A DNA stretch of 60,148 nt, filler included, from Dimargaris cristalligena (Eukaryota), in the NCBI GenBank assembly GCA_003614675.1. It is 6 parts of 6 records of this genome, joined end to end, with 100 filler letters (N's around TTAATTAATTAA, not from the genome) between each part and the next. Parts side by side here need not be neighbours in the genome. Positions count along the whole stretch, not along the records: positions 40,213 to 50,132 come from ML003220.1; 5 more parts are not named here. One strand, 5' to 3'. This document shows, in pieces, positions 1 through 60,148 of the stretch. The translations under genes were made by a program, and so were the position numbers. A model generated the notes under the pieces. It saw only the letters and a list, made by a program, of their open reading frames with translations. It was not told the DNA's origin and ran no database searches. Numbering within the stretch: the first letter of the stretch is position 1; each line of letters opens with the position of its first letter.

Positions 1-1460
1 CCTTTCTCTATTATCATCTATCTTTTCAAATAAAGTTCAGTTTTCAAGGATTTGAGATCAATTCTTTACAGATGGTCTAACAATAAAATTAGAACAATGA
101 TAAGTGGCTCAGTAACTTCATAAATGCTAGATAGGAGTAATATTTATATATATATACATTGGAGTTCATTTGGGGTCTTCGTAATTACTAGAGCATATCA
201 TCAGACTTAGTTGGAGATAATTGATGCTTTGTTGAATGTTAGTGGAAATTATAATGGGTGGAGGTGGAGTATTAGCACTAAACTATGAGAGTTGGTTACA
301 TTTGGGACTGTTACCTAGTATGTTAGTCCAGGGCTGTTGCACAACTCTCAAATATAATTAGTTCAGCTGGACTTATGGGCATTACTGTCTAATGGCTTTA
401 GGTTATGATATATAAGACAGTATCAAATATATATTATTGAATAAAGCTGCAATCAACTAAGTGTATATTACTTACCCTTACTTGCCAGGTTTTTATTAAT
501 CTGCTGGATTCTTAGCTATAACCCATCAGTGGCTGTTAATAAGTTTATTGGTACATATTGAATGTTTCCTTTGGCCTTGATAACACAATGGTCATTTTGG
601 CTAACCCATTGGCTAGTTATTAAAATGGACAGAAGTCTGTATAAAAAAGTACAGAACAATGATTAGCCTTGGCAGTTAGTACAATATTAAGTTATTATAT
701 ATGCCCCCACTCAGTACACTGGTAATCATAAATAGAGTAATTCCCCTTCTAGAGCTCCTTGCTGCAATGCAGGACCATTTCCCCCTGGTTTTTGTAGTGA
801 TGGCCTACTTATATAGGGGGGATGAGCTGCAGTGGCAGAGTCTTCTGGAGAGTGTGTGTATTGCAGCTTGAATCACGCGCCCTTCAAAAATTTATACTCT
901 ATACAGTTGAAACCAATTTCCCCCATTAGACGAACACATATATATATATTTATAGCTAATCTATAAAAAAGGGATTGGTCACTCTCACTCACTAACTAGC
1001 GAGAGTGAGTAATAATGGATTGGCCTACCAGCGAGTGAGTGAGGCGCGCCCTCCTCTCCTCTTCCTCAAATCAGCATGATTTCTGCAATGTGGTTCTAAC
1101 CTAAAAATGACCCGCCGCCCCCCCAAAAAAAGACGAGAGGACCCTTGCTTGCTTTGACGGTTTCGGATCACTGACCTCGCTCGCTCCTTATTTTTTCCGC
1201 ATTTCGCTCTTACTTTACTACTTCTTTACTTTTCTTAAGTTTTCTTTTGGCACCTCATTGGGAGGACTTCGGTAGCTTGTGATGCAGCAGCACCAACTTC
1301 TGTAATTCTGTATATATACTTATCCATCTATATCTCTATATTTATATGTTGGCGTATTACTCTCTGTAACGTCCTCGTTTGGAATCCACCCGCATTACCT
1401 AATAAACCACTCCCCCCTCCCCTCCCGGTTCACCCGATCCCTCCAACCCACTTTACTCTC

Positions 1461-2171
1461 ATGTCGGCCGTCAAGCCGACTGGCGCGCTGGCCAGCCCCA
1501 GCAGTTACCTTAAACCCAACAGTGCCCGTCTCTCCCGCAGTGTATCGGCCCTCAGTTTCGGTCGCCGGTCGCGTGCGCATACTATCCATGGCTCGGGTCT
1601 GGCCCCGGCTTCCTTTCTAACGTCATCCTCGATACCCCCATCAACTAAGGGGGTGCCTCGGTTGCATACGCTATCCCGTGCCTTCACTGCCCACGGTGGA
1701 CCCCGGCCGTCACATTCTTACCTCCAAACCCTGCAGGACTACTACGACGTCGCTGAGAGTGCCCACCGAACTGCCGCCGCCGCTACCATCCAAGATTCCA
1801 CTACCGGCTTCCCAACGTCATCAAATGGCGACAGCCTGCCTCCTCCGTCTTCATCAGTGACCCAATACTTTACAAGTCAATTGGCCGATTTGTGGACCCC
1901 GGCTGTACCTACGGACGATACCCATGGTCATTCTGCAATCACCACCCCATCGACCTCCATAGATAAATCCGCCCCGAACTGGCTCAGTAATTTCTCGGCT
2001 TTCGAGGGACTCAATTCCAATACCATGGGCCTTAGTCTCAACTCAACCCTGCTAGTACAGCAAATGCTGTTCGAAGAACCTTTGGATTCGGAGACCCCTG
2101 AAGCCGGTAAACAGTCCACGGCTAAATCTTCGACTTGGGTGCCAGCCACCAACCGTCAACGGCATAATTAA
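1461..2171 (+). CDS. Hypothetical Ser/Thr/Pro-rich, probably disordered protein (236 aa)
   Basis: ATG-started 711-nt ORF that is GC-richer than its flanks, with a pyrimidine-rich leader and AT-rich 3' region. No recognisable domain. Confidence 0.5.
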   Translation: MSAVKPTGALASPSSYLKPNSARLSRSVSALSFGRRSRAHTIHGSGLAPASFLTSSSIPPSTKGVPRLHTLSRAFTAHGGPRPSHSYLQTLQDYYDVAESAHRTAAAATIQDSTTGFPTSSNGDSLPPPSSSVTQYFTSQLADLWTPAVPTDDTHGHSAITTPSTSIDKSAPNWLSNFSAFEGLNSNTMGLSLNSTLLVQQMLFEEPLDSETPEAGKQSTAKSSTWVPATNRQRHN

Positions 2172-5100
2172 CTCACTTCCTATTTTTTAACCAAAAAACG
2201 CCGATAATTCCACCACCGGCTATCCCCTCTCCTTCTTTTTTTTTCTTTTCTCAGCCCACGGCTTCATTTGCATTACCCTAATTCTTTTTCATCCTTTATA
2301 GCGGTCATCGTAAAGGCGGTCGGTTGTTCCGAACTACTGACTTTTTGTCGACACTTGCCTCACCTCTATTATTTAATTATGTATTTATTGCTTCATTAAA
2401 AGTTACGTTTACTGTTTACTTTGGTTCTAATACCTGTTTATTGCCAAAATGAGTCGAAACCTGGTCTTCCGGGGACTGGTATTTGAGTAAAGTCGTATCT
2501 CCGGTCCCGGGTCTGACCAAGTAAGTGATTGTTGGTACAAGATCGGGATTGACGTCATACTGCCAAGGGTCCAGGTGAAAATTGGCAATTTCCTTAGCCT
2601 AATATAATTAGTGAACGCGGCCATATTATAGGCCAGTAGAAAAAAAGACAATATCGGGATGACGTATATATGTTATTAAGGCCAGTGTGCCATCAGACCC
2701 ATAAATAGCTTTCTACATCAATTGACTGGGCTCTGAACAAGTACAAATACCTTATCCCCAACCTTAATTGAATTGCCATTATTCCGTTTCAGAATAAACA
2801 ATGCACGTACCCCTCTATTAAAGGACATTCGCCATCCTGGCCGTCATATTCCGTGTAGAATGTACTCAACTAGGCGATTCTACGAAAGTTGCCTTGGCTT
2901 ACTGAATTAAATGTAAATGCTTCACCCGGGTTTCCCTTTTTGCCTGACTCACAAGTCTTATACATTTGAGTTCGATTTTTCACATGTGGATCCAATAACT
3001 GAATTATTACTTTTTCAATAAAAAATATTGCGCGCCTCCCGGTTATGGTCAGAGGTCACACGTCTTCTAAATTTGAGTAAGAATCGTGATTGGGGGTATA
3101 TTATTAAGGCGATGATCACGAAACCCTTACTTCAAAAAGTAGGTATATTATGGCTATTACTCCTACAACACCAATTTTTCCTCCCGCCACATAGGTTGGT
3201 TTTTTTCTACCACCCCCAACCATCAGTGGGAAACATCAGTCACATGAACTTACACCACAGCAATTAAATTATACGCTCTTAGTTTTACAGACATGCATAC
3301 CCATTTATATATATAGATATATTCATATTCATTTACAGTTCACTCCAATGAAGTGAACCTGAAAACGAGAAGAAACGAAGGAAACCGAAATGACACCATC
3401 GTAAATAAAGGGGGCCCTTGGGGGTGGAGGGAGTGAGAAAGATTGTGGTCAGCACAGAATCGGCCATGTCCACCTTTACCTGACATGCCATTGGTTGGCA
3501 GTACTTTACCAAGCCCAACCGGGCCGGTATGAATAAACAAAGCCGTCAAAAAAACGGGAAGGGAAATAAATACAGACACGGGTAAGGTGAAGCGAAATGA
3601 ACAAGAGAAGGGGGAATTGCCCATTGTTAAACAATAGGGCGGGGGATGATGAGGGATTGATGTGTAACAGAGAGAGGGGCGCGGGGGACAGGCATGAAAC
3701 CCGCCCACCCCCCCTAGAGCAACCAGTCTGGTGTGCAGGTGCGGGTCCGTGGTTTTACACGGCCAGAGCAAACGGCTTCTTCCAATTTGCAAAACGGGGT
3801 TATTGATTCCGTCTCCAAGGGAGAGTGGTGTGTATACACGGGTGTGCTTCAAGTGATGGATACAGACACCACGGACAAGTAAAAGGTTTCAATGGCTATA
3901 TCAGACCGCGGGAAATCACCGCCAAGGAAAGAAGGGTAAATACCAATGAGGCCATTTAAAGAACCAAGGCGGCGAGTGTCGTGTCTACTTCCCCTCTCTC
4001 CGTACTTGTGAGAGAAGGGAAATTAACGGGAGGGGGAAGTAAAGTTCGCCTTTTTCACAAATGGAATTGGCCACCTCTTAATCATTACAACACTTAGCAT
4101 GGCCGATATAGTTTCAAATGGAGGGGAGGAGTGCCACCTATGTCAATCAACGGGGCTCAAAATCATGCCGGTTGCACTATTTGCGGGAACCTTACAAGTC
4201 AGAGAATCTAAATAAGAGGCTGGCAATTTATACGTCACGAGGGACAAAAAAGATCCTTCATTGTTAGTGGATGAGTATGGCCCGCCTCCCTCACCCTGGC
4301 ACCCAGTTGAACTGCCCCTTTAGTCCAACCCAATTTTATTGATATATATACTTGGTTAGCCAACAACGACATGTGCATCCGGTTGTCGAAAAACGGGTTG
4401 TGACGCTTTCCAGGTCACGCATCTTTCTCGCCCTCCTTGTACGTTCCCGGCGTGTTTCCAGGCATCGTTTGCCCAGACATGCGGCTTAAACTATGTCAAA
4501 TTTTCACCCAATATTTGAAAATAAGGCAACTCACTGAAGAGTTGATTGGTTTCTCACTCTCATGTTTCAAGACAATTCATAAGCGACAGATTACATGCTT
4601 CGAGACCTTACTTTAAATTACTGCGAGGGTAAATTCAATGGCAATTACACACCCATCTATACAAGTTATTAAGGATTCGTTGGCTAATCCAGCTCACCGT
4701 GGACACTTACCCCCCCCCCCTCGTCGGACTTTATCCCCCCCTCCTTGTTTGGCCGCTACTTCAACCATCACCCTTAGGCTGAAAGCGTACAATTTTAAAA
4801 TAGCCGGCTGAATGGGATTCCTGGACTCTCGCTCTTTACACCCAACAGTACAATTCTAATACACTATGCACTGAACCAGTCACCTCCCCCTCGTCCCCCA
4901 TATTACTATTCTTCCCCGTATCCACCAGCCTTACCCCCCTGCTGGATCGGATCATCCGAGGCTAATTTCACCCACTAACCGCCCCAAGTGTGCCTTACTT
5001 TCCTTCTCTGGATTGGTATTTACCTACCCCCGCGCCCCTCTAAACCCTAGCAAGCAATACCCTAATCGGCACCCTTTACCCCAGCGGAATAGCAGTCACT

Positions 5101-8100
5101 GCATTCCGCTGAAGGAGACACGCTCCATAGCATAGCGTATAGGTCCGCGGTATAATTCTACCGTTTTTTTAAAAATAATAATCAATTCGGAAGGCCCCGA
5201 ATCGATCAGATGGATAGGTGGAAGTCCCCTGTTGTTTTGGGTCAATCCGCCCCTATCAGATCCTAAAGGGGCTCTCGTTCCTGACTATTCCGAAAAATAA
5301 TATGATATAACAAGTGATTGCCAAATCCAATGGGGCCAGCTTATCCCTATCTCCAATCATCATTGAAAATCCTACTCCTCCTATTATTACTCTACGCTAT
5401 AACAGAAGCTGCCGATGGTGAAGAACTTGCCAATTCCTGTTCCTCTTCCTTGTGAGACTGTATTTACGGTTCAGGCATTAGTTAGTCGCCAGTATTGGCA
5501 GTCGGGGCAATTAAATGACCAAGGGGAGGGGGGGTGCCATCGATAACCACTGTGATGGCGGTGGCCCTGGTGACTCACGCCGCTCACAGTGAAGGGGTCA
5601 ACTGAGCATCGGTCTTACCTTTAATTTCCCCCTTGTCCATTCCATCATTCCGCCCATTTGACTCCAAAACAGTATACATGTTTACGAAAGATCAAGGCGG
5701 TATATTGGGACTATAACGGTTTATTCAAACGCAAATGTTTATCCTTACAATAGCCTCTACGACAATCACTACAACTTGGCGGGTTCTTTGTTACGGTACT
5801 TTCATTACCTTCACCTTTCCTTAACCCCGATCTACCTTGACTTTAGTGTAGCCCTTCACATTTCTGCCGCATGGCTCATCCCCCTCTCACCAAGAAAATG
5901 GGATAAATAAAGATGAAATAATGAAGGATAAACACCCCCGTAATCGAAACAATCAAACCGGGCGATACTCTAATTCCCAACCCAATTGAGAATACTTTCG
6001 AAAATGAATTTCGACCCAAGGTTGGGGCAAGTATCGAATTTGGGGTACACCGGGTCTAGTCACATGGTTGACTAGAACATGCACACCTTGATGGACGAAG
6101 TGCTTCGGTGGTATAAGGAGACGGCCAAAATGCCACAATGAGGAACTAGGTGCAGCGGGCGACAGACACTGATGGAACCGTATGTCGAATGACCGACTAG
6201 CCCCTAGTATGCGCCTCCCTCTGGTAGACTATTTTGCCTATTCACCTGTACACAGCCGTAGCGTAACGGGTATACTCGGTGATTCATATCCGCTGGCCAT
6301 TTGTTTGCCTGGATTGCCATTATCCCGGAAGCCTCGCATGCCGGACCATTGCAGAAGGTGGGGGAGGTTCTTCATTCGTCTGGAGAGAGCCCTTCCCAAT
6401 GCCCAGTCATCGATGAAGTCACGACTCACCCAAGTAAGATCGACATCAGTTGCCGTAGTTGTTCGTGGTCAAGTTACCCATGCCGATATGGTGGCTTAAA
6501 GTCACTGGGAACCAATCAACTACTAGAAGGGATATACGTTAGTTAATTTTGTCAGCAACAGTCGGTTTATACCACTCAAAAGGTGAAAGGGAGGAGGAAG
6601 GGGATGTAGAGACCTGCGCACTATAGCCCCCAACAAAAACCAGTCCGAAGGCGTCATTGGAATTGCCAATGTTTTAGTAATAACCCCACTTATATATTGT
6701 TGTTTTTGGGGGGAGAGATGATTGAAGCAATGTCTAAATGGAAAGTCCGAGGCCCAATTGGACTGTGAAGCATATTGCATAAAAGGCCCCAGTGGTGGTG
6801 TTCTTCTTATTACAAACGTGGCAGATTTGGAAAGATCTCGAGGCGTACAGCGGGGTTAGGCACCCAACGGCATTCATATTACGCCATTATGGTTAAAGCC
6901 GGGGGGGTTCACAGTGAGGGTTGGCCCGGTAGGACCAACTACGTAATCGAGCAGCTCGACTGTTGCGTCCCTCCGCCCGTCCGCTATAGCGCTGTGGTAA
7001 CGAACAAACGGCGGGTCTGTTCAGCACTCGGACAAACCGTTCCATATACGTCGATGCTTGGGCAACGTTTTTGGAGGTGGTTGTGATGAACAGAACTGTG
7101 TGTGCACCTACCGCCTTGACCGCGAGACTCGCCTACCTCCCTCCATACATGGACGACGCGGTTTCTAACACGACATCCCCCCCTCTCTCCTTCTCCTCCC
7201 TCTCTTCACCCTTCACAGCCTGGTAAATAGTTGCCGTGGGTGGTGGTCGTCCATTCTCTCATAGTGCAGTTTAGCTAAAGCCACCGTACCAGGAGTTAAA
7301 TGAGTTCCATAATGTAACCTAAATAGGAGGTCAGTTGTTTGGCAGTGAATGAGGAAATCGTCTTTAGGAGTTGGCAAGCTTAGAAAAAAATCCCAAGTAA
7401 AAAAAGCCGACCAGTCGCTAGGAGGAGAGAAAGAGAGAGGGGTTTCCCCAATGCTACTGGAAGTTGGTGGGTGGGCAATCTAGCTGATGAGATGGCCCGT
7501 GACCCTTTTTTCCTATACTGCGGGGCTCTTTGACGACAAAGTGGTCCATTCATTATTTACACGTTGTGTTGTTGAGTCCTGAGAAACGGTCACTTCCGGC
7601 TGGGTGGTCTTTCCTCACCTTCCTTCCTCATCATCCCCCCTCTTATGTTATTACCAACCGATCCCACACCCGTCTAGATATAGACATCCCCTCTTTCAAC
7701 CGATAGGGTTGCCGGCGAATGGCTGCTGACGAAGCAATGGTTGCACAAGCGAGGGATACTTCCACCAACTGACAAATAGCCAGTGGCTTAGCGTGATATT
7801 TGGAACAATGGGCCGGTAGAGCACATCCTTCGAAGGTGAAGGAGGGGGGTGGGGAAAAAACGGAATATTATTGGAATTCGACAGTAAATACTGGAAAGAG
7901 GGGGAAGGGAAGGGAAGGGTAGGGCAGTCAGGCAGCCAATTCCAAAGAGATTGCTTACTTAGCGACCGAGGCAAACGATGTTGTCATATTATATAGTATT
8001 AACCAGCGCCTGCTTTTAGTCCTGGGTCAATCAGCGAATTCTGATTAGTGGATGAACCCGTGTGCGGATGCTGTTGTTCGCCCATCCATCCCCCTCCTCT

Positions 8101-8270
8101 CTCTTTTCCATCGCCTCAACGGTGCTGTCGATCGTCTATCGAATATGCTTCTCCATGGAGGGTGTGGGCACAATTGCATGATCGCTTATCAGTCTTATTT
8201 GGGCGTGCAATCCGACGGGACAATCCTAACTAGGGGGATGTGTGGTGATAATCATCAGCGTATATACTGC

Positions 8271-8323
8271 AATACTAATACTAATACTAAAAATAATAAT
8301 ACTATTATTATTATTATTATTAT
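8271..8323. repeat. Compound microsatellite (AATACT)n/(AAT)n/(ATT)n
   Basis: Read directly from the sequence. Confidence 0.8.
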
Positions 8324-9259
8324 AGCTTAGCACAAGTATTTCGTGGTGCGGTGGCTTTCAACTGGACGATAAAGACAAGAGGGGGGCATTTCGAGCAATG
8401 GGATTTCAGCAAATGGACACGCGGGTCGGATTTTGGCAAGTCACACGTACCGCGGCGTTGTTCGGGCGGGGGTGACGCCTAAATTCCTGGACCCTTTTTA
8501 ATTTAGCCCAGTGGAATATTAATAACCACCAACCATTCATATAGCTGGGTAATGGACGACCTTTTCTTTACCCTCCTTAATTTCCATGGATACTGCGATG
8601 GAAATGGAAGAGACTGTGATCATAATTGACTGGTGAACAATGTGGGTGAGTTTAGGGAATTTCCTCCCCACACCCCTCCGGCGAACAACTTTCAGGGAAT
8701 GACTATCCCGACTATCGGATAGGTATCAAACCCAAGGCCCGGGGTATGTAAGTAGCCGTGAGATGAAGGGGTAGAATAATGAGAGCAGTGATGGACCGGG
8801 GGGAAGAGGTAAGTAGGGTGTAGGTATTGTATGTGTGTGTGGTGTGGATGGGCTGAATGAAGAGAACAACGAATTAGCGCCCGCCCAATGCGGCATGTGC
8901 GGCGGAGCACAGGTGCAGGAGAGCAAGGGAAGGGAATTTGGTCGGATGCTCGACCACTATTAGTCAATTGACAATTAGCAGCAGGGATACCTAGAATACG
9001 CCTGTGGTTATAATAGGGTCTCTAGGGCAGTGGCAGCCAATGGTAAAGGGGAAAGGGACCGTCATGGGCCCACCACACCCACCCAATCACCCTCTCTTCT
9101 ATACTATGCTATAGCCCCCCTCTTCTCCCACTGTGTGCGTGTGTTGTTCCTCCCCCTCCTCTTCCCCCTCTTTCATCGTCTATTTTCCTTCCTATACAAC
9201 CAGGGAGTGTGCGCATACACGCTGCACCAAGTAGCATAATTATTCGACCGTCACCGTCG

Positions 9260-9967
9260 GAGTGCACGTGACTGGGCTGCATTGCTACATGGGCATTGGT
9301 GCGGCCCCGTATAAATATCCAGCCTTGTCCTCCCGTCCCTCTATGCATTTCGTATTCTTTTTCTCCTGCCGTATAATAACCTCTCATTCATCCAATACAA
9401 AACTCTTTTCTCCGATACTTTTTTAACCGCATTTATTTTGCCGGCAGAGCTGCTTGGTTTTAGTCTCTTTATTCGCCCTTTCTTTGCTACTCTAGTACTC
9501 TCCTTTATCCCTTCTTTTAAATTGATTGATATATTCTCTCCTCGCTATTCGGCTATTCTCCTCCGCTTTCCCTCTAGTGACTTATTAAGGTTGGTATTCG
9601 CGTCTTTTTTACGCCTTCGCTTATTGCATTGGCCATATACTTTTACTTGTTGACTCATACCCTTTTGGTCTCGGTGCTCCGGCCTCTGTGTCAAGTGGTG
9701 TTTCGCTGTCCAAACCGGTTGGTGGTCGTCTCCCCTGTGTGTTCCTGTCGTTTTAGGCTCCTTGTATCGTCTTGTTCGCTTTTGTCCTCTTTCATTTTAT
9801 GCCTGGCTTAATTAGCCCTTATTCCCCCACCACACACCACCTTTTGTAGGTGACACTGATTCCAAGACCACCTTTGCGCATGCGTCCATTCCCCCTTCTA
9901 GTTCTAGTATAAGCTTGCCATATTAACAGTCTCTCACTCTAATCTATTTTACTTGTCCCACCCCCCC
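9260..9967 (+). promoter_or_regulatory. Probable Pol II promoter and 5' leader of a gene cut off by the contig end
   Basis: CACGTG E-box near 9266, reverse CCAAT near 9295, TATAAATA at 9310-9317. Followed by ~650 nt of strongly pyrimidine-rich leader with an acceptor-like TTTTGTAG|G near 9849. Confidence 0.4.
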
Positions 9968-10067
9968 NNNNNNNNNNNNNNNNNNNNNNNNNNNNNNNNN
10001 NNNNNNNNNNNTTAATTAATTAANNNNNNNNNNNNNNNNNNNNNNNNNNNNNNNNNNNNNNNNNNNN
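9968..10067. other. Artificial contig spacer (N44-TTAATTAATTAA-N44)
   Basis: Stop codons in all six frames embedded in Ns; identical at five positions. Confidence 0.99.
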
Positions 10068-13000
10068 TGGGTGGCCTCCATTATTACATTTATCTTCCAA
10101 ATTAGTTCTCTTCATTATTCATTGCCGTCAATTGTGTATTCTGGCACTATAATAACATCCACCCTGGCCTACTAGCAAGACGGACCTTGAGCATCACCAG
10201 GTCACTGTACTTGTGTTTGTTCCTATCACCGACTTTCTTATAGATACCCTGCTGATGTTCTCTCAATAAAGGCCGACAGTTTTATACCATTTGATTTACT
10301 CTTAATTGTTCTCGATACCCGGCGCCATCTTGTCCATATTCCTATTGGTCCCAAGCCCATCCAGTGTGCCCAGCCTGTCCCTGTCTGGAGTCCAGGCAAG
10401 CAGTGTCCCCGCCAAGGGCGAGTTTTCCACCCGTGATATTAGTTTCCAACAAAACTGTCACCGATTAAGCCAGTGCGAACCTAAGGTTAACGACTTTATT
10501 GTAATGCGGCATTAAGTTCTGCCACAACAATGGTAAACATAAATCTATATATAAAAGAAAAACGATCGTTATTATGTATATCACTATATTTTAGTCTAGC
10601 TTTTTAAAAACAGTTTCGAGGTTTCAATTTCCAGAATTAGAATTATTTCAGCAAACAAATACGCACTTGATGGGCGAGGAAATACCCCTGTGAAGTAGTG
10701 GTGTGTAGAGTAACTGATGTAGTCTATCCCAGTATATTCCAGTTTATTCCTCCCCCATCAATTTTAAAATGCCTTGCTTTGAATCCTCCACTAGAATTAC
10801 ATGATTTTCTGGGCGTTTCAAAGTGGGGAGTCGCCCAGGGAAGATTGTCTTAAGCAATGTGATGAGAGTAAACTGCTGGTTCAATTCTCTATGCTCAAAC
10901 CAAATATTCTCGAATATAGATATGATAATGTTAAACACCAACTAGAAGAGAATATTGTGACCAATATTATTACTGTTCATTAACTGGTGTGTACCGCCAC
11001 CGTAACCCCTTATAGTGACAACGCCGATAGAACATATAACCTCCGCGGCCACTTTACAAAAACTTTGATAGTAGATTACCGAAAGATTCCCCATTAGTCT
11101 CACCATCTTTCCTTGTTCTTGGGGGGGAGGGGGTTCCTTCCTGTTATTATTCACTTTTATACTCCTAGCTGACTACTGGGCTACGGAAACTGGTTCAAGC
11201 GGCCCCACTATAAATGGATCAAATGGGTAGATGGATATCTGGAACCAAATAGTGGTTGAAAGCTCATGACCTATGGATGGGCTATACATTGGGTCTATAT
11301 ATATTCACCAACATGTGACCTATGTCTATCATTTAATACAGCCGCCATCATTACTAATGTATGGGGGGCCAATGAAGTGGGGTAGTAGCAAAATGGGAGG
11401 ATGTGGTGAGACATTATCCCAAGAAAATTGGGAACCGTCTGCTATAAAAGTCACCGACGTTTCCTCATTATCTAAGCAGCATGTTTTTACACGGTCTTGC
11501 CCCTTCCCCTGGACTCCTAATATAAGCTCCTTAATAGACCAGACACGTAGTGGGCATTTCTGTTCTTTAATATCTACTCAGCAAGGTGGCTACCAATTTT
11601 GTACCGGGAGCTCCCCTTACAACATATCACTTATTGATGCTGGGTCTACTCCCTCATCTTGCTTGACCCACCATTTACTGAAAAATTGTGAATACTCCAC
11701 AAAGTTGTATCAGGCAGCAGATCGGGATGATATGCACTTATCGGCTACCATCATAACCAATAGCTACCGCTACCCTGCCACAGAGAGATACTTTCTCTTG
11801 CTAGTGTAATACCTATCTGATAACCAACGCAGATGGCCAAAGGGGCAATCGTATTTCTAGTCAGTAAACTGCTCCGGTAGGCTGTAGTTCTTTTTACTTT
11901 TAAAGAGGGTCCATTGGTTAGACTAAAAAGGTGAAAAACTCAAGAATCTACTCAATGGCTTACCGGCCCAGAAAAAGTTCAAACCAGGAAATATAGATTA
12001 CACTCGTAGGTAAATATGATTTGGATTATTCTTAAGTACCAGTACGTAAAAGTTACTAATTGACAAAATATTTTGTGACAACTCCGTCATGACCTAAAAC
12101 ATAGATGGGCGATGGACTAGCCAGCAGGTGAATAATGTGTTTGAGAAAACTGCTGAGGTGAATCCAGAGAACAGTATTATGGTTCAAGAAGCTGTGCATT
12201 TTTCTTCTTCTAGTCGGATATTTTCTGGGACCTGGGAAAGGCCACTGTTCAAGATCTCTGGAAGGTCTCGGTAACTCGACGTGTGTTCTCAAAGTGCTCT
12301 CACTGGCAACCAATTTCCCTGCCAGCTTTAACGTTACTTCACCAGTCACCTTAATTAGGAGATTAGAGCTGAATTCGTGACCATAATGTATTCTGTACTT
12401 GGTACCTAGCGACCGGGGAGGTGACTTTTTTCTCAGTGTCACGGTCATTGTAATCTTAAGTGCGGAGGGCAAGATAAATAATTAAAGAGATGCACTATAA
12501 TACCAACTTGATATGCAGCCCCCGGCAAGATTCCCGAACTTACCACTTAATATAATGTCCCTAACTAAGGGTGAATAGACTACATAGTGCTGCACTATTT
12601 TACTACTGCTACTTAAGATGGTTGTTGGAATGAAAGTGAACCACGGATACAAGTATTTATAAACACCTAACCTTTACAAAAATAATGAGAACAAATTCTA
12701 GATTGACTCTGGCTGACAGTGGCTTCTTCCTTGATTGCATCCAGGCATTCATTCAGGTTGGAGCACTAACCTTAATCTTTAGGTTTACTGGTAGAAATTA
12801 AACCTTTGGAGTGATGCCGGTACCGTTGAGTGTTGTAAGTGGCGGGAGCTATAAATATAACCTTGTCCCACTCACGCTTTCTAACCTACGTTAGAATTGT
12901 CAGGGCGTCCCTCTCATGGCACTCTTGAAATTTCTAGAAATCAGATCATCGAAAGCGTTTCCCGAATTACCCTACAAACCAATAAATGTAAAATGATATT

Positions 13001-13451
13001 TAATATCCAGTTTCCTCTCAATTTAGGAAACCCAAAAGGTGCCTTGGAAACCTAGTTGGGTATCACCTATTTATGACGGGACTCGTTTGTCTTTAATGTA
13101 CGAAACGACGCCTATGGCCATTCTGACTCGTGATCCGCAATCCCAATCACGCTTAGTAGAACCATTGGTGGTTTTATTTTTCGTATCCACATTTTATTCT
13201 CGGAAATCCTGCAACTATTGTATCATATTTATCATCGTTAAGATTGCCCAACTAACGTGCAGAACCATGTACATAGCCCGCCGTCGCGTGGTAAATATAG
13301 CCTAATTCATCTCCTTTTTACTGTCAGCCGCCGATTTTGCTCACCACCTCATAATATAAAGGGTAGGTACCTTTCGATGCGACACAAATTACATATTTAT
13401 GATCCACCGACTGCCCCAGATAACTTACATGGTATAATTTATTCGACATCG

Positions 13452-14318
13452 CTACTGGATCATGTGTTGGATGTACACATTTAGATAACAAGCCTCCACT
13501 AGGTATTCGGGTTTGATTAAATCAATAATTGAGAACCACACTGAATCAAAAGGCGGATGGGATGTCATTCGCGAATATTCCCAGTACTCGGGATAAAAGC
13601 CGCTAAACTCCCAGTCCAGAATGCCGGTGATTTGGCACGTATCGGGATCCACCATGATATTACGCGGCAGCAAATCTCCGTGCGTTAGATTGATGGTATA
13701 CGTATGTTGCTTTAGGTACTTGGAAAACATCTGCGTAAACCCGGTGGGAGGACGGCTCTCTCTGTGTTGTAACAGATTGTTCATCATAAACGCTTCGGCC
13801 TCGTGCATCGGCATGGGTGTAGGAAACGGGACAAATGGATCGTGCAATGCTTGTTCAGTATCACTATCGGTCCAGATACAGGGCCCTACTACATCACTTT
13901 GCAATCCCCGCATCTGGTGGATGTAGTCGTTGAGTTGTTCGGCGATACGCTGTATATGGTCCGTCGTTACCCGGTTTTGGGCAATACACTCTTTAAGGGT
14001 GATACCCGCAATGCGTTCCATTTCAATAATCGAATCGGACCCGTCAATACGGTAGCTGTATATGTCCGGAACCGGTATGGTCGTATGCTCCTTGATAAAT
14101 TGCATGGCCTGCACCTCCCGCATGTTCAGTCGATGTTTACGTTTTGCATATGTATTACTATTGGAATCTGGCCTCACGCAGTTGGACTTTGGAAATCCGG
14201 AGGAGGAAGTAACCTCCCTGTCAGCGCAGTCCAAATTCGCGGAGGGCGACTCCCTAGCTGCAGAAGACGGGAGGTTCGCCGAGTTGGAGGAGACCGGGGC
14301 GGGGGTAGATGCGGTCAT
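13452..14318 (-). CDS. Protein-kinase-like phosphotransferase, APH/choline-kinase family (288 aa, intronless)
   Basis: REVQAMQFIKEHTTIPVPDI, IEMERIAG, Brenner-type HGDLLPRNIMV and GILDWEFSGFYPEYWEY motifs typical of fungal APH-like proteins. Confidence 0.9.
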   Translation of the reverse strand: MTASTPAPVSSNSANLPSSAARESPSANLDCADREVTSSSGFPKSNCVRPDSNSNTYAKRKHRLNMREVQAMQFIKEHTTIPVPDIYSYRIDGSDSIIEMERIAGITLKECIAQNRVTTDHIQRIAEQLNDYIHQMRGLQSDVVGPCIWTDSDTEQALHDPFVPFPTPMPMHEAEAFMMNNLLQHRESRPPTGFTQMFSKYLKQHTYTINLTHGDLLPRNIMVDPDTCQITGILDWEFSGFYPEYWEYSRMTSHPPFDSVWFSIIDLIKPEYLVEACYLNVYIQHMIQ

Positions 14319-16865
14319 AGTGGCGGATGGGGGTAGGTGGATAGCAAATCAATGTCAAATAAAAAGATATATACCGTTTATTGCGAAAATGATAATAATA
14401 GGGAGGTAAGTGCTTGATAAAGAGCTGGCTAAGAGTAAATGGGGGGCCAGAAGGTCAAATGGTAAAGTTCAAGAGAATAGGTAATGATAATATCCCAAAA
14501 GAGAGGAGAGGCTTCCACTTGTTACTTATGTGAACTTCAAAAGGCCCGCTTAGGCTGTTAAGTATAGTGATAATACTGAAAGGCCGAATAGGATAAAGAA
14601 GGTATTAGAAATACAGAAAGGAGGGTGGGTCATTTTTGATGCAGGTCAGTAGTAGGGTAGGCCTATAGTGGGAATTTTTTCGGGTAATAGTGGCGTCACC
14701 CCTGTATGGGGAATAATGTTGATACCACAGCACTGGGTAGCCGCCTATACAACCAGAGGTTCTGCAGCCATCAGAGGGAACGGACAGCTTCGAGTTCAGA
14801 CAATTCCTCATCTCGACCAATGACAATGTATCACCCATCTCCCTAACCATGGCTTCCATACTAAAATGCCCTATACCGTTGAACTCATGAGTGGTGGTGC
14901 TGACTATAAAGCGTTATTTTTCAGTGATGATTGATCTGTTGGAACTCGCTTTAATGAGGCTGGATCCTATGCAACTGATATGGCAAAGAATATACGAGAA
15001 AATAAAAACTCAGGAAAATCCGGTGGATACATCAGAAAATTATTTAGAGTGGTTGGGGATTACAGCCACGGCCAGGTAATAGCTACTATCAGTATGGTTG
15101 TCGCGCCTGAAGGTTCAAGGTACCTATTCCAAGAATCCACGCGATTGCCGTTGGTGGGTGGATACAGATATTGCTAAGCTTGATAAAGAAATGAAAATGC
15201 CTATGAGGATCTATCAACAACGAACATGTCGCGGCCATTGTGATTGCTCTAAATAACATGCTATATTCATGCATAACCGAGAATTTAACTGTCTCTTTCT
15301 CCAGTATCAGTATGAGCTGAGAGACAGGCCAAGGCATATCTACCACTATGGGGTCATGAAAGTGGTACATTCGAATCACCTTATAGGTATAGATTATCCA
15401 AAACACCCACACGGGTTTCTCTCCAGTGTCCAAGTCATTATCCTCCACAGCACCAGCTTTCCGCCCATGGCCCTGTAGGGGTATACCACCAAATAGAAAA
15501 CATCCTTTAGGGTGGTGAAATGGACTCTCTAGATGGTTCATAGAAGGGATCGGTCGGCTGTACTCCCTCCCTCCAAAGATATCCAACTATTTTCGGAGGC
15601 AGGAGTGAAAGCAATGTCCGACTTCCTCTGATTACCATCAGCAGGCCGGTATTTCCATTTTTTAGATAGTGATTGCCCTTGAGCCACTGGTGGCATACAC
15701 CTACGACAGTATGTGGGTGATGGGTAGCTGACATTTAACTGCTTGAGGAGGGCAGAACGGAAGTGACGGCCAAGGAGAAAATCTACAGGAAAATTTTAAA
15801 CTGAGGGAGAGAGGATCGACCGACGCAAGTGTAAGTGGGGGCGAGTGCCTGTAAGTGAAGGAGGAAGAGACCTGGCCGTTAAGACCAGATGCGAGTGTCC
15901 TTCTCATAATGCCCACGAGATTTGGATTTTATAAACCTTGATTGTGAGAGGAGACAGGGTATTTAATTAGCAAACCCTACCACCCATGGACCGGAGTCTG
16001 TTTGTCATTTACCTAAACTGGCATGGAAACTAGTCAGTGAAATACACTTGTCGTTAACAGGCAACGGATTTCCACTGACGGGGTTGGCCTCATTGTTAGA
16101 CCACACATTTTTGTAAATGATTCATGATATTGGGCATCTACATGCCTATGCGATCCAGCTTGTCGCTTTTCAGTGATGCTGACACGGTTTTGAGGGTGAC
16201 CTCAAACACATAGCTTTCTCAATGACCATTCCATTGTCAGTTGATTCGTATGCTCAGATGGCCCATGGGACTGGGACACCCAGCGAGTGAGCCATATCCA
16301 TCATTAGAGCTCCATGGTGTGTCACTCAGAAATCTTTCTAAACCACCACATTACCGTTAGATTATAGCACGGCCATGTCCTATTACGTTTGTACGCGCAC
16401 CGCAGACTCAAGAGTAATATATATATAAAAGAGCCAAGCCAATCCTTGTGCGCTCTGACGCTGTCGGTTGCGCTTCCCAAGCCCCACTTTTTACACTCAC
16501 TGACAATGAACGAGGCGGGTGCGCGCGCTCTTGGAGGGTATATCAATATATATATATATATATTTCGACGAATTGTCGACTCAAGTATGGGAGGTGGCAC
16601 CCTGTAATTCCACCAGTCGTTACACCTATTGAACTATTTCACGAATAGTTTGGCCTTCAAGGCCATAGCCAATCAGACTGACCCATTAGCAGGGAAGCCA
16701 TTTTATCATACCTGACCTGTGCCCCTTCTCGTACATGTAATAAATTGATCTGAAAGATCGATGGCAACTGCCCACCCTCCTCATATTAACTGGTACACCA
16801 TGCGTACTATTCGGATGACACAGTCCTTTTACACCCCATAATATTCACATTCTAGCAATTGAAAA

Positions 16866-17011
16866 CATATGGGAGAAGTTCATTCAGGCTGTATAACGAA
16901 AAATCCATTGGATGCGGCCAATATTACTGGTTAAAAGCTATTCTCACATATATTCGCCCATACACGTATATTGTAAAACCTTATACAGCTGGTTTGAATT
17001 TTACCCATATC
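16866..17011 (+). mobile_element. MITE family copy 1 (146 bp, full length)
   Basis: Reverse-complement match to 31533-31678. Imperfect ~30-bp TIRs CATATGGGAGAAGTTCATTCAGGCTGTATAA / TTATACAGCTGGTTTGAATTTTACCCATAT. Confidence 0.85.
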
Positions 17012-17662
17012 TTCGGACTAAATTATTTTATTAAAGGGAAATTAAATTATAGGAAATCGGGAGCTGGATAAGTATCAGCACAACCTAGTTACAATTGGAA
17101 ATCAGAAAATACACGTATTATTCAATGATTAGCGACCGTCCGGAATCATATGACAAGAGGGGGTTGTTGACCCACTAAAAACAATATGCTTGATGAAGTA
17201 AAGGCTCAGGACTCCAGGCATGAAGATATACTGAATCATCGCTTGTTCCTATACATCAGATTGGTGCCAGCGTGATATCTTCACTGCCAAAACATTCACA
17301 AGACAAATAGCCAACCGAATCAGACGAGTAAACTTACCTTATGGAGAAACGCTAAAAATACAACGACTTGGATCTCGAAATAGCCCAGTGCAAGTATAAT
17401 AAAACAGACAGGAATAGAAGATAATGCCTAAACCAAATGGCACAGAGCCTGCGGCTTTATATAGAGGGGGACCATGCTCTAGTCGCGGGGCGATATACCA
17501 CTACCATCAGCCAACTTGGTCCTTGGAGGTTTTTTTAAAAAAAACCTATGCAAAAACCTGCGGGGTGACAACCGATCTCGTTTTTTATTACTTACAGAAG
17601 AAAAAAATCTAGAATGGTGTGGATCTATTGGTGGAGACAGTGGCGCCTGAATAAAGGGTGTA

Positions 17663-17746
17663 AATATGGGTGAAATTCAAACCAGCAATTTTGGCCCCAT
17701 TTAATGGATGTTTCGCTATACAGCCTGAATGAACTTCCCCAATATG
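17663..17746 (-). mobile_element. MITE family copy 2 (internally deleted, ~84 bp)
   Basis: Retains both ends (ATATGGGTGAAATTCAAACCAG ... TATACAGCCTGAATGAACTTCCCCAATATG) but lacks ~60 bp of the interior. Confidence 0.75.
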
Positions 17747-20030
17747 TTGGCATCTAGGCTGTAGAAGCACATGACACTGCTCTAATATCCGTGCCTTCTT
17801 ATATATGTGGGTAGCTTTATTCCACATAACTATTCTACCAAATGGCATCTGACCACACTGACTACAGAACTCACATCTCGATCACACACTTGCATGTACA
17901 TGACAATAATATGGTAACAAATAAGTATCTATAAGAAACGGCAAAAAAACAACAACTAGTTACAGTGTCTTGTCCATACCATTGGTATTGATGGCCCAGC
18001 CATGCATCTGGATGGCATCCCCAAGTTCATTTGGGGACATGGTCTAAATGTTGCGCTCCCTGAAACTGCAGTTAGACTTATATCTCCTTGAAATGCTGAC
18101 TATTAGGCTTAAAACACCTTTCAATTGGAAATATAAAATTCGTGATACCATTCCACGTCAATACGACAGGGATCTCTTAAATCTAGTACGTGTTCCTTTA
18201 AAAGATAACAATCATGGCCATACTGATGGCCACTTTGCGAAACAATCAAACGTTTCTTGACATTAGGCATATTTTGGTTTTATAATAATTTCTAAAGCTT
18301 GATCACACCTCCTAATCTTCTAAAATTAGGTATAGTAAGCCTAGGCTACGGACAAAAAATATATAACCACCATTATTTGTCTTTTAATTAGAAGGACGGG
18401 ACAGAAAAATAGGACATGGCTAGTCACAAGATGATGTAGGAATCGGAAAGGAATATATAATGGAAGTGCGGATAAGAATGTATAGAAAGGCATACTGGGA
18501 ATGTATAAGGACATTTATGAAGGTTCCTTTTCCTTTCAACCAGTAGGAAGTTTCGGGGTGAAGGGCAGCTGCATGCTTGGCTGTAACAGGGACAAAAAAC
18601 AATGGGCTTGGTGATCAAACAAATGCTGTCGCATTAGGGTGGAAAGTATCATTGTCTGTGAAAGGCCCATCATCAACCGGGAAAAGGTGTGTGCCCACTA
18701 TCAGGGCCAGTGGTTAAAAAAGACTAGCAGTATTCATATTTGGGTTAAGTTGGAAGGGTGGACATAATATCAGAGTAAAACATGACTAAATAATGCAACT
18801 AAACTTTAGGCATTGAAAAGGGCCAAATGGGCCAGTACCCCCCCCCCCACTATTCCCATTATTGGTAAAGGGGCTGCAATGTCTGAAGCAACATTATAGG
18901 CTACTGTGGTCATTTTGGGATGGAGCAATTGCTATTGGCTGTACCTAGACTGATGGCAAATGCCATGACTTGACCATCTTGTAAGAATGCCCCATCCTTT
19001 TCTCCACAGTGTGGGGCTTGCATTAAGCTTCATGGTGTGGTCAGCTGTTGCTATCCCCTTTGGCCACCTGAAGGGGCCAGTTAGCCAAGCAAAGTGAAAT
19101 AAGTCTTTTTTCCAACTATATAAACCACAGGATTTTTGTCCCCTACAGATTTTCTCACTTGTATCATTAAACCTATAGAATCCACAATCATGCAAAAATT
19201 CAAGTTTATTTACAAAGGCAACATGTATCAGCCTAGTTGGGACTACCCTATGGCCAATCCAATTGCACCAATAATCAAGCCCATCAAGTGGGCTTTTTTG
19301 AAGGTATGTACAGTTAGAACTATTTTATTATATTTTTTATGAGAAATTTATGTGCCTTGGCATCTGTTTGTGTACTTCATCTGAGTTATAGTTTATGGAA
19401 TGAATATTTTAAATCCCAGCACCTCATATTTCACCAGTAGCCATGCTAAAGGAAGCAGCTGTGTGGCAGTGGCTCTTTATTTTGATGAAAGTACAATGTC
19501 CACTCTCTATTATGCTGGTTCTTTGATGGATGGCTTCTGAATAAAAATTCCATTAAGTAGTCTGGACCTATTACTATAGACCCCGGTTTCTAACTGCCTC
19601 TTGCTATGCTCTCATATACAAATCACTTTCTATATTTATTTAGATTAAGATTCTTTTTGGGTCACACAAATAAGTGACCCATTAATTATACCCCCTCTTG
19701 ACCCATCCTGGGAAACAGACACAGACAACCCTGTTGTGGTAAACTTACCACATTTTTTACTTATTTTTATTTTTAATCCATTTTTTGCACTTATCAGAAG
19801 TATGCCCCTAATGAGTGAATGAGCCCTTGCCCCTGATGAGTATAGTTATTTTCCCTCTATTTTCATTAGTATAGTATTTTTTCTATTAGTATATTATATA
19901 CCCTTAACTATGATGCACCCCTACCCCTAACCTGACTGCACCCCTGTTCAAAGTACAGTTAAAAATAGCTTTCTCTTTTTCCCTTCTATTGTTTCACATT
20001 GAATTTATTGGTTACCCAAGTATTACCTAT

Positions 20031-20130
20031 NNNNNNNNNNNNNNNNNNNNNNNNNNNNNNNNNNNNNNNNNNNNTTAATTAATTAANNNNNNNNNNNNNN
20101 NNNNNNNNNNNNNNNNNNNNNNNNNNNNNN
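20031..20130. other. Artificial contig spacer
   Basis: N44-TTAATTAATTAA-N44. Confidence 0.99.
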
Positions 20131-21154
20131 CACCGCCCGCTGGAGGCATAGACGGGAATCCACCCGGGGGCATGGCCACCCCACTACCGCCCGGCATCGA
20201 TGGCAGCCCCATACTCGAGGATGTGAAGGGAACGGTAGCGGGATTGATCATGACCGGGGGTGGTCGAATGGCGGAAGGAGCGGAGCCAGCGAGAGGGCGG
20301 ACGGGAATGACCGTGGCCGGGGCCGGGGTGACCGAGGAGGGTATACCATGGGAATCCGAACTATGAGGGGCTAATAGGGAGGCCGGAATGCCCCCGCCCA
20401 TGGGCAGCGATAGGCCCAGTGCGCTGGATATAGAATCGAGTTCCAGCGAGGCTAGAATAGGGTTGAGGGAGGAGGATGATTTAGGAGACGACATCGATAG
20501 AGCCGATGCCAGGGCGTGTGAGGAGCTGATAGTACCGGGGGTGGTAGTAGTGATAGTGGTTGGTGGGTTGGAGGGTGACGCTACTGAGGCCGGGGCCAAT
20601 TCCAGGGCCTGGGGGTACGACATGGCAGCGCTGGGCAATGGATTCGTCGAGGGGATAGTCGTTGGGTTTGTAGGGGCAGAGTCCGTGGTAGTCATGCTGA
20701 CGGGGGCGGCCCTGGTGGGGCCCGCCTGGGCAACTTCGGATAGGGGCGGAGTCAGATCCAGACCCATGATGCTACTCAAAGGGTCTAGTCCAAGGCCGTC
20801 GCCGGATTTGGGCGGGGGAAAGTCGCCTAGGGTACTCTGCAGCAGCTGATCAATGTCGACGTCCATGTCAATGGCCGAGGCGTCTAGGGTACCCTGAAAC
20901 GACCCCATGATGCGATCCAGCTCATCGTCGATGGATGTGGGATTGAACGGATCGGCAGAGGCGATATCCCCCCCTCCTTGGGACATAGTAGGGAAAGGCG
21001 ATAACGAGGAGGTGGTGGAGGAGGAGGCAACCGGCTGGGCGCTGGTTGTGGTAGGGTGGGACTGGGGGGTGTCGGCGGCCAACAAAGGCAATGGGCCTAA
21101 GCCGTCGGCCTCGCTATGGGGAGTATCGGCCGACGGGTGGTGAGGAGACGTCAT
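20131..21154 (-). CDS. N-terminal part of a Pro/Ser/Gly/Met-rich low-complexity protein, truncated by the contig end; possibly a transcriptional regulator
   Basis: >1 kb open, GC-rich frame running into the spacer. First in-frame ATG is at 21154 (the ORF track uses GTG at 21199). Acidic-hydrophobic patch DDELDRIMGSFQ...DIDQLLQ. Confidence 0.7.
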
Positions 21155-23138
21155 GTGAGGATTATTAGGGCTGCTGAAGAAGGAGGAGGAGGAATGCACG
21201 CGTCATCCACGCCCGTATGGGACAACGTCTAATGCGACAATGTTGGCCTAGAAATTGTAGAGTTAGGCGCGTCAGAGAGAATGCGAATGCACGAGAGGGA
21301 TACTGGACGATGGAGTGGATAATGAATATAGTTCGTGAATATGCCCAATGAGTTCAATGCTTAAAAGAAAAGAGGAATGGGAAGGAGGAATTTAGGCGAT
21401 TAGAAAGAATCGAAAAAGAGGACTGGGTAAAAAAAGGGTAAGGGTGAAAAAGGCACTCGGGTCTACATGCATTGCTTTAGCACCTATGAATAATGCTCAC
21501 AATGTTTTCGCCCTATGTAAAATTGCCCTTGTATTTTGTTAATGCTTTACACCGCCAACTTAGGGAGTGAAAGGAAGGGCCCATACCATTTATTATTTTA
21601 CACTGACGACATCATAATATATAGAAGAGAAAGCGAGAATAGGCGAGTATCTCAGATACAGCACACCAGTGAACCTCACCTTCCTCCTCACATGCTCCAC
21701 CTGTATCGACATTCCTTTTTACACAGTAGGTCTATTGAATGACCTGGTGTACTTAGGGCAAGATCAGGATAAGGGCTTGCGGAATACATTTATAATTAAA
21801 TAGATGTCTTTCTACCGCTTGCCAAAAGGTAATACAGTTCCCGCAGGCAAACATCCGCCGGCTTCTGCCGTTGGATGATTTACGGTAGAATAAACACGTA
21901 AATGGCTTACCAGCCAGAACAACCGAGCCACGCTGGCGGAACCACCCCGGATCTCCGAGAGGTATAGTTTATTAGTCCTTCAATATAAATATATATATTA
22001 TATAGCACACATAAGAGGACACCGCCATCCACTGGGTGGGGGTGGAAAAGGCACACCTACCGACTAGCCAGTTAAACTAAAGGGAGTGTTTTGACTGGTG
22101 GTGTATTGGCACCGTAGTCACGTGGTTCTGGGTGGACCCTACCAGTGGAGAGAACACGTGCTAAATGTCATGGAATTTCGGGCGAAAGCGCAGAAGGACG
22201 TGCGGGTGGGGGATGGTTAATGGTGGGCACAAGACCATTTTAGTGAGCGATGCAACTAACTGCATGTGGGGGAAGAGCCAACAACTAAGCCCCTCCAATG
22301 GGGGAGGATTGTGGCTTGGGTGGGCTATTAAAAAAAGTCTGGTAGATTCTATATATAGCCCCGCGCTTTATTTAGAAGTTCAGAATGTACCTGGTAAACA
22401 GGATTCAACCGGGGCAGCTTACCACCACTATTGGACTCCCTCTCCCTATAGAATAAATATAGAAACATCCAAGAAGCAGGCCTCCCTTTTGAAGCACTAT
22501 TGTATCTGCTGTGATTCGTCTAAATGGCCGGGGCCAGCAGCGGTTGACTTGCCTCCCCTGCCCGGCAGAGGGTTAGGATAGAAGGAATCTTTCTTAGGCC
22601 CCCTCCCTACGCTTGGCAGTTGCTGATCAGGCCATCCCGGTTATTGGCCCCCTCTCTCCACTGCCGGCCCTTTCCTTCCCTTCGTTACACCACACCGGCC
22701 TTTCGTACAAAGGTCCGTTTTGGTTACGCCTGTCCCTCTCTTTCCGCCCCTGTTGCTCTGTTTTCCGTGGCCTGTCTGTCCGTCTCTCTTTATTCTCCGT
22801 GGTCTGTCTGTCCGTCTCTGTATTCTCCGTGACCCCTCCCTCCCCATCCCGCTTCCCTCCGAGGTCCCCCGTTACGCCTGCTCTATTGTCCCTTTCCAAC
22901 CCTCCCTCACCTATATAGTAGTATATAGTCGGTGAAGGTACTACTACTATCACCACCACGTCCCGGTCAACTACCTTGCTCTGTATTATTTATCCCTGAC
23001 CTTGACCTTTCTTGGTTGCCTACGTTAAAGCCTCCCCCCACTATTTTTGGACCACCACCTACCTATCTACCTGCTTGACCGCCTCCACTTCCTAAAGCTC
23101 AGTACACCCATACAAACAAGTCACATATATCGCCCGCG

Positions 23139-24911
23139 ATGACCGTAATAACCCAGCGCCAGTTCCTCGAACGGGTCCGCGAGGGCCAGGCCGTCTTTAT
23201 TTTCGACCAAAAGGTCTATCGGGTAGACCGCTTTTTGGACAAGCATCCCGGAGGCCGTCTCGCCATCTGGCACATGATCGGCCGCGATGCTACTGCCGAA
23301 ATCCGCGTGATGCACCCCGACTGGGTCATCACCCGCAAAATGCCCTGCTACTGCCTCGGTGACTACCGCCCCGACGATTTATCGTCCGATACCGTGTATG
23401 ACTCCGACGAGGCCGTGCAGGGGTTGGCAGTGAAAGAGGAAGAGGAAGAGGAAGAGGAGGAGGAGAAGGAGGAGAAGGAGGAGGAAGATAAGGAGGCCAC
23501 CACACCCCTGGCGACGGAAAAAGGGGTTGACGACCCCCTCGCCTCGACCCTCTTGACCCCTCCTTCCCGTACTACTACCACTGCTAGCAGCCGCATGGCC
23601 ACGAGAGAGGCGAAACATGAAGGGAGCATACCGTCCACCCCTACTCCCGCGACAACTGCGAGAGCCCTGGGCGGCAAGGCTGAGGTGATCCCCCCCCTAC
23701 TGTCGACGAGCCAGCTGCTACCCAGCCACGATTCGATGCCCGAATTCCGGGACGTCACCACCCGGACCGTCAACCGGCAAGTCGCCCGTCGTATCGATGC
23801 CCAGGCCGAAGCGGAAGAAGAGGCCCACGCAGATATCGACTACGAGGCCATTGAACGGGACTTTTACCTGCTCCAACGCCAAGTAACGGACCTCGGTTTG
23901 GAGCGGACCCCGTTCCGCCGGTACGCCGAGGAATGGGGCCGGTACTCATTGTTCCTGGCGGGTATGATTGGCCTGGGTCTGTGGGGACCCCAGCATTGGC
24001 TGAATTACACCGTGAGTGCCTTGTCGGCCTCCCTCCTGTGGCAACAGCTGGCTCTGTTCGCCCATGACCTGGGCCATAATGGAGTCACCCACGACCTCTT
24101 CTGGGACGGTTTCATGGGGGTGATGATTGCCGATTTTATCGGTGGATTGAGTATCGGGTGGTGGAAGAAGAACCATAACGTGCACCATATTGTCACCAAC
24201 GACCCCGAACATGACCCCGATATTCAGCACCTGCCTTTCTTTGCCGTATCCACCAAGTTCTTCCGGAACTTACGGTCGAGCTACTACGGCCGGAAGCTGC
24301 CTTTTGATGCTTTTGCGGCCGTCCTGATCCCGCTCCAGCACCTACTGTACCTTCCCATTCTGTGTTTCGGACGGTTCAACCTCTACTTCCTCTCCCTTTC
24401 CCACCTGTTCACCGCTGAATTCGCCCCCTGGCGCTGGCTGGAACTGACCGGGATCGCTTTCTTCTGGACCTGGTACCTCACCTTCTTGTCCAGCTTCCCC
24501 ACCTGGCAATGGGCTTTGTACCATATGGTTCTCGCCCACATGGGAACCGTTATCCTGCACCTCCAAATCACCCTGTCCCACTTTGGTATGTCCACCACCT
24601 GCCCCGACCCCGACCGCGAGTGCTTCGCCGCCCGCCAGCTCCGTACCACCATGGACATTGATTGCCCCACCTGGTTCGACTGGTTCCACGGCGGTTTGCA
24701 GTACCAGGTCGAACACCACTTGTTCCCCCGTCTGCCCCGCCACAATCTCCGCCAGGTCCAGCCGCTCGTCAAGGAATTCGTCGCCCGTCACCCGGGTCTG
24801 CGCTTCTACTCGTTTAATTTCATCGAGGCTAACCAGCTGATGTTGGAGAGTCTGAAGTCGGTGGGTGAACAGGTCCAGAGCTGGTTGCACATTAAGTCCA
24901 AGACCAACTAA
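23139..24911 (+). CDS. SLD1: Cytochrome-b5-fused sphingolipid delta-8 desaturase (590 aa)
   Basis: N-terminal b5 domain with HPGG; His boxes HDLGH, HNVHH and QVEHH. WWKKNHNVHHIVTNDPEHDPDIQHLP and a long b5-to-desaturase linker are typical of fungal delta-8 sphingolipid desaturases. Confidence 0.88.
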   Translation: MTVITQRQFLERVREGQAVFIFDQKVYRVDRFLDKHPGGRLAIWHMIGRDATAEIRVMHPDWVITRKMPCYCLGDYRPDDLSSDTVYDSDEAVQGLAVKEEEEEEEEEEKEEKEEEDKEATTPLATEKGVDDPLASTLLTPPSRTTTTASSRMATREAKHEGSIPSTPTPATTARALGGKAEVIPPLLSTSQLLPSHDSMPEFRDVTTRTVNRQVARRIDAQAEAEEEAHADIDYEAIERDFYLLQRQVTDLGLERTPFRRYAEEWGRYSLFLAGMIGLGLWGPQHWLNYTVSALSASLLWQQLALFAHDLGHNGVTHDLFWDGFMGVMIADFIGGLSIGWWKKNHNVHHIVTNDPEHDPDIQHLPFFAVSTKFFRNLRSSYYGRKLPFDAFAAVLIPLQHLLYLPILCFGRFNLYFLSLSHLFTAEFAPWRWLELTGIAFFWTWYLTFLSSFPTWQWALYHMVLAHMGTVILHLQITLSHFGMSTTCPDPDRECFAARQLRTTMDIDCPTWFDWFHGGLQYQVEHHLFPRLPRHNLRQVQPLVKEFVARHPGLRFYSFNFIEANQLMLESLKSVGEQVQSWLHIKSKTN

Positions 24912-27005
24912 GCGGACTGATCACCACTGCCACTGCCACTATCATTAGCCCCTACGCCCTTTTCCTCCGTATATATATATTGATCTATACTTATATGTGT
25001 GTTTCCTCACCTCATTTCCATTACGTCCATTCCATCCATTTTGCCATGTATTCCTGTGTATGTATGCATATGACCTTTTAAGTGCATGTGTTTTCGAACA
25101 TTAGAGAGGCCCTCTGCCGTATACATTTATAACTTATTACATTCTGTGTTTTAGTACTATTGTTGCGGCTGGCCAACCTACCTCCACCCGTAAATGTATG
25201 ACAATGTCCCCCTAAAAAATAAATATATAAAATAAAACAGACCTGCACAGTCTGCCGAACCTCTACACATTTGTATAGTAATGGAAGTGGTGTTAATGAT
25301 TTAAAAGAAAGTAGACGGAATAGAATGAGGCCGGGTTTTGTCAAATAGGGCGAACCGGGCTGGTTTTATAGTACATAAAAACCAAAGGAAATTGACCTCG
25401 GCCATGGAATATGTGAGTATCGAACCCCGACCAGGTCTGATCCGATCGTAATATACCCCAAAGTAAATTACCTTCCAGAGAGACAATTCACGGTCTACCA
25501 CACCATCTCTAAATGATCTTTGGCGGTTACGGACTGTCCAGAATGAGGGGGGTAAGACTGGCCCGATGGCCTGTGTCTTGGCATCGATTGAATTAAAGGA
25601 GTGCATCCGCTTTCGTCATTAGCCGATGGTTGCAGCTGGCTTCAAGCATTAGGCCATGAATCCGCCACTCAACACCAGAGATGGCATTTTCTTTGCATTT
25701 TTGAATGATTCTCGGACCTTCTTACAAAACAAGCTAAACCTGTCCCTACGGGATTTTGATGACAATGCCAAGGACGAGCTACACCAGATCCTGCTATGCT
25801 ACAGCTACTTTTTATTTCCATTGTCTTGCGAAGCCCGGCCGAATGACTTGAACATGGTCATCGTTGATGTGCAGCAAAGCCAAAGGTTACTGATTTTATG
25901 TCGGGATTGGACAGTTTAAATTGGAAATGGGGGGGGGGGGGTTCGTAACCTCTAAGCGGGTGGGATATCCTCCCCCCCTTCTTAAGCAGTCGAGTGCGTA
26001 GTAAAAAAGCTGAGTGGAGAAGGAGTGGGGATTTCCAGGAGACGGCCCGAAAGCCCTCTACTATTACTGGTGGTGATGGTGATCTCAGACTGGCTGGTAG
26101 AGGAGGAGGGGGGAGGGTATGTTTTCCGTATTACCCAAAAGACAGGGAGTTGTGGTTGCATCGGATAATCCGGAGCTGGGTGTGTGGAGTCAAGGTGTAA
26201 ATCGGAGGTATTCGTGTCTGGCCGGAACCGAATGGGCCGGGAAAACTAGGGAACTCCGGCGACGATCTCACTGGCCTATCCCGTTGACGATGAAGTTGAT
26301 AATGATGATGAAACTGGCGGCGCAGCATTTCTCGGAAATACGAAGGATATTATATACCACACTCCACTGAAGGGGCAAAGGGGGTTTTGGTTGCTTGTCC
26401 CACCTTAGTAGAGCGAGATGTGTGTGTGTATGTGGGAGGCACAGTGTGGTGATAATAATAATAATAATAGTGGGGGGTAGTCGTATATGTCACGCGCTCC
26501 CCTTTGGATTTAAGTGAGGGTCACCATAGCCATGGAGAGAAAGCAATAGGTGAGAGCCATGGAAAAGGCGATGCAGAAAGACGGGAGGGGAAATGGGCTG
26601 ATTCGCTCTTTCACAATGGAGACCCATCTGGCCATTACGATTGGACATGGCCATGTGTGGCAATCCTTCCCTCAAGCACTGGTTGGCCCAAATGTGGCAC
26701 TTGGCCAATGGAAGCTCCGGAATGGCTCCCGAATTAACTCCACCAAACTTAGCTAGGGATTCCATTTTTCTACCATACCAAATAGGGTTTCTCCAGTTAA
26801 TGGGACTAACCCCGCGAAGTTCTTCTGTTATTCTTAATAGAATAGAAGGGGAGAGGAGGGGGCCGTTTTTATTAAGACAATGTGCGGATCTTAGGCGCAG
26901 GCGCAACACTACCCGTATAGAGGGCCACTTGGCTTGGCAGCAGCTGTAGCAGGCAGGGCAAGTAAAAGACCAGAGAGAGACAGAGACCTTCTCACCCTCC
27001 AGGCG

Positions 27006-27012
27006 TATAAAA
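27006..27012 (+). promoter_or_regulatory. Putative TATA box of the delta-4 desaturase gene
   Basis: TATAAAA ~540 nt upstream of the ATG, followed by a pyrimidine-rich leader. Confidence 0.45.
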
Positions 27013-27074
27013 TCCCGAGCCTTGGCCACGGCAGCCGCCACTGGTTACGTTGCCCTTGGATTGATATAGTTCCT

Positions 27075-27130
27075 ACATACATACATACATACATTTATAC
27101 ACTAATATATATATATATATATATATATAT
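27075..27130. repeat. (TACA)n and (TA)n microsatellites in the desaturase leader
   Basis: Read directly from the sequence. Confidence 0.8.
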
Positions 27131-27549
27131 TCTGCATGTGCTTGTGCGCCGTCTCTATTGGCTGTCATTGGCTTACTCCCCTCCTTCGACACCATTACCT
27201 TTTGTTTCGGCTGAGTCGCGCTCTTTCCCCAGCTACTCAGTTGCCTCTGTATATGTAGTATAACTTCCACTAACTTACTTAGTCTAGCCTCTCTCAAGCG
27301 CTCCAGCTTGGTTGCCTTTCTTCGCTCTGCTTTTCCTACTATTTCTCCATAGTAATAATAATCATAATAATATTTCATACTCACTTCTTTAGTTCCTTTC
27401 TACTGCCTTATTACGACGCCCCTTCCCTATACCGGCCAGCTGGTGGTTCTGGTCTTTTTCCTGCTATATAGTTGTGCATGGTCTCACCCTTTTCGGCCAC
27501 TTTGCTTTTTCACCCTTTCTTCCATCGTGTTTCTCTACTAAACTAAACC

Positions 27550-28752
27550 ATGGCCCCGCCTCCGCCCACTGCGGTTCTAACTGAGACCGTTTCAACGCCG
27601 GCTCCCGTCTCCCCGGGATACACGAAGCCCGTCAATTCCATCGCTGATCTCCCCAAGGCCACCGTCGAAAACGTCCAGGATGATCCGCGCCATCCCCTCT
27701 ACCTCGGCGACTGGGAGCGTTCCGTGCCCGGCAAGGACACCTACTTTGCCATTGACGACCTCGACGAACCCCACATCAAGCGCAAGAACGCCATCCTCCA
27801 AAAACACCCCGAAATCAAGGAGCTCTACGGCTGCGACAAGAACACCATCTGGATCACCATGTTGGCCGCCGCCTCCCAAGTTGCCCTGGCCTACCTGTTT
27901 GGCCGCGTGCTGACCGACTACACCTGGACCATGGTACTGGTGGCCTACGTCGTCGGTGGGTCGTTCACCAGTCTCTATGGCGTGATTATCCACGAAACCT
28001 GCCACTCGCTGGCCCACACCAACCACTTCGTCAACCGCCTGGTGGGACTGTGCGCTAACATCGGTATCGTGTTCCCCATTGCCATGTCCTTCCGGCGCCA
28101 TCACCTCGAGCACCACACCTACCAGGGTGTCATTGGCAAGGACCCCGACCTGCCCCTGGACTGGGAAGTCAAGATTATTGGCAACCACCCCTTCCTCAAG
28201 ATTATCTGGGTCTTCTTCTACCCCCTGATGTACGTGGTGCGGGGTGCCGCCCAGGGTAAGCGTCTGACCCCCTGGGAAATCACCAACATCTTCTTCACCC
28301 TGTGCACTGACACCCTCATCTGGTTTTACTGTGGACCCCGCGGTTTCATCTACCTGTTCATGTCGCTCTGGCTCGGCTACGGCTTCCACATTGGTGCCGT
28401 ACACTTTATCCAGGAACACTACACCTTCACCGACGGCCAGGAAACCTACTCGTACTACGGTTCCGGTAACAAATTATTCATGAACATCGGCTACCATAAC
28501 GAACACCACGACTTCGTGAAAATCCCCTGGTCCGGTCTGCCGGCCGTCCGCGATACCGCCCCTGAATTCTATAACACCCTGTCCTACCATACCTCCTGGG
28601 TCATGGTCCTATGGATGTTCATCACCGATACCATTCTGGCCCCTCAGAGTCGGGCTGTGCGCTTCTACCGGGATCATCTGGTGGGCCGTCGCTTCTTCAA
28701 GGTCCCGGGCTTTGGCGCCACCTCCCCAACCCTCTCCAAAAAGGCCCAGTAG
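27550..28752 (+). CDS. DES1: Sphingolipid delta-4 desaturase / dihydroceramide desaturase, DEGS family (400 aa)
   Basis: Lipid_DES-type motif DEPHIKRKNAILQKHPEIKELYG; His boxes HETCH, HHLEHH, HNEHH; GQETYSYYG. No b5 domain. Confidence 0.92.
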   Translation: MAPPPPTAVLTETVSTPAPVSPGYTKPVNSIADLPKATVENVQDDPRHPLYLGDWERSVPGKDTYFAIDDLDEPHIKRKNAILQKHPEIKELYGCDKNTIWITMLAAASQVALAYLFGRVLTDYTWTMVLVAYVVGGSFTSLYGVIIHETCHSLAHTNHFVNRLVGLCANIGIVFPIAMSFRRHHLEHHTYQGVIGKDPDLPLDWEVKIIGNHPFLKIIWVFFYPLMYVVRGAAQGKRLTPWEITNIFFTLCTDTLIWFYCGPRGFIYLFMSLWLGYGFHIGAVHFIQEHYTFTDGQETYSYYGSGNKLFMNIGYHNEHHDFVKIPWSGLPAVRDTAPEFYNTLSYHTSWVMVLWMFITDTILAPQSRAVRFYRDHLVGRRFFKVPGFGATSPTLSKKAQ

Positions 28753-30080
28753 TTGCCCAAATTCGGGCCCCATACCCGCCTTATACTATCTTACATACTC
28801 TACTACCCTCTTTTTCTTTAATTGGAACAAATGGCTCTGGAATGTAGTGAGGTAGATGGGTTTGGTTAGAGCGTCTTTCAACTACGGGTGCTTAGTCTTG
28901 CTGCTCTACCAGCTTCTGTTTTTTATTAAGTTTTTTACAACCAACAACCATTAGCGCCTCTGCTTTTTATGTCCTTCCTGTTTAGATTCCCTTTAGCTGA
29001 TACTCCGGCCTGGTCATTCGGGGAATTTACTATTTCCCCTCTTCAATTGCCTCCAGTGAATGTGGGATACTCTCCAATGAAGGCTCATCGCAGAACGGTC
29101 GCAAGAATAAGATGCCAAAACCAGTCCGGGATTTCTAATCATCATCATCATCAGTTCCCCCCGGTTTCTATAGACCTCTGTCGATTTACTCTCTACCTTA
29201 TTATCTTCCTTTGTCCTTTAGTCACTGCTTCTTATACAAGGCTTGCCAATATATTATATCCGCCACTTGGCAAATGGTGCCCCTCCCCCGCCGCCTCTTT
29301 CAGCACTCGCTCATTCTCCACTTCATATATTTCTTACAATGCGATTACGTTACTATCGATTGATTATTACATTATAATACATCCCCCTTTCAACCTAATG
29401 AATATCTCTACCACCCATGGTCCCCCTGATATTCACAATGTGCGCGCATTGTCAAGCAGTTTCTTTCCTTTTGGGAAAGATTGGGCGTGGATATGCTTAT
29501 ACTTGCCAGTGGTGTATACCCATGTTTTACTAGAAACACTTGAGTTTGACCATTGGGAAATTAGCTGTACAAATGATTTTCAAAGCCCCAACGTTAGGCC
29601 ATGAACAGGCGGAATCGTGTGGTAAGATGTAGAAGAAATATGAGGTAGATTAATTGACACCATTTTGAAGTATTGATACGAGATTTTCCACCATCCAGGT
29701 GTACGGGGACGTGCTTAATGGGGCTCTCCTCTCCTTTTACAAGGGTAATGATGTAAAAGGAAAATCAGGGACAGGATATTTGGTGTAAGTATCTTGAAGT
29801 CTTTTCTGTTTAGAGGGTTCTACTTTGACGGACTGGTTTTAAATTAAAGAAATCAATACCAACTGGCTGTGTATTTATACCGAAATCGCCAAAGCAGTCA
29901 GAGCAAAACCAAATGAATATGGGTTATCCCGCCAATATAACAGATGGTATAAATTTGAAGTACATTAGTATTACACACTGTTGTGGCCGGGCCTACTTAA
30001 TCCCTAATAGCATATCCCGGCCAAACTATTTTTAGTTTAGAAAAGATGAAGAACATCACCAAATATCAGTCTTCATCTTT

Positions 30081-30180
30081 NNNNNNNNNNNNNNNNNNNN
30101 NNNNNNNNNNNNNNNNNNNNNNNNTTAATTAATTAANNNNNNNNNNNNNNNNNNNNNNNNNNNNNNNNNNNNNNNNNNNN
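30081..30180. other. Artificial contig spacer
   Basis: N44-TTAATTAATTAA-N44. Confidence 0.99.
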
Positions 30181-31532
30181 ACAGTGATCGAGGCATGGTT
30201 GTAGGGTGAGGTATAGAGATTTAGAAGACCTCTGGATAGGCCGTGGCCAAACCTTTATAAAGCGGATATGTAAGCTTGGATCCCACCGCAGTGGTTATTA
30301 ATGGCTATTGTGAATAACTAATCTCTTGAGGCTTGGAAGGGGTAGCTTTTGTCTTTTTTAAAAACAACTGTTGAAAATAATACCATTTATGGTCGAATAA
30401 ATAATCTCGTCCGATTAAACGCCTAGTTTGAAGGGGTAACTAGCCCCCCTTCCACCAGAGCGTCCGCCAGAAATGGTAGGTACAAGTCACGCAAGTACTT
30501 AAAGTAGCCCGTTTTGGCCAAACTACATCGTATACCCTGCATTGATGCAGTAACTGTACATCAATTCTTATTTCGACGACGCTTCCAAGGACTACGTTTC
30601 CGGATTTGGCCGGTTTCCCACTTTCGCCTAACCACCTTATTTAAGCGCCGGGCCAATCGCTGCCCTGCCCTGGGCAATACCTCCCAGTTAGGTAAGTTAC
30701 AAACCGGTAAGACTATTTCACTGAGGGCCGGTCTATTTATCAAGCATACCACAGGGGGTGGATGGATCCGGGTTCGACATAACAAACAAAAAGAGGCTTA
30801 GCCCACCGGAGCATACCGTCAAAGAATCACCAGTACTTGGAAATATGGCTGGTTGTATTCGCCAGCCCCATATAGTCTTCCGTGTGAGCTCCTCCTATAG
30901 TTTCCGGATTTGCGTAATTTGTCCGGGGGTGTACGAGAAACGCAAAGGTTGCCTGCGAAGGACTGGATTCCACTATTCAAACGAAACGAGACCTAAGTCA
31001 GTTGACTAAGTAGTAAATGGGCCCAGGTACACGGGAAGTGGGGTTACGTTTCACTACAACTAAAGTTGGAGCTGCTTTTCCAGCATGTGCTCTCCAAAAG
31101 TGTGCTGCTGGGAATATCCCATTGGTATTTTTGTAATTGACGTTTGTGAGGGTTATTTCTGGGATAGTTGGCAGTTGAGAATTGATCGCAAGGTAGTCGT
31201 TAGAAAGTAGGTGCCGCATAATCTCTTTGCCATAAACTAGGTAACCATGTAGATTTTCGCAGTCTGTTAGTAAAAATTATTTCTGAAGCATATAGCTGAG
31301 CAATACACCCAGTCGGCATAGCCCTATAAGCCCGACGACAGAGCGATGTCCCTTCTCGTAACCGACCACTTTATCGGCTTGAACTTCCGAATCAAGTCCA
31401 CAGTATTAAGCCTATATATTGCCTAGTTGGATTCCAAACGCCCCCATCCATCGCCATGAAGGTGGTGGGCCTTGGTAACAGGCACCCCTACTACCCTGAA
31501 AGTCCTTCCTAACCGTATTTCCAACGATTATA

Positions 31533-31678
31533 CATATGGATGAAATTCAAACCAGTTGTATAAGGTTTTACATAATACGTGTATTGGTGAATATATGTGA
31601 GAATGGCTTTTAACCAGTAATATTGGCCTCATCCAATGGATTTTTCGTTATACAGCCTGAATGACCTTCTCCCATATG
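31533..31678 (-). mobile_element. MITE family copy 3 (146 bp, TA target-site duplication, Tc1/mariner-like)
   Basis: TA|CATATGGATGAAATTCAAACCAGTTGTATAA ... TTATACAGCCTGAATGACCTTCTCCCATATG|TA. Same length as, and closely similar to, 16866-17011. Confidence 0.88.
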
Positions 31679-32192
31679 TACTACTATTAGTTATTGACAG
31701 CATTGCCTTTAATTATTCGCATTTTGCATATACTAAGAATGGGTCCTTTATAGGTTTGATCATTTGTTATTTAGTGGATTAAAACAGGGGATTGATGACT
31801 TTTCCCTACCATCCCACTCTCTGATTATACCCTCACCAAGATAATGACTTGCCGTGCCCACTGGGTGAGGTTCAAGTGACTATGGCCATTTTATTTCATC
31901 AGCGAGAATACGCCACCAGGTGGATAGCAAACAGGTTTATTGATCCAACGGCTTAAACCATCATATAAAAGACAGAAATACCACACAACATCTCGGGGTT
32001 CTCTATACCATAATAAAATAATAATAATAAATATATTTAAAGCGGCATCACTCAGCCAAGCCGTAACCCTACATAATTGAACTCGAAATCAAGATCGCTA
32101 AAGCGGTTTTGGGGGTTTATTCGTATAGTAATCCCATATGCCTGTGCACCAAACTATTTAATAAGGGAGTAATACTGGTGTCTACGGGATAA

Positions 32193-34037
32193 TCAGGTCT
32201 TAAAAACATGTACCACTCGGGTAATCCGTTGCCGGCAAATGGGACACTCGTTGGTACTCGTTTGCAGCCGCTTAGCACAGTCCATACAGGTGGCCATATG
32301 ACCGCATTCCAGTATGATGGAATTGATGAGAGAATCGAAACAAACGCGACAGCTATTCTCGTTATTATCAGGGTCGCGGGTATATTCGGCTACACAGAAT
32401 CACGTATACATAGTTATAGAGCAGGGTACCAAGTCATTAGCCAGGTTATGATAAAATAGTTTACATCGGCCCAATTTAAATAATTCACGCTCACGAAGTG
32501 GCAGTGAGCTCTCCGCATGTGACCCCTAATGGCTTCCAAAAAATACAAGAGATGTATTCCAGGCCCACTGTTTAGGAACATTCCAGAGTAGAAATCCGAA
32601 CTGTTTAGGCTTACCTAGTTCCGCCCGAGTATTGTCGACCAGCGTACGAACTTTTTGAACTAAGTCGCTCTTTTCAATGACGTCCCGATGATCAATGTAA
32701 TGTTCATCCAAAATGACCTTTAACTGGCGAGCCGGTAATTGAGCAATGTCCATTCGGTTAGCAATAATGGCCGCGATGGTGGGTGGTGGGGGCTGCGGTT
32801 TTGGTTCCGCTGGCGGGGCGGCCGGCGTCGACGATGATGACGACGGCGGGGGGGTCTCCCGCGGGTGGGCTGGCGTGGGCCCGGTTGGTCTATGGGAGGT
32901 AGGGGGTGTAGCGGACGGAACGAACCCTTCCCAATCCCCGGAAGTATGTTCCGCGCCAAAGTTATTCCCGTACAGCTGGGCGATTAGCGAATCCATCCCC
33001 TCCAATTCAGCGGCCGTTAGGGGGCGCGTAAAGGACCATGTTTGGTCATTCACCACGGCCTCTGCTGGTCGCGGACAGGGGATGGGGATATGATTGCGGC
33101 GGTAGGCCCGTTCGTAGCGATCCGCCAAGGGCTGGGCACTGTGGATCAAATGAGCCAGTTCGGCTTTTTCCATGAGACCGCCCCGCCGTCTTCCTATCCC
33201 GCCTCCGCTCCCCAGTATGGGTAATTCGTAGGCCCGGGCGTAGGCTTGCAGTAGCCGGGTGGGTACATTACCCAAGGTTTCCGCATCGAGTAAGCCCAAG
33301 GCTAGGAATCGGTCACATGGGGCACAGACCCGGGCGGGGGCCGCTGGGTCATTATAGAGGAATTTAGGGATAAGCCAGCGGTGGGGAGTGCAGGCGGCAC
33401 AAAGAACGCTACCGCAGTTGCGGCAGTGGTGCTTCGGACGTAGTAGGTTGAACGAGAGGCCGCAGCCGTAGCAGGCATTGTATAAAGCCGGGTCTTTCAG
33501 AATGGGAAGGGTGTGGATAAATGGGGGGCGGCAAGTGAGGCCAGGGGCGGTGGCTCTTCGCCTTGATTCGGCCAGTAAGGGCTGACCCTCGGGGGTAAGC
33601 ACATAACTTTGGGTAGAAGGGGAAATGGAAGTGGCAGTAGAAGTTGAAGTAGAGGTCGTTGTACTCGAGAAGAGTTGTTGGGGTCGGGCATTGGCCAAGG
33701 GTGGCGGTTGTACTGACGACGACGACGACAATGACTCACGGTTGATATGGGAGGAGTTTTTCGTCGCATTCCGCGAATTGTCCCAACGTGGCGAAGAGGG
33801 GGATGGGCTCGGACTAAAGAACCGGGTTAAAGTGCGTCGAACGTCGGGGAACAGGTTCGTTGTGGTAGACTGGCTACTACGGCCTGTGCCCGAACCGGTA
33901 ACGGAAGCCATGGGGTCGTCAGAGTCGAGAGTATCCTCAGGGCCAGTTATTTTAAGGGGTCGAAGGGCTATCCGAAGCGCCGTCCGCTCGGGCTCGGGAA
34001 AGTCATCGAAAACGGTTTCGGGAACGCCCGGCTCCAT
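32193..34037 (-). CDS. FYVE + two SAP-like + C-terminal RING-HC E3 ubiquitin ligase, RNF34/RFFL-like (539 aa, 2 exons)
   Basis: Exons 34037-32615 and 32389-32193; intron 32614-32390 (GTAAGC...GCTAAT...TGTGTAG) joins them in frame. FYVE CYGC...KHHCRNCG...CAAC...CAPC; SAP-like [27 protein letters not shown]; exon-2 [29 protein letters not shown]...CPICR, which the ORF track misses. Confidence 0.9.
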
Positions 34038-35460
34038 GGTTCACAGAGAGTTTTCCTGCCCCGGAATTCCCTGGCTGGGTGGGTAGCCTGTATACGGGGT
34101 TAGGAGGTAGGAGGAAAGTAACGGCGCCGCTCTCGAGTAGAATACGCTGGAGGGATGAAAAGGAGGAAATTCAGTAGAGGAATGGTGTGGGTTGGTCGAT
34201 AAGTGCAACTTATAAGCTAGCAGGAGTGAAGGGCTAGACGGTAATTAAATATGCCAAGAGTAGTATAATAAGTAGTAAGGCTGGGCTGTCGTCGGTCAGT
34301 GTATAAGTGAGACGACTGGTAAATACTAGAGTAAAAGTAGTGAGGGTTGGCGCTGCGTGCTGTACGGGAGTTGCTAATATAAAGACTAGAGTAAAAAGCA
34401 AGGAATGGTGGCCGTGAGGGCACTAAAATATAGATGTTAAAATCATCTAGGCATTTCCCTGGCTATAATAGCCAACACAGCCTTATAGGCAATCCCTGGC
34501 GACAAAATTGGTAGTTGGAGATATATAGGGAACCCTTCCTTTTAATTTCAGTAGTCGACGCATTCGACTTCGCCTTTACCGTTTGGGTATATTGAACGAT
34601 AAATCCGTATACTACAGTACCAATATAGCCAAGGAAACGGGGTTAGCGAAGCATCTGAGGTGGTAGAAGGGTCCAAAACCGATGCCTAAACCTTCGCATT
34701 TCCCTCGCTCCACGAACTTGCTGGACTGGTGGTGAATGGCTTTGTATGTTGCATCCCAACGAGGAAGGATGAAGGACAAGATGATCTCGTGGTTCAACTA
34801 AAAGTTGGGCACCACCAGCCAAATTAGGCTAAATGGGTTGGAGTTATTAAGTCTCACGGATATTGGTGGGATACTTTACTTTGGACTACTTGTTATAGTA
34901 TCCTCCTCTCCCTTTCTAAATGTACAACAGTCATTTTGCCCAACTTCAGCATTGCCCAAATTCCACGCAATACATGATCGCTAGGGTCACATGGTCGGTT
35001 TCTATGTTATTGGTGCTTACCATTCTCAGGCTCACTGAATTAGGGCGGCCCCTCCCTTTTCATGGGTACATGGTCTGCCGCAAATCACTAAGCACCAACC
35101 TTCACCGCCCATTTGTAAGACACATTTGGAATTAATTGACTAGAAATTAAATAGAGGGATATGGGGGATTGGCCAATGGTATGCGATGAGGACGCGGGGC
35201 ATGTAAATGAATTTAATAACATGAAACTATTGAAACGTTAGGACTGAGGAAATAATGTACAAAAGGTAAGACAATCTTATGAAATGAACAGGGTGAAGGA
35301 GGAGGGAGTGTATAAAGTCAATTAAAACGTAGATAATGAAGGGGGAAAAGGACTTTGGGCGTGTCAGTAATAACGGCACGTTCACTATTCTTCCACTGAA
35401 TCGATTTTCGGCGGAATAATCGCCTCGATGGCACTGAATATAAGACGTGGGGCTGGAAGG

Positions 35461-38016
35461 CTACATGAGGTTGCAGCTGTTGGAAAAAAACATAGACGTT
35501 TGCAACTTTTCGATCCATTCACTAATCATGCGCAGTCGTTCCCGGGTGGATCTTGTTTCCAGCAATTTGTATTTTTCATACATATCAATGGGTAATACCG
35601 TGGCCATCCAAAAGGAAAAGGGTTCGGGGGTAGTCGGCATGGGCCCGGCATTCTCTTCTAGCCGGTTGATAAGCCACGGCGCTTTGCTTTCGTGGAGCCG
35701 TTGGATGAACTGGCGACAGGTGAGCATCAGCTGTCTGATGTGGTGGCGTTGGGGTCGAACGGGCGGCGGGGATGCTGGGGAGGTGGGTCGGCGATAGGGG
35801 TGGGGGTGGGGGTGGCGGTGGCGGTATGAGGTTGACCAGGATCCATGATGATGCGATGTGGGGCGGGTGAAGCGAGGAATCGGAGTTTTTGTAGAGGAGT
35901 ACTGCCCAATGGCAGAACTGGCGTTGCTACGGGCCGATTTCGGTGGGGATGGGGCTAGGGAAAAATTGGTTCCATTCACAGGCTTTAACAATGGCGAACC
36001 ATCGGTGGATCCATCACCAACCGAGGACGAGCCATCGTACATGGACTGATCGGACGTTAAATCGCCGGAGGCTATGATAGCGGGAGCAGAACCACCCCGC
36101 CGGGGATCATTTACAGGACCCAATGGCGTCGTGGTCAGCGAACCACTGCGCCGGGAACGGGTTTTAGAATGGTCACGCCGCCGGGAAGGCGAGCGGTCGA
36201 TGTGAGTACGGTCTTCCGAATCGGTGGTAGTAGTGGTGGTGGGAGAATCGTACCGTGGCATATTGAGGTGCTCCAGCTCAACCTCCAACTTGTCTACATC
36301 ATCCAACCGTTCCAATCGACCCGTCCAGTACTCGTTCCGCATGGCGTAGCTCAGCAATCGGAATCGATAAATACCGCGGACCTGGACGACCGATTGGCCG
36401 TCCGGGAGGTAGCGTACGGATTTGATTTCCATCATGGTACCGTAATCCATTACCGCCGGATCAGGCCGGCCATACCCTACCCCGATTTTGGCCGAGGGCG
36501 GGCCGGGTATACACATGGCGAATTGTTTCTGGCTGGCCTGCAGGCAATGGCGCATCATTAGCCGGTAGCGGGGTTCGTAAATGTAGAGTTGGCTGGGCAT
36601 GGTCGGGAACATTAAGCTGCACACAAAAATGGGAACTTCCAGCTGCCGCTGCTGAATCTCGGCCGCCTCGGCGGCGTGGCGGTCGGCCATTTGATTCGGA
36701 AACAGAGCCTCGCAGAGGGCCACCAGCGCTCGATTGGGCTGGTGGTCAACGTAGTCCGCATACCGGCCCAATGAATGGCGACAGAGCGGGCAGGCGCCGT
36801 TGTGGTCTAGCGTGCGCAGCAAGCAGGATTGGCAGAAGGTATGACCGCACAGGGTTGTGACAGGACGGATAGGGAGACTGCAACAAATGTGGCATTCTAG
36901 CTCAGTGAGAAGGGCTTGCTGATCAACAGACCCGGGGGAATAGAGGGTGGTATTGGTTGATGACTCGGGAGTTATAGAGCCTAGTCTAGCATCCCCGGAA
37001 GCGGGACTGGGGAGGCCTGGAAAAATACCCGGGGATGAGGTGCATTCCGTAAGCCATTCCCTTTGGTAGGTATCCATCGAACCAGTAGAAACAGACTTGG
37101 AGGTAAGATGGGATGCCTCGGATGAGGGTAACGAGGATGGGACTGAGGGGACATGGTCGTCAGCATCGCTCAAAATGGCGTGGATACTGAGTGGATTAGA
37201 GACACGGCGGGCAACTTTCGGACCCAGCATAGCCGGAGGCTGCCGTGGTGAAGGACTACTCGCAGGAGTTTCGGAAATAAAAGGACTGAGCTGGGCGATA
37301 ATATTGGCGAGGGTAATGTCGGTTGGACAGTGCGGTGAGTATTGAAATGGCTGAAGGGTGTGGGGCTGATGGATGGGGTACTGTGGTAAACAGCTGGTGG
37401 AAGTTGATGAAATTGAGGTAGAGAGTGGCGAGGAAGGGCACAACAAAGGAGACGTAATATCGGGATGGGAGTCACCAGCGGTCTGAACGGGACAAGAGAC
37501 CACGACCGGTGGGGAAGTAAATCGATAGGTGGAGTATACGGGTGTAAAATAGTCGGACGCGGAGTCTGAATCCGAATCGGAGGACGACGGCGAAGATGGT
37601 GGCGATGAATTCGATGATAGTGAGGTGGGGGTCCACCGAGAGGCCTGTGGCGGAAATAAATTGGGTGTGTAGGAGGGGACCGATGGAGCTGTAGGGAGAC
37701 AGGTGCGACATATAGAATAGCCACAGACGAGGGTGACCGGCTGGACCAGGGGTTGGTGACACGCCGTGCACTGAAGAATATCGACTAGATGGGACGACGA
37801 TGACCAAGCAGAGGCGATAGGTGGTGGTGGTGGTGGCGTAGGGAGTGACGACAAGCTAGGCAAGGGGGATGGTGGTGTACAAAGAGACAGTGCCGAGTGA
37901 TTGGCGGCGTTGGACATGGCTTGCGGATGGGAGTGGACGCGGGGTGGCGCGGGGGGTGCCGATAATGACGGGCGGGTGGGTGGTGTGGTCGGATGAACAG
38001 ATGTCAGGAGAACCAT
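35461..38016 (-). CDS. crgA: RING-RING-LON(N-terminal substrate-binding) E3 ligase with C-terminal CaaX, CrgA/LONRF family (851 aa)
   Basis: RING1 CTACHQPLVQPVTLVCGYSICRTC; RING2 CHICCSLPIRPVTTLCGHTFCQSC...CPLCR; LON domain VPIFVCSLMFPTMP...YEPRYRLMMR; ends CNLM*. The symbol is a family-level call, orthology not shown. Confidence 0.85.
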   Translation of the reverse strand: MVLLTSVHPTTPPTRPSLSAPPAPPRVHSHPQAMSNAANHSALSLCTPPSPLPSLSSLPTPPPPPPIASAWSSSSHLVDILQCTACHQPLVQPVTLVCGYSICRTCLPTAPSVPSYTPNLFPPQASRWTPTSLSSNSSPPSSPSSSDSDSDSASDYFTPVYSTYRFTSPPVVVSCPVQTAGDSHPDITSPLLCPSSPLSTSISSTSTSCLPQYPIHQPHTLQPFQYSPHCPTDITLANIIAQLSPFISETPASSPSPRQPPAMLGPKVARRVSNPLSIHAILSDADDHVPSVPSSLPSSEASHLTSKSVSTGSMDTYQREWLTECTSSPGIFPGLPSPASGDARLGSITPESSTNTTLYSPGSVDQQALLTELECHICCSLPIRPVTTLCGHTFCQSCLLRTLDHNGACPLCRHSLGRYADYVDHQPNRALVALCEALFPNQMADRHAAEAAEIQQRQLEVPIFVCSLMFPTMPSQLYIYEPRYRLMMRHCLQASQKQFAMCIPGPPSAKIGVGYGRPDPAVMDYGTMMEIKSVRYLPDGQSVVQVRGIYRFRLLSYAMRNEYWTGRLERLDDVDKLEVELEHLNMPRYDSPTTTTTTDSEDRTHIDRSPSRRRDHSKTRSRRSGSLTTTPLGPVNDPRRGGSAPAIIASGDLTSDQSMYDGSSSVGDGSTDGSPLLKPVNGTNFSLAPSPPKSARSNASSAIGQYSSTKTPIPRFTRPTSHHHGSWSTSYRHRHPHPHPYRRPTSPASPPPVRPQRHHIRQLMLTCRQFIQRLHESKAPWLINRLEENAGPMPTTPEPFSFWMATVLPIDMYEKYKLLETRSTRERLRMISEWIEKLQTSMFFSNSCNLM

Positions 38017-38989
38017 GGAAATGGTTTAATTTAAACCAGTATCCAAACGCGAAGTATTGGGGAAATATGTATAGGAAATGATGTAAATGAGTAGGGTCAG
38101 CGAGCAAATTAGAGAAAGGGGGCAGTCAGGGATAGGTGAGGGCCCTATGTAAAATCTAGGGCATTTGGATCAGATAACCACCACGCATGGAGGGTTGTGA
38201 AGCGAAAATAGAAGAAAGGGGGGCCAGAGTGATTCGAGAGTTGCGACTAACTAACGAATAGCAGTGAGATATTGTAAATGGGCAACCAGATGATAGACCC
38301 GTTATACCAATTTTAAGAAGTAAAAGTCCATAAATAAGCCGACGGTATTAATATATATATATATATATATTGACCTAATGCTGTAATTGTAGGGGAATAA
38401 TGGATATCTATCTAGCTGCAGTGGATCGCGAAATACTACGCCTAACACCGATTAGGAGCAACCACGGGGAAATACGGGGGTGACCTAAATAGGTATGGTG
38501 GAGCACGATGGAACTTGGGGTAGGGATCAAAGCTTTACCCGTTAATGTCCGATGATCAGTACTTTTTGGGGGGGGGGCGAAGAATGTGACACGAGGGGTG
38601 GGATGGAATAGGGTGGGGGTGGCTAAGGCTTCTCCCGGTGGATACTATTACGGCCTGCCGCTTGCTGGTAAGTTCTAAGGATAGTATAATCCCGGGGGGT
38701 TTTAGGTGAAATGATTATTGTTGGAGTCGAAAGGGGATATAGGACGGTGGTTAAAAAGGCCAATGGAACGCCTTAACTACGCCGGTAAAGTTAAAAGACT
38801 CGGAGTGTTTGGTTGGCAGAAGAGTTGACGGTGGTGGGTCTCAGTTAAGCACAGGGTGCAATAATAAAACGGTAAGGCTAAGCAGGCAATTAAGGAAATT
38901 GGAGGATTACAGACGTAGCTACGTAGGGAGTGTCAAGGGGTGTGTTCAGAAATGGCCAACCGAGTGGCTGTGATGGACAACCGGTGGAG

Positions 38990-38997
38990 TATTTATA
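38990..38997 (-). promoter_or_regulatory. Putative TATA box of the CrgA-like gene
   Basis: TATAAATA on the minus strand ~970 nt upstream of the ATG; the intervening minus-strand sequence is pyrimidine-rich. Confidence 0.35.
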
Positions 38998-39678
38998 GGG
39001 ATAGGGGGTGAACTTCGCGAATTAATATGAATCTGTACAGTTGGTAAAAACTAGGCCATTGGAGTTCTGGACAACGAAACCCAAGCCAATGGGGCTGACG
39101 AGGTGTAAGTTGAAATGGTTTGTGGGGGGGCCTTACATGGCGACAAGGGCGAGGTTTGTTATGGCCTAGGCGGGGAGAAAGAGGGACCCTCTGTTACTCA
39201 TACACCCTTCTTTTATATCTCCATCTCACATCCACACAGGGGAGGGGAGAGGAAGATGCCCCTTCCCAGTGGTCGGGATCAGGTTTTAGAGCCTAAAATC
39301 ACGATGGCTAAGCACCCACAGCCGCTCGGTCATCAACCAACCACTGCAGTGGCCTTCGTCCCCCTTTAAAAGCCCCCTGGCCCTCCAGATCGGCCCAGAA
39401 CTTGCATCCACGATCCCCACTCCGCTTCTGATGAAATCCGCCGCGAAACCAGGATTCCGTACATACAATGGCCAAAAACTTGTCAATCCGGTTTACTACG
39501 ACGTATGTCTAGATTAGGAATATCTTAGGTTCCGTGGGTGAAATATCCTGTTCGGTTGATTCAAACCGGTATTCATATTTGTGCGTTTGGGGGTTTAATT
39601 GAATGTGACAAGGGTGTGTCACTGCCCTGATAATAAAGCAAAAAACAGGTATATTGTCAATCGGCCAATATCCCCCTC

Positions 39679-39707
<29 letters not shown>
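39679..39707. repeat. (CA)n microsatellite
   Basis: About 14 perfect CA units. Confidence 0.9.
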
Positions 39708-39710
<3 letters not shown>

Positions 39711-39988
39711 CATCCATATACAGTCTGTAGCTCATAAAGGGTGACAGGGCCGTTGGGATTAACCCGATTTTTCCGACATATGAGCAGTGCCCTGGCAACC
39801 CACTCCAGTACCTTCCGAATGGTGGGCGTTCTTAGGCCATGTCGATTCGTTCATTTAAGCTCGTACCCATCATGGCGGCGGAAAAGATCACTTTGTATCA
39901 CGGTGCTTGGGGAGCCCACAAACTATATAGCCCGGCATTTCCCCCGTCACCACCTTCTATTTTTGGTGAAAATGGGCTGATGAAAAAA

Positions 39989-40030
39989 CATATGGGAGAA
40001 GTTCAATCAAGCTATATAACGATTTGGATG
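39989..40030 (+). mobile_element. MITE family copy 4 (one end only)
   Basis: CATATGGGAGAAGTTCAATCAAGCTATATAACGA matches the left TIR. Confidence 0.65.
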
Positions 40031-40112
40031 AAAGTTCCAATTGATGTAGCGGGACTATTTTTTTATCGAAACGGGAAATAGGTAGATCGATGGGACTTTT
40101 TTTAAAAATGTG

Positions 40113-40212
40113 NNNNNNNNNNNNNNNNNNNNNNNNNNNNNNNNNNNNNNNNNNNNTTAATTAATTAANNNNNNNNNNNNNNNNNNNNNNNNNNNNNNNN
40201 NNNNNNNNNNNN
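40113..40212. other. Artificial contig spacer
   Basis: N44-TTAATTAATTAA-N44. Confidence 0.99.
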
Positions 40213-42316
40213 TGTGGCCCCCCCCCCCCCCAAACTACAAGGTATTAATGGCTAGAACTAACTATTAGTAGATAGTTTTTGTGGGTGTAGGCCTAACTGG
40301 GCCTTCAGAGTACTCTCTGGTTCACATAGGTACCCCTAATCCAAAATAAATTTTTATATAAAACAAAAAGACAGATTTCTACTTTTTATTGCTCCAATAT
40401 TTGTACTCTTTTGCAAAGCCAAGGTGCTTTATCTAGTTAGTAGGTAATATATATAGCTTCTTTCTTGCTATCGGGTGGTTTATATTGGCATCTTTCAATG
40501 CCCTTTGGATTATCTATCATAATATACTTTAACCACTGAAGATGGTAGCCATAAAGCTCTAGTTAGTATTAAATAGATGGGTTACCATGTATCTGCCTAG
40601 TCTACACTTATCAAAATTATTGAGGATCTTGTTACAGCCCTCATGTTGCTTAGGAGCCTTTAAGCTAATATCATTACTTATTTTTATTATCCAGTAAACT
40701 ATAGCTTATGAAATACGGAATTTTTTATATAATTTTTAAGATCTTTATACCCTCTTTAAATATATTGTAGAGAATTTCTTGTTTCTTAGGGGACAAATCT
40801 GTATATGACATGATGAAGAGGGGACACGAATTAATTAGTTATGGTATAAACTATTTAAATAGAAAGAAATATGAATAAAAAAAATCGGGGCTCAAAATGT
40901 GGTCCCCTATCACATTGATTTTTTGTCTCAGGTTTGTCTCACTTTTGCTGGCCATGACTGTACGAGTACTTTAGAGATAGTTTGTTGAGCCCTAAGTTTA
41001 TTTCATCAAGCAATGCATCCGTTGTGAATAAAGCATATTCGTAGCCACCTAATCACAGCTATTTCTACGATTTCGTTTGGAAATTTACCTGAATTTATTG
41101 GTCTATTTGAATAAGTCTATATGCCTCATACACGCCTGATTTTTTACACCCAACTCTTATCTAGTACTGAAATATAAATTCCAGTATATGTCACTTTTAT
41201 ATGCGATGATTCAACAATGGTTGTGTAGGGTTGTATTTAACGATATTCTTTAGTGGGATTTGGCCACCTCTGAACCAATATAGAGTCCATATCGTGGGTT
41301 TTGGGTGAAAGTAGCACCATAGGGTATCCTAATAAGTACCCCTACTTGGCCGAGAATACTAATGGGGGAGGGGTTGAAGGGATATCGCCATTTGGCTGCT
41401 TAAAACCCCAATACTAACTGAGGGTCAATTTCATAATGATAAATGCTGATTTTAACATGATATATATTGCATCAATCCTGTGCCTCTGGGGTCAACTAGT
41501 TAGCCTGAGGCGCGAGTGGTATCCAGTATTAGTTGTTTTGGAGCACAGTGGATTGGGTGTTTTAAAGCCCTTCACCGCTAGCATCGATAGATCGGGGTAC
41601 AATCCTACCAGAGTAGTTAGTATGTACGGCCTCGGTATTTTTTCAACCACGGCCCATATGTCGGGAGTAAGCAAGAAATCTTTGATATTTTACAATGATC
41701 GAAAGTCGCTGTATTAACCACTTGGGCGGACAGAGGCTGCCATGTCCATCAACATCTACTAATTGGCTCTATTATGACCAAGTTCAGTTGACTATTGGAT
41801 AAATCACTTAGCTCGTTCCCATGAATGATTATGGTTTAAATAAACCTCATCTACCCCACCGACTCAATCACCACATTAGCGAATATATAACATACCCTCT
41901 ATTCAACGATAGAATTCCACACTGATTAGTTTACAATGACATTTTAGTTAAAACCAATACACGGTGGTAGTTCCATGACCATAAAAAAATTAAAATTGAA
42001 TATCCCAGAAGGCTGACTAAAGTCAATCAAATATGTTGAAGCAAAAGGTGTCTAGCCCACCATAAAATATGGCAAATCTGGGTGCGGCATTAATAAGTAT
42101 AAAACGGCCATTAAAAAAGCGAAAATTAGCAACGAAAAACAAAAAGAAAAGATAGAAAAGAGATAAGAATAGTAGTAGTGGTAGTAGTAACAGTAGCAGT
42201 GCCTAATTCGTGGTGCTCAGCAAGCCCATCTTCTCATTCCAGGGGCCCAAGCCAAAGCCAGGTGAGTTAGCGACGTCGATATAGCTAATATATAAAACAA
42301 AAAGCTGCGAAAAAAG

Positions 42317-45226
42317 TTAACCGCTGCACATAGTGCAGGCGTCTTTGTTTTCAATGGAGCACATGAGGGCCGCCAATTGCCGACTGGCTTCCTCTTCGCT
42401 GGTTACCGAAGTGCCCACATCCGCACCCCCGGAACCCGCCAGACCGCCAGCCACGGGAGTCGATGGGGCCGCCCCTGAACCAGGGCTCGCCGCCGAAGCA
42501 CCACCACCGCTGCTAGTGCCCGTCGCCGCCGTTGACAATGTTGTTTTCGGTGTAGGACCGGCGGTACCTTCCCGCAGAGCCAGTTGATCGACCGTAAATT
42601 TAATGGCATCGACGGCCGGCCGGGTGCGCAGGTAATACATCCCGGTCTTCAAACCCTTTTTCCAGCCGTAAAAGTGCATGCTGGTCAGTTTAGCGAAGTC
42701 CGCCTCGGCCATGAAGATGTTCAACGACTGGGATTGATCAATAAAGGCCCCGCGGTCGGCGGCCATGTCGATGATGACCTTCTGGGACAGTTCCCAGGCC
42801 GTTTTGTACAGATCCTTGATTTCCTGCGGGATGGAGGGTACATGTTGGACCGACCCGCTGTCGGAGATGATGCGGTTCTTCATGTGGTCGTTCCAGAGGC
42901 CCAAGTCCACCAAGTCGCGCAGGAGCCAGGGGTTGACGACCTGGAACTCACCAGCTAGAACGCGGCGGGTGTAGATGTTGCTGGTGTAGGGTTCGAAACA
43001 TTCGTTGTTACCCAGGATCTGGGAGGTGGAGGCCGTGGGCATGGGCGCCACGAGGAGAGAGTTACGGACACCGTATTTGCGGATCTTCTCCCGGAGGGAG
43101 TCCCAGTCCATCAGGTCGGTGGGTTCCGCACCGTCCCACATATCAAACTGGAGCAAGCCCTTGGACATGGGCGAGCCTTCGTACGTCTCATAAGGTCCCA
43201 ATTCCTGGGCCAGTTCGCACGAGGACTCCAGACCGGCGTGGTAGATGGTCTCGAAGATTTGGCGGTTCAGTTTGCGGGCCTCGGGCGAATCAAAAGGCAT
43301 GCGCATTTTCATAAAGGCATCAGCCAGACCCTGGACACCCATCCCGATGGGCCGGTGGCGGAAGTTGGAGCGCTGGCATTCTTCCACGGGGTAGTAGTTG
43401 ATGTCGATGATTTTGTTCAGGTTGCGGGTCACCACCTTGGTCACACTGTGCAGACGCTCGAAATTGAACGTGTCTTTATCATCGACGAACTGGGGTAGGG
43501 CAATGGAGGCCAGGTTGCAGACGGCTACTTCATCGGCGCTGGAGAATTCGACGATTTCGGTACACAGGTTGGAGCACTTGATGGTCCCCAGGTTCTGTTG
43601 GTTGGACTTGCGGTTGCAGGCATCCTTGTACAGCATGAAAGGATTGCCGGTTTCAATCTGGGCCTCCAGGATAGCGTACCAGAGCTTCTGGGCGGGCAGG
43701 GTCTTGCGCGCCAGACCCTTCTTTTCGTAGCTAAGGTAGAGCTGGTTGAATTCCTCGCCCCAAGTTTCGTGCAGGTTGGGGGCTTCGTTGGGGCAGAACA
43801 GGCACCAGTCACCGTTCTCCTGGACGCGCTGCATGAACAGGTCAGGGATCCACAGGGCGTAGAACAAATCGCGGGCGCGGCTCTCTTCCTTGCCGTGGTT
43901 CTTGCGCAGATCCAGGAATTCGAAGATATCCGGGTGCCAGGGCTCGAGGTAGATGGCGAAGGCCCCGGGGCGCTTGTTACCGCCCTGATCGACGTAACGG
44001 GCGGTATTGTTGAACACACGCAGCATAGGGACAATGCCGTTGGAGTAGCCGTTGGTGCCGGCAATGTAGGAACCGGTGGAGCGGATATTGTGGATATTGA
44101 GACCAATGCCACCGGCGGTCTTGGAGATATTGGCGCAGGTCTTGAGGGTGTTGTAGATGCCTTCGATGGAGTCATCCTGCATGGTAAGCAAGAAGCAGCT
44201 GGACAGTTGGGGACGCGGGGTTCCGGCGTTGAATAGGGTGGGGGAGGCATGGGTGAAGAACTTCTCGGACATGAGGTTGTAGGTTTCAATGGCCGCATCA
44301 ATGTCCTCACCGTGGATACCCACGGCGACGCGCATCACCATGTGCTGGGGGCGCTCGGCCACTTTGCCGTTGATGCGCAGCAGATAGGACCGTTCCAAGG
44401 TCTTGAAGCCGAAGAAGTTGTAGTTGAAATCACGGTCGTAAATGATGGCGGAGTTGAAGCGGTCGGCATTCTGCATGACCACCTGGTAGGTGTCCTCACT
44501 GATCATGGAGGCGGGCTTGCCGGTCTTGGGGTCCTTGTAGTGATAGAGATCCTCGATGGTGGCCGAGAACTGTTTGCGGGTCTCCTTGTGCAGGTTGGAG
44601 ATGGCAATACGTGCGGCCAGGATGGCGTAATCGGGGTGCTTGGTGGTCAGGTAGGCGGCGGTTTCGGCGGCCAGGTTGTCGAGTTCCATGGTGGTAACGC
44701 CTTGGTACACACCCGTGATAACCTAGGGGGTGGGAGGAAAAGAAGGGGTGGGGGACATAGGGTTAGATAGAGGCACAGGCCAGGGTGATTGAACCAATAG
44801 GCCCCAGGGCTGTATTACGATGGGCCAGCAGTGCGGCAGGTTAGTGGTGTACACTGCCTGTGTAGCAAGGTTGTGTGGGTGGGAGAGCAGTTTTAATATA
44901 CGGTACCTTTTGGGCGACGGCGGGGGGATCGACGTAGTTGGTGTCGAGGCCATAGCAGAGCTTGACGATCCGGGCGGTGATCTTGTCAAAGGCCACGCGT
45001 TCACGGCGACCGTCTAAGGAAGACAGATGTTAGTGGTGCGAGTATAAGATGCTGGAACCGTCGGTTAGTAAGAGATTGCGGGCCACAACCGGGTTGAAAA
45101 ATTGGATGCCGCCGAGAAGGCTGCCCGAGAGTGAGGGGTCTCACCGGGACAGCCTCGACTAAATGCACCTCGGTCGAATTAAACTTGGGTAGGGAAGACG
45201 GACTTACCTCGTTTAACGACAAACAT
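42317..45226 (-). CDS. RNR1: Ribonucleoside-diphosphate reductase large subunit, class Ia (843 aa, 3 exons)
   Basis: Exons 45226-45208, 45013-44907 and 44722-42317, with GT-AG introns, give [22 protein letters not shown] (ATP cone). Also QLSSCFL, SNLCTEI, GMYYLR and C-terminal CTMCSG. Confidence 0.97.
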
Positions 45227-47523
45227 AGTGGTTGCGGTAGGAGTTGGTAATAGGAGCACCAAGCAGTTGGGGTTAAAAGATAAAGAATGGCCAACGAACA
45301 AAGCTGAAAGACCTACTGTGCTTGTTTTGGTAAGCTATATATAATAGGCGAAAAAGACAGCCAGTGAAAAAAACCAGAGTTGGAAGGGAGAAGGAGTTGT
45401 TTACAGGAGAGCTAATTATCGAGGAGGCGCAGCGAGGGTGGGATGTTTATATATCGACGGTGGGATTCTAAATAGCCACCACCTCCCAAGCCAAGCCAAG
45501 CCAAACCAAACCAAAATACGGCCTGTTCTCGATTAGTCTGCGGGGGCTCTAAACCACGCGAGTCGTTGGCAAAAGGTAAACAAACCCCAACCAACCCCAT
45601 GGCTGAATAAGTTGGGGTCGGTTGGACAGAGCAAAGACTGAGTGATTCCCGTTTCAGCTTACTAAGATCGAGGATGAGAACACGGCCATTCATTATACAT
45701 ATCTCTTGTTATCTTCTACTCCCGTAAAATAGAAGAGCCTCCTTGGGTCTTTAAGTATGTGCCACCCCTGGTTTTATTATTTGCAAATCAGTTTAGTAAG
45801 CTGAGACCGGCTTTGATATTTATATATATATATAATATTGTTTAGGATAAATAAAGGGTAATAACTCTACCACGTCCATTATTCCATCCCCACGCTTCTG
45901 GCGTGTTACAATAAGGCACCCCAGTAGTCTCTTCACTCATTGATTGCAAGGAGTGATAAAATCAAAGGGATGGGTTGGGCATGTGCGCTCACTCCCCGTT
46001 TTTAACCTCCTTTCCCCGAAGTCGATCCCTAAAATCAATTGATATGTTGTTCCACAATTGGCACGGTAAATCCAATACCATTGAAACCACCAGTCCAGTT
46101 CACCCGGCCATACTATTTTCCCCTTTGGTATACCAAATAAGCCCACATGCCGCCAAGTCAAGGATTATATCCGTTGCCTTTGGCCTGGCTCGGGTAAACC
46201 TTGCCACCACCAATACCCGCTGCAAGTGAACGGTTGGCTGTCCAGCGATTAGCCAACGGGATGGATTAGCGTGCGAGAGACAGAGAATGAGACGGAGAGT
46301 GGTTGGCCTACTTGGTTTGGCCATAATCAAATCAGCGATGCTATTTTCATCATAGGTGTATTAAGGTTTTGGATTAATCAGATGGAGTTCACACTCACTG
46401 GTTGATTCAATAGCGGCGAATCGCCCCCAAGCTATTAGGGCTGGTCAGAATGCGGTTCCGCTTGATTTAGTATGCTTTAACTGATGCTAATTTGTTTAGG
46501 ATAACTAGGGTAGTGCTGGAGATATCGCCGCTCCGCTATTTGTGCCAAGGCATATCGATGCCAGTGAGTGCTATAATTCAACAAGTGTTATGTACATGCT
46601 AGGCGAAAATAAGTCCAGCCATATGCCGCTCGAGTGAATCCACCTATAGTTATCCAGGCCGGTTTACCGGCTTCATCGACTTTGCATGTGGAAATGGTTC
46701 CAAATGTTTCCTTCAAATCTACATTATCTGTGCCCGGCCAAGCACTATTTGTATATCACTCGGTATCCATGCCGTGGGCTCCCACGCAACATGGTGTACA
46801 TGGGGTGGGCTTGGTGGTATGCCAATGCACACGTGTACCCTCCATTGGTTTCCATGGTGCTGTTCCCACTGCTGATGCCATTTTTGACCTACTCGCAGCT
46901 GCTCCGGTCACTGCCTGTAGGTGGTGGATAGGTAGGTGTTGGTAGAGGTGTGGTGGTGATTACAAATTAACGTATCCCATCCCAGTGCGGACCTGCTTTA
47001 CCTTATACGTCTGCGGTTTAGGGCTTTTGTTTACAATGATTGGCATATCACGTGATAACTAACCAATCAAACCCCGTGATCTCTATGGATCGCAAATAGG
47101 CGCATGTATTATTCAGCCTACTACACAATACGGAAAGCATACTACTAATAATGACTGTTAAGGTTAATAAGGAGGGGGGGGATCAATAGATAAGGTGGTG
47201 TGCTGAGTAAACGCCGGGCTGGCACCCGAAACACACTCATAGATTTGAGACAACCCGCCCAGCTCCTCCCTCAGTCACAGTTAAACGTCACCAATGTGGG
47301 GTTCACACGATATCAGGCAATATCTACCAGTCTTCGTTGGCATTTCCCCTTATTTAACCCGTAGTGTTCCCGTTGATGGCGGCTCTATCTCAACGTACTC
47401 TCTCCTCTCTATTCCACCCCTTTCCCCCTTAGCCACCACTTTTCTATCCGTTACCTTTACCAGCCGTCCGCACCCTCCTACCCTGCCTCCATTTCCCCCT
47501 CCGTCGACTAGTCCCCGATAACC

Positions 47524-49349
47524 ATGTCGTACGACCAAAGCCGTAGTGAGAACCCTGGCAAGGACGCCGCCAGTACCGTTATTGTCGGTAAGTAGAGCCA
47601 ACTCCCTCCCTTACCCTGACCTATCCGTTTTCCCGTCGTCCGTGGCCCTTTGGCCACATCCAGCAGCACCCCATTCACACCCTCACTCTTCTTGCCCAGT
47701 TCCACTTCCAACGTCGGCGGTATGCCATATGTGATGTATCTAACCCCGCGATTGGCTCCTTTGTATTTACCACCCCGCCCAACCTGTCTTTGGCGTATCC
47801 ATTCCCACCTCTCTTACGCTCTCTAACAGTGATTGGCGCGTCCGGCGACTTGGCCAAAAAGAAGACCTACCCGGCCCTGTTCGGCCTCTTCCGCAACGGC
47901 TTCCTGCCCGACCGGGTCCACATCATTGGTTACGCACGCAGTAAGCTGGACAAGGAGGCCTTCCGCGCCCGCATCACCTCCGAGAAACTCAAAGATGCTC
48001 CCAAAGAACAGCTGGCCCAGTTCCTCGACATTTGCGACTATGTCAGCGGCCAATACGGCAGCGCCGACGATTTCGGTACCCTGAACAAGGTGATTGAGCA
48101 TCACGAGGCCCGCTTCCTGGATCAGGCCAAACAAACCAACTCTGGCGTCAACAACGACCGCCGGGTCCGCGTTTTCTACATGGCCACCCCGCCCTCGGTC
48201 TTCGTCCCTGTGGCCAAGAGTATCAAGGCCGGCGCCTATTCCCCCGACGCCCACAACCGCATCGTCATTGAAAAGCCCTTTGGCCGGGACCTGGCCACCT
48301 CCCGCCAATTCTCCGAAGAATTCACCCAGCTGTACCGCGAAAACGAAATCTACCGCATCGACCACTACCTGGGTAAGGAGATGGTCAAGAACATGCCCAT
48401 TATTCGGTTCGCCAACCTGTTCTTCGAATCCATCTGGAATCGCGAGCACATTGATAATGTCCAAATCACCTTTAAAGAGGCCTTTGGCACCCAGGGGCGC
48501 GGCGGCTACTTTGACGAATACGGTGTCATTCGGGACGTGATGCAGAACCATATGGTCCAAATGCTGTGCGTCATGGCCATGGAAAAGCCCCGTTCCCTCG
48601 ATGCCGATGACGTGCGTTCGGCCAAGGCTGACTTGCTGCGCTCGATCCCGCCCATCAAATTGGAGGACGTAATTCTGGGGCAATACACCGCCAGCGCCGA
48701 CGGCAAAGAGCCCGGTTACACGGACGACAAGACCGTTCCCGAGGGCTCCCTCTGCGCCACCTACGCTAGCATGGTTCTTTTTATTAACAACGAGCGCTGG
48801 CGGGGCGTGCCGATTATTATGAAGGCCGGTAAAGCCATGGACGAAGCTAAAGTGGAAGTCCGCGTCCAATTCAAGGACGTCACCGACCCTTTGTACCAAA
48901 ACATCGCCCGTAACGAACTGATTGCCCGGGTGGGCCCTACGGAGGCCGTGTACCTCAAAATCATGAACAAACGCCCCGGCCTCGTCAACGAACCCGTCAT
49001 TTCCGAGCTCGACTTGTCCTACCGGCGCCGTTACTCCGACGCTAAAATCCCCGAAGCTTATGAGGCCCTTCTCCTCGAAATTTTGGCCGGGGATCAGAGT
49101 CACTTTATTCGCGGGGACGAGCTCGACGCCGCTTGGGAGATCTTCACCCCCCTATTGCACCAAATCGAAAACGAAAAAATTAAGCCCCGTCCGTATGCCT
49201 ACGGAACGCGTGGGCCCGAGGGGGCCGATGACTTCATCCAGAAATACGGGTACAAACGTCGGTCCCAGGCTTACCACTGGCCCACCGACCTGGGCCGTCC
49301 CATCCAGGAAGTGGCCAAGGAATACGCCGAAAAGAATCTCAAAAGCTAA
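47524..49349 (+). CDS. ZWF1: Glucose-6-phosphate 1-dehydrogenase (527 aa, 2 exons)
   Basis: Exon 1 47524-47587, intron 47588-47829 (GTAAGT...CTAACAG), exon 2 47830-49349. Motifs VIGASGDLAKKK, EKPFG, RIDHYLGKE, RGGYFD, DVMQNH. Confidence 0.97.
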
Positions 49350-50050
49350 GCTATGAATGATGACGACCCCTTCTTTTCATTGATTTTTTTTTTCGTTCGT
49401 TCTTTTGGGCACGAGGGTGGTTCAACAGTGTGGAGCCCTGTCCCATCACCCCATTTTACCCCACCCTCGAACTTACGTCGTATTCCTCTGGTGAGAGTCC
49501 CTCATGTCTATGAATTGATGGTGCGTGGGGAGCTCTGGGCGGAAATTGGGTATCATATTGCCAAATTCCCAGTTGGGGTGTTCTGGTCGATCTCATTGGG
49601 GGCCCCATTCTCTCCGTCAAACCATGGCTAATCTCACATCATTGTCAACAAATCTTTAAACTAGCCCAACCCCATCCGATTCCGGTTTTTTAAATACGAC
49701 CCACCATACTGATATATTGGGGGGCGTCGCTCTGAAGGGCTTCAATAACTGGCTGGATAGCTATTACAAACAATTATAATAAACGCGAAGAAAAAAAAAT
49801 ACTTTATTTTGAGGGTTGACTCTTCGATTTAATAGCAACGCTTCCAGCTGGAGAATCCTGCCAAGCCATCCTTAGAACCCACCAGGCCCCACTAAGAACT
49901 CTTTAATATTAGTGATTTGACTGAGTATAGCCATCTAATTCTGGAAGCAAAGCCCGATGAGAAGGGTGAAATAAACTAATCTGGGGGAAATTATGTAGTG
50001 CTGCAAAGTGCAGAATCGGGAAAGTTTATTCGTTATCCTTTTTACTTGTT

Positions 50051-50121
50051 TATCTGGGAGAAGTTCATCCAAGCTGTATAACGAAAAATCCATTTGATGA
50101 GGCAAGTACTACTGGTTGAAA
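50051..50121 (+). mobile_element. MITE family copy 5 (left half, near contig end)
   Basis: TGGGAGAAGTTCATCCAAGCTGTATAACGAAAAATCCATTTGATGAGGCAAGTACTACTGGTT aligns with 16870-16932. Confidence 0.75.
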
Positions 50122-50132
50122 ATAAACATTCA

Positions 50133-50232
50133 NNNNNNNNNNNNNNNNNNNNNNNNNNNNNNNNNNNNNNNNNNNNTTAATTAATTAANNNNNNNNNNNN
50201 NNNNNNNNNNNNNNNNNNNNNNNNNNNNNNNN
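50133..50232. other. Artificial contig spacer
   Basis: N44-TTAATTAATTAA-N44. Confidence 0.99.
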
Positions 50233-50569
50233 ATGTCAAAATATAGTAACTTAATCGACTTGCTCGATGGCTCGTCGGAAAATCGGCTAATATATTCATG
50301 GTTGGCTATGTAGCCTCCCCTATTTACCAATCCATCACCGGATGAGAAAAACAATGGACACTGCCTCTTCTGTGTAGAACTTAATGAAAGTTTTTGGTGA
50401 AATGTAATATTTTCGACTATACTAACCATGTCTACTAGTACCAGCGATTAAGCGGCGCTGCCATCACAACTAGTATACGGCCCAAGTCAACTCCGAAACG
50501 ATTAAACAGCCATGGAAACCTTACCAAACGATATAACTTCCGGTAAAACACGACAGCAGTTTTATCAGA

Positions 50570-50900
50570 CGTGTGATTATCGACTTGGGCTTCATTATAA
50601 CCCTGGCTACTTTTATCGGGATTCCCATACTTTGGCCCGGCATCTTATCTCACGACACCATCGCCGAGTAAGGCAGGTCCAGTCTTCTTGTATTCTAGAG
50701 GTGGGTGAAAACGGCCGCCACCGATTTTATTTTTACCCTATATTGATAGATATCCTTCAGTGGAAGGTTTTAAGGTGGACACAACCGACCAATGCTGGGT
50801 TGAACTATATCTCCCCTTTTGCAGGTATATCCCATCACTATGGGTCGCATCTACTGCCATGACCATCATCTATTAGTGAATAGTTCTCATTTATCATCAG
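50570..50900 (+). pseudogene. Possible decayed multi-pass membrane protein gene
   Basis: Hydrophobic frame VIIDLGFIITLATFIGIPILWPGIL... continues in frame across a GT-AG intron-like segment (50701-50824) into RYIPSLWVASTAMTIIY**IVLIY, with several stops. Confidence 0.25.
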
Positions 50901-53900
50901 TCCCAAAACAATGATTACCACGCTTACCCACTGCCAGTCGAGGGAGTCAGACATTCTTTGGGCCCTCTGCACTCGTGTCTGCACATGGTTAATCGCGTAC
51001 TGTCGGGGTAAAATGATAGCTAATGTAGATACAGCGATGATATTGACGAGTAGGCCGGTTTGGCCCAAGAATCGCGCGAAAGGAATTCGAGGAATTCTTC
51101 ACATGCTATAAGGAACAAGATCCATGCCACTTATCTGCCCATATATTTATTCACGGGTCAACCCGCTATTCCGGCCATCGCCTTCACCACTATAGATGCC
51201 TTGAAATTGTTAATGTATGTGTGCTATATTGCATCAATAGGACGGCCACAGGAGTAGGTGAATGCTATTGGCTGGGATTTATGGACTGGATAATTTAGGG
51301 ATATTAAGTGTAATCATACATCACTGGATATCCACTTAAGGAGGCTTATCTGGCTTTGGCTGATTGAATGCAATACCCAATATTGTTGACCTATGGGGTT
51401 GCGGTAACCTACTATAGAAAACGAATGAAACCCACCTTGCCCCAACAAATTGGACTTGAATATCTACAATAAGCAACATTGCTATTCTTAGGCATATCTA
51501 AAATATCAGCAGTTACTGGTAGTTTGAGATGACAGGCACATTTTCTTATAATAATACAATTATAATAACCACCACCCTTTTCTGAGTTTGTGGGTTTAGT
51601 ACTTTGTCACTATAAATACATCAATTACAGAAACCACTTTGGTTAAATAACCTCACAGGCCCTTCTTTTGGCCTTGCTCTGTATCAAAATAACCTTAATG
51701 CCGACTAGGACCACGCTGAGCCAGCTAATCTGATGTATTAATACGAAATCCTTTTCACATGACTCTACTGAATGATGCCGTATTGTAACATTGCAATCCC
51801 TCATTACACCCAGTCAACAACATTAGATCCTGCCGTTTATCCTCAAGCATTAGTCCAAAATCTATTCCCAGTCCCACCATGCAAACATTAGTCGAGTACA
51901 CTCTCAGTGCTATGCCTTATAAAAGGGTGGGTAACTACAACACATGAATTATAGTCATCTAATCATGACATCTCTTCACAACAGTTTCCTGCCTATGTTG
52001 TATCAATTATATCCCTTTTGGACAAACCCAACAAAAGGCCACCATGGCCCCACTTGCTCTACTTTTGCCAGTACGCAGTGGGTGGTCATCCCCTCACATA
52101 GCGTCTGGTCAACCTTATGCACCTTTGGTTTGTTCTTCTGGTTTATATGATTGGTATCTTCAAATCCCACAGCCATATCGCTTATTTTGCTGAACTCTGA
52201 AAAAGAACCCTCGAAATCTATATGGCTTGGCCATTTATAAATTGGTAGAGTATATCTAGTATACCCACCGGATATAATTCCCGAAGTCTATATTGAAATA
52301 TCAGACAGCTATTATATATCTATAAATACTGATACTATAGCTCGAACTGCAGGTAGATCTACTACCCAATATAACGATCAAAACTAGGCCCAATTCTTTT
52401 GTGGAGGCGATTCATACTAGCAGTTTTAAAGTGACCTATTCTCTAATTATGCTCACCTAATTTGATAAGTGTTTGGCGCCTGGTAAACTTGTCCGAGGTG
52501 GATATCCCATTTTATTCGTTGTAATAGTCTGTATAGCATTGGTACTGGTGGTGATAAAATAGGAATGTGAGCTCATTCCGAATATATTTACCTTTTTACC
52601 AAAGTGCCAACTAGGATAATTGTCAGGATTTTTATTCATTAGACTAGGTCAGGTGCGTTCATCACTATTTTGGTTGAATATGGTAGCTATTTATATATGT
52701 TTCTCTTTACATCCAAATATACGCATATATATATATATGTATAATGTGGCCATAGCTGAATTTGGAAATGTGTGAGCCCTTGATATAAAGTGAACCACCC
52801 ATGGTACGCTATATGTCTCTGGGTGCACATCCCCCTTTCACGCTGCCTTCGTATATGAGTGCCGTCTCAATGTATCCACGTTTAGTCAAATTCATACCAT
52901 TGGTCAGCTGTACACACAAACCGACTAATCTAAAAATAGGGCTGGGATGCTGCTATTCGAATCGGGACGGGAACAAAGATGCAAGGTTGCCATTGGGTAC
53001 GCCGGCCGATAAAAATACACCGGATTTACCCCTCTGATCAACATTATTCGATTATCCACCAATTAGCCTCGCTAACCGAGAGGCGCCATTTCCTAGAATT
53101 GAGCGGCTCCAATAGAAGATAGTGACATAGGTGCCGTTTACATGCTTGCCCTTTCCCTCTTTCGCTGTATTTACCCGGTCTGTCCTGGCGTAAAATCGAT
53201 GCCGGCAATTACGACAGACCCTAAAAATAACGTGCGTGAGAGACGCTGCTGATTACACGAATGGGTAAAACAGTGTATCCAGATTCTTTGTCGATATTTC
53301 TATATATAGACCGAATATAGGGGGCGTACACTGACAGCCTATAGAAGGTTACAGCTAGTGGCCGCAACCACGACCTCCGCCCACTTGGGCTAAGGAATGA
53401 TATACCCTGATAAAAAACTAGACTTTCTAAATGGCGTTCGCTCCATTTAAGATTGGAATCAGGCGTTTGGAGTGACGATGATGGCAGGGAGGCGCAGCGA
53501 ACTAATAATAGTCGGGTACTGTGAAGTGGCGGATCCATCTATTTCCATCAGCGTAGAACTGAAGTTTCTGGCAAGATACCATCGGCTGTTATTCCATTGA
53601 AGTCGAACGGGTAGATGGAAGGAGGTGCCCAACTGCTGCTCACGTAATATTCCCCATCCGAGACGGAGCCTGGCCATTGTCTGGGCCGTGGTGAGAAACA
53701 CCCACAGAACTAACAATAGGGTGACTAGTCAAATTAGGCGATTCTACCCACCAGCCCTGATGCTGTAAAAGGACTGCCAAGCGGGATTTGCGGAACTCAT
53801 CGCCATTATAAGGGCAATAAAACGGACTTCCCGGATCAACTCGCCTGTATGAGGACGAAACAGACAGTGGCCAGGGTGATGTTCAGGTGGGCCATCAGGA

Positions 53901-55565
53901 AAGACCGATTTGGAGTGGCAACTGACAGCGCTGACCCTGTCAATCGGTCAATGGAAAGCTGTAACAAATGAGCGCGTACAAGATTCCTTATGATAGCAGC
54001 ACAGGGGCTAAGGAGCGATGGGAGTGGAGAGCCCGTCAAGGGAGTGACCCTGCTGGTGTAGCAAATTGGTGAGCAAATCCTTGCAGTTACCTTGACGATG
54101 GATCCCCCCAGGACAGCCCAATTGGTCGCCTTGCCTTGCCTGAGGAACACATCCAACTGGCAAAACCGATATAACTCAATAAAATCGGTGGCTCATTGCA
54201 TCCATTTAATTTATGGGTGCAGATAACCTCTTGCTCAGAGCCATCTTAAGGAGTGAATAGGGTGGATCTTTAACCAGTGATTACGGGGCGGCCTGGTAAC
54301 CCTGTTTTATGCGTGGCAAGAACAATACCGGGTCAACAATAGAACCCGCCCCATCACCTCATGGCTATTGTTGGCTCAAGCCGGATGAGATGGTGGGAGA
54401 ATAGGGTGGGGTGGTGGTGGTTGACACTAATGCCCTCGCCAAATTTTGTTACCCCCTGGGGCAATCACCACCATACCGTACCGCACTGCGCTGTGCAGTC
54501 GGGCAAAGCAGTCTCATTCAGTCTATTCACCCTGGCAATGGCAACAATCGGATTAGTGGGTGAATTATTGACGCAACCTAAACCTTGGGCCTCCAGCGGT
54601 AGACCCAACCAAACCAAGGCTGGTGTGGTGTAGTGCTGGGTTGAATGTTTCCCGTATTTCCTTTGGGCCGCCAATACTTGATTATGATAGGCGTGAGACG
54701 TGGGATTATTGGGATAGGCCATGGTGCCCCCAATATTTTTGCAGCACCACAGCTATGCCAAAAAAATAATGGGTTGACTGGTTATTTTTCGTGAATACAT
54801 ACCACCATCATCATTTGGCTAGGATTTCCTATCCAATGGTAAGCTCCGCTTGAATTATCTTGGTGACTATTTTTAAACCACTGACCAAGGCGGAAATATA
54901 GCTCATAAAGACCTGAAAGAGGGGCCGCTATCGAAAAATAATGGAGGGATGACGATGGTCCCCACTTGCAAACCAATACTTGACCCTTGGCCTGTGGTAA
55001 TGAAAGAGTAAAATAACGAACTGCTAGAGGGAAACAAATGCAAAGGGATGGTCATATTGACGAGGCTAGGTGCCGTCTTTTCCTACGGGAGGATGGGGGG
55101 TATGTTCAGTCAAAGCTGTTGGGCTACCAGAGCAGTGGGAGGCAGGGCCTGATGGTTCCGGGGGCAGGTTAAAGGCAGACAGCACAAGTGTACCGGGCCT
55201 AGAGGTAGCCCAGGAGGAGGTAAAGTACAGCCGTTTAAAACGGCCCCAGTCAACTGGAAAAATAAGCAGGCAATTCCCGACGCGAGAGAGAAATGAGGCC
55301 CGAGTATAATGGAAATGGTATAGCCAGTCCATTGTCTCGACAGCGCAGTTTATAATAATAGAAATGCAGCTGGAATAATGGGCACTGGTAAGTACATTCT
55401 TCCTTTTTCACTGGTCCCTTCTCCCTCCCCCAATATCCCTCGCTTTCCTTTTTTTGCGTTGCAGGGGGGGCGGCGGTGAGGTGGATCCGGTTGTTTTGTG
55501 AACTGGTCCATCCTTCATTGATGGGTGGCATTGAGGGAAGGATGGAAAGGTCCCGTGAACCGCCC

Positions 55566-55572
55566 TATAAAA
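55566..55572 (+). promoter_or_regulatory. Putative TATA box of the GPI-protein gene
   Basis: TATAAAA followed by a pyrimidine-rich leader and a canonical donor G|GTAAGT at 55910. Confidence 0.45.
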
Positions 55573-56841
55573 ACCGCCGGCCGCCCTTCCCCTCCCCTAT
55601 GCTAACATCTCGGTCTTCATTAATCATTAATTCTTCGCCGTTGGGTATTTGCCCTTTCCCTCCTCCTTCTCCTTTTAGATTCAATTACCCTTCGTACCCT
55701 GGGCAAACCCCTCGTAGTGACGATATATCATCTACCAGCCTGCGTCCATCCTCCCTCGCTTAACTGTTAATAATCCGACCCCAGCGACTTTAGCTAACTC
55801 GTCCACTTCGCAATCCACCCAGTTTCACCTTATCATCGTCGTCCATTTGGCCCACTTTAAACTTTCAACCGATAACCTACTTCGGCTGCTCCGTCCCTGC
55901 AAATACCGGGTAAGTGCCAAATGCTCGCTGGAAACGCACTTGTCTGCATCTAAGAATACATAGGTTTCTATCCAGGCCGCATAGCCTCCGCATTGGGAGA
56001 CCAGGGGTGTTGGGTCTATCTTCCGCTTTCAAACATGAGCGGGCGGCTCTTTCGTGTGGTTTTCCCCTTGCCTAAACCTACCATGGTTACTATTAAACAA
56101 GGAGGAAGGGAATTTTCGTCATCAGCGACCTCGCACCCGTTTGGTTCGGGGGTATTTCTCCTCTCCTTGACTCCACCCAACCCCTGTCCATCCTCATCGG
56201 GGGTCTCAGACCACCGGTGGTGTGTCTATATGGTGAGGGGAGGGGGAGAGGTTCAGGGGGAGCTTGCCGGAAGGTTTCTCTTCTTTTTCTGGACCAGTCT
56301 GCATGGGAGGAGATTAGGGTGGATGTGTTCCCCCATAGGCTCAGACACCCCTGAACGAAGAAGGGGGTTTGGCCTGGTTGGCTGATACACTCGGAGAATA
56401 GTCTCAGGCGGTTTACTGGAACCGACTGTTGACTTACTTCACCAAGACGTCAGCCCAATTGCTGTCAACGGGCTACCTATATTGTCTCCCCTGATCAACA
56501 CCCCTTGCCCAGATTTACTCCGACCTAACGGTTTAGCCCAGACTTGGTGTTATTTATAGGGGTGGTGTGTCTGTACCACTTGGATTTTGGTCATAAAGGC
56601 CTTGCCAGTCCACCAACGACCGCACCACCTTTCGCTAGTTGATCTATTGTCGATTATTTACCCCATCGCTGGTTACTGCCTTGCTGATTTTGGTTGATTT
56701 ATCATCCCCACCGTTACTCTATTCCCTAACGTTTAGTTCGTGCATCCACTTCCTAAATCTTCCTTTATATTATTGTGTCAAATTAGGTACATACTCTCGA
56801 ACTCCCCCCCCCTCCGCTTACTGAATCTTAGCACCAGCGCT

Positions 56842-58257
56842 ATGAAGACCACTATTTTGGTATTAGCCATGGCCGTTATGGCCGCTTCCGCCGCTGCGCG
56901 ACCCGAGGATGCCGAGACCACCGTGCTCCCCTCCCCGCAACACATTGGACAGGTCCTACCTAAACACAACCTGTTCCGTCGCGCGGACCCGACTGAAAGC
57001 ACCGACGAATCTAATAATGTAAGTGATGGAAGTCCAATTAATACAGTCGAAGGGACCAGTCCCCCTAGTGTCCCGGTTGAAATAATTCCAACGGGCGATA
57101 ATACAGATACTGGTGCAGGGTCGAGCGCTGTTGAGGGCGGTAATTCTATTCAGTCGCCATTTATCCCGCCATCTCTTCCCACTGCCGCAACCCCAGATTC
57201 TGCCACAGCTGTCCCTTCGGCTCCGATCAGCGATATCCAGCCTTCCTCACTCCCCGCCCCTTCTCTACCACCCCCTAATTCCCTCCCTTCGGCTGCCACT
57301 GATGGTGCTAATGATGGTGGGACGTCGCAGCCCGCTCCGTCGTCTCTGCCTTCCGAGCCTGCAGTTGATGAGCCCTCCTCCTTTCCTCCTACTGATCCGC
57401 CTACTGAACAACCCCCTGCTACTGTTACCGATCCTGCTCCTTCCCCTTCTTCCCCTTCTGATACGGCGCCGTCTCCTCCGCCGTCGCCTGTCCCCACCTC
57501 CCAGATGCCGTCACCGGCCCCATCTGGCTCTGAACCTTCATCCGACCCTCCTAACCCCACTCCTGCACCCTCTTCACCTGCTTCTCCTTCTTCACCCGCC
57601 TCCAATGACAATCAAAATACGGATACTCAGCCCCCCGCCTCGGAGGACAATAGTGACCCCGCTACCGAGCCTTCGCCCGAACCCACCAATACCGACAACC
57701 CTCAGCCCGAAACCTCTGAGCCCCCTCCGGCCACTTCCGATCCCCCACCGGTCACTTCCAATCCCCCGCCGGCTACCTCTGAGCCTCTGCCAGCCACCTC
57801 TAACCCCCCGCCAGCCACTAGCGAACAGCCCACTTCACCGCCTGAGACCCAGGCTACTGAGGCCCCGTCTCAGTCCGAATCCCCCCCTCCCCCGGCTACC
57901 TCCGATGACAGCCCTACCGAGCCCCCACCAGCCACTCAGACGGATGAAAACTCTCCTTCCCCAGCCACTTCTGAGGAACCCTCGCCCGAACCGACTAGCG
58001 ACGATGTCCCTACCACTTTCTCCAGCCCTGAGGAGAGCAGCAGCTGGGCCGAAATTATCAGCAGCCGCTCACGTCTCACCGTGGTGCAGACGGCGACTCG
58101 TCAGCTCACTACTAATAGCCGGTCTACCCGCACGCAAACCTCATTCGATACTAGCGCGGATGAGGACAGTGGTGCTGCCGGTCTGGGGGCTTTCTCCATT
58201 GGTTCCGCAGGTCTCTACACCGTTGGTGGTCTCCTGCTGGGCTGGCTTGCTCTCTGA
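56842..58257 (+). CDS. Secreted, GPI-anchored Pro/Ser/Thr-rich (mucin-like) cell-surface protein (471 aa)
   Basis: ATG at 56842 gives signal peptide MKTTILVLAMAVMAASAAA; dibasic FRR|AD site; acidic PST stalk; C-terminal DSGAAG followed by hydrophobic tail LYTVGGLLLGWLAL. Confidence 0.85.
   Translation: MKTTILVLAMAVMAASAAARPEDAETTVLPSPQHIGQVLPKHNLFRRADPTESTDESNNVSDGSPINTVEGTSPPSVPVEIIPTGDNTDTGAGSSAVEGGNSIQSPFIPPSLPTAATPDSATAVPSAPISDIQPSSLPAPSLPPPNSLPSAATDGANDGGTSQPAPSSLPSEPAVDEPSSFPPTDPPTEQPPATVTDPAPSPSSPSDTAPSPPPSPVPTSQMPSPAPSGSEPSSDPPNPTPAPSSPASPSSPASNDNQNTDTQPPASEDNSDPATEPSPEPTNTDNPQPETSEPPPATSDPPPVTSNPPPATSEPLPATSNPPPATSEQPTSPPETQATEAPSQSESPPPPATSDDSPTEPPPATQTDENSPSPATSEEPSPEPTSDDVPTTFSSPEESSSWAEIISSRSRLTVVQTATRQLTTNSRSTRTQTSFDTSADEDSGAAGLGAFSIGSAGLYTVGGLLLGWLAL
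57712..57831 (+). repeat. 21-nt coding tandem repeat, TS(E/D/N)PPP(A/V) x5-6
   Basis: TSEPPPA TSDPPPV TSNPPPA TSEPLPA TSNPPPA TSEQP. Confidence 0.85.
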
Positions 58258-59280
58258 GCTGTTTCACCTTTCGGCAATCTGGCCGATCCTTTGTTCCGCG
58301 GACTATCGCTGTAGTGAGGAACAGTCCCCCCTTCGATCGATTCGATTTTATGATCAACCGATTTTTTATTATTTTTATTACTGGATTTGCAAGGTCCCCT
58401 TATTGACTGTCACCGTAGCGCCCTGTACATTCATTGCCGCGCACTCTATACCAATGGGTAATCTTTTTTTCCCCAAGTATTCTTATTCAATCTTTGCCCT
58501 TCACCCACTGGAACAGGGATGCGTTCCGTATTCGTGATCATCCTTCCAGCTTAACAACAGCTGGAAAGACTCGCCCTAACTGACTGGGTTATCTCTTACA
58601 GGGTTATATATATTTTTTTATTACAATTCTTGCGGCCCCTTGGCTCCGTACCATTATTAACTGAAGTATATACACCTTGGTTTTCCTTGGGTCGTTTGTA
58701 TCTACCCCCCCCCATCTGTACCCTATGCTCTTTATTTCTTCGCGTTTATCCTATCCGATAAAATCAAAATATTCATTACCATCTTAAATCAGAGTGATCT
58801 TGCTCTATATTAAATATATTTATAAATCTGCGGTATATTTCAAGAAGATCACAATCGTCCAAACTGGGCTTAAAGCGACTACAAATTATGCTGATATATT
58901 AAACGAAAATGCCTAATTTCAGAACGCATAGTGAGTGGCACCCCTAGAAATCCGCAATATACCACTACATTAGAGGCTTGGATATGCTTTACCATGGGCA
59001 GCTGGGCCAAGGCCGTGAAAAAAAAATGGTACTAGTTGCTAATCTGAGAATTAGTTATACTTTAGATGGATTTGAGGTCGCTGGATGATTGATGTGTTGA
59101 TTCCATGGAAACAGCCCAGGGCCAGAAGTACCAGTTTAGATATTTTTTTTATATGAGCTGATTGTCTTTTCCTTCAGCTTTCTAATTTATCATTTCCATT
59201 TATGATTCTGGTTATTATTGATGAAGTTATAAGCCATTGAAGTCAATGGTAATTTTAACCCATAACAATTAACTACTTCA

Positions 59281-60136
59281 CTGTTGCCCAGGTTTACCAC
59301 TCTTAGTTCATCAAGAGTCCTGGGGGTAGGCTTCTAATGGTAGGCAGGGCTTAGACTCAGCCAAGTGGGCTACTGGTATTAGGTATGGGGTACAGTACTA
59401 ACTAATAAAGGCTTATATGGTAGGATATGTAAGGGTCATGCAGTGGGCAAACTTACTGGTCAGTATAAGGGTGTGTGTATATATAGAGTTTATTGGAGTA
59501 AACTAGGGGGTGAATAAGTTAAGGAAAGCTAACTGGTCCCAATGGGGCCTGGTTATATATACACAGGGACAGTTCTAGAGGGAGGTCCAAGGGGAAAGAT
59601 ACTACTAAACTAAGGTATAGATAAATAGGCTGACTGGATAGTTATAAGTATCCAGAAGACTCAGATGGTAACTGGATGAGTCTTTGGATCAGCATTTGAG
59701 TGATTAGTAAAAAGAGGTGGAGTCTGGAAGGGGAAAGGTTATATGATAAGGATAATCCCATGGTACTGTAATGCCCCACCCAGGGGATCTGGGAGGGGTG
59801 GTGGTTTGCCTTCTGGGTTAAGAAAACCCGGGGTGAGACAGAAGTTGGCCCAAATATTTGTAAATTTAGGGATTCAGGCCAGGAGGGTGATGGCAACATC
59901 AAAGTTTCTTGTGGAGAGACCAATTAATTGCAACTGGAGTAAGATATATTACAAATTGTTAGTAATGTGGTAAGAGGATCAATGCTTACTACTATTTTAA
60001 ATATAGTTGTCACCCAAATTAACCACTCTTAGTCCATCAAGAGTCTCGGGGATAGGCTTCTAATGGTAGGCAGGGTATTGGGCATGGCCAAGCGGGCTAC
60101 TAGCATTAGGTAGGGCTGATACTAACTGAATAAAGC
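59281..60136. repeat. Diverged ~130-bp direct repeats (59281-59411 and 60007-60136) in CpG-depleted DNA; probable TE relic
   Basis: Shared ACCACTCTTAGT.CATCAAGAGTC...GG.TAGGCTTCTAATGGTAGGCAGGG...GCCAAG.GGGCTACT...ATTAGGTA; offset 726 nt. Confidence 0.7.
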
Positions 60137-60148
60137 AAGTGTCGCTAT

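Follow-up and report, generated by a model that had tools for sequence, protein, structure and literature searches.

An out-of-frame PTS1-like signal beside the stop codon of the G6PD gene of Dimargaris cristalligena

Peroxisomes need NADPH of their own, and the sharing of cytosolic enzymes with peroxisomes is an active question. The window analyzed here, a stretch of 60,148 nt of DNA from Dimargaris cristalligena, contains a G6PD gene in which the codons for a peroxisomal PTS1 stand beside the stop codon and one base out of frame, which raises the question of whether this tag is used for a minor peroxisomal isoform, is left over from an older terminus, or is there by coincidence. The likeliest reading, to which we give about an even chance, is that the out-of-frame K-L-stop is a displaced remnant of an ancestral in-frame PTS1-like terminus; some low-level use of the displaced G6PD tag may persist.

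The G6PD gene and its stop codon

The G6PD gene occupies positions 47524–49349 and has a single intron; all features described here are on the plus strand. Exon 1 (47524–47587) consists of 64 nt from the ATG, namely MSYDQSRSENPGKDAASTVIV plus the first base of the next codon, and its joining to exon 2 gives an N-terminus matching the annotated protein (P0002). The only annotated intron (47588–47829, 242 nt) has a GTAAGT donor and a CTAAC two bases 5′ of the AG, and its placement rests on the 100% match of exons 1 and 2 to the annotated protein, which has 527 aa and is 100% identical to the G6PD of the window. Exon 2 (47830–49349, TAA stop included) carries Pfam matches to G6PD_N (PF00479, 182 bits) and G6PD_C (PF02781, 348 bits), both above threshold, which place the product in the G6PD family. 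Solved structures of human G6PD align with query residues 18–505 (E about 1e-157). The conserved fold ends at W505 (49278–49280), the alignment of the human chain ends at human W509, and tail residues 506–527 are common only to Dimargaritales sequences. Human G6PD ends in HKL. A ribonucleotide reductase is encoded upstream of the gene, and nothing peroxisome-related was found adjoining it in a Pfam scan of 29 of the 60 ORFs with 110 aa or more, overlapping shadow ORFs having been dropped by eye.

The frame-0 codons at 49329–49349 read GAA AAG AAT CTC AAA AGC TAA (E K N L K S stop), and the TAA (49347–49349) is followed by G. In the +1 frame, AAG CTA TGA (49348–49356) encodes K L stop, the core of the cryptic PTS1, which is completed as SKL or AKL according to the point of entry into that frame. 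Rereading of the sequence bore out the original prediction here: the gene ends in NLKS-TAA followed by G CTA TGA, omission of T49347 puts SKL in frame as AGC AAG CTA TGA (S K L stop), and entry further upstream yields an end in PKRISKAKL, within a +1-frame open stretch of 129 codons detected by ORF scan (48967–49356). In-frame readthrough adds the extension AMNDDDP...SNHG (ORF 49350–49631) and, as also predicted, no PTS1. An open +1 stretch of 129 codons is not unusual for this gene, a second one (48094–48540) having 148 codons. The SKL and AKL ends are confined to the +1 frame, and the frame-0 product ends in LKS in two assemblies, so that the translated protein itself carries no PTS1. As in IDP2-type genes, an uninterrupted +1-frame PTS1 with its own stop lies less than about 30 nt past the normal stop. 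An A4 run with AAA in phase (49341–49344) is a candidate +1 slip site, and a perfect tandem repeat, AAGCT AAGCT (49343–49352), which probably arose by slippage duplication, has its copy junction spanned by the present TAA.

An assembly error at T49347, which the original prediction had named as one case against it, is very unlikely because an independent second assembly has the same G6PD end: its protein (P0122, KAJ1988406.1), encoded on a 56.7-kb contig, has 527 aa, ends in EKNLKS and differs by the single substitution I513V. The same NLKS end in both assemblies therefore indicates that this state is genomic. Five listed sequencing runs contain the stretch: four belong to a single study, possibly its source, and the fifth, with 0.90 of its sequence words, to a second study; no RNA run was among those listed. 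It could still be supposed that T49347 is a sequencing error, or belongs to one of two alleles, and that the true or second allele ends with SKL in frame; the first assembly is fragmented, the contig bearing the gene being 9,920 bp long, a non-haploid D. cristalligena has been suggested (PMC9866270, selected passages), and two near-identical G6PD copies are present in each of Tieghemiomyces and Dispira simplex. We consider this highly improbable, since not only does the I513V-bearing assembly yield the same product, but T49347 lies outside any homopolymer, and in both Tieghemiomyces and Dispira simplex the two copies have the same end.

G6PD termini in relatives and the displacement of the tag

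The link of G6PD with PTS1-like ends that had been proposed is well supported, an in-frame x[KR][LIMF] end being present in 50 of the best 120 homologue matches listed; seven of these 120 end in [SAC][KRH][LM]. Within Dimargaritales, which form a 100/100 clade in the tree with an inner branching order that is not settled, all three Dispira sequences end in frame in EKNKL, both Tieghemiomyces copies end in EKKLQD, and the D. verticillata protein ends in QDKEQ; three of the four lineages lack an in-frame PTS1-like end. The Dispira sequences are KAJ1970057.1 of Dispira parvispora and KAJ1658484.1 and KAJ1651750.1 of Dispira simplex, the Tieghemiomyces copies are KAJ1925211.1 and KAJ1930571.1 of T. 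parasiticus, and D. verticillata is represented by a fragment. Kickxellales have paired G6PD paralogues, one ending in GKL and the other without it, and the two forms occur together in Coemansia sp. RSA 1200, Martensiomyces pterosporus and Coemansia sp. RSA 2703. Other in-frame ends are SKL in Piptocephalis and PKI, PKM or SKI in chytrids. Metagenome contigs were scanned with two degenerate patterns of the Dimargaritales tail motif, which matched 0 stretches; the first pattern required DLGRP and so would miss the DLGKP of D. verticillata, which the second admitted.

Comparison of the window sequence with Dimargaritales protein tails points to a putative 3n+1 insertion relative to a Dispira-type end, comprising the ten bases CTCAAAAGCT (49338–49347). 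Their removal would give GAA AAG AAT AAG CTA TGA, that is E K N K L stop, as in the Dispira proteins. This arrangement, in which E K N is followed by 10 nt and then K L stop where Dispira has EKNKL, makes displacement by indels the likeliest reading. The ancestral G6PD would have carried a PTS1-like end in frame, as in many early-diverging fungi including Dispira, and small indels in the fast-changing 22-residue tail probably shifted the reading frame in the D. cristalligena lineage. These indels would sum to a net 10 nt at 49338–49347 and include the 5-nt tandem duplication, whose junction makes the TAA. Because the frame would have been moved in this way, the protein now ends in NLKS. The old K-L-stop codons would now lie one base out of frame within the first 7 nt of the 3′ UTR, presumably free of selection, and with no programmed recoding or splicing signal, the sole source of PTS1-bearing molecules would be ribosomes that slip +1 by error near the stop, at background frequency.

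The lability of the tail end among Dimargaritales (EKNLKS, EKKLQD, QDKEQ and EKNKL) favors such a displacement. Several points weigh against it. A neutral remnant of 9 nt is expected to decay quickly, and the G6PDs of the nearest sequenced relatives share only 73–80% protein identity, so the displacing event would have to fall late on a long terminal branch. When the 5-nt duplication alone is removed, frame 0 reads ...NLKSYE-stop and K-L-stop falls in the other shifted frame; this duplication by itself thus does not account for displacement of an in-frame KL, and at least two events are needed. The paired GKL and non-GKL paralogues of Kickxellales also suggest that peroxisomal G6PD matters in the subphylum and that a species with a single copy might need dual targeting.

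Frameshifting, chance and splicing as alternatives

A functional cryptic PTS1, with a few ribosomes shifting +1 and a minor G6PD isoform being imported by Pex5, is possible but rather doubtful. A +1 shift on AAA-A (49341–49344) would give ...NLKAKL, with the P-site Lys-tRNA predicted to slip from AAA (49341–49343) to AAA (49342–49344) and leave GCT AAG CTA TGA to be read, and a shift over the T of the stop (AGC-TAA-G) would give ...NLKSKL. Because the minor isoform would be importable by Pex5, one gene would serve both cytosol and peroxisome, as with the pre-duplication yeast IDP2. Both predicted ends, SKL and AKL, are canonical tripeptides with basic residues upstream, the shift alters only the last 1–3 residues, outside the conserved core, and no second D. 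cristalligena G6PD was found among the best 120 matches. Selection also accounts more easily for a 9-nt signal that is still intact after a long terminal branch, and the Kickxellales GKL and non-GKL paralogues mirror IDP2 and IDP3. There is direct precedent in another NADPH-producing enzyme, yeast IDP2 (PMC4526572, selected passages), and a PTS1 isoform amounting to about 1% can equalize peroxisomal and cytosolic concentrations (PMC4207609, selected passages). That D. cristalligena has only one G6PD gene, whose product reaches the peroxisomes by way of +1 frameshifting at or near the stop, exposing AKL or SKL, is a tentative proposal. Just as tentatively, frameshifting would mean that one problem has three solutions, an out-of-frame tag in Dimargaris, a weak in-frame NKL in Dispira and GKL/non-GKL paralogues in Kickxellales.

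Set against this, nothing marks the stop site as programmed. No shift-prone element stronger than the A4 run is present, and AAA-A contexts occur in phase four times in the gene. Antizyme-like programmed +1 frameshifting combines a slow or weak stop context with a stimulatory RNA element, and was rejected as a model for this stop, which is TAA-G. No RNA structure was detectable by folding, the 136 nt around and after the stop (49335–49470) folding no better than shuffled sequences (z −1.52, 16 of 200 shuffles as good), a lack of predicted structure that is in itself weak evidence. Codon rarity was likewise not found at the shift site: AAA and AGC are ordinary codons in the gene, AAA being used 17 times vs 18 for AAG and AGC being the second-commonest Ser codon (5 of 24). 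According to selected passages of PMC4207609, TAA is less leaky than TGA and TAA-G is not a leaky context. The three Dimargaritales lineages lacking an in-frame PTS1-like end would also fit a relaxed need for the signal. UGA CU-type readthrough to a PTS1 was rejected as well, given the TAA-G stop and an in-frame extension ending in SNHG.

Mere coincidence of base composition, with the K-L-stop unrelated to the xKL ends of the homologues, is improbable. The window has 81 stop-to-stop ORF ends when ORFs of 100 aa or more are counted. An out-of-frame [SAC][KRH][LM]-stop that is uninterrupted and no more than 30 nt away was found at the G6PD end and at 0 of the 80 others. Together with the enrichment of x[KR][LIMF] ends in the G6PD family itself, this count indicates that the signal is above chance, and the K-L-stop is preceded by the residues E-K-N here as in Dispira. 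These arguments are to be read against a case chosen post hoc from many windows, and against the yeast base rate: about 1% of yeast genes have a broadly defined PTS1-like motif, counted in all frames, no more than 30 bp from the stop, and in some 40% of them the motif is interrupted (Yanagida et al., PMC4526572, selected passages).

Alternative splicing would reach PKRISKAKL if a 3n+1 intron within the final 400 nt were removed in a minority of transcripts. The two GT-AG segments of the original prediction do exist, at 49250–49307 (58 nt, GTACAA) and 49193–49268 (76 nt, GTATGC); with the +1 frame open from 48967 onward, many deletions would reach the tag. Fungal PTS1 isoforms are indeed made by alternative splicing (selected passages of the review PMC3798809 on Freitag 2012, Kabran 2012 and Strijbis 2012). 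The sequence nevertheless disfavors this route, which we regard as very unlikely whether one of these two segments or another intron is meant. There are 307 candidate introns, defined as GT/GC-AG segments no shorter than 40 nt whose removal leads into an x[KRH][LMIF] end. None of them has a GTAAGT, GTGAGT or GTATGT donor, none has a YTRAY motif 5–45 nt 5′ of the acceptor, and in only 72 is the acceptor YAG. The conserved core (to W505) is spared by only two, with GCCGTC or GTCCCA donors and AAG acceptors, and the 58-nt candidate deletes Y503 and W505, the aligned counterparts of the final conserved residues in human G6PD. These assessments apply general fungal donor and branch rules together with the gene's own intron (GTAAGT, CTAAC-AG), because the window provided no clean intron training set: an ORF-joining screen gave 3,875 candidates, mostly false positives, and a stricter regex gave a mixed set of 27.

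Implications and comparison with known systems

If the tag is used, it would be a second, independent natural example, after yeast IDP2/IDP3, of a "phenotypic mutation" leading to "genetic fixation," and would be new both for G6PD and for any lineage beyond the budding yeasts. The frameshift route would then have a separate origin in fungi far removed from yeast, serving another source of NADPH, and the neighboring clades would supply a comparative series of in-frame, out-of-frame and duplicated states. If it is a remnant only, the locus would show fast gain and loss of PTS1-like G6PD ends through small indels, and would warn that an out-of-frame PTS1 beside a stop can be a by-product of turnover.

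To our knowledge, yeast IDP2 is so far the sole natural case of a +1-frame PTS1 in the 3′ UTR that is used via translational frameshifting. The original prediction knew of no frameshift route to a PTS1, which was mistaken: +1 translational frameshifts in yeast IDP2 expose a +1-frame PTS1 just past the stop (Yanagida et al., 2015, PLoS Genet, PMC4526572, selected passages). In the selected passages covered by our literature search, a frameshift- or splice-derived PTS1 of G6PD was not found. According to the same passages on IDP2, a +1-frame PTS1 shortly past the stop is present in four of five pre-WGD Saccharomycetaceae IDP2 genes, the mechanism is translational and not transcriptional, and in A. 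gossypii the shifted form accounts for about 28% of the protein (PMC4526572). Three of the genes, without any repeat longer than 3 bp, still worked with partial peroxisomal function, and function in yeast was established by complementation, mass spectrometry and microscopy (PMC4526572). The D. cristalligena gene resembles IDP2 in encoding an NADPH-producing cytosolic dehydrogenase with an uninterrupted +1-frame canonical PTS1 and stop only a few bases past the normal stop (AKL in A. gossypii), in having relatives or paralogues that carry the signal in frame, and in that a single-base deletion would fix the tag genetically. Unlike A. gossypii IDP2, which has a 6T slip site, its longest run is A4; the enzyme is G6PD, the lineage is Kickxellomycotina, and the tag is a prediction from sequence.

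Other fungal systems are more distant. Readthrough at UGA CU likewise uncovers hidden C-terminal PTS1s on core metabolic enzymes, which are thereby targeted to both cytosol and peroxisome, among them the pentose-phosphate enzyme Rpe1 (Freitag 2012; Stiebler 2014, PMC4207609, selected passages), but it stays in frame, whereas the D. cristalligena G6PD has a TAA-G stop and an in-frame extension without PTS1. The splicing cases, U. maydis GAPDH, Y. lipolytica Mdh and C. albicans Gnd1, also involve a cryptic PTS1 or PTS2 and a minor peroxisomal isoform (PMC3798809, selected passages); unlike the gene studied here, they have real alternative introns. Of the C. albicans enzymes, Gnd1 is part of the oxidative pentose-phosphate branch that includes G6PD, and Zwf1 has been observed in peroxisomes (PMC3798809). 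Closest in family are the G6PDs of Dispira, Piptocephalis, Kickxellales and chytrids, whose PTS1-like ends are in frame; in Dispira, the tail that precedes K-L-stop is homologous to that of D. cristalligena.

The G6PD gene and its out-of-frame end

The window is composed of six contigs of approximately 10 kb each, linked by N44-TTAATTAATTAA-N44 (9968-10067, 20031-20130, 30081-30180, 40113-40212, and 50133-50232), and is not one chromosome stretch; therefore, the neighborhood of the G6PD gene is meaningful only inside 40213-50132. This contig carries G6PD with its out-of-frame tag and, upstream, a ribonucleotide reductase large subunit gene (42320-44722, minus strand). Genes also identified by Pfam encode a cytochrome-b5-fused fatty acid desaturase (23079-24908, plus), a sphingolipid delta-4 desaturase-like protein (27547-28749, plus), a RING and LON-substrate-binding protein (35464-38025, minus), an APH-family phosphotransferase (13455-14348, minus), and a FYVE protein (32529-34040, minus).

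The G6PD gene (47524-49349, plus strand) comprises a 64-nt exon 1, a 242-nt intron with donor GTAAGT and 3' end CTAAC-AG, and a single long exon 2. Its product matches the annotated 527-aa "putative ZWF1" of the Kickxellomycotina mycoparasite Dimargaris cristalligena at 100% identity. A Pfam scan found both G6PD domains, and human G6PD structures match residues 18-505 at E ~1e-157. W505 (49278-49280) is the last residue of the conserved fold, and residues 506-527 form a tail seen, among the homologues compared, in Dimargaritales only.

In frame 0 the gene ends GAA AAG AAT CTC AAA AGC TAA (EKNLKS-stop), and the following bases, G CTA TGA, give AAG CTA TGA (K-L-stop, 49348-49356) in the +1 frame. 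If T49347 is skipped, the end becomes ...NLKSKL, and entering the +1 frame upstream yields ...PKRISKAKL. On re-reading, all sequence statements of the original prediction about this 3' end were correct, including that in-frame readthrough adds no PTS1, the C-terminal peroxisome-import tripeptide. An in-phase A4 run lies at 49341-49344, where a +1 slip of Lys-tRNA could provide a third entry point, giving ...NLKAKL.

An assembly error at T49347, the alternative raised with the prediction itself, is very unlikely because a second D. cristalligena G6PD (90% protein cluster; other assembly, 56.7-kb contig) is likewise 527 aa long and ends EKNLKS, differing by one residue, I513V. A sequencing error or an allelic difference is likewise rated highly improbable. 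The Kickxellomycotina genome paper names a second isolate of this species beside the first published one (PMC9866270).

Routes into the +1 frame

Alternative splicing had been proposed as one route. A full enumeration of GT/GC-AG pairs spanning 40 nt or more, with donors anywhere in 48600-49349, gave 307 whose removal produces an x[KRH][LMIF] end, and all reach the same K-L-stop. A YAG acceptor is present in 72 of these pairs; GTAAGT, GTGAGT, or GTATGT donors and YTRAY motifs 5-45 nt upstream of the acceptor are absent from all of them, and only two pairs spare the conserved core, both with poor sites. Splicing into the +1 frame is thus disfavored and appears highly improbable. The 58-nt intron originally suggested would take out Y503 and W505, the last residues aligning with human G6PD.

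Nothing marks the site as a programmed +1 translational shift. [quoted passage not shown] AAA and AGC are ordinary codons within the gene (codon counts), and RNA structure in the stop region is not significant against shuffled sequences (z -1.52).

G6PD termini in related fungi

The C-terminus is x[KR][LIMF] in 50 of the 120 best homologues (GKL 9, NKL 7, PKI 6, PKM 4, SKL 3, and others) and canonical [SAC][KRH][LM] in seven; these rows are not phylogenetically independent, and all were kept, among them the query protein itself, a single plant protein, and a single fusion protein. Chytrid G6PDs (P0021-P0027, P0043, P0071, and others) very often end PKI, PKM, SKI, or SKM, a conserved basic-hydrophobic end differing from the classical SKL. 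Some Glomeromycota models (P0006-P0019) stop right after NWP (...NWPERQ, ...NWPGRQ), and others continue to ...NKL or ...SKL (Rhizophagus, Diversispora epigaea, Geosiphon); this variation could reflect alternative 3' exons, or gene-model differences hiding a PTS1-like end.

Within Dimargaritales, three Dispira sequences end in-frame with EKNKL, two Tieghemiomyces copies with EKKLQD, and a Dimargaris verticillata fragment with QDKEQ. In a tree of 23 rows hand-picked from 129 proteins, the order is monophyletic (100/100) with poorly separated internal branching. D. verticillata groups with Dispira (92/87), which agrees with the description of both genera as polyphyletic (PMC9866270). Tieghemiomyces parasiticus (P0003/P0123) and Dispira simplex (P0124/P0125) each have two near-identical copies on different contigs, a pattern that fits the non-haploid state suggested for the order (PMC9866270).

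Several Kickxellales species have two G6PD types, ending GKL versus APE/APQ, with both present in Coemansia sp. RSA 1200, Martensiomyces pterosporus, and Coemansia sp. RSA 2703. In the tree, the GKL forms group in a distinct clade (99/100). Pairs by protein label are P0023/P0055, P0060/P0103, and P0091/P0106.

Origin and possible use of the signal

Among 81 ends of stop-to-stop ORFs of at least 100 aa across the window, only that of G6PD has an out-of-frame, uninterrupted canonical PTS1 within 30 nt. In yeasts, a broader PTS1-like motif was reported after ~1% of genes, ~40% of these being interrupted (PMC4526572). For the question of chance, the family context is more important than this count, and a merely coincidental K-L-stop beside the G6PD stop seems improbable. 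In the DNA, ten bases (49338-49347) stand between the E K N codons and K L stop; removing them would give EKNKL-stop, the exact Dispira end. A perfect 5-nt tandem, AAGCT AAGCT (49343-49352), forms the TAA stop at its junction, which suggests that the stop may have arisen by slippage duplication. Removing one copy gives ...NLKSYE-stop in frame 0 and leaves K-L-stop in the other shifted frame; we therefore infer that at least two small indels separate an in-frame KL from the present state, or else that the out-of-frame state is older.

The K-L-stop may be the ancestral G6PD terminus, shifted out of frame by small indels and used as a PTS1 at error level only. We rank this displaced terminus first, at about even odds, because the end of the tail is visibly labile within the order, the in-frame signal is missing in three of four Dimargaritales lineages, and no recoding signal is present. 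A functional, IDP2-like cryptic PTS1 is less probable, the TAA-G stop, insignificant structure, and ordinary codons speaking against it, but is a serious rival because the 9-nt signal is intact on a long terminal branch, hard to call neutral, and because the pair of Kickxellales paralogues speaks for the importance of peroxisomal G6PD within the subphylum.

A frameshift route to PTS1, which the prediction took to be undescribed, is known from yeast: pre-duplication IDP2 genes carry +1-frame PTS1 motifs just past the stop, and the shift is translational (Yanagida et al. 2015, PMC4526572). In A. gossypii, the shifted form accounts for ~28% of the protein, and three IDP2 genes whose longest repeat is at most 3 bp also had partial peroxisomal function (PMC4526572). 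A PTS1 isoform of ~1% can equalize peroxisomal and cytosolic concentrations (Stiebler et al., PMC4207609). If functional, the G6PD signal would be another case of an already-known frameshift-exposed PTS1, the mechanism itself not being new. The GKL and non-GKL paralogues of Kickxellales resemble yeast IDP2 and IDP3, which divided into a cytosolic and a peroxisomal copy.
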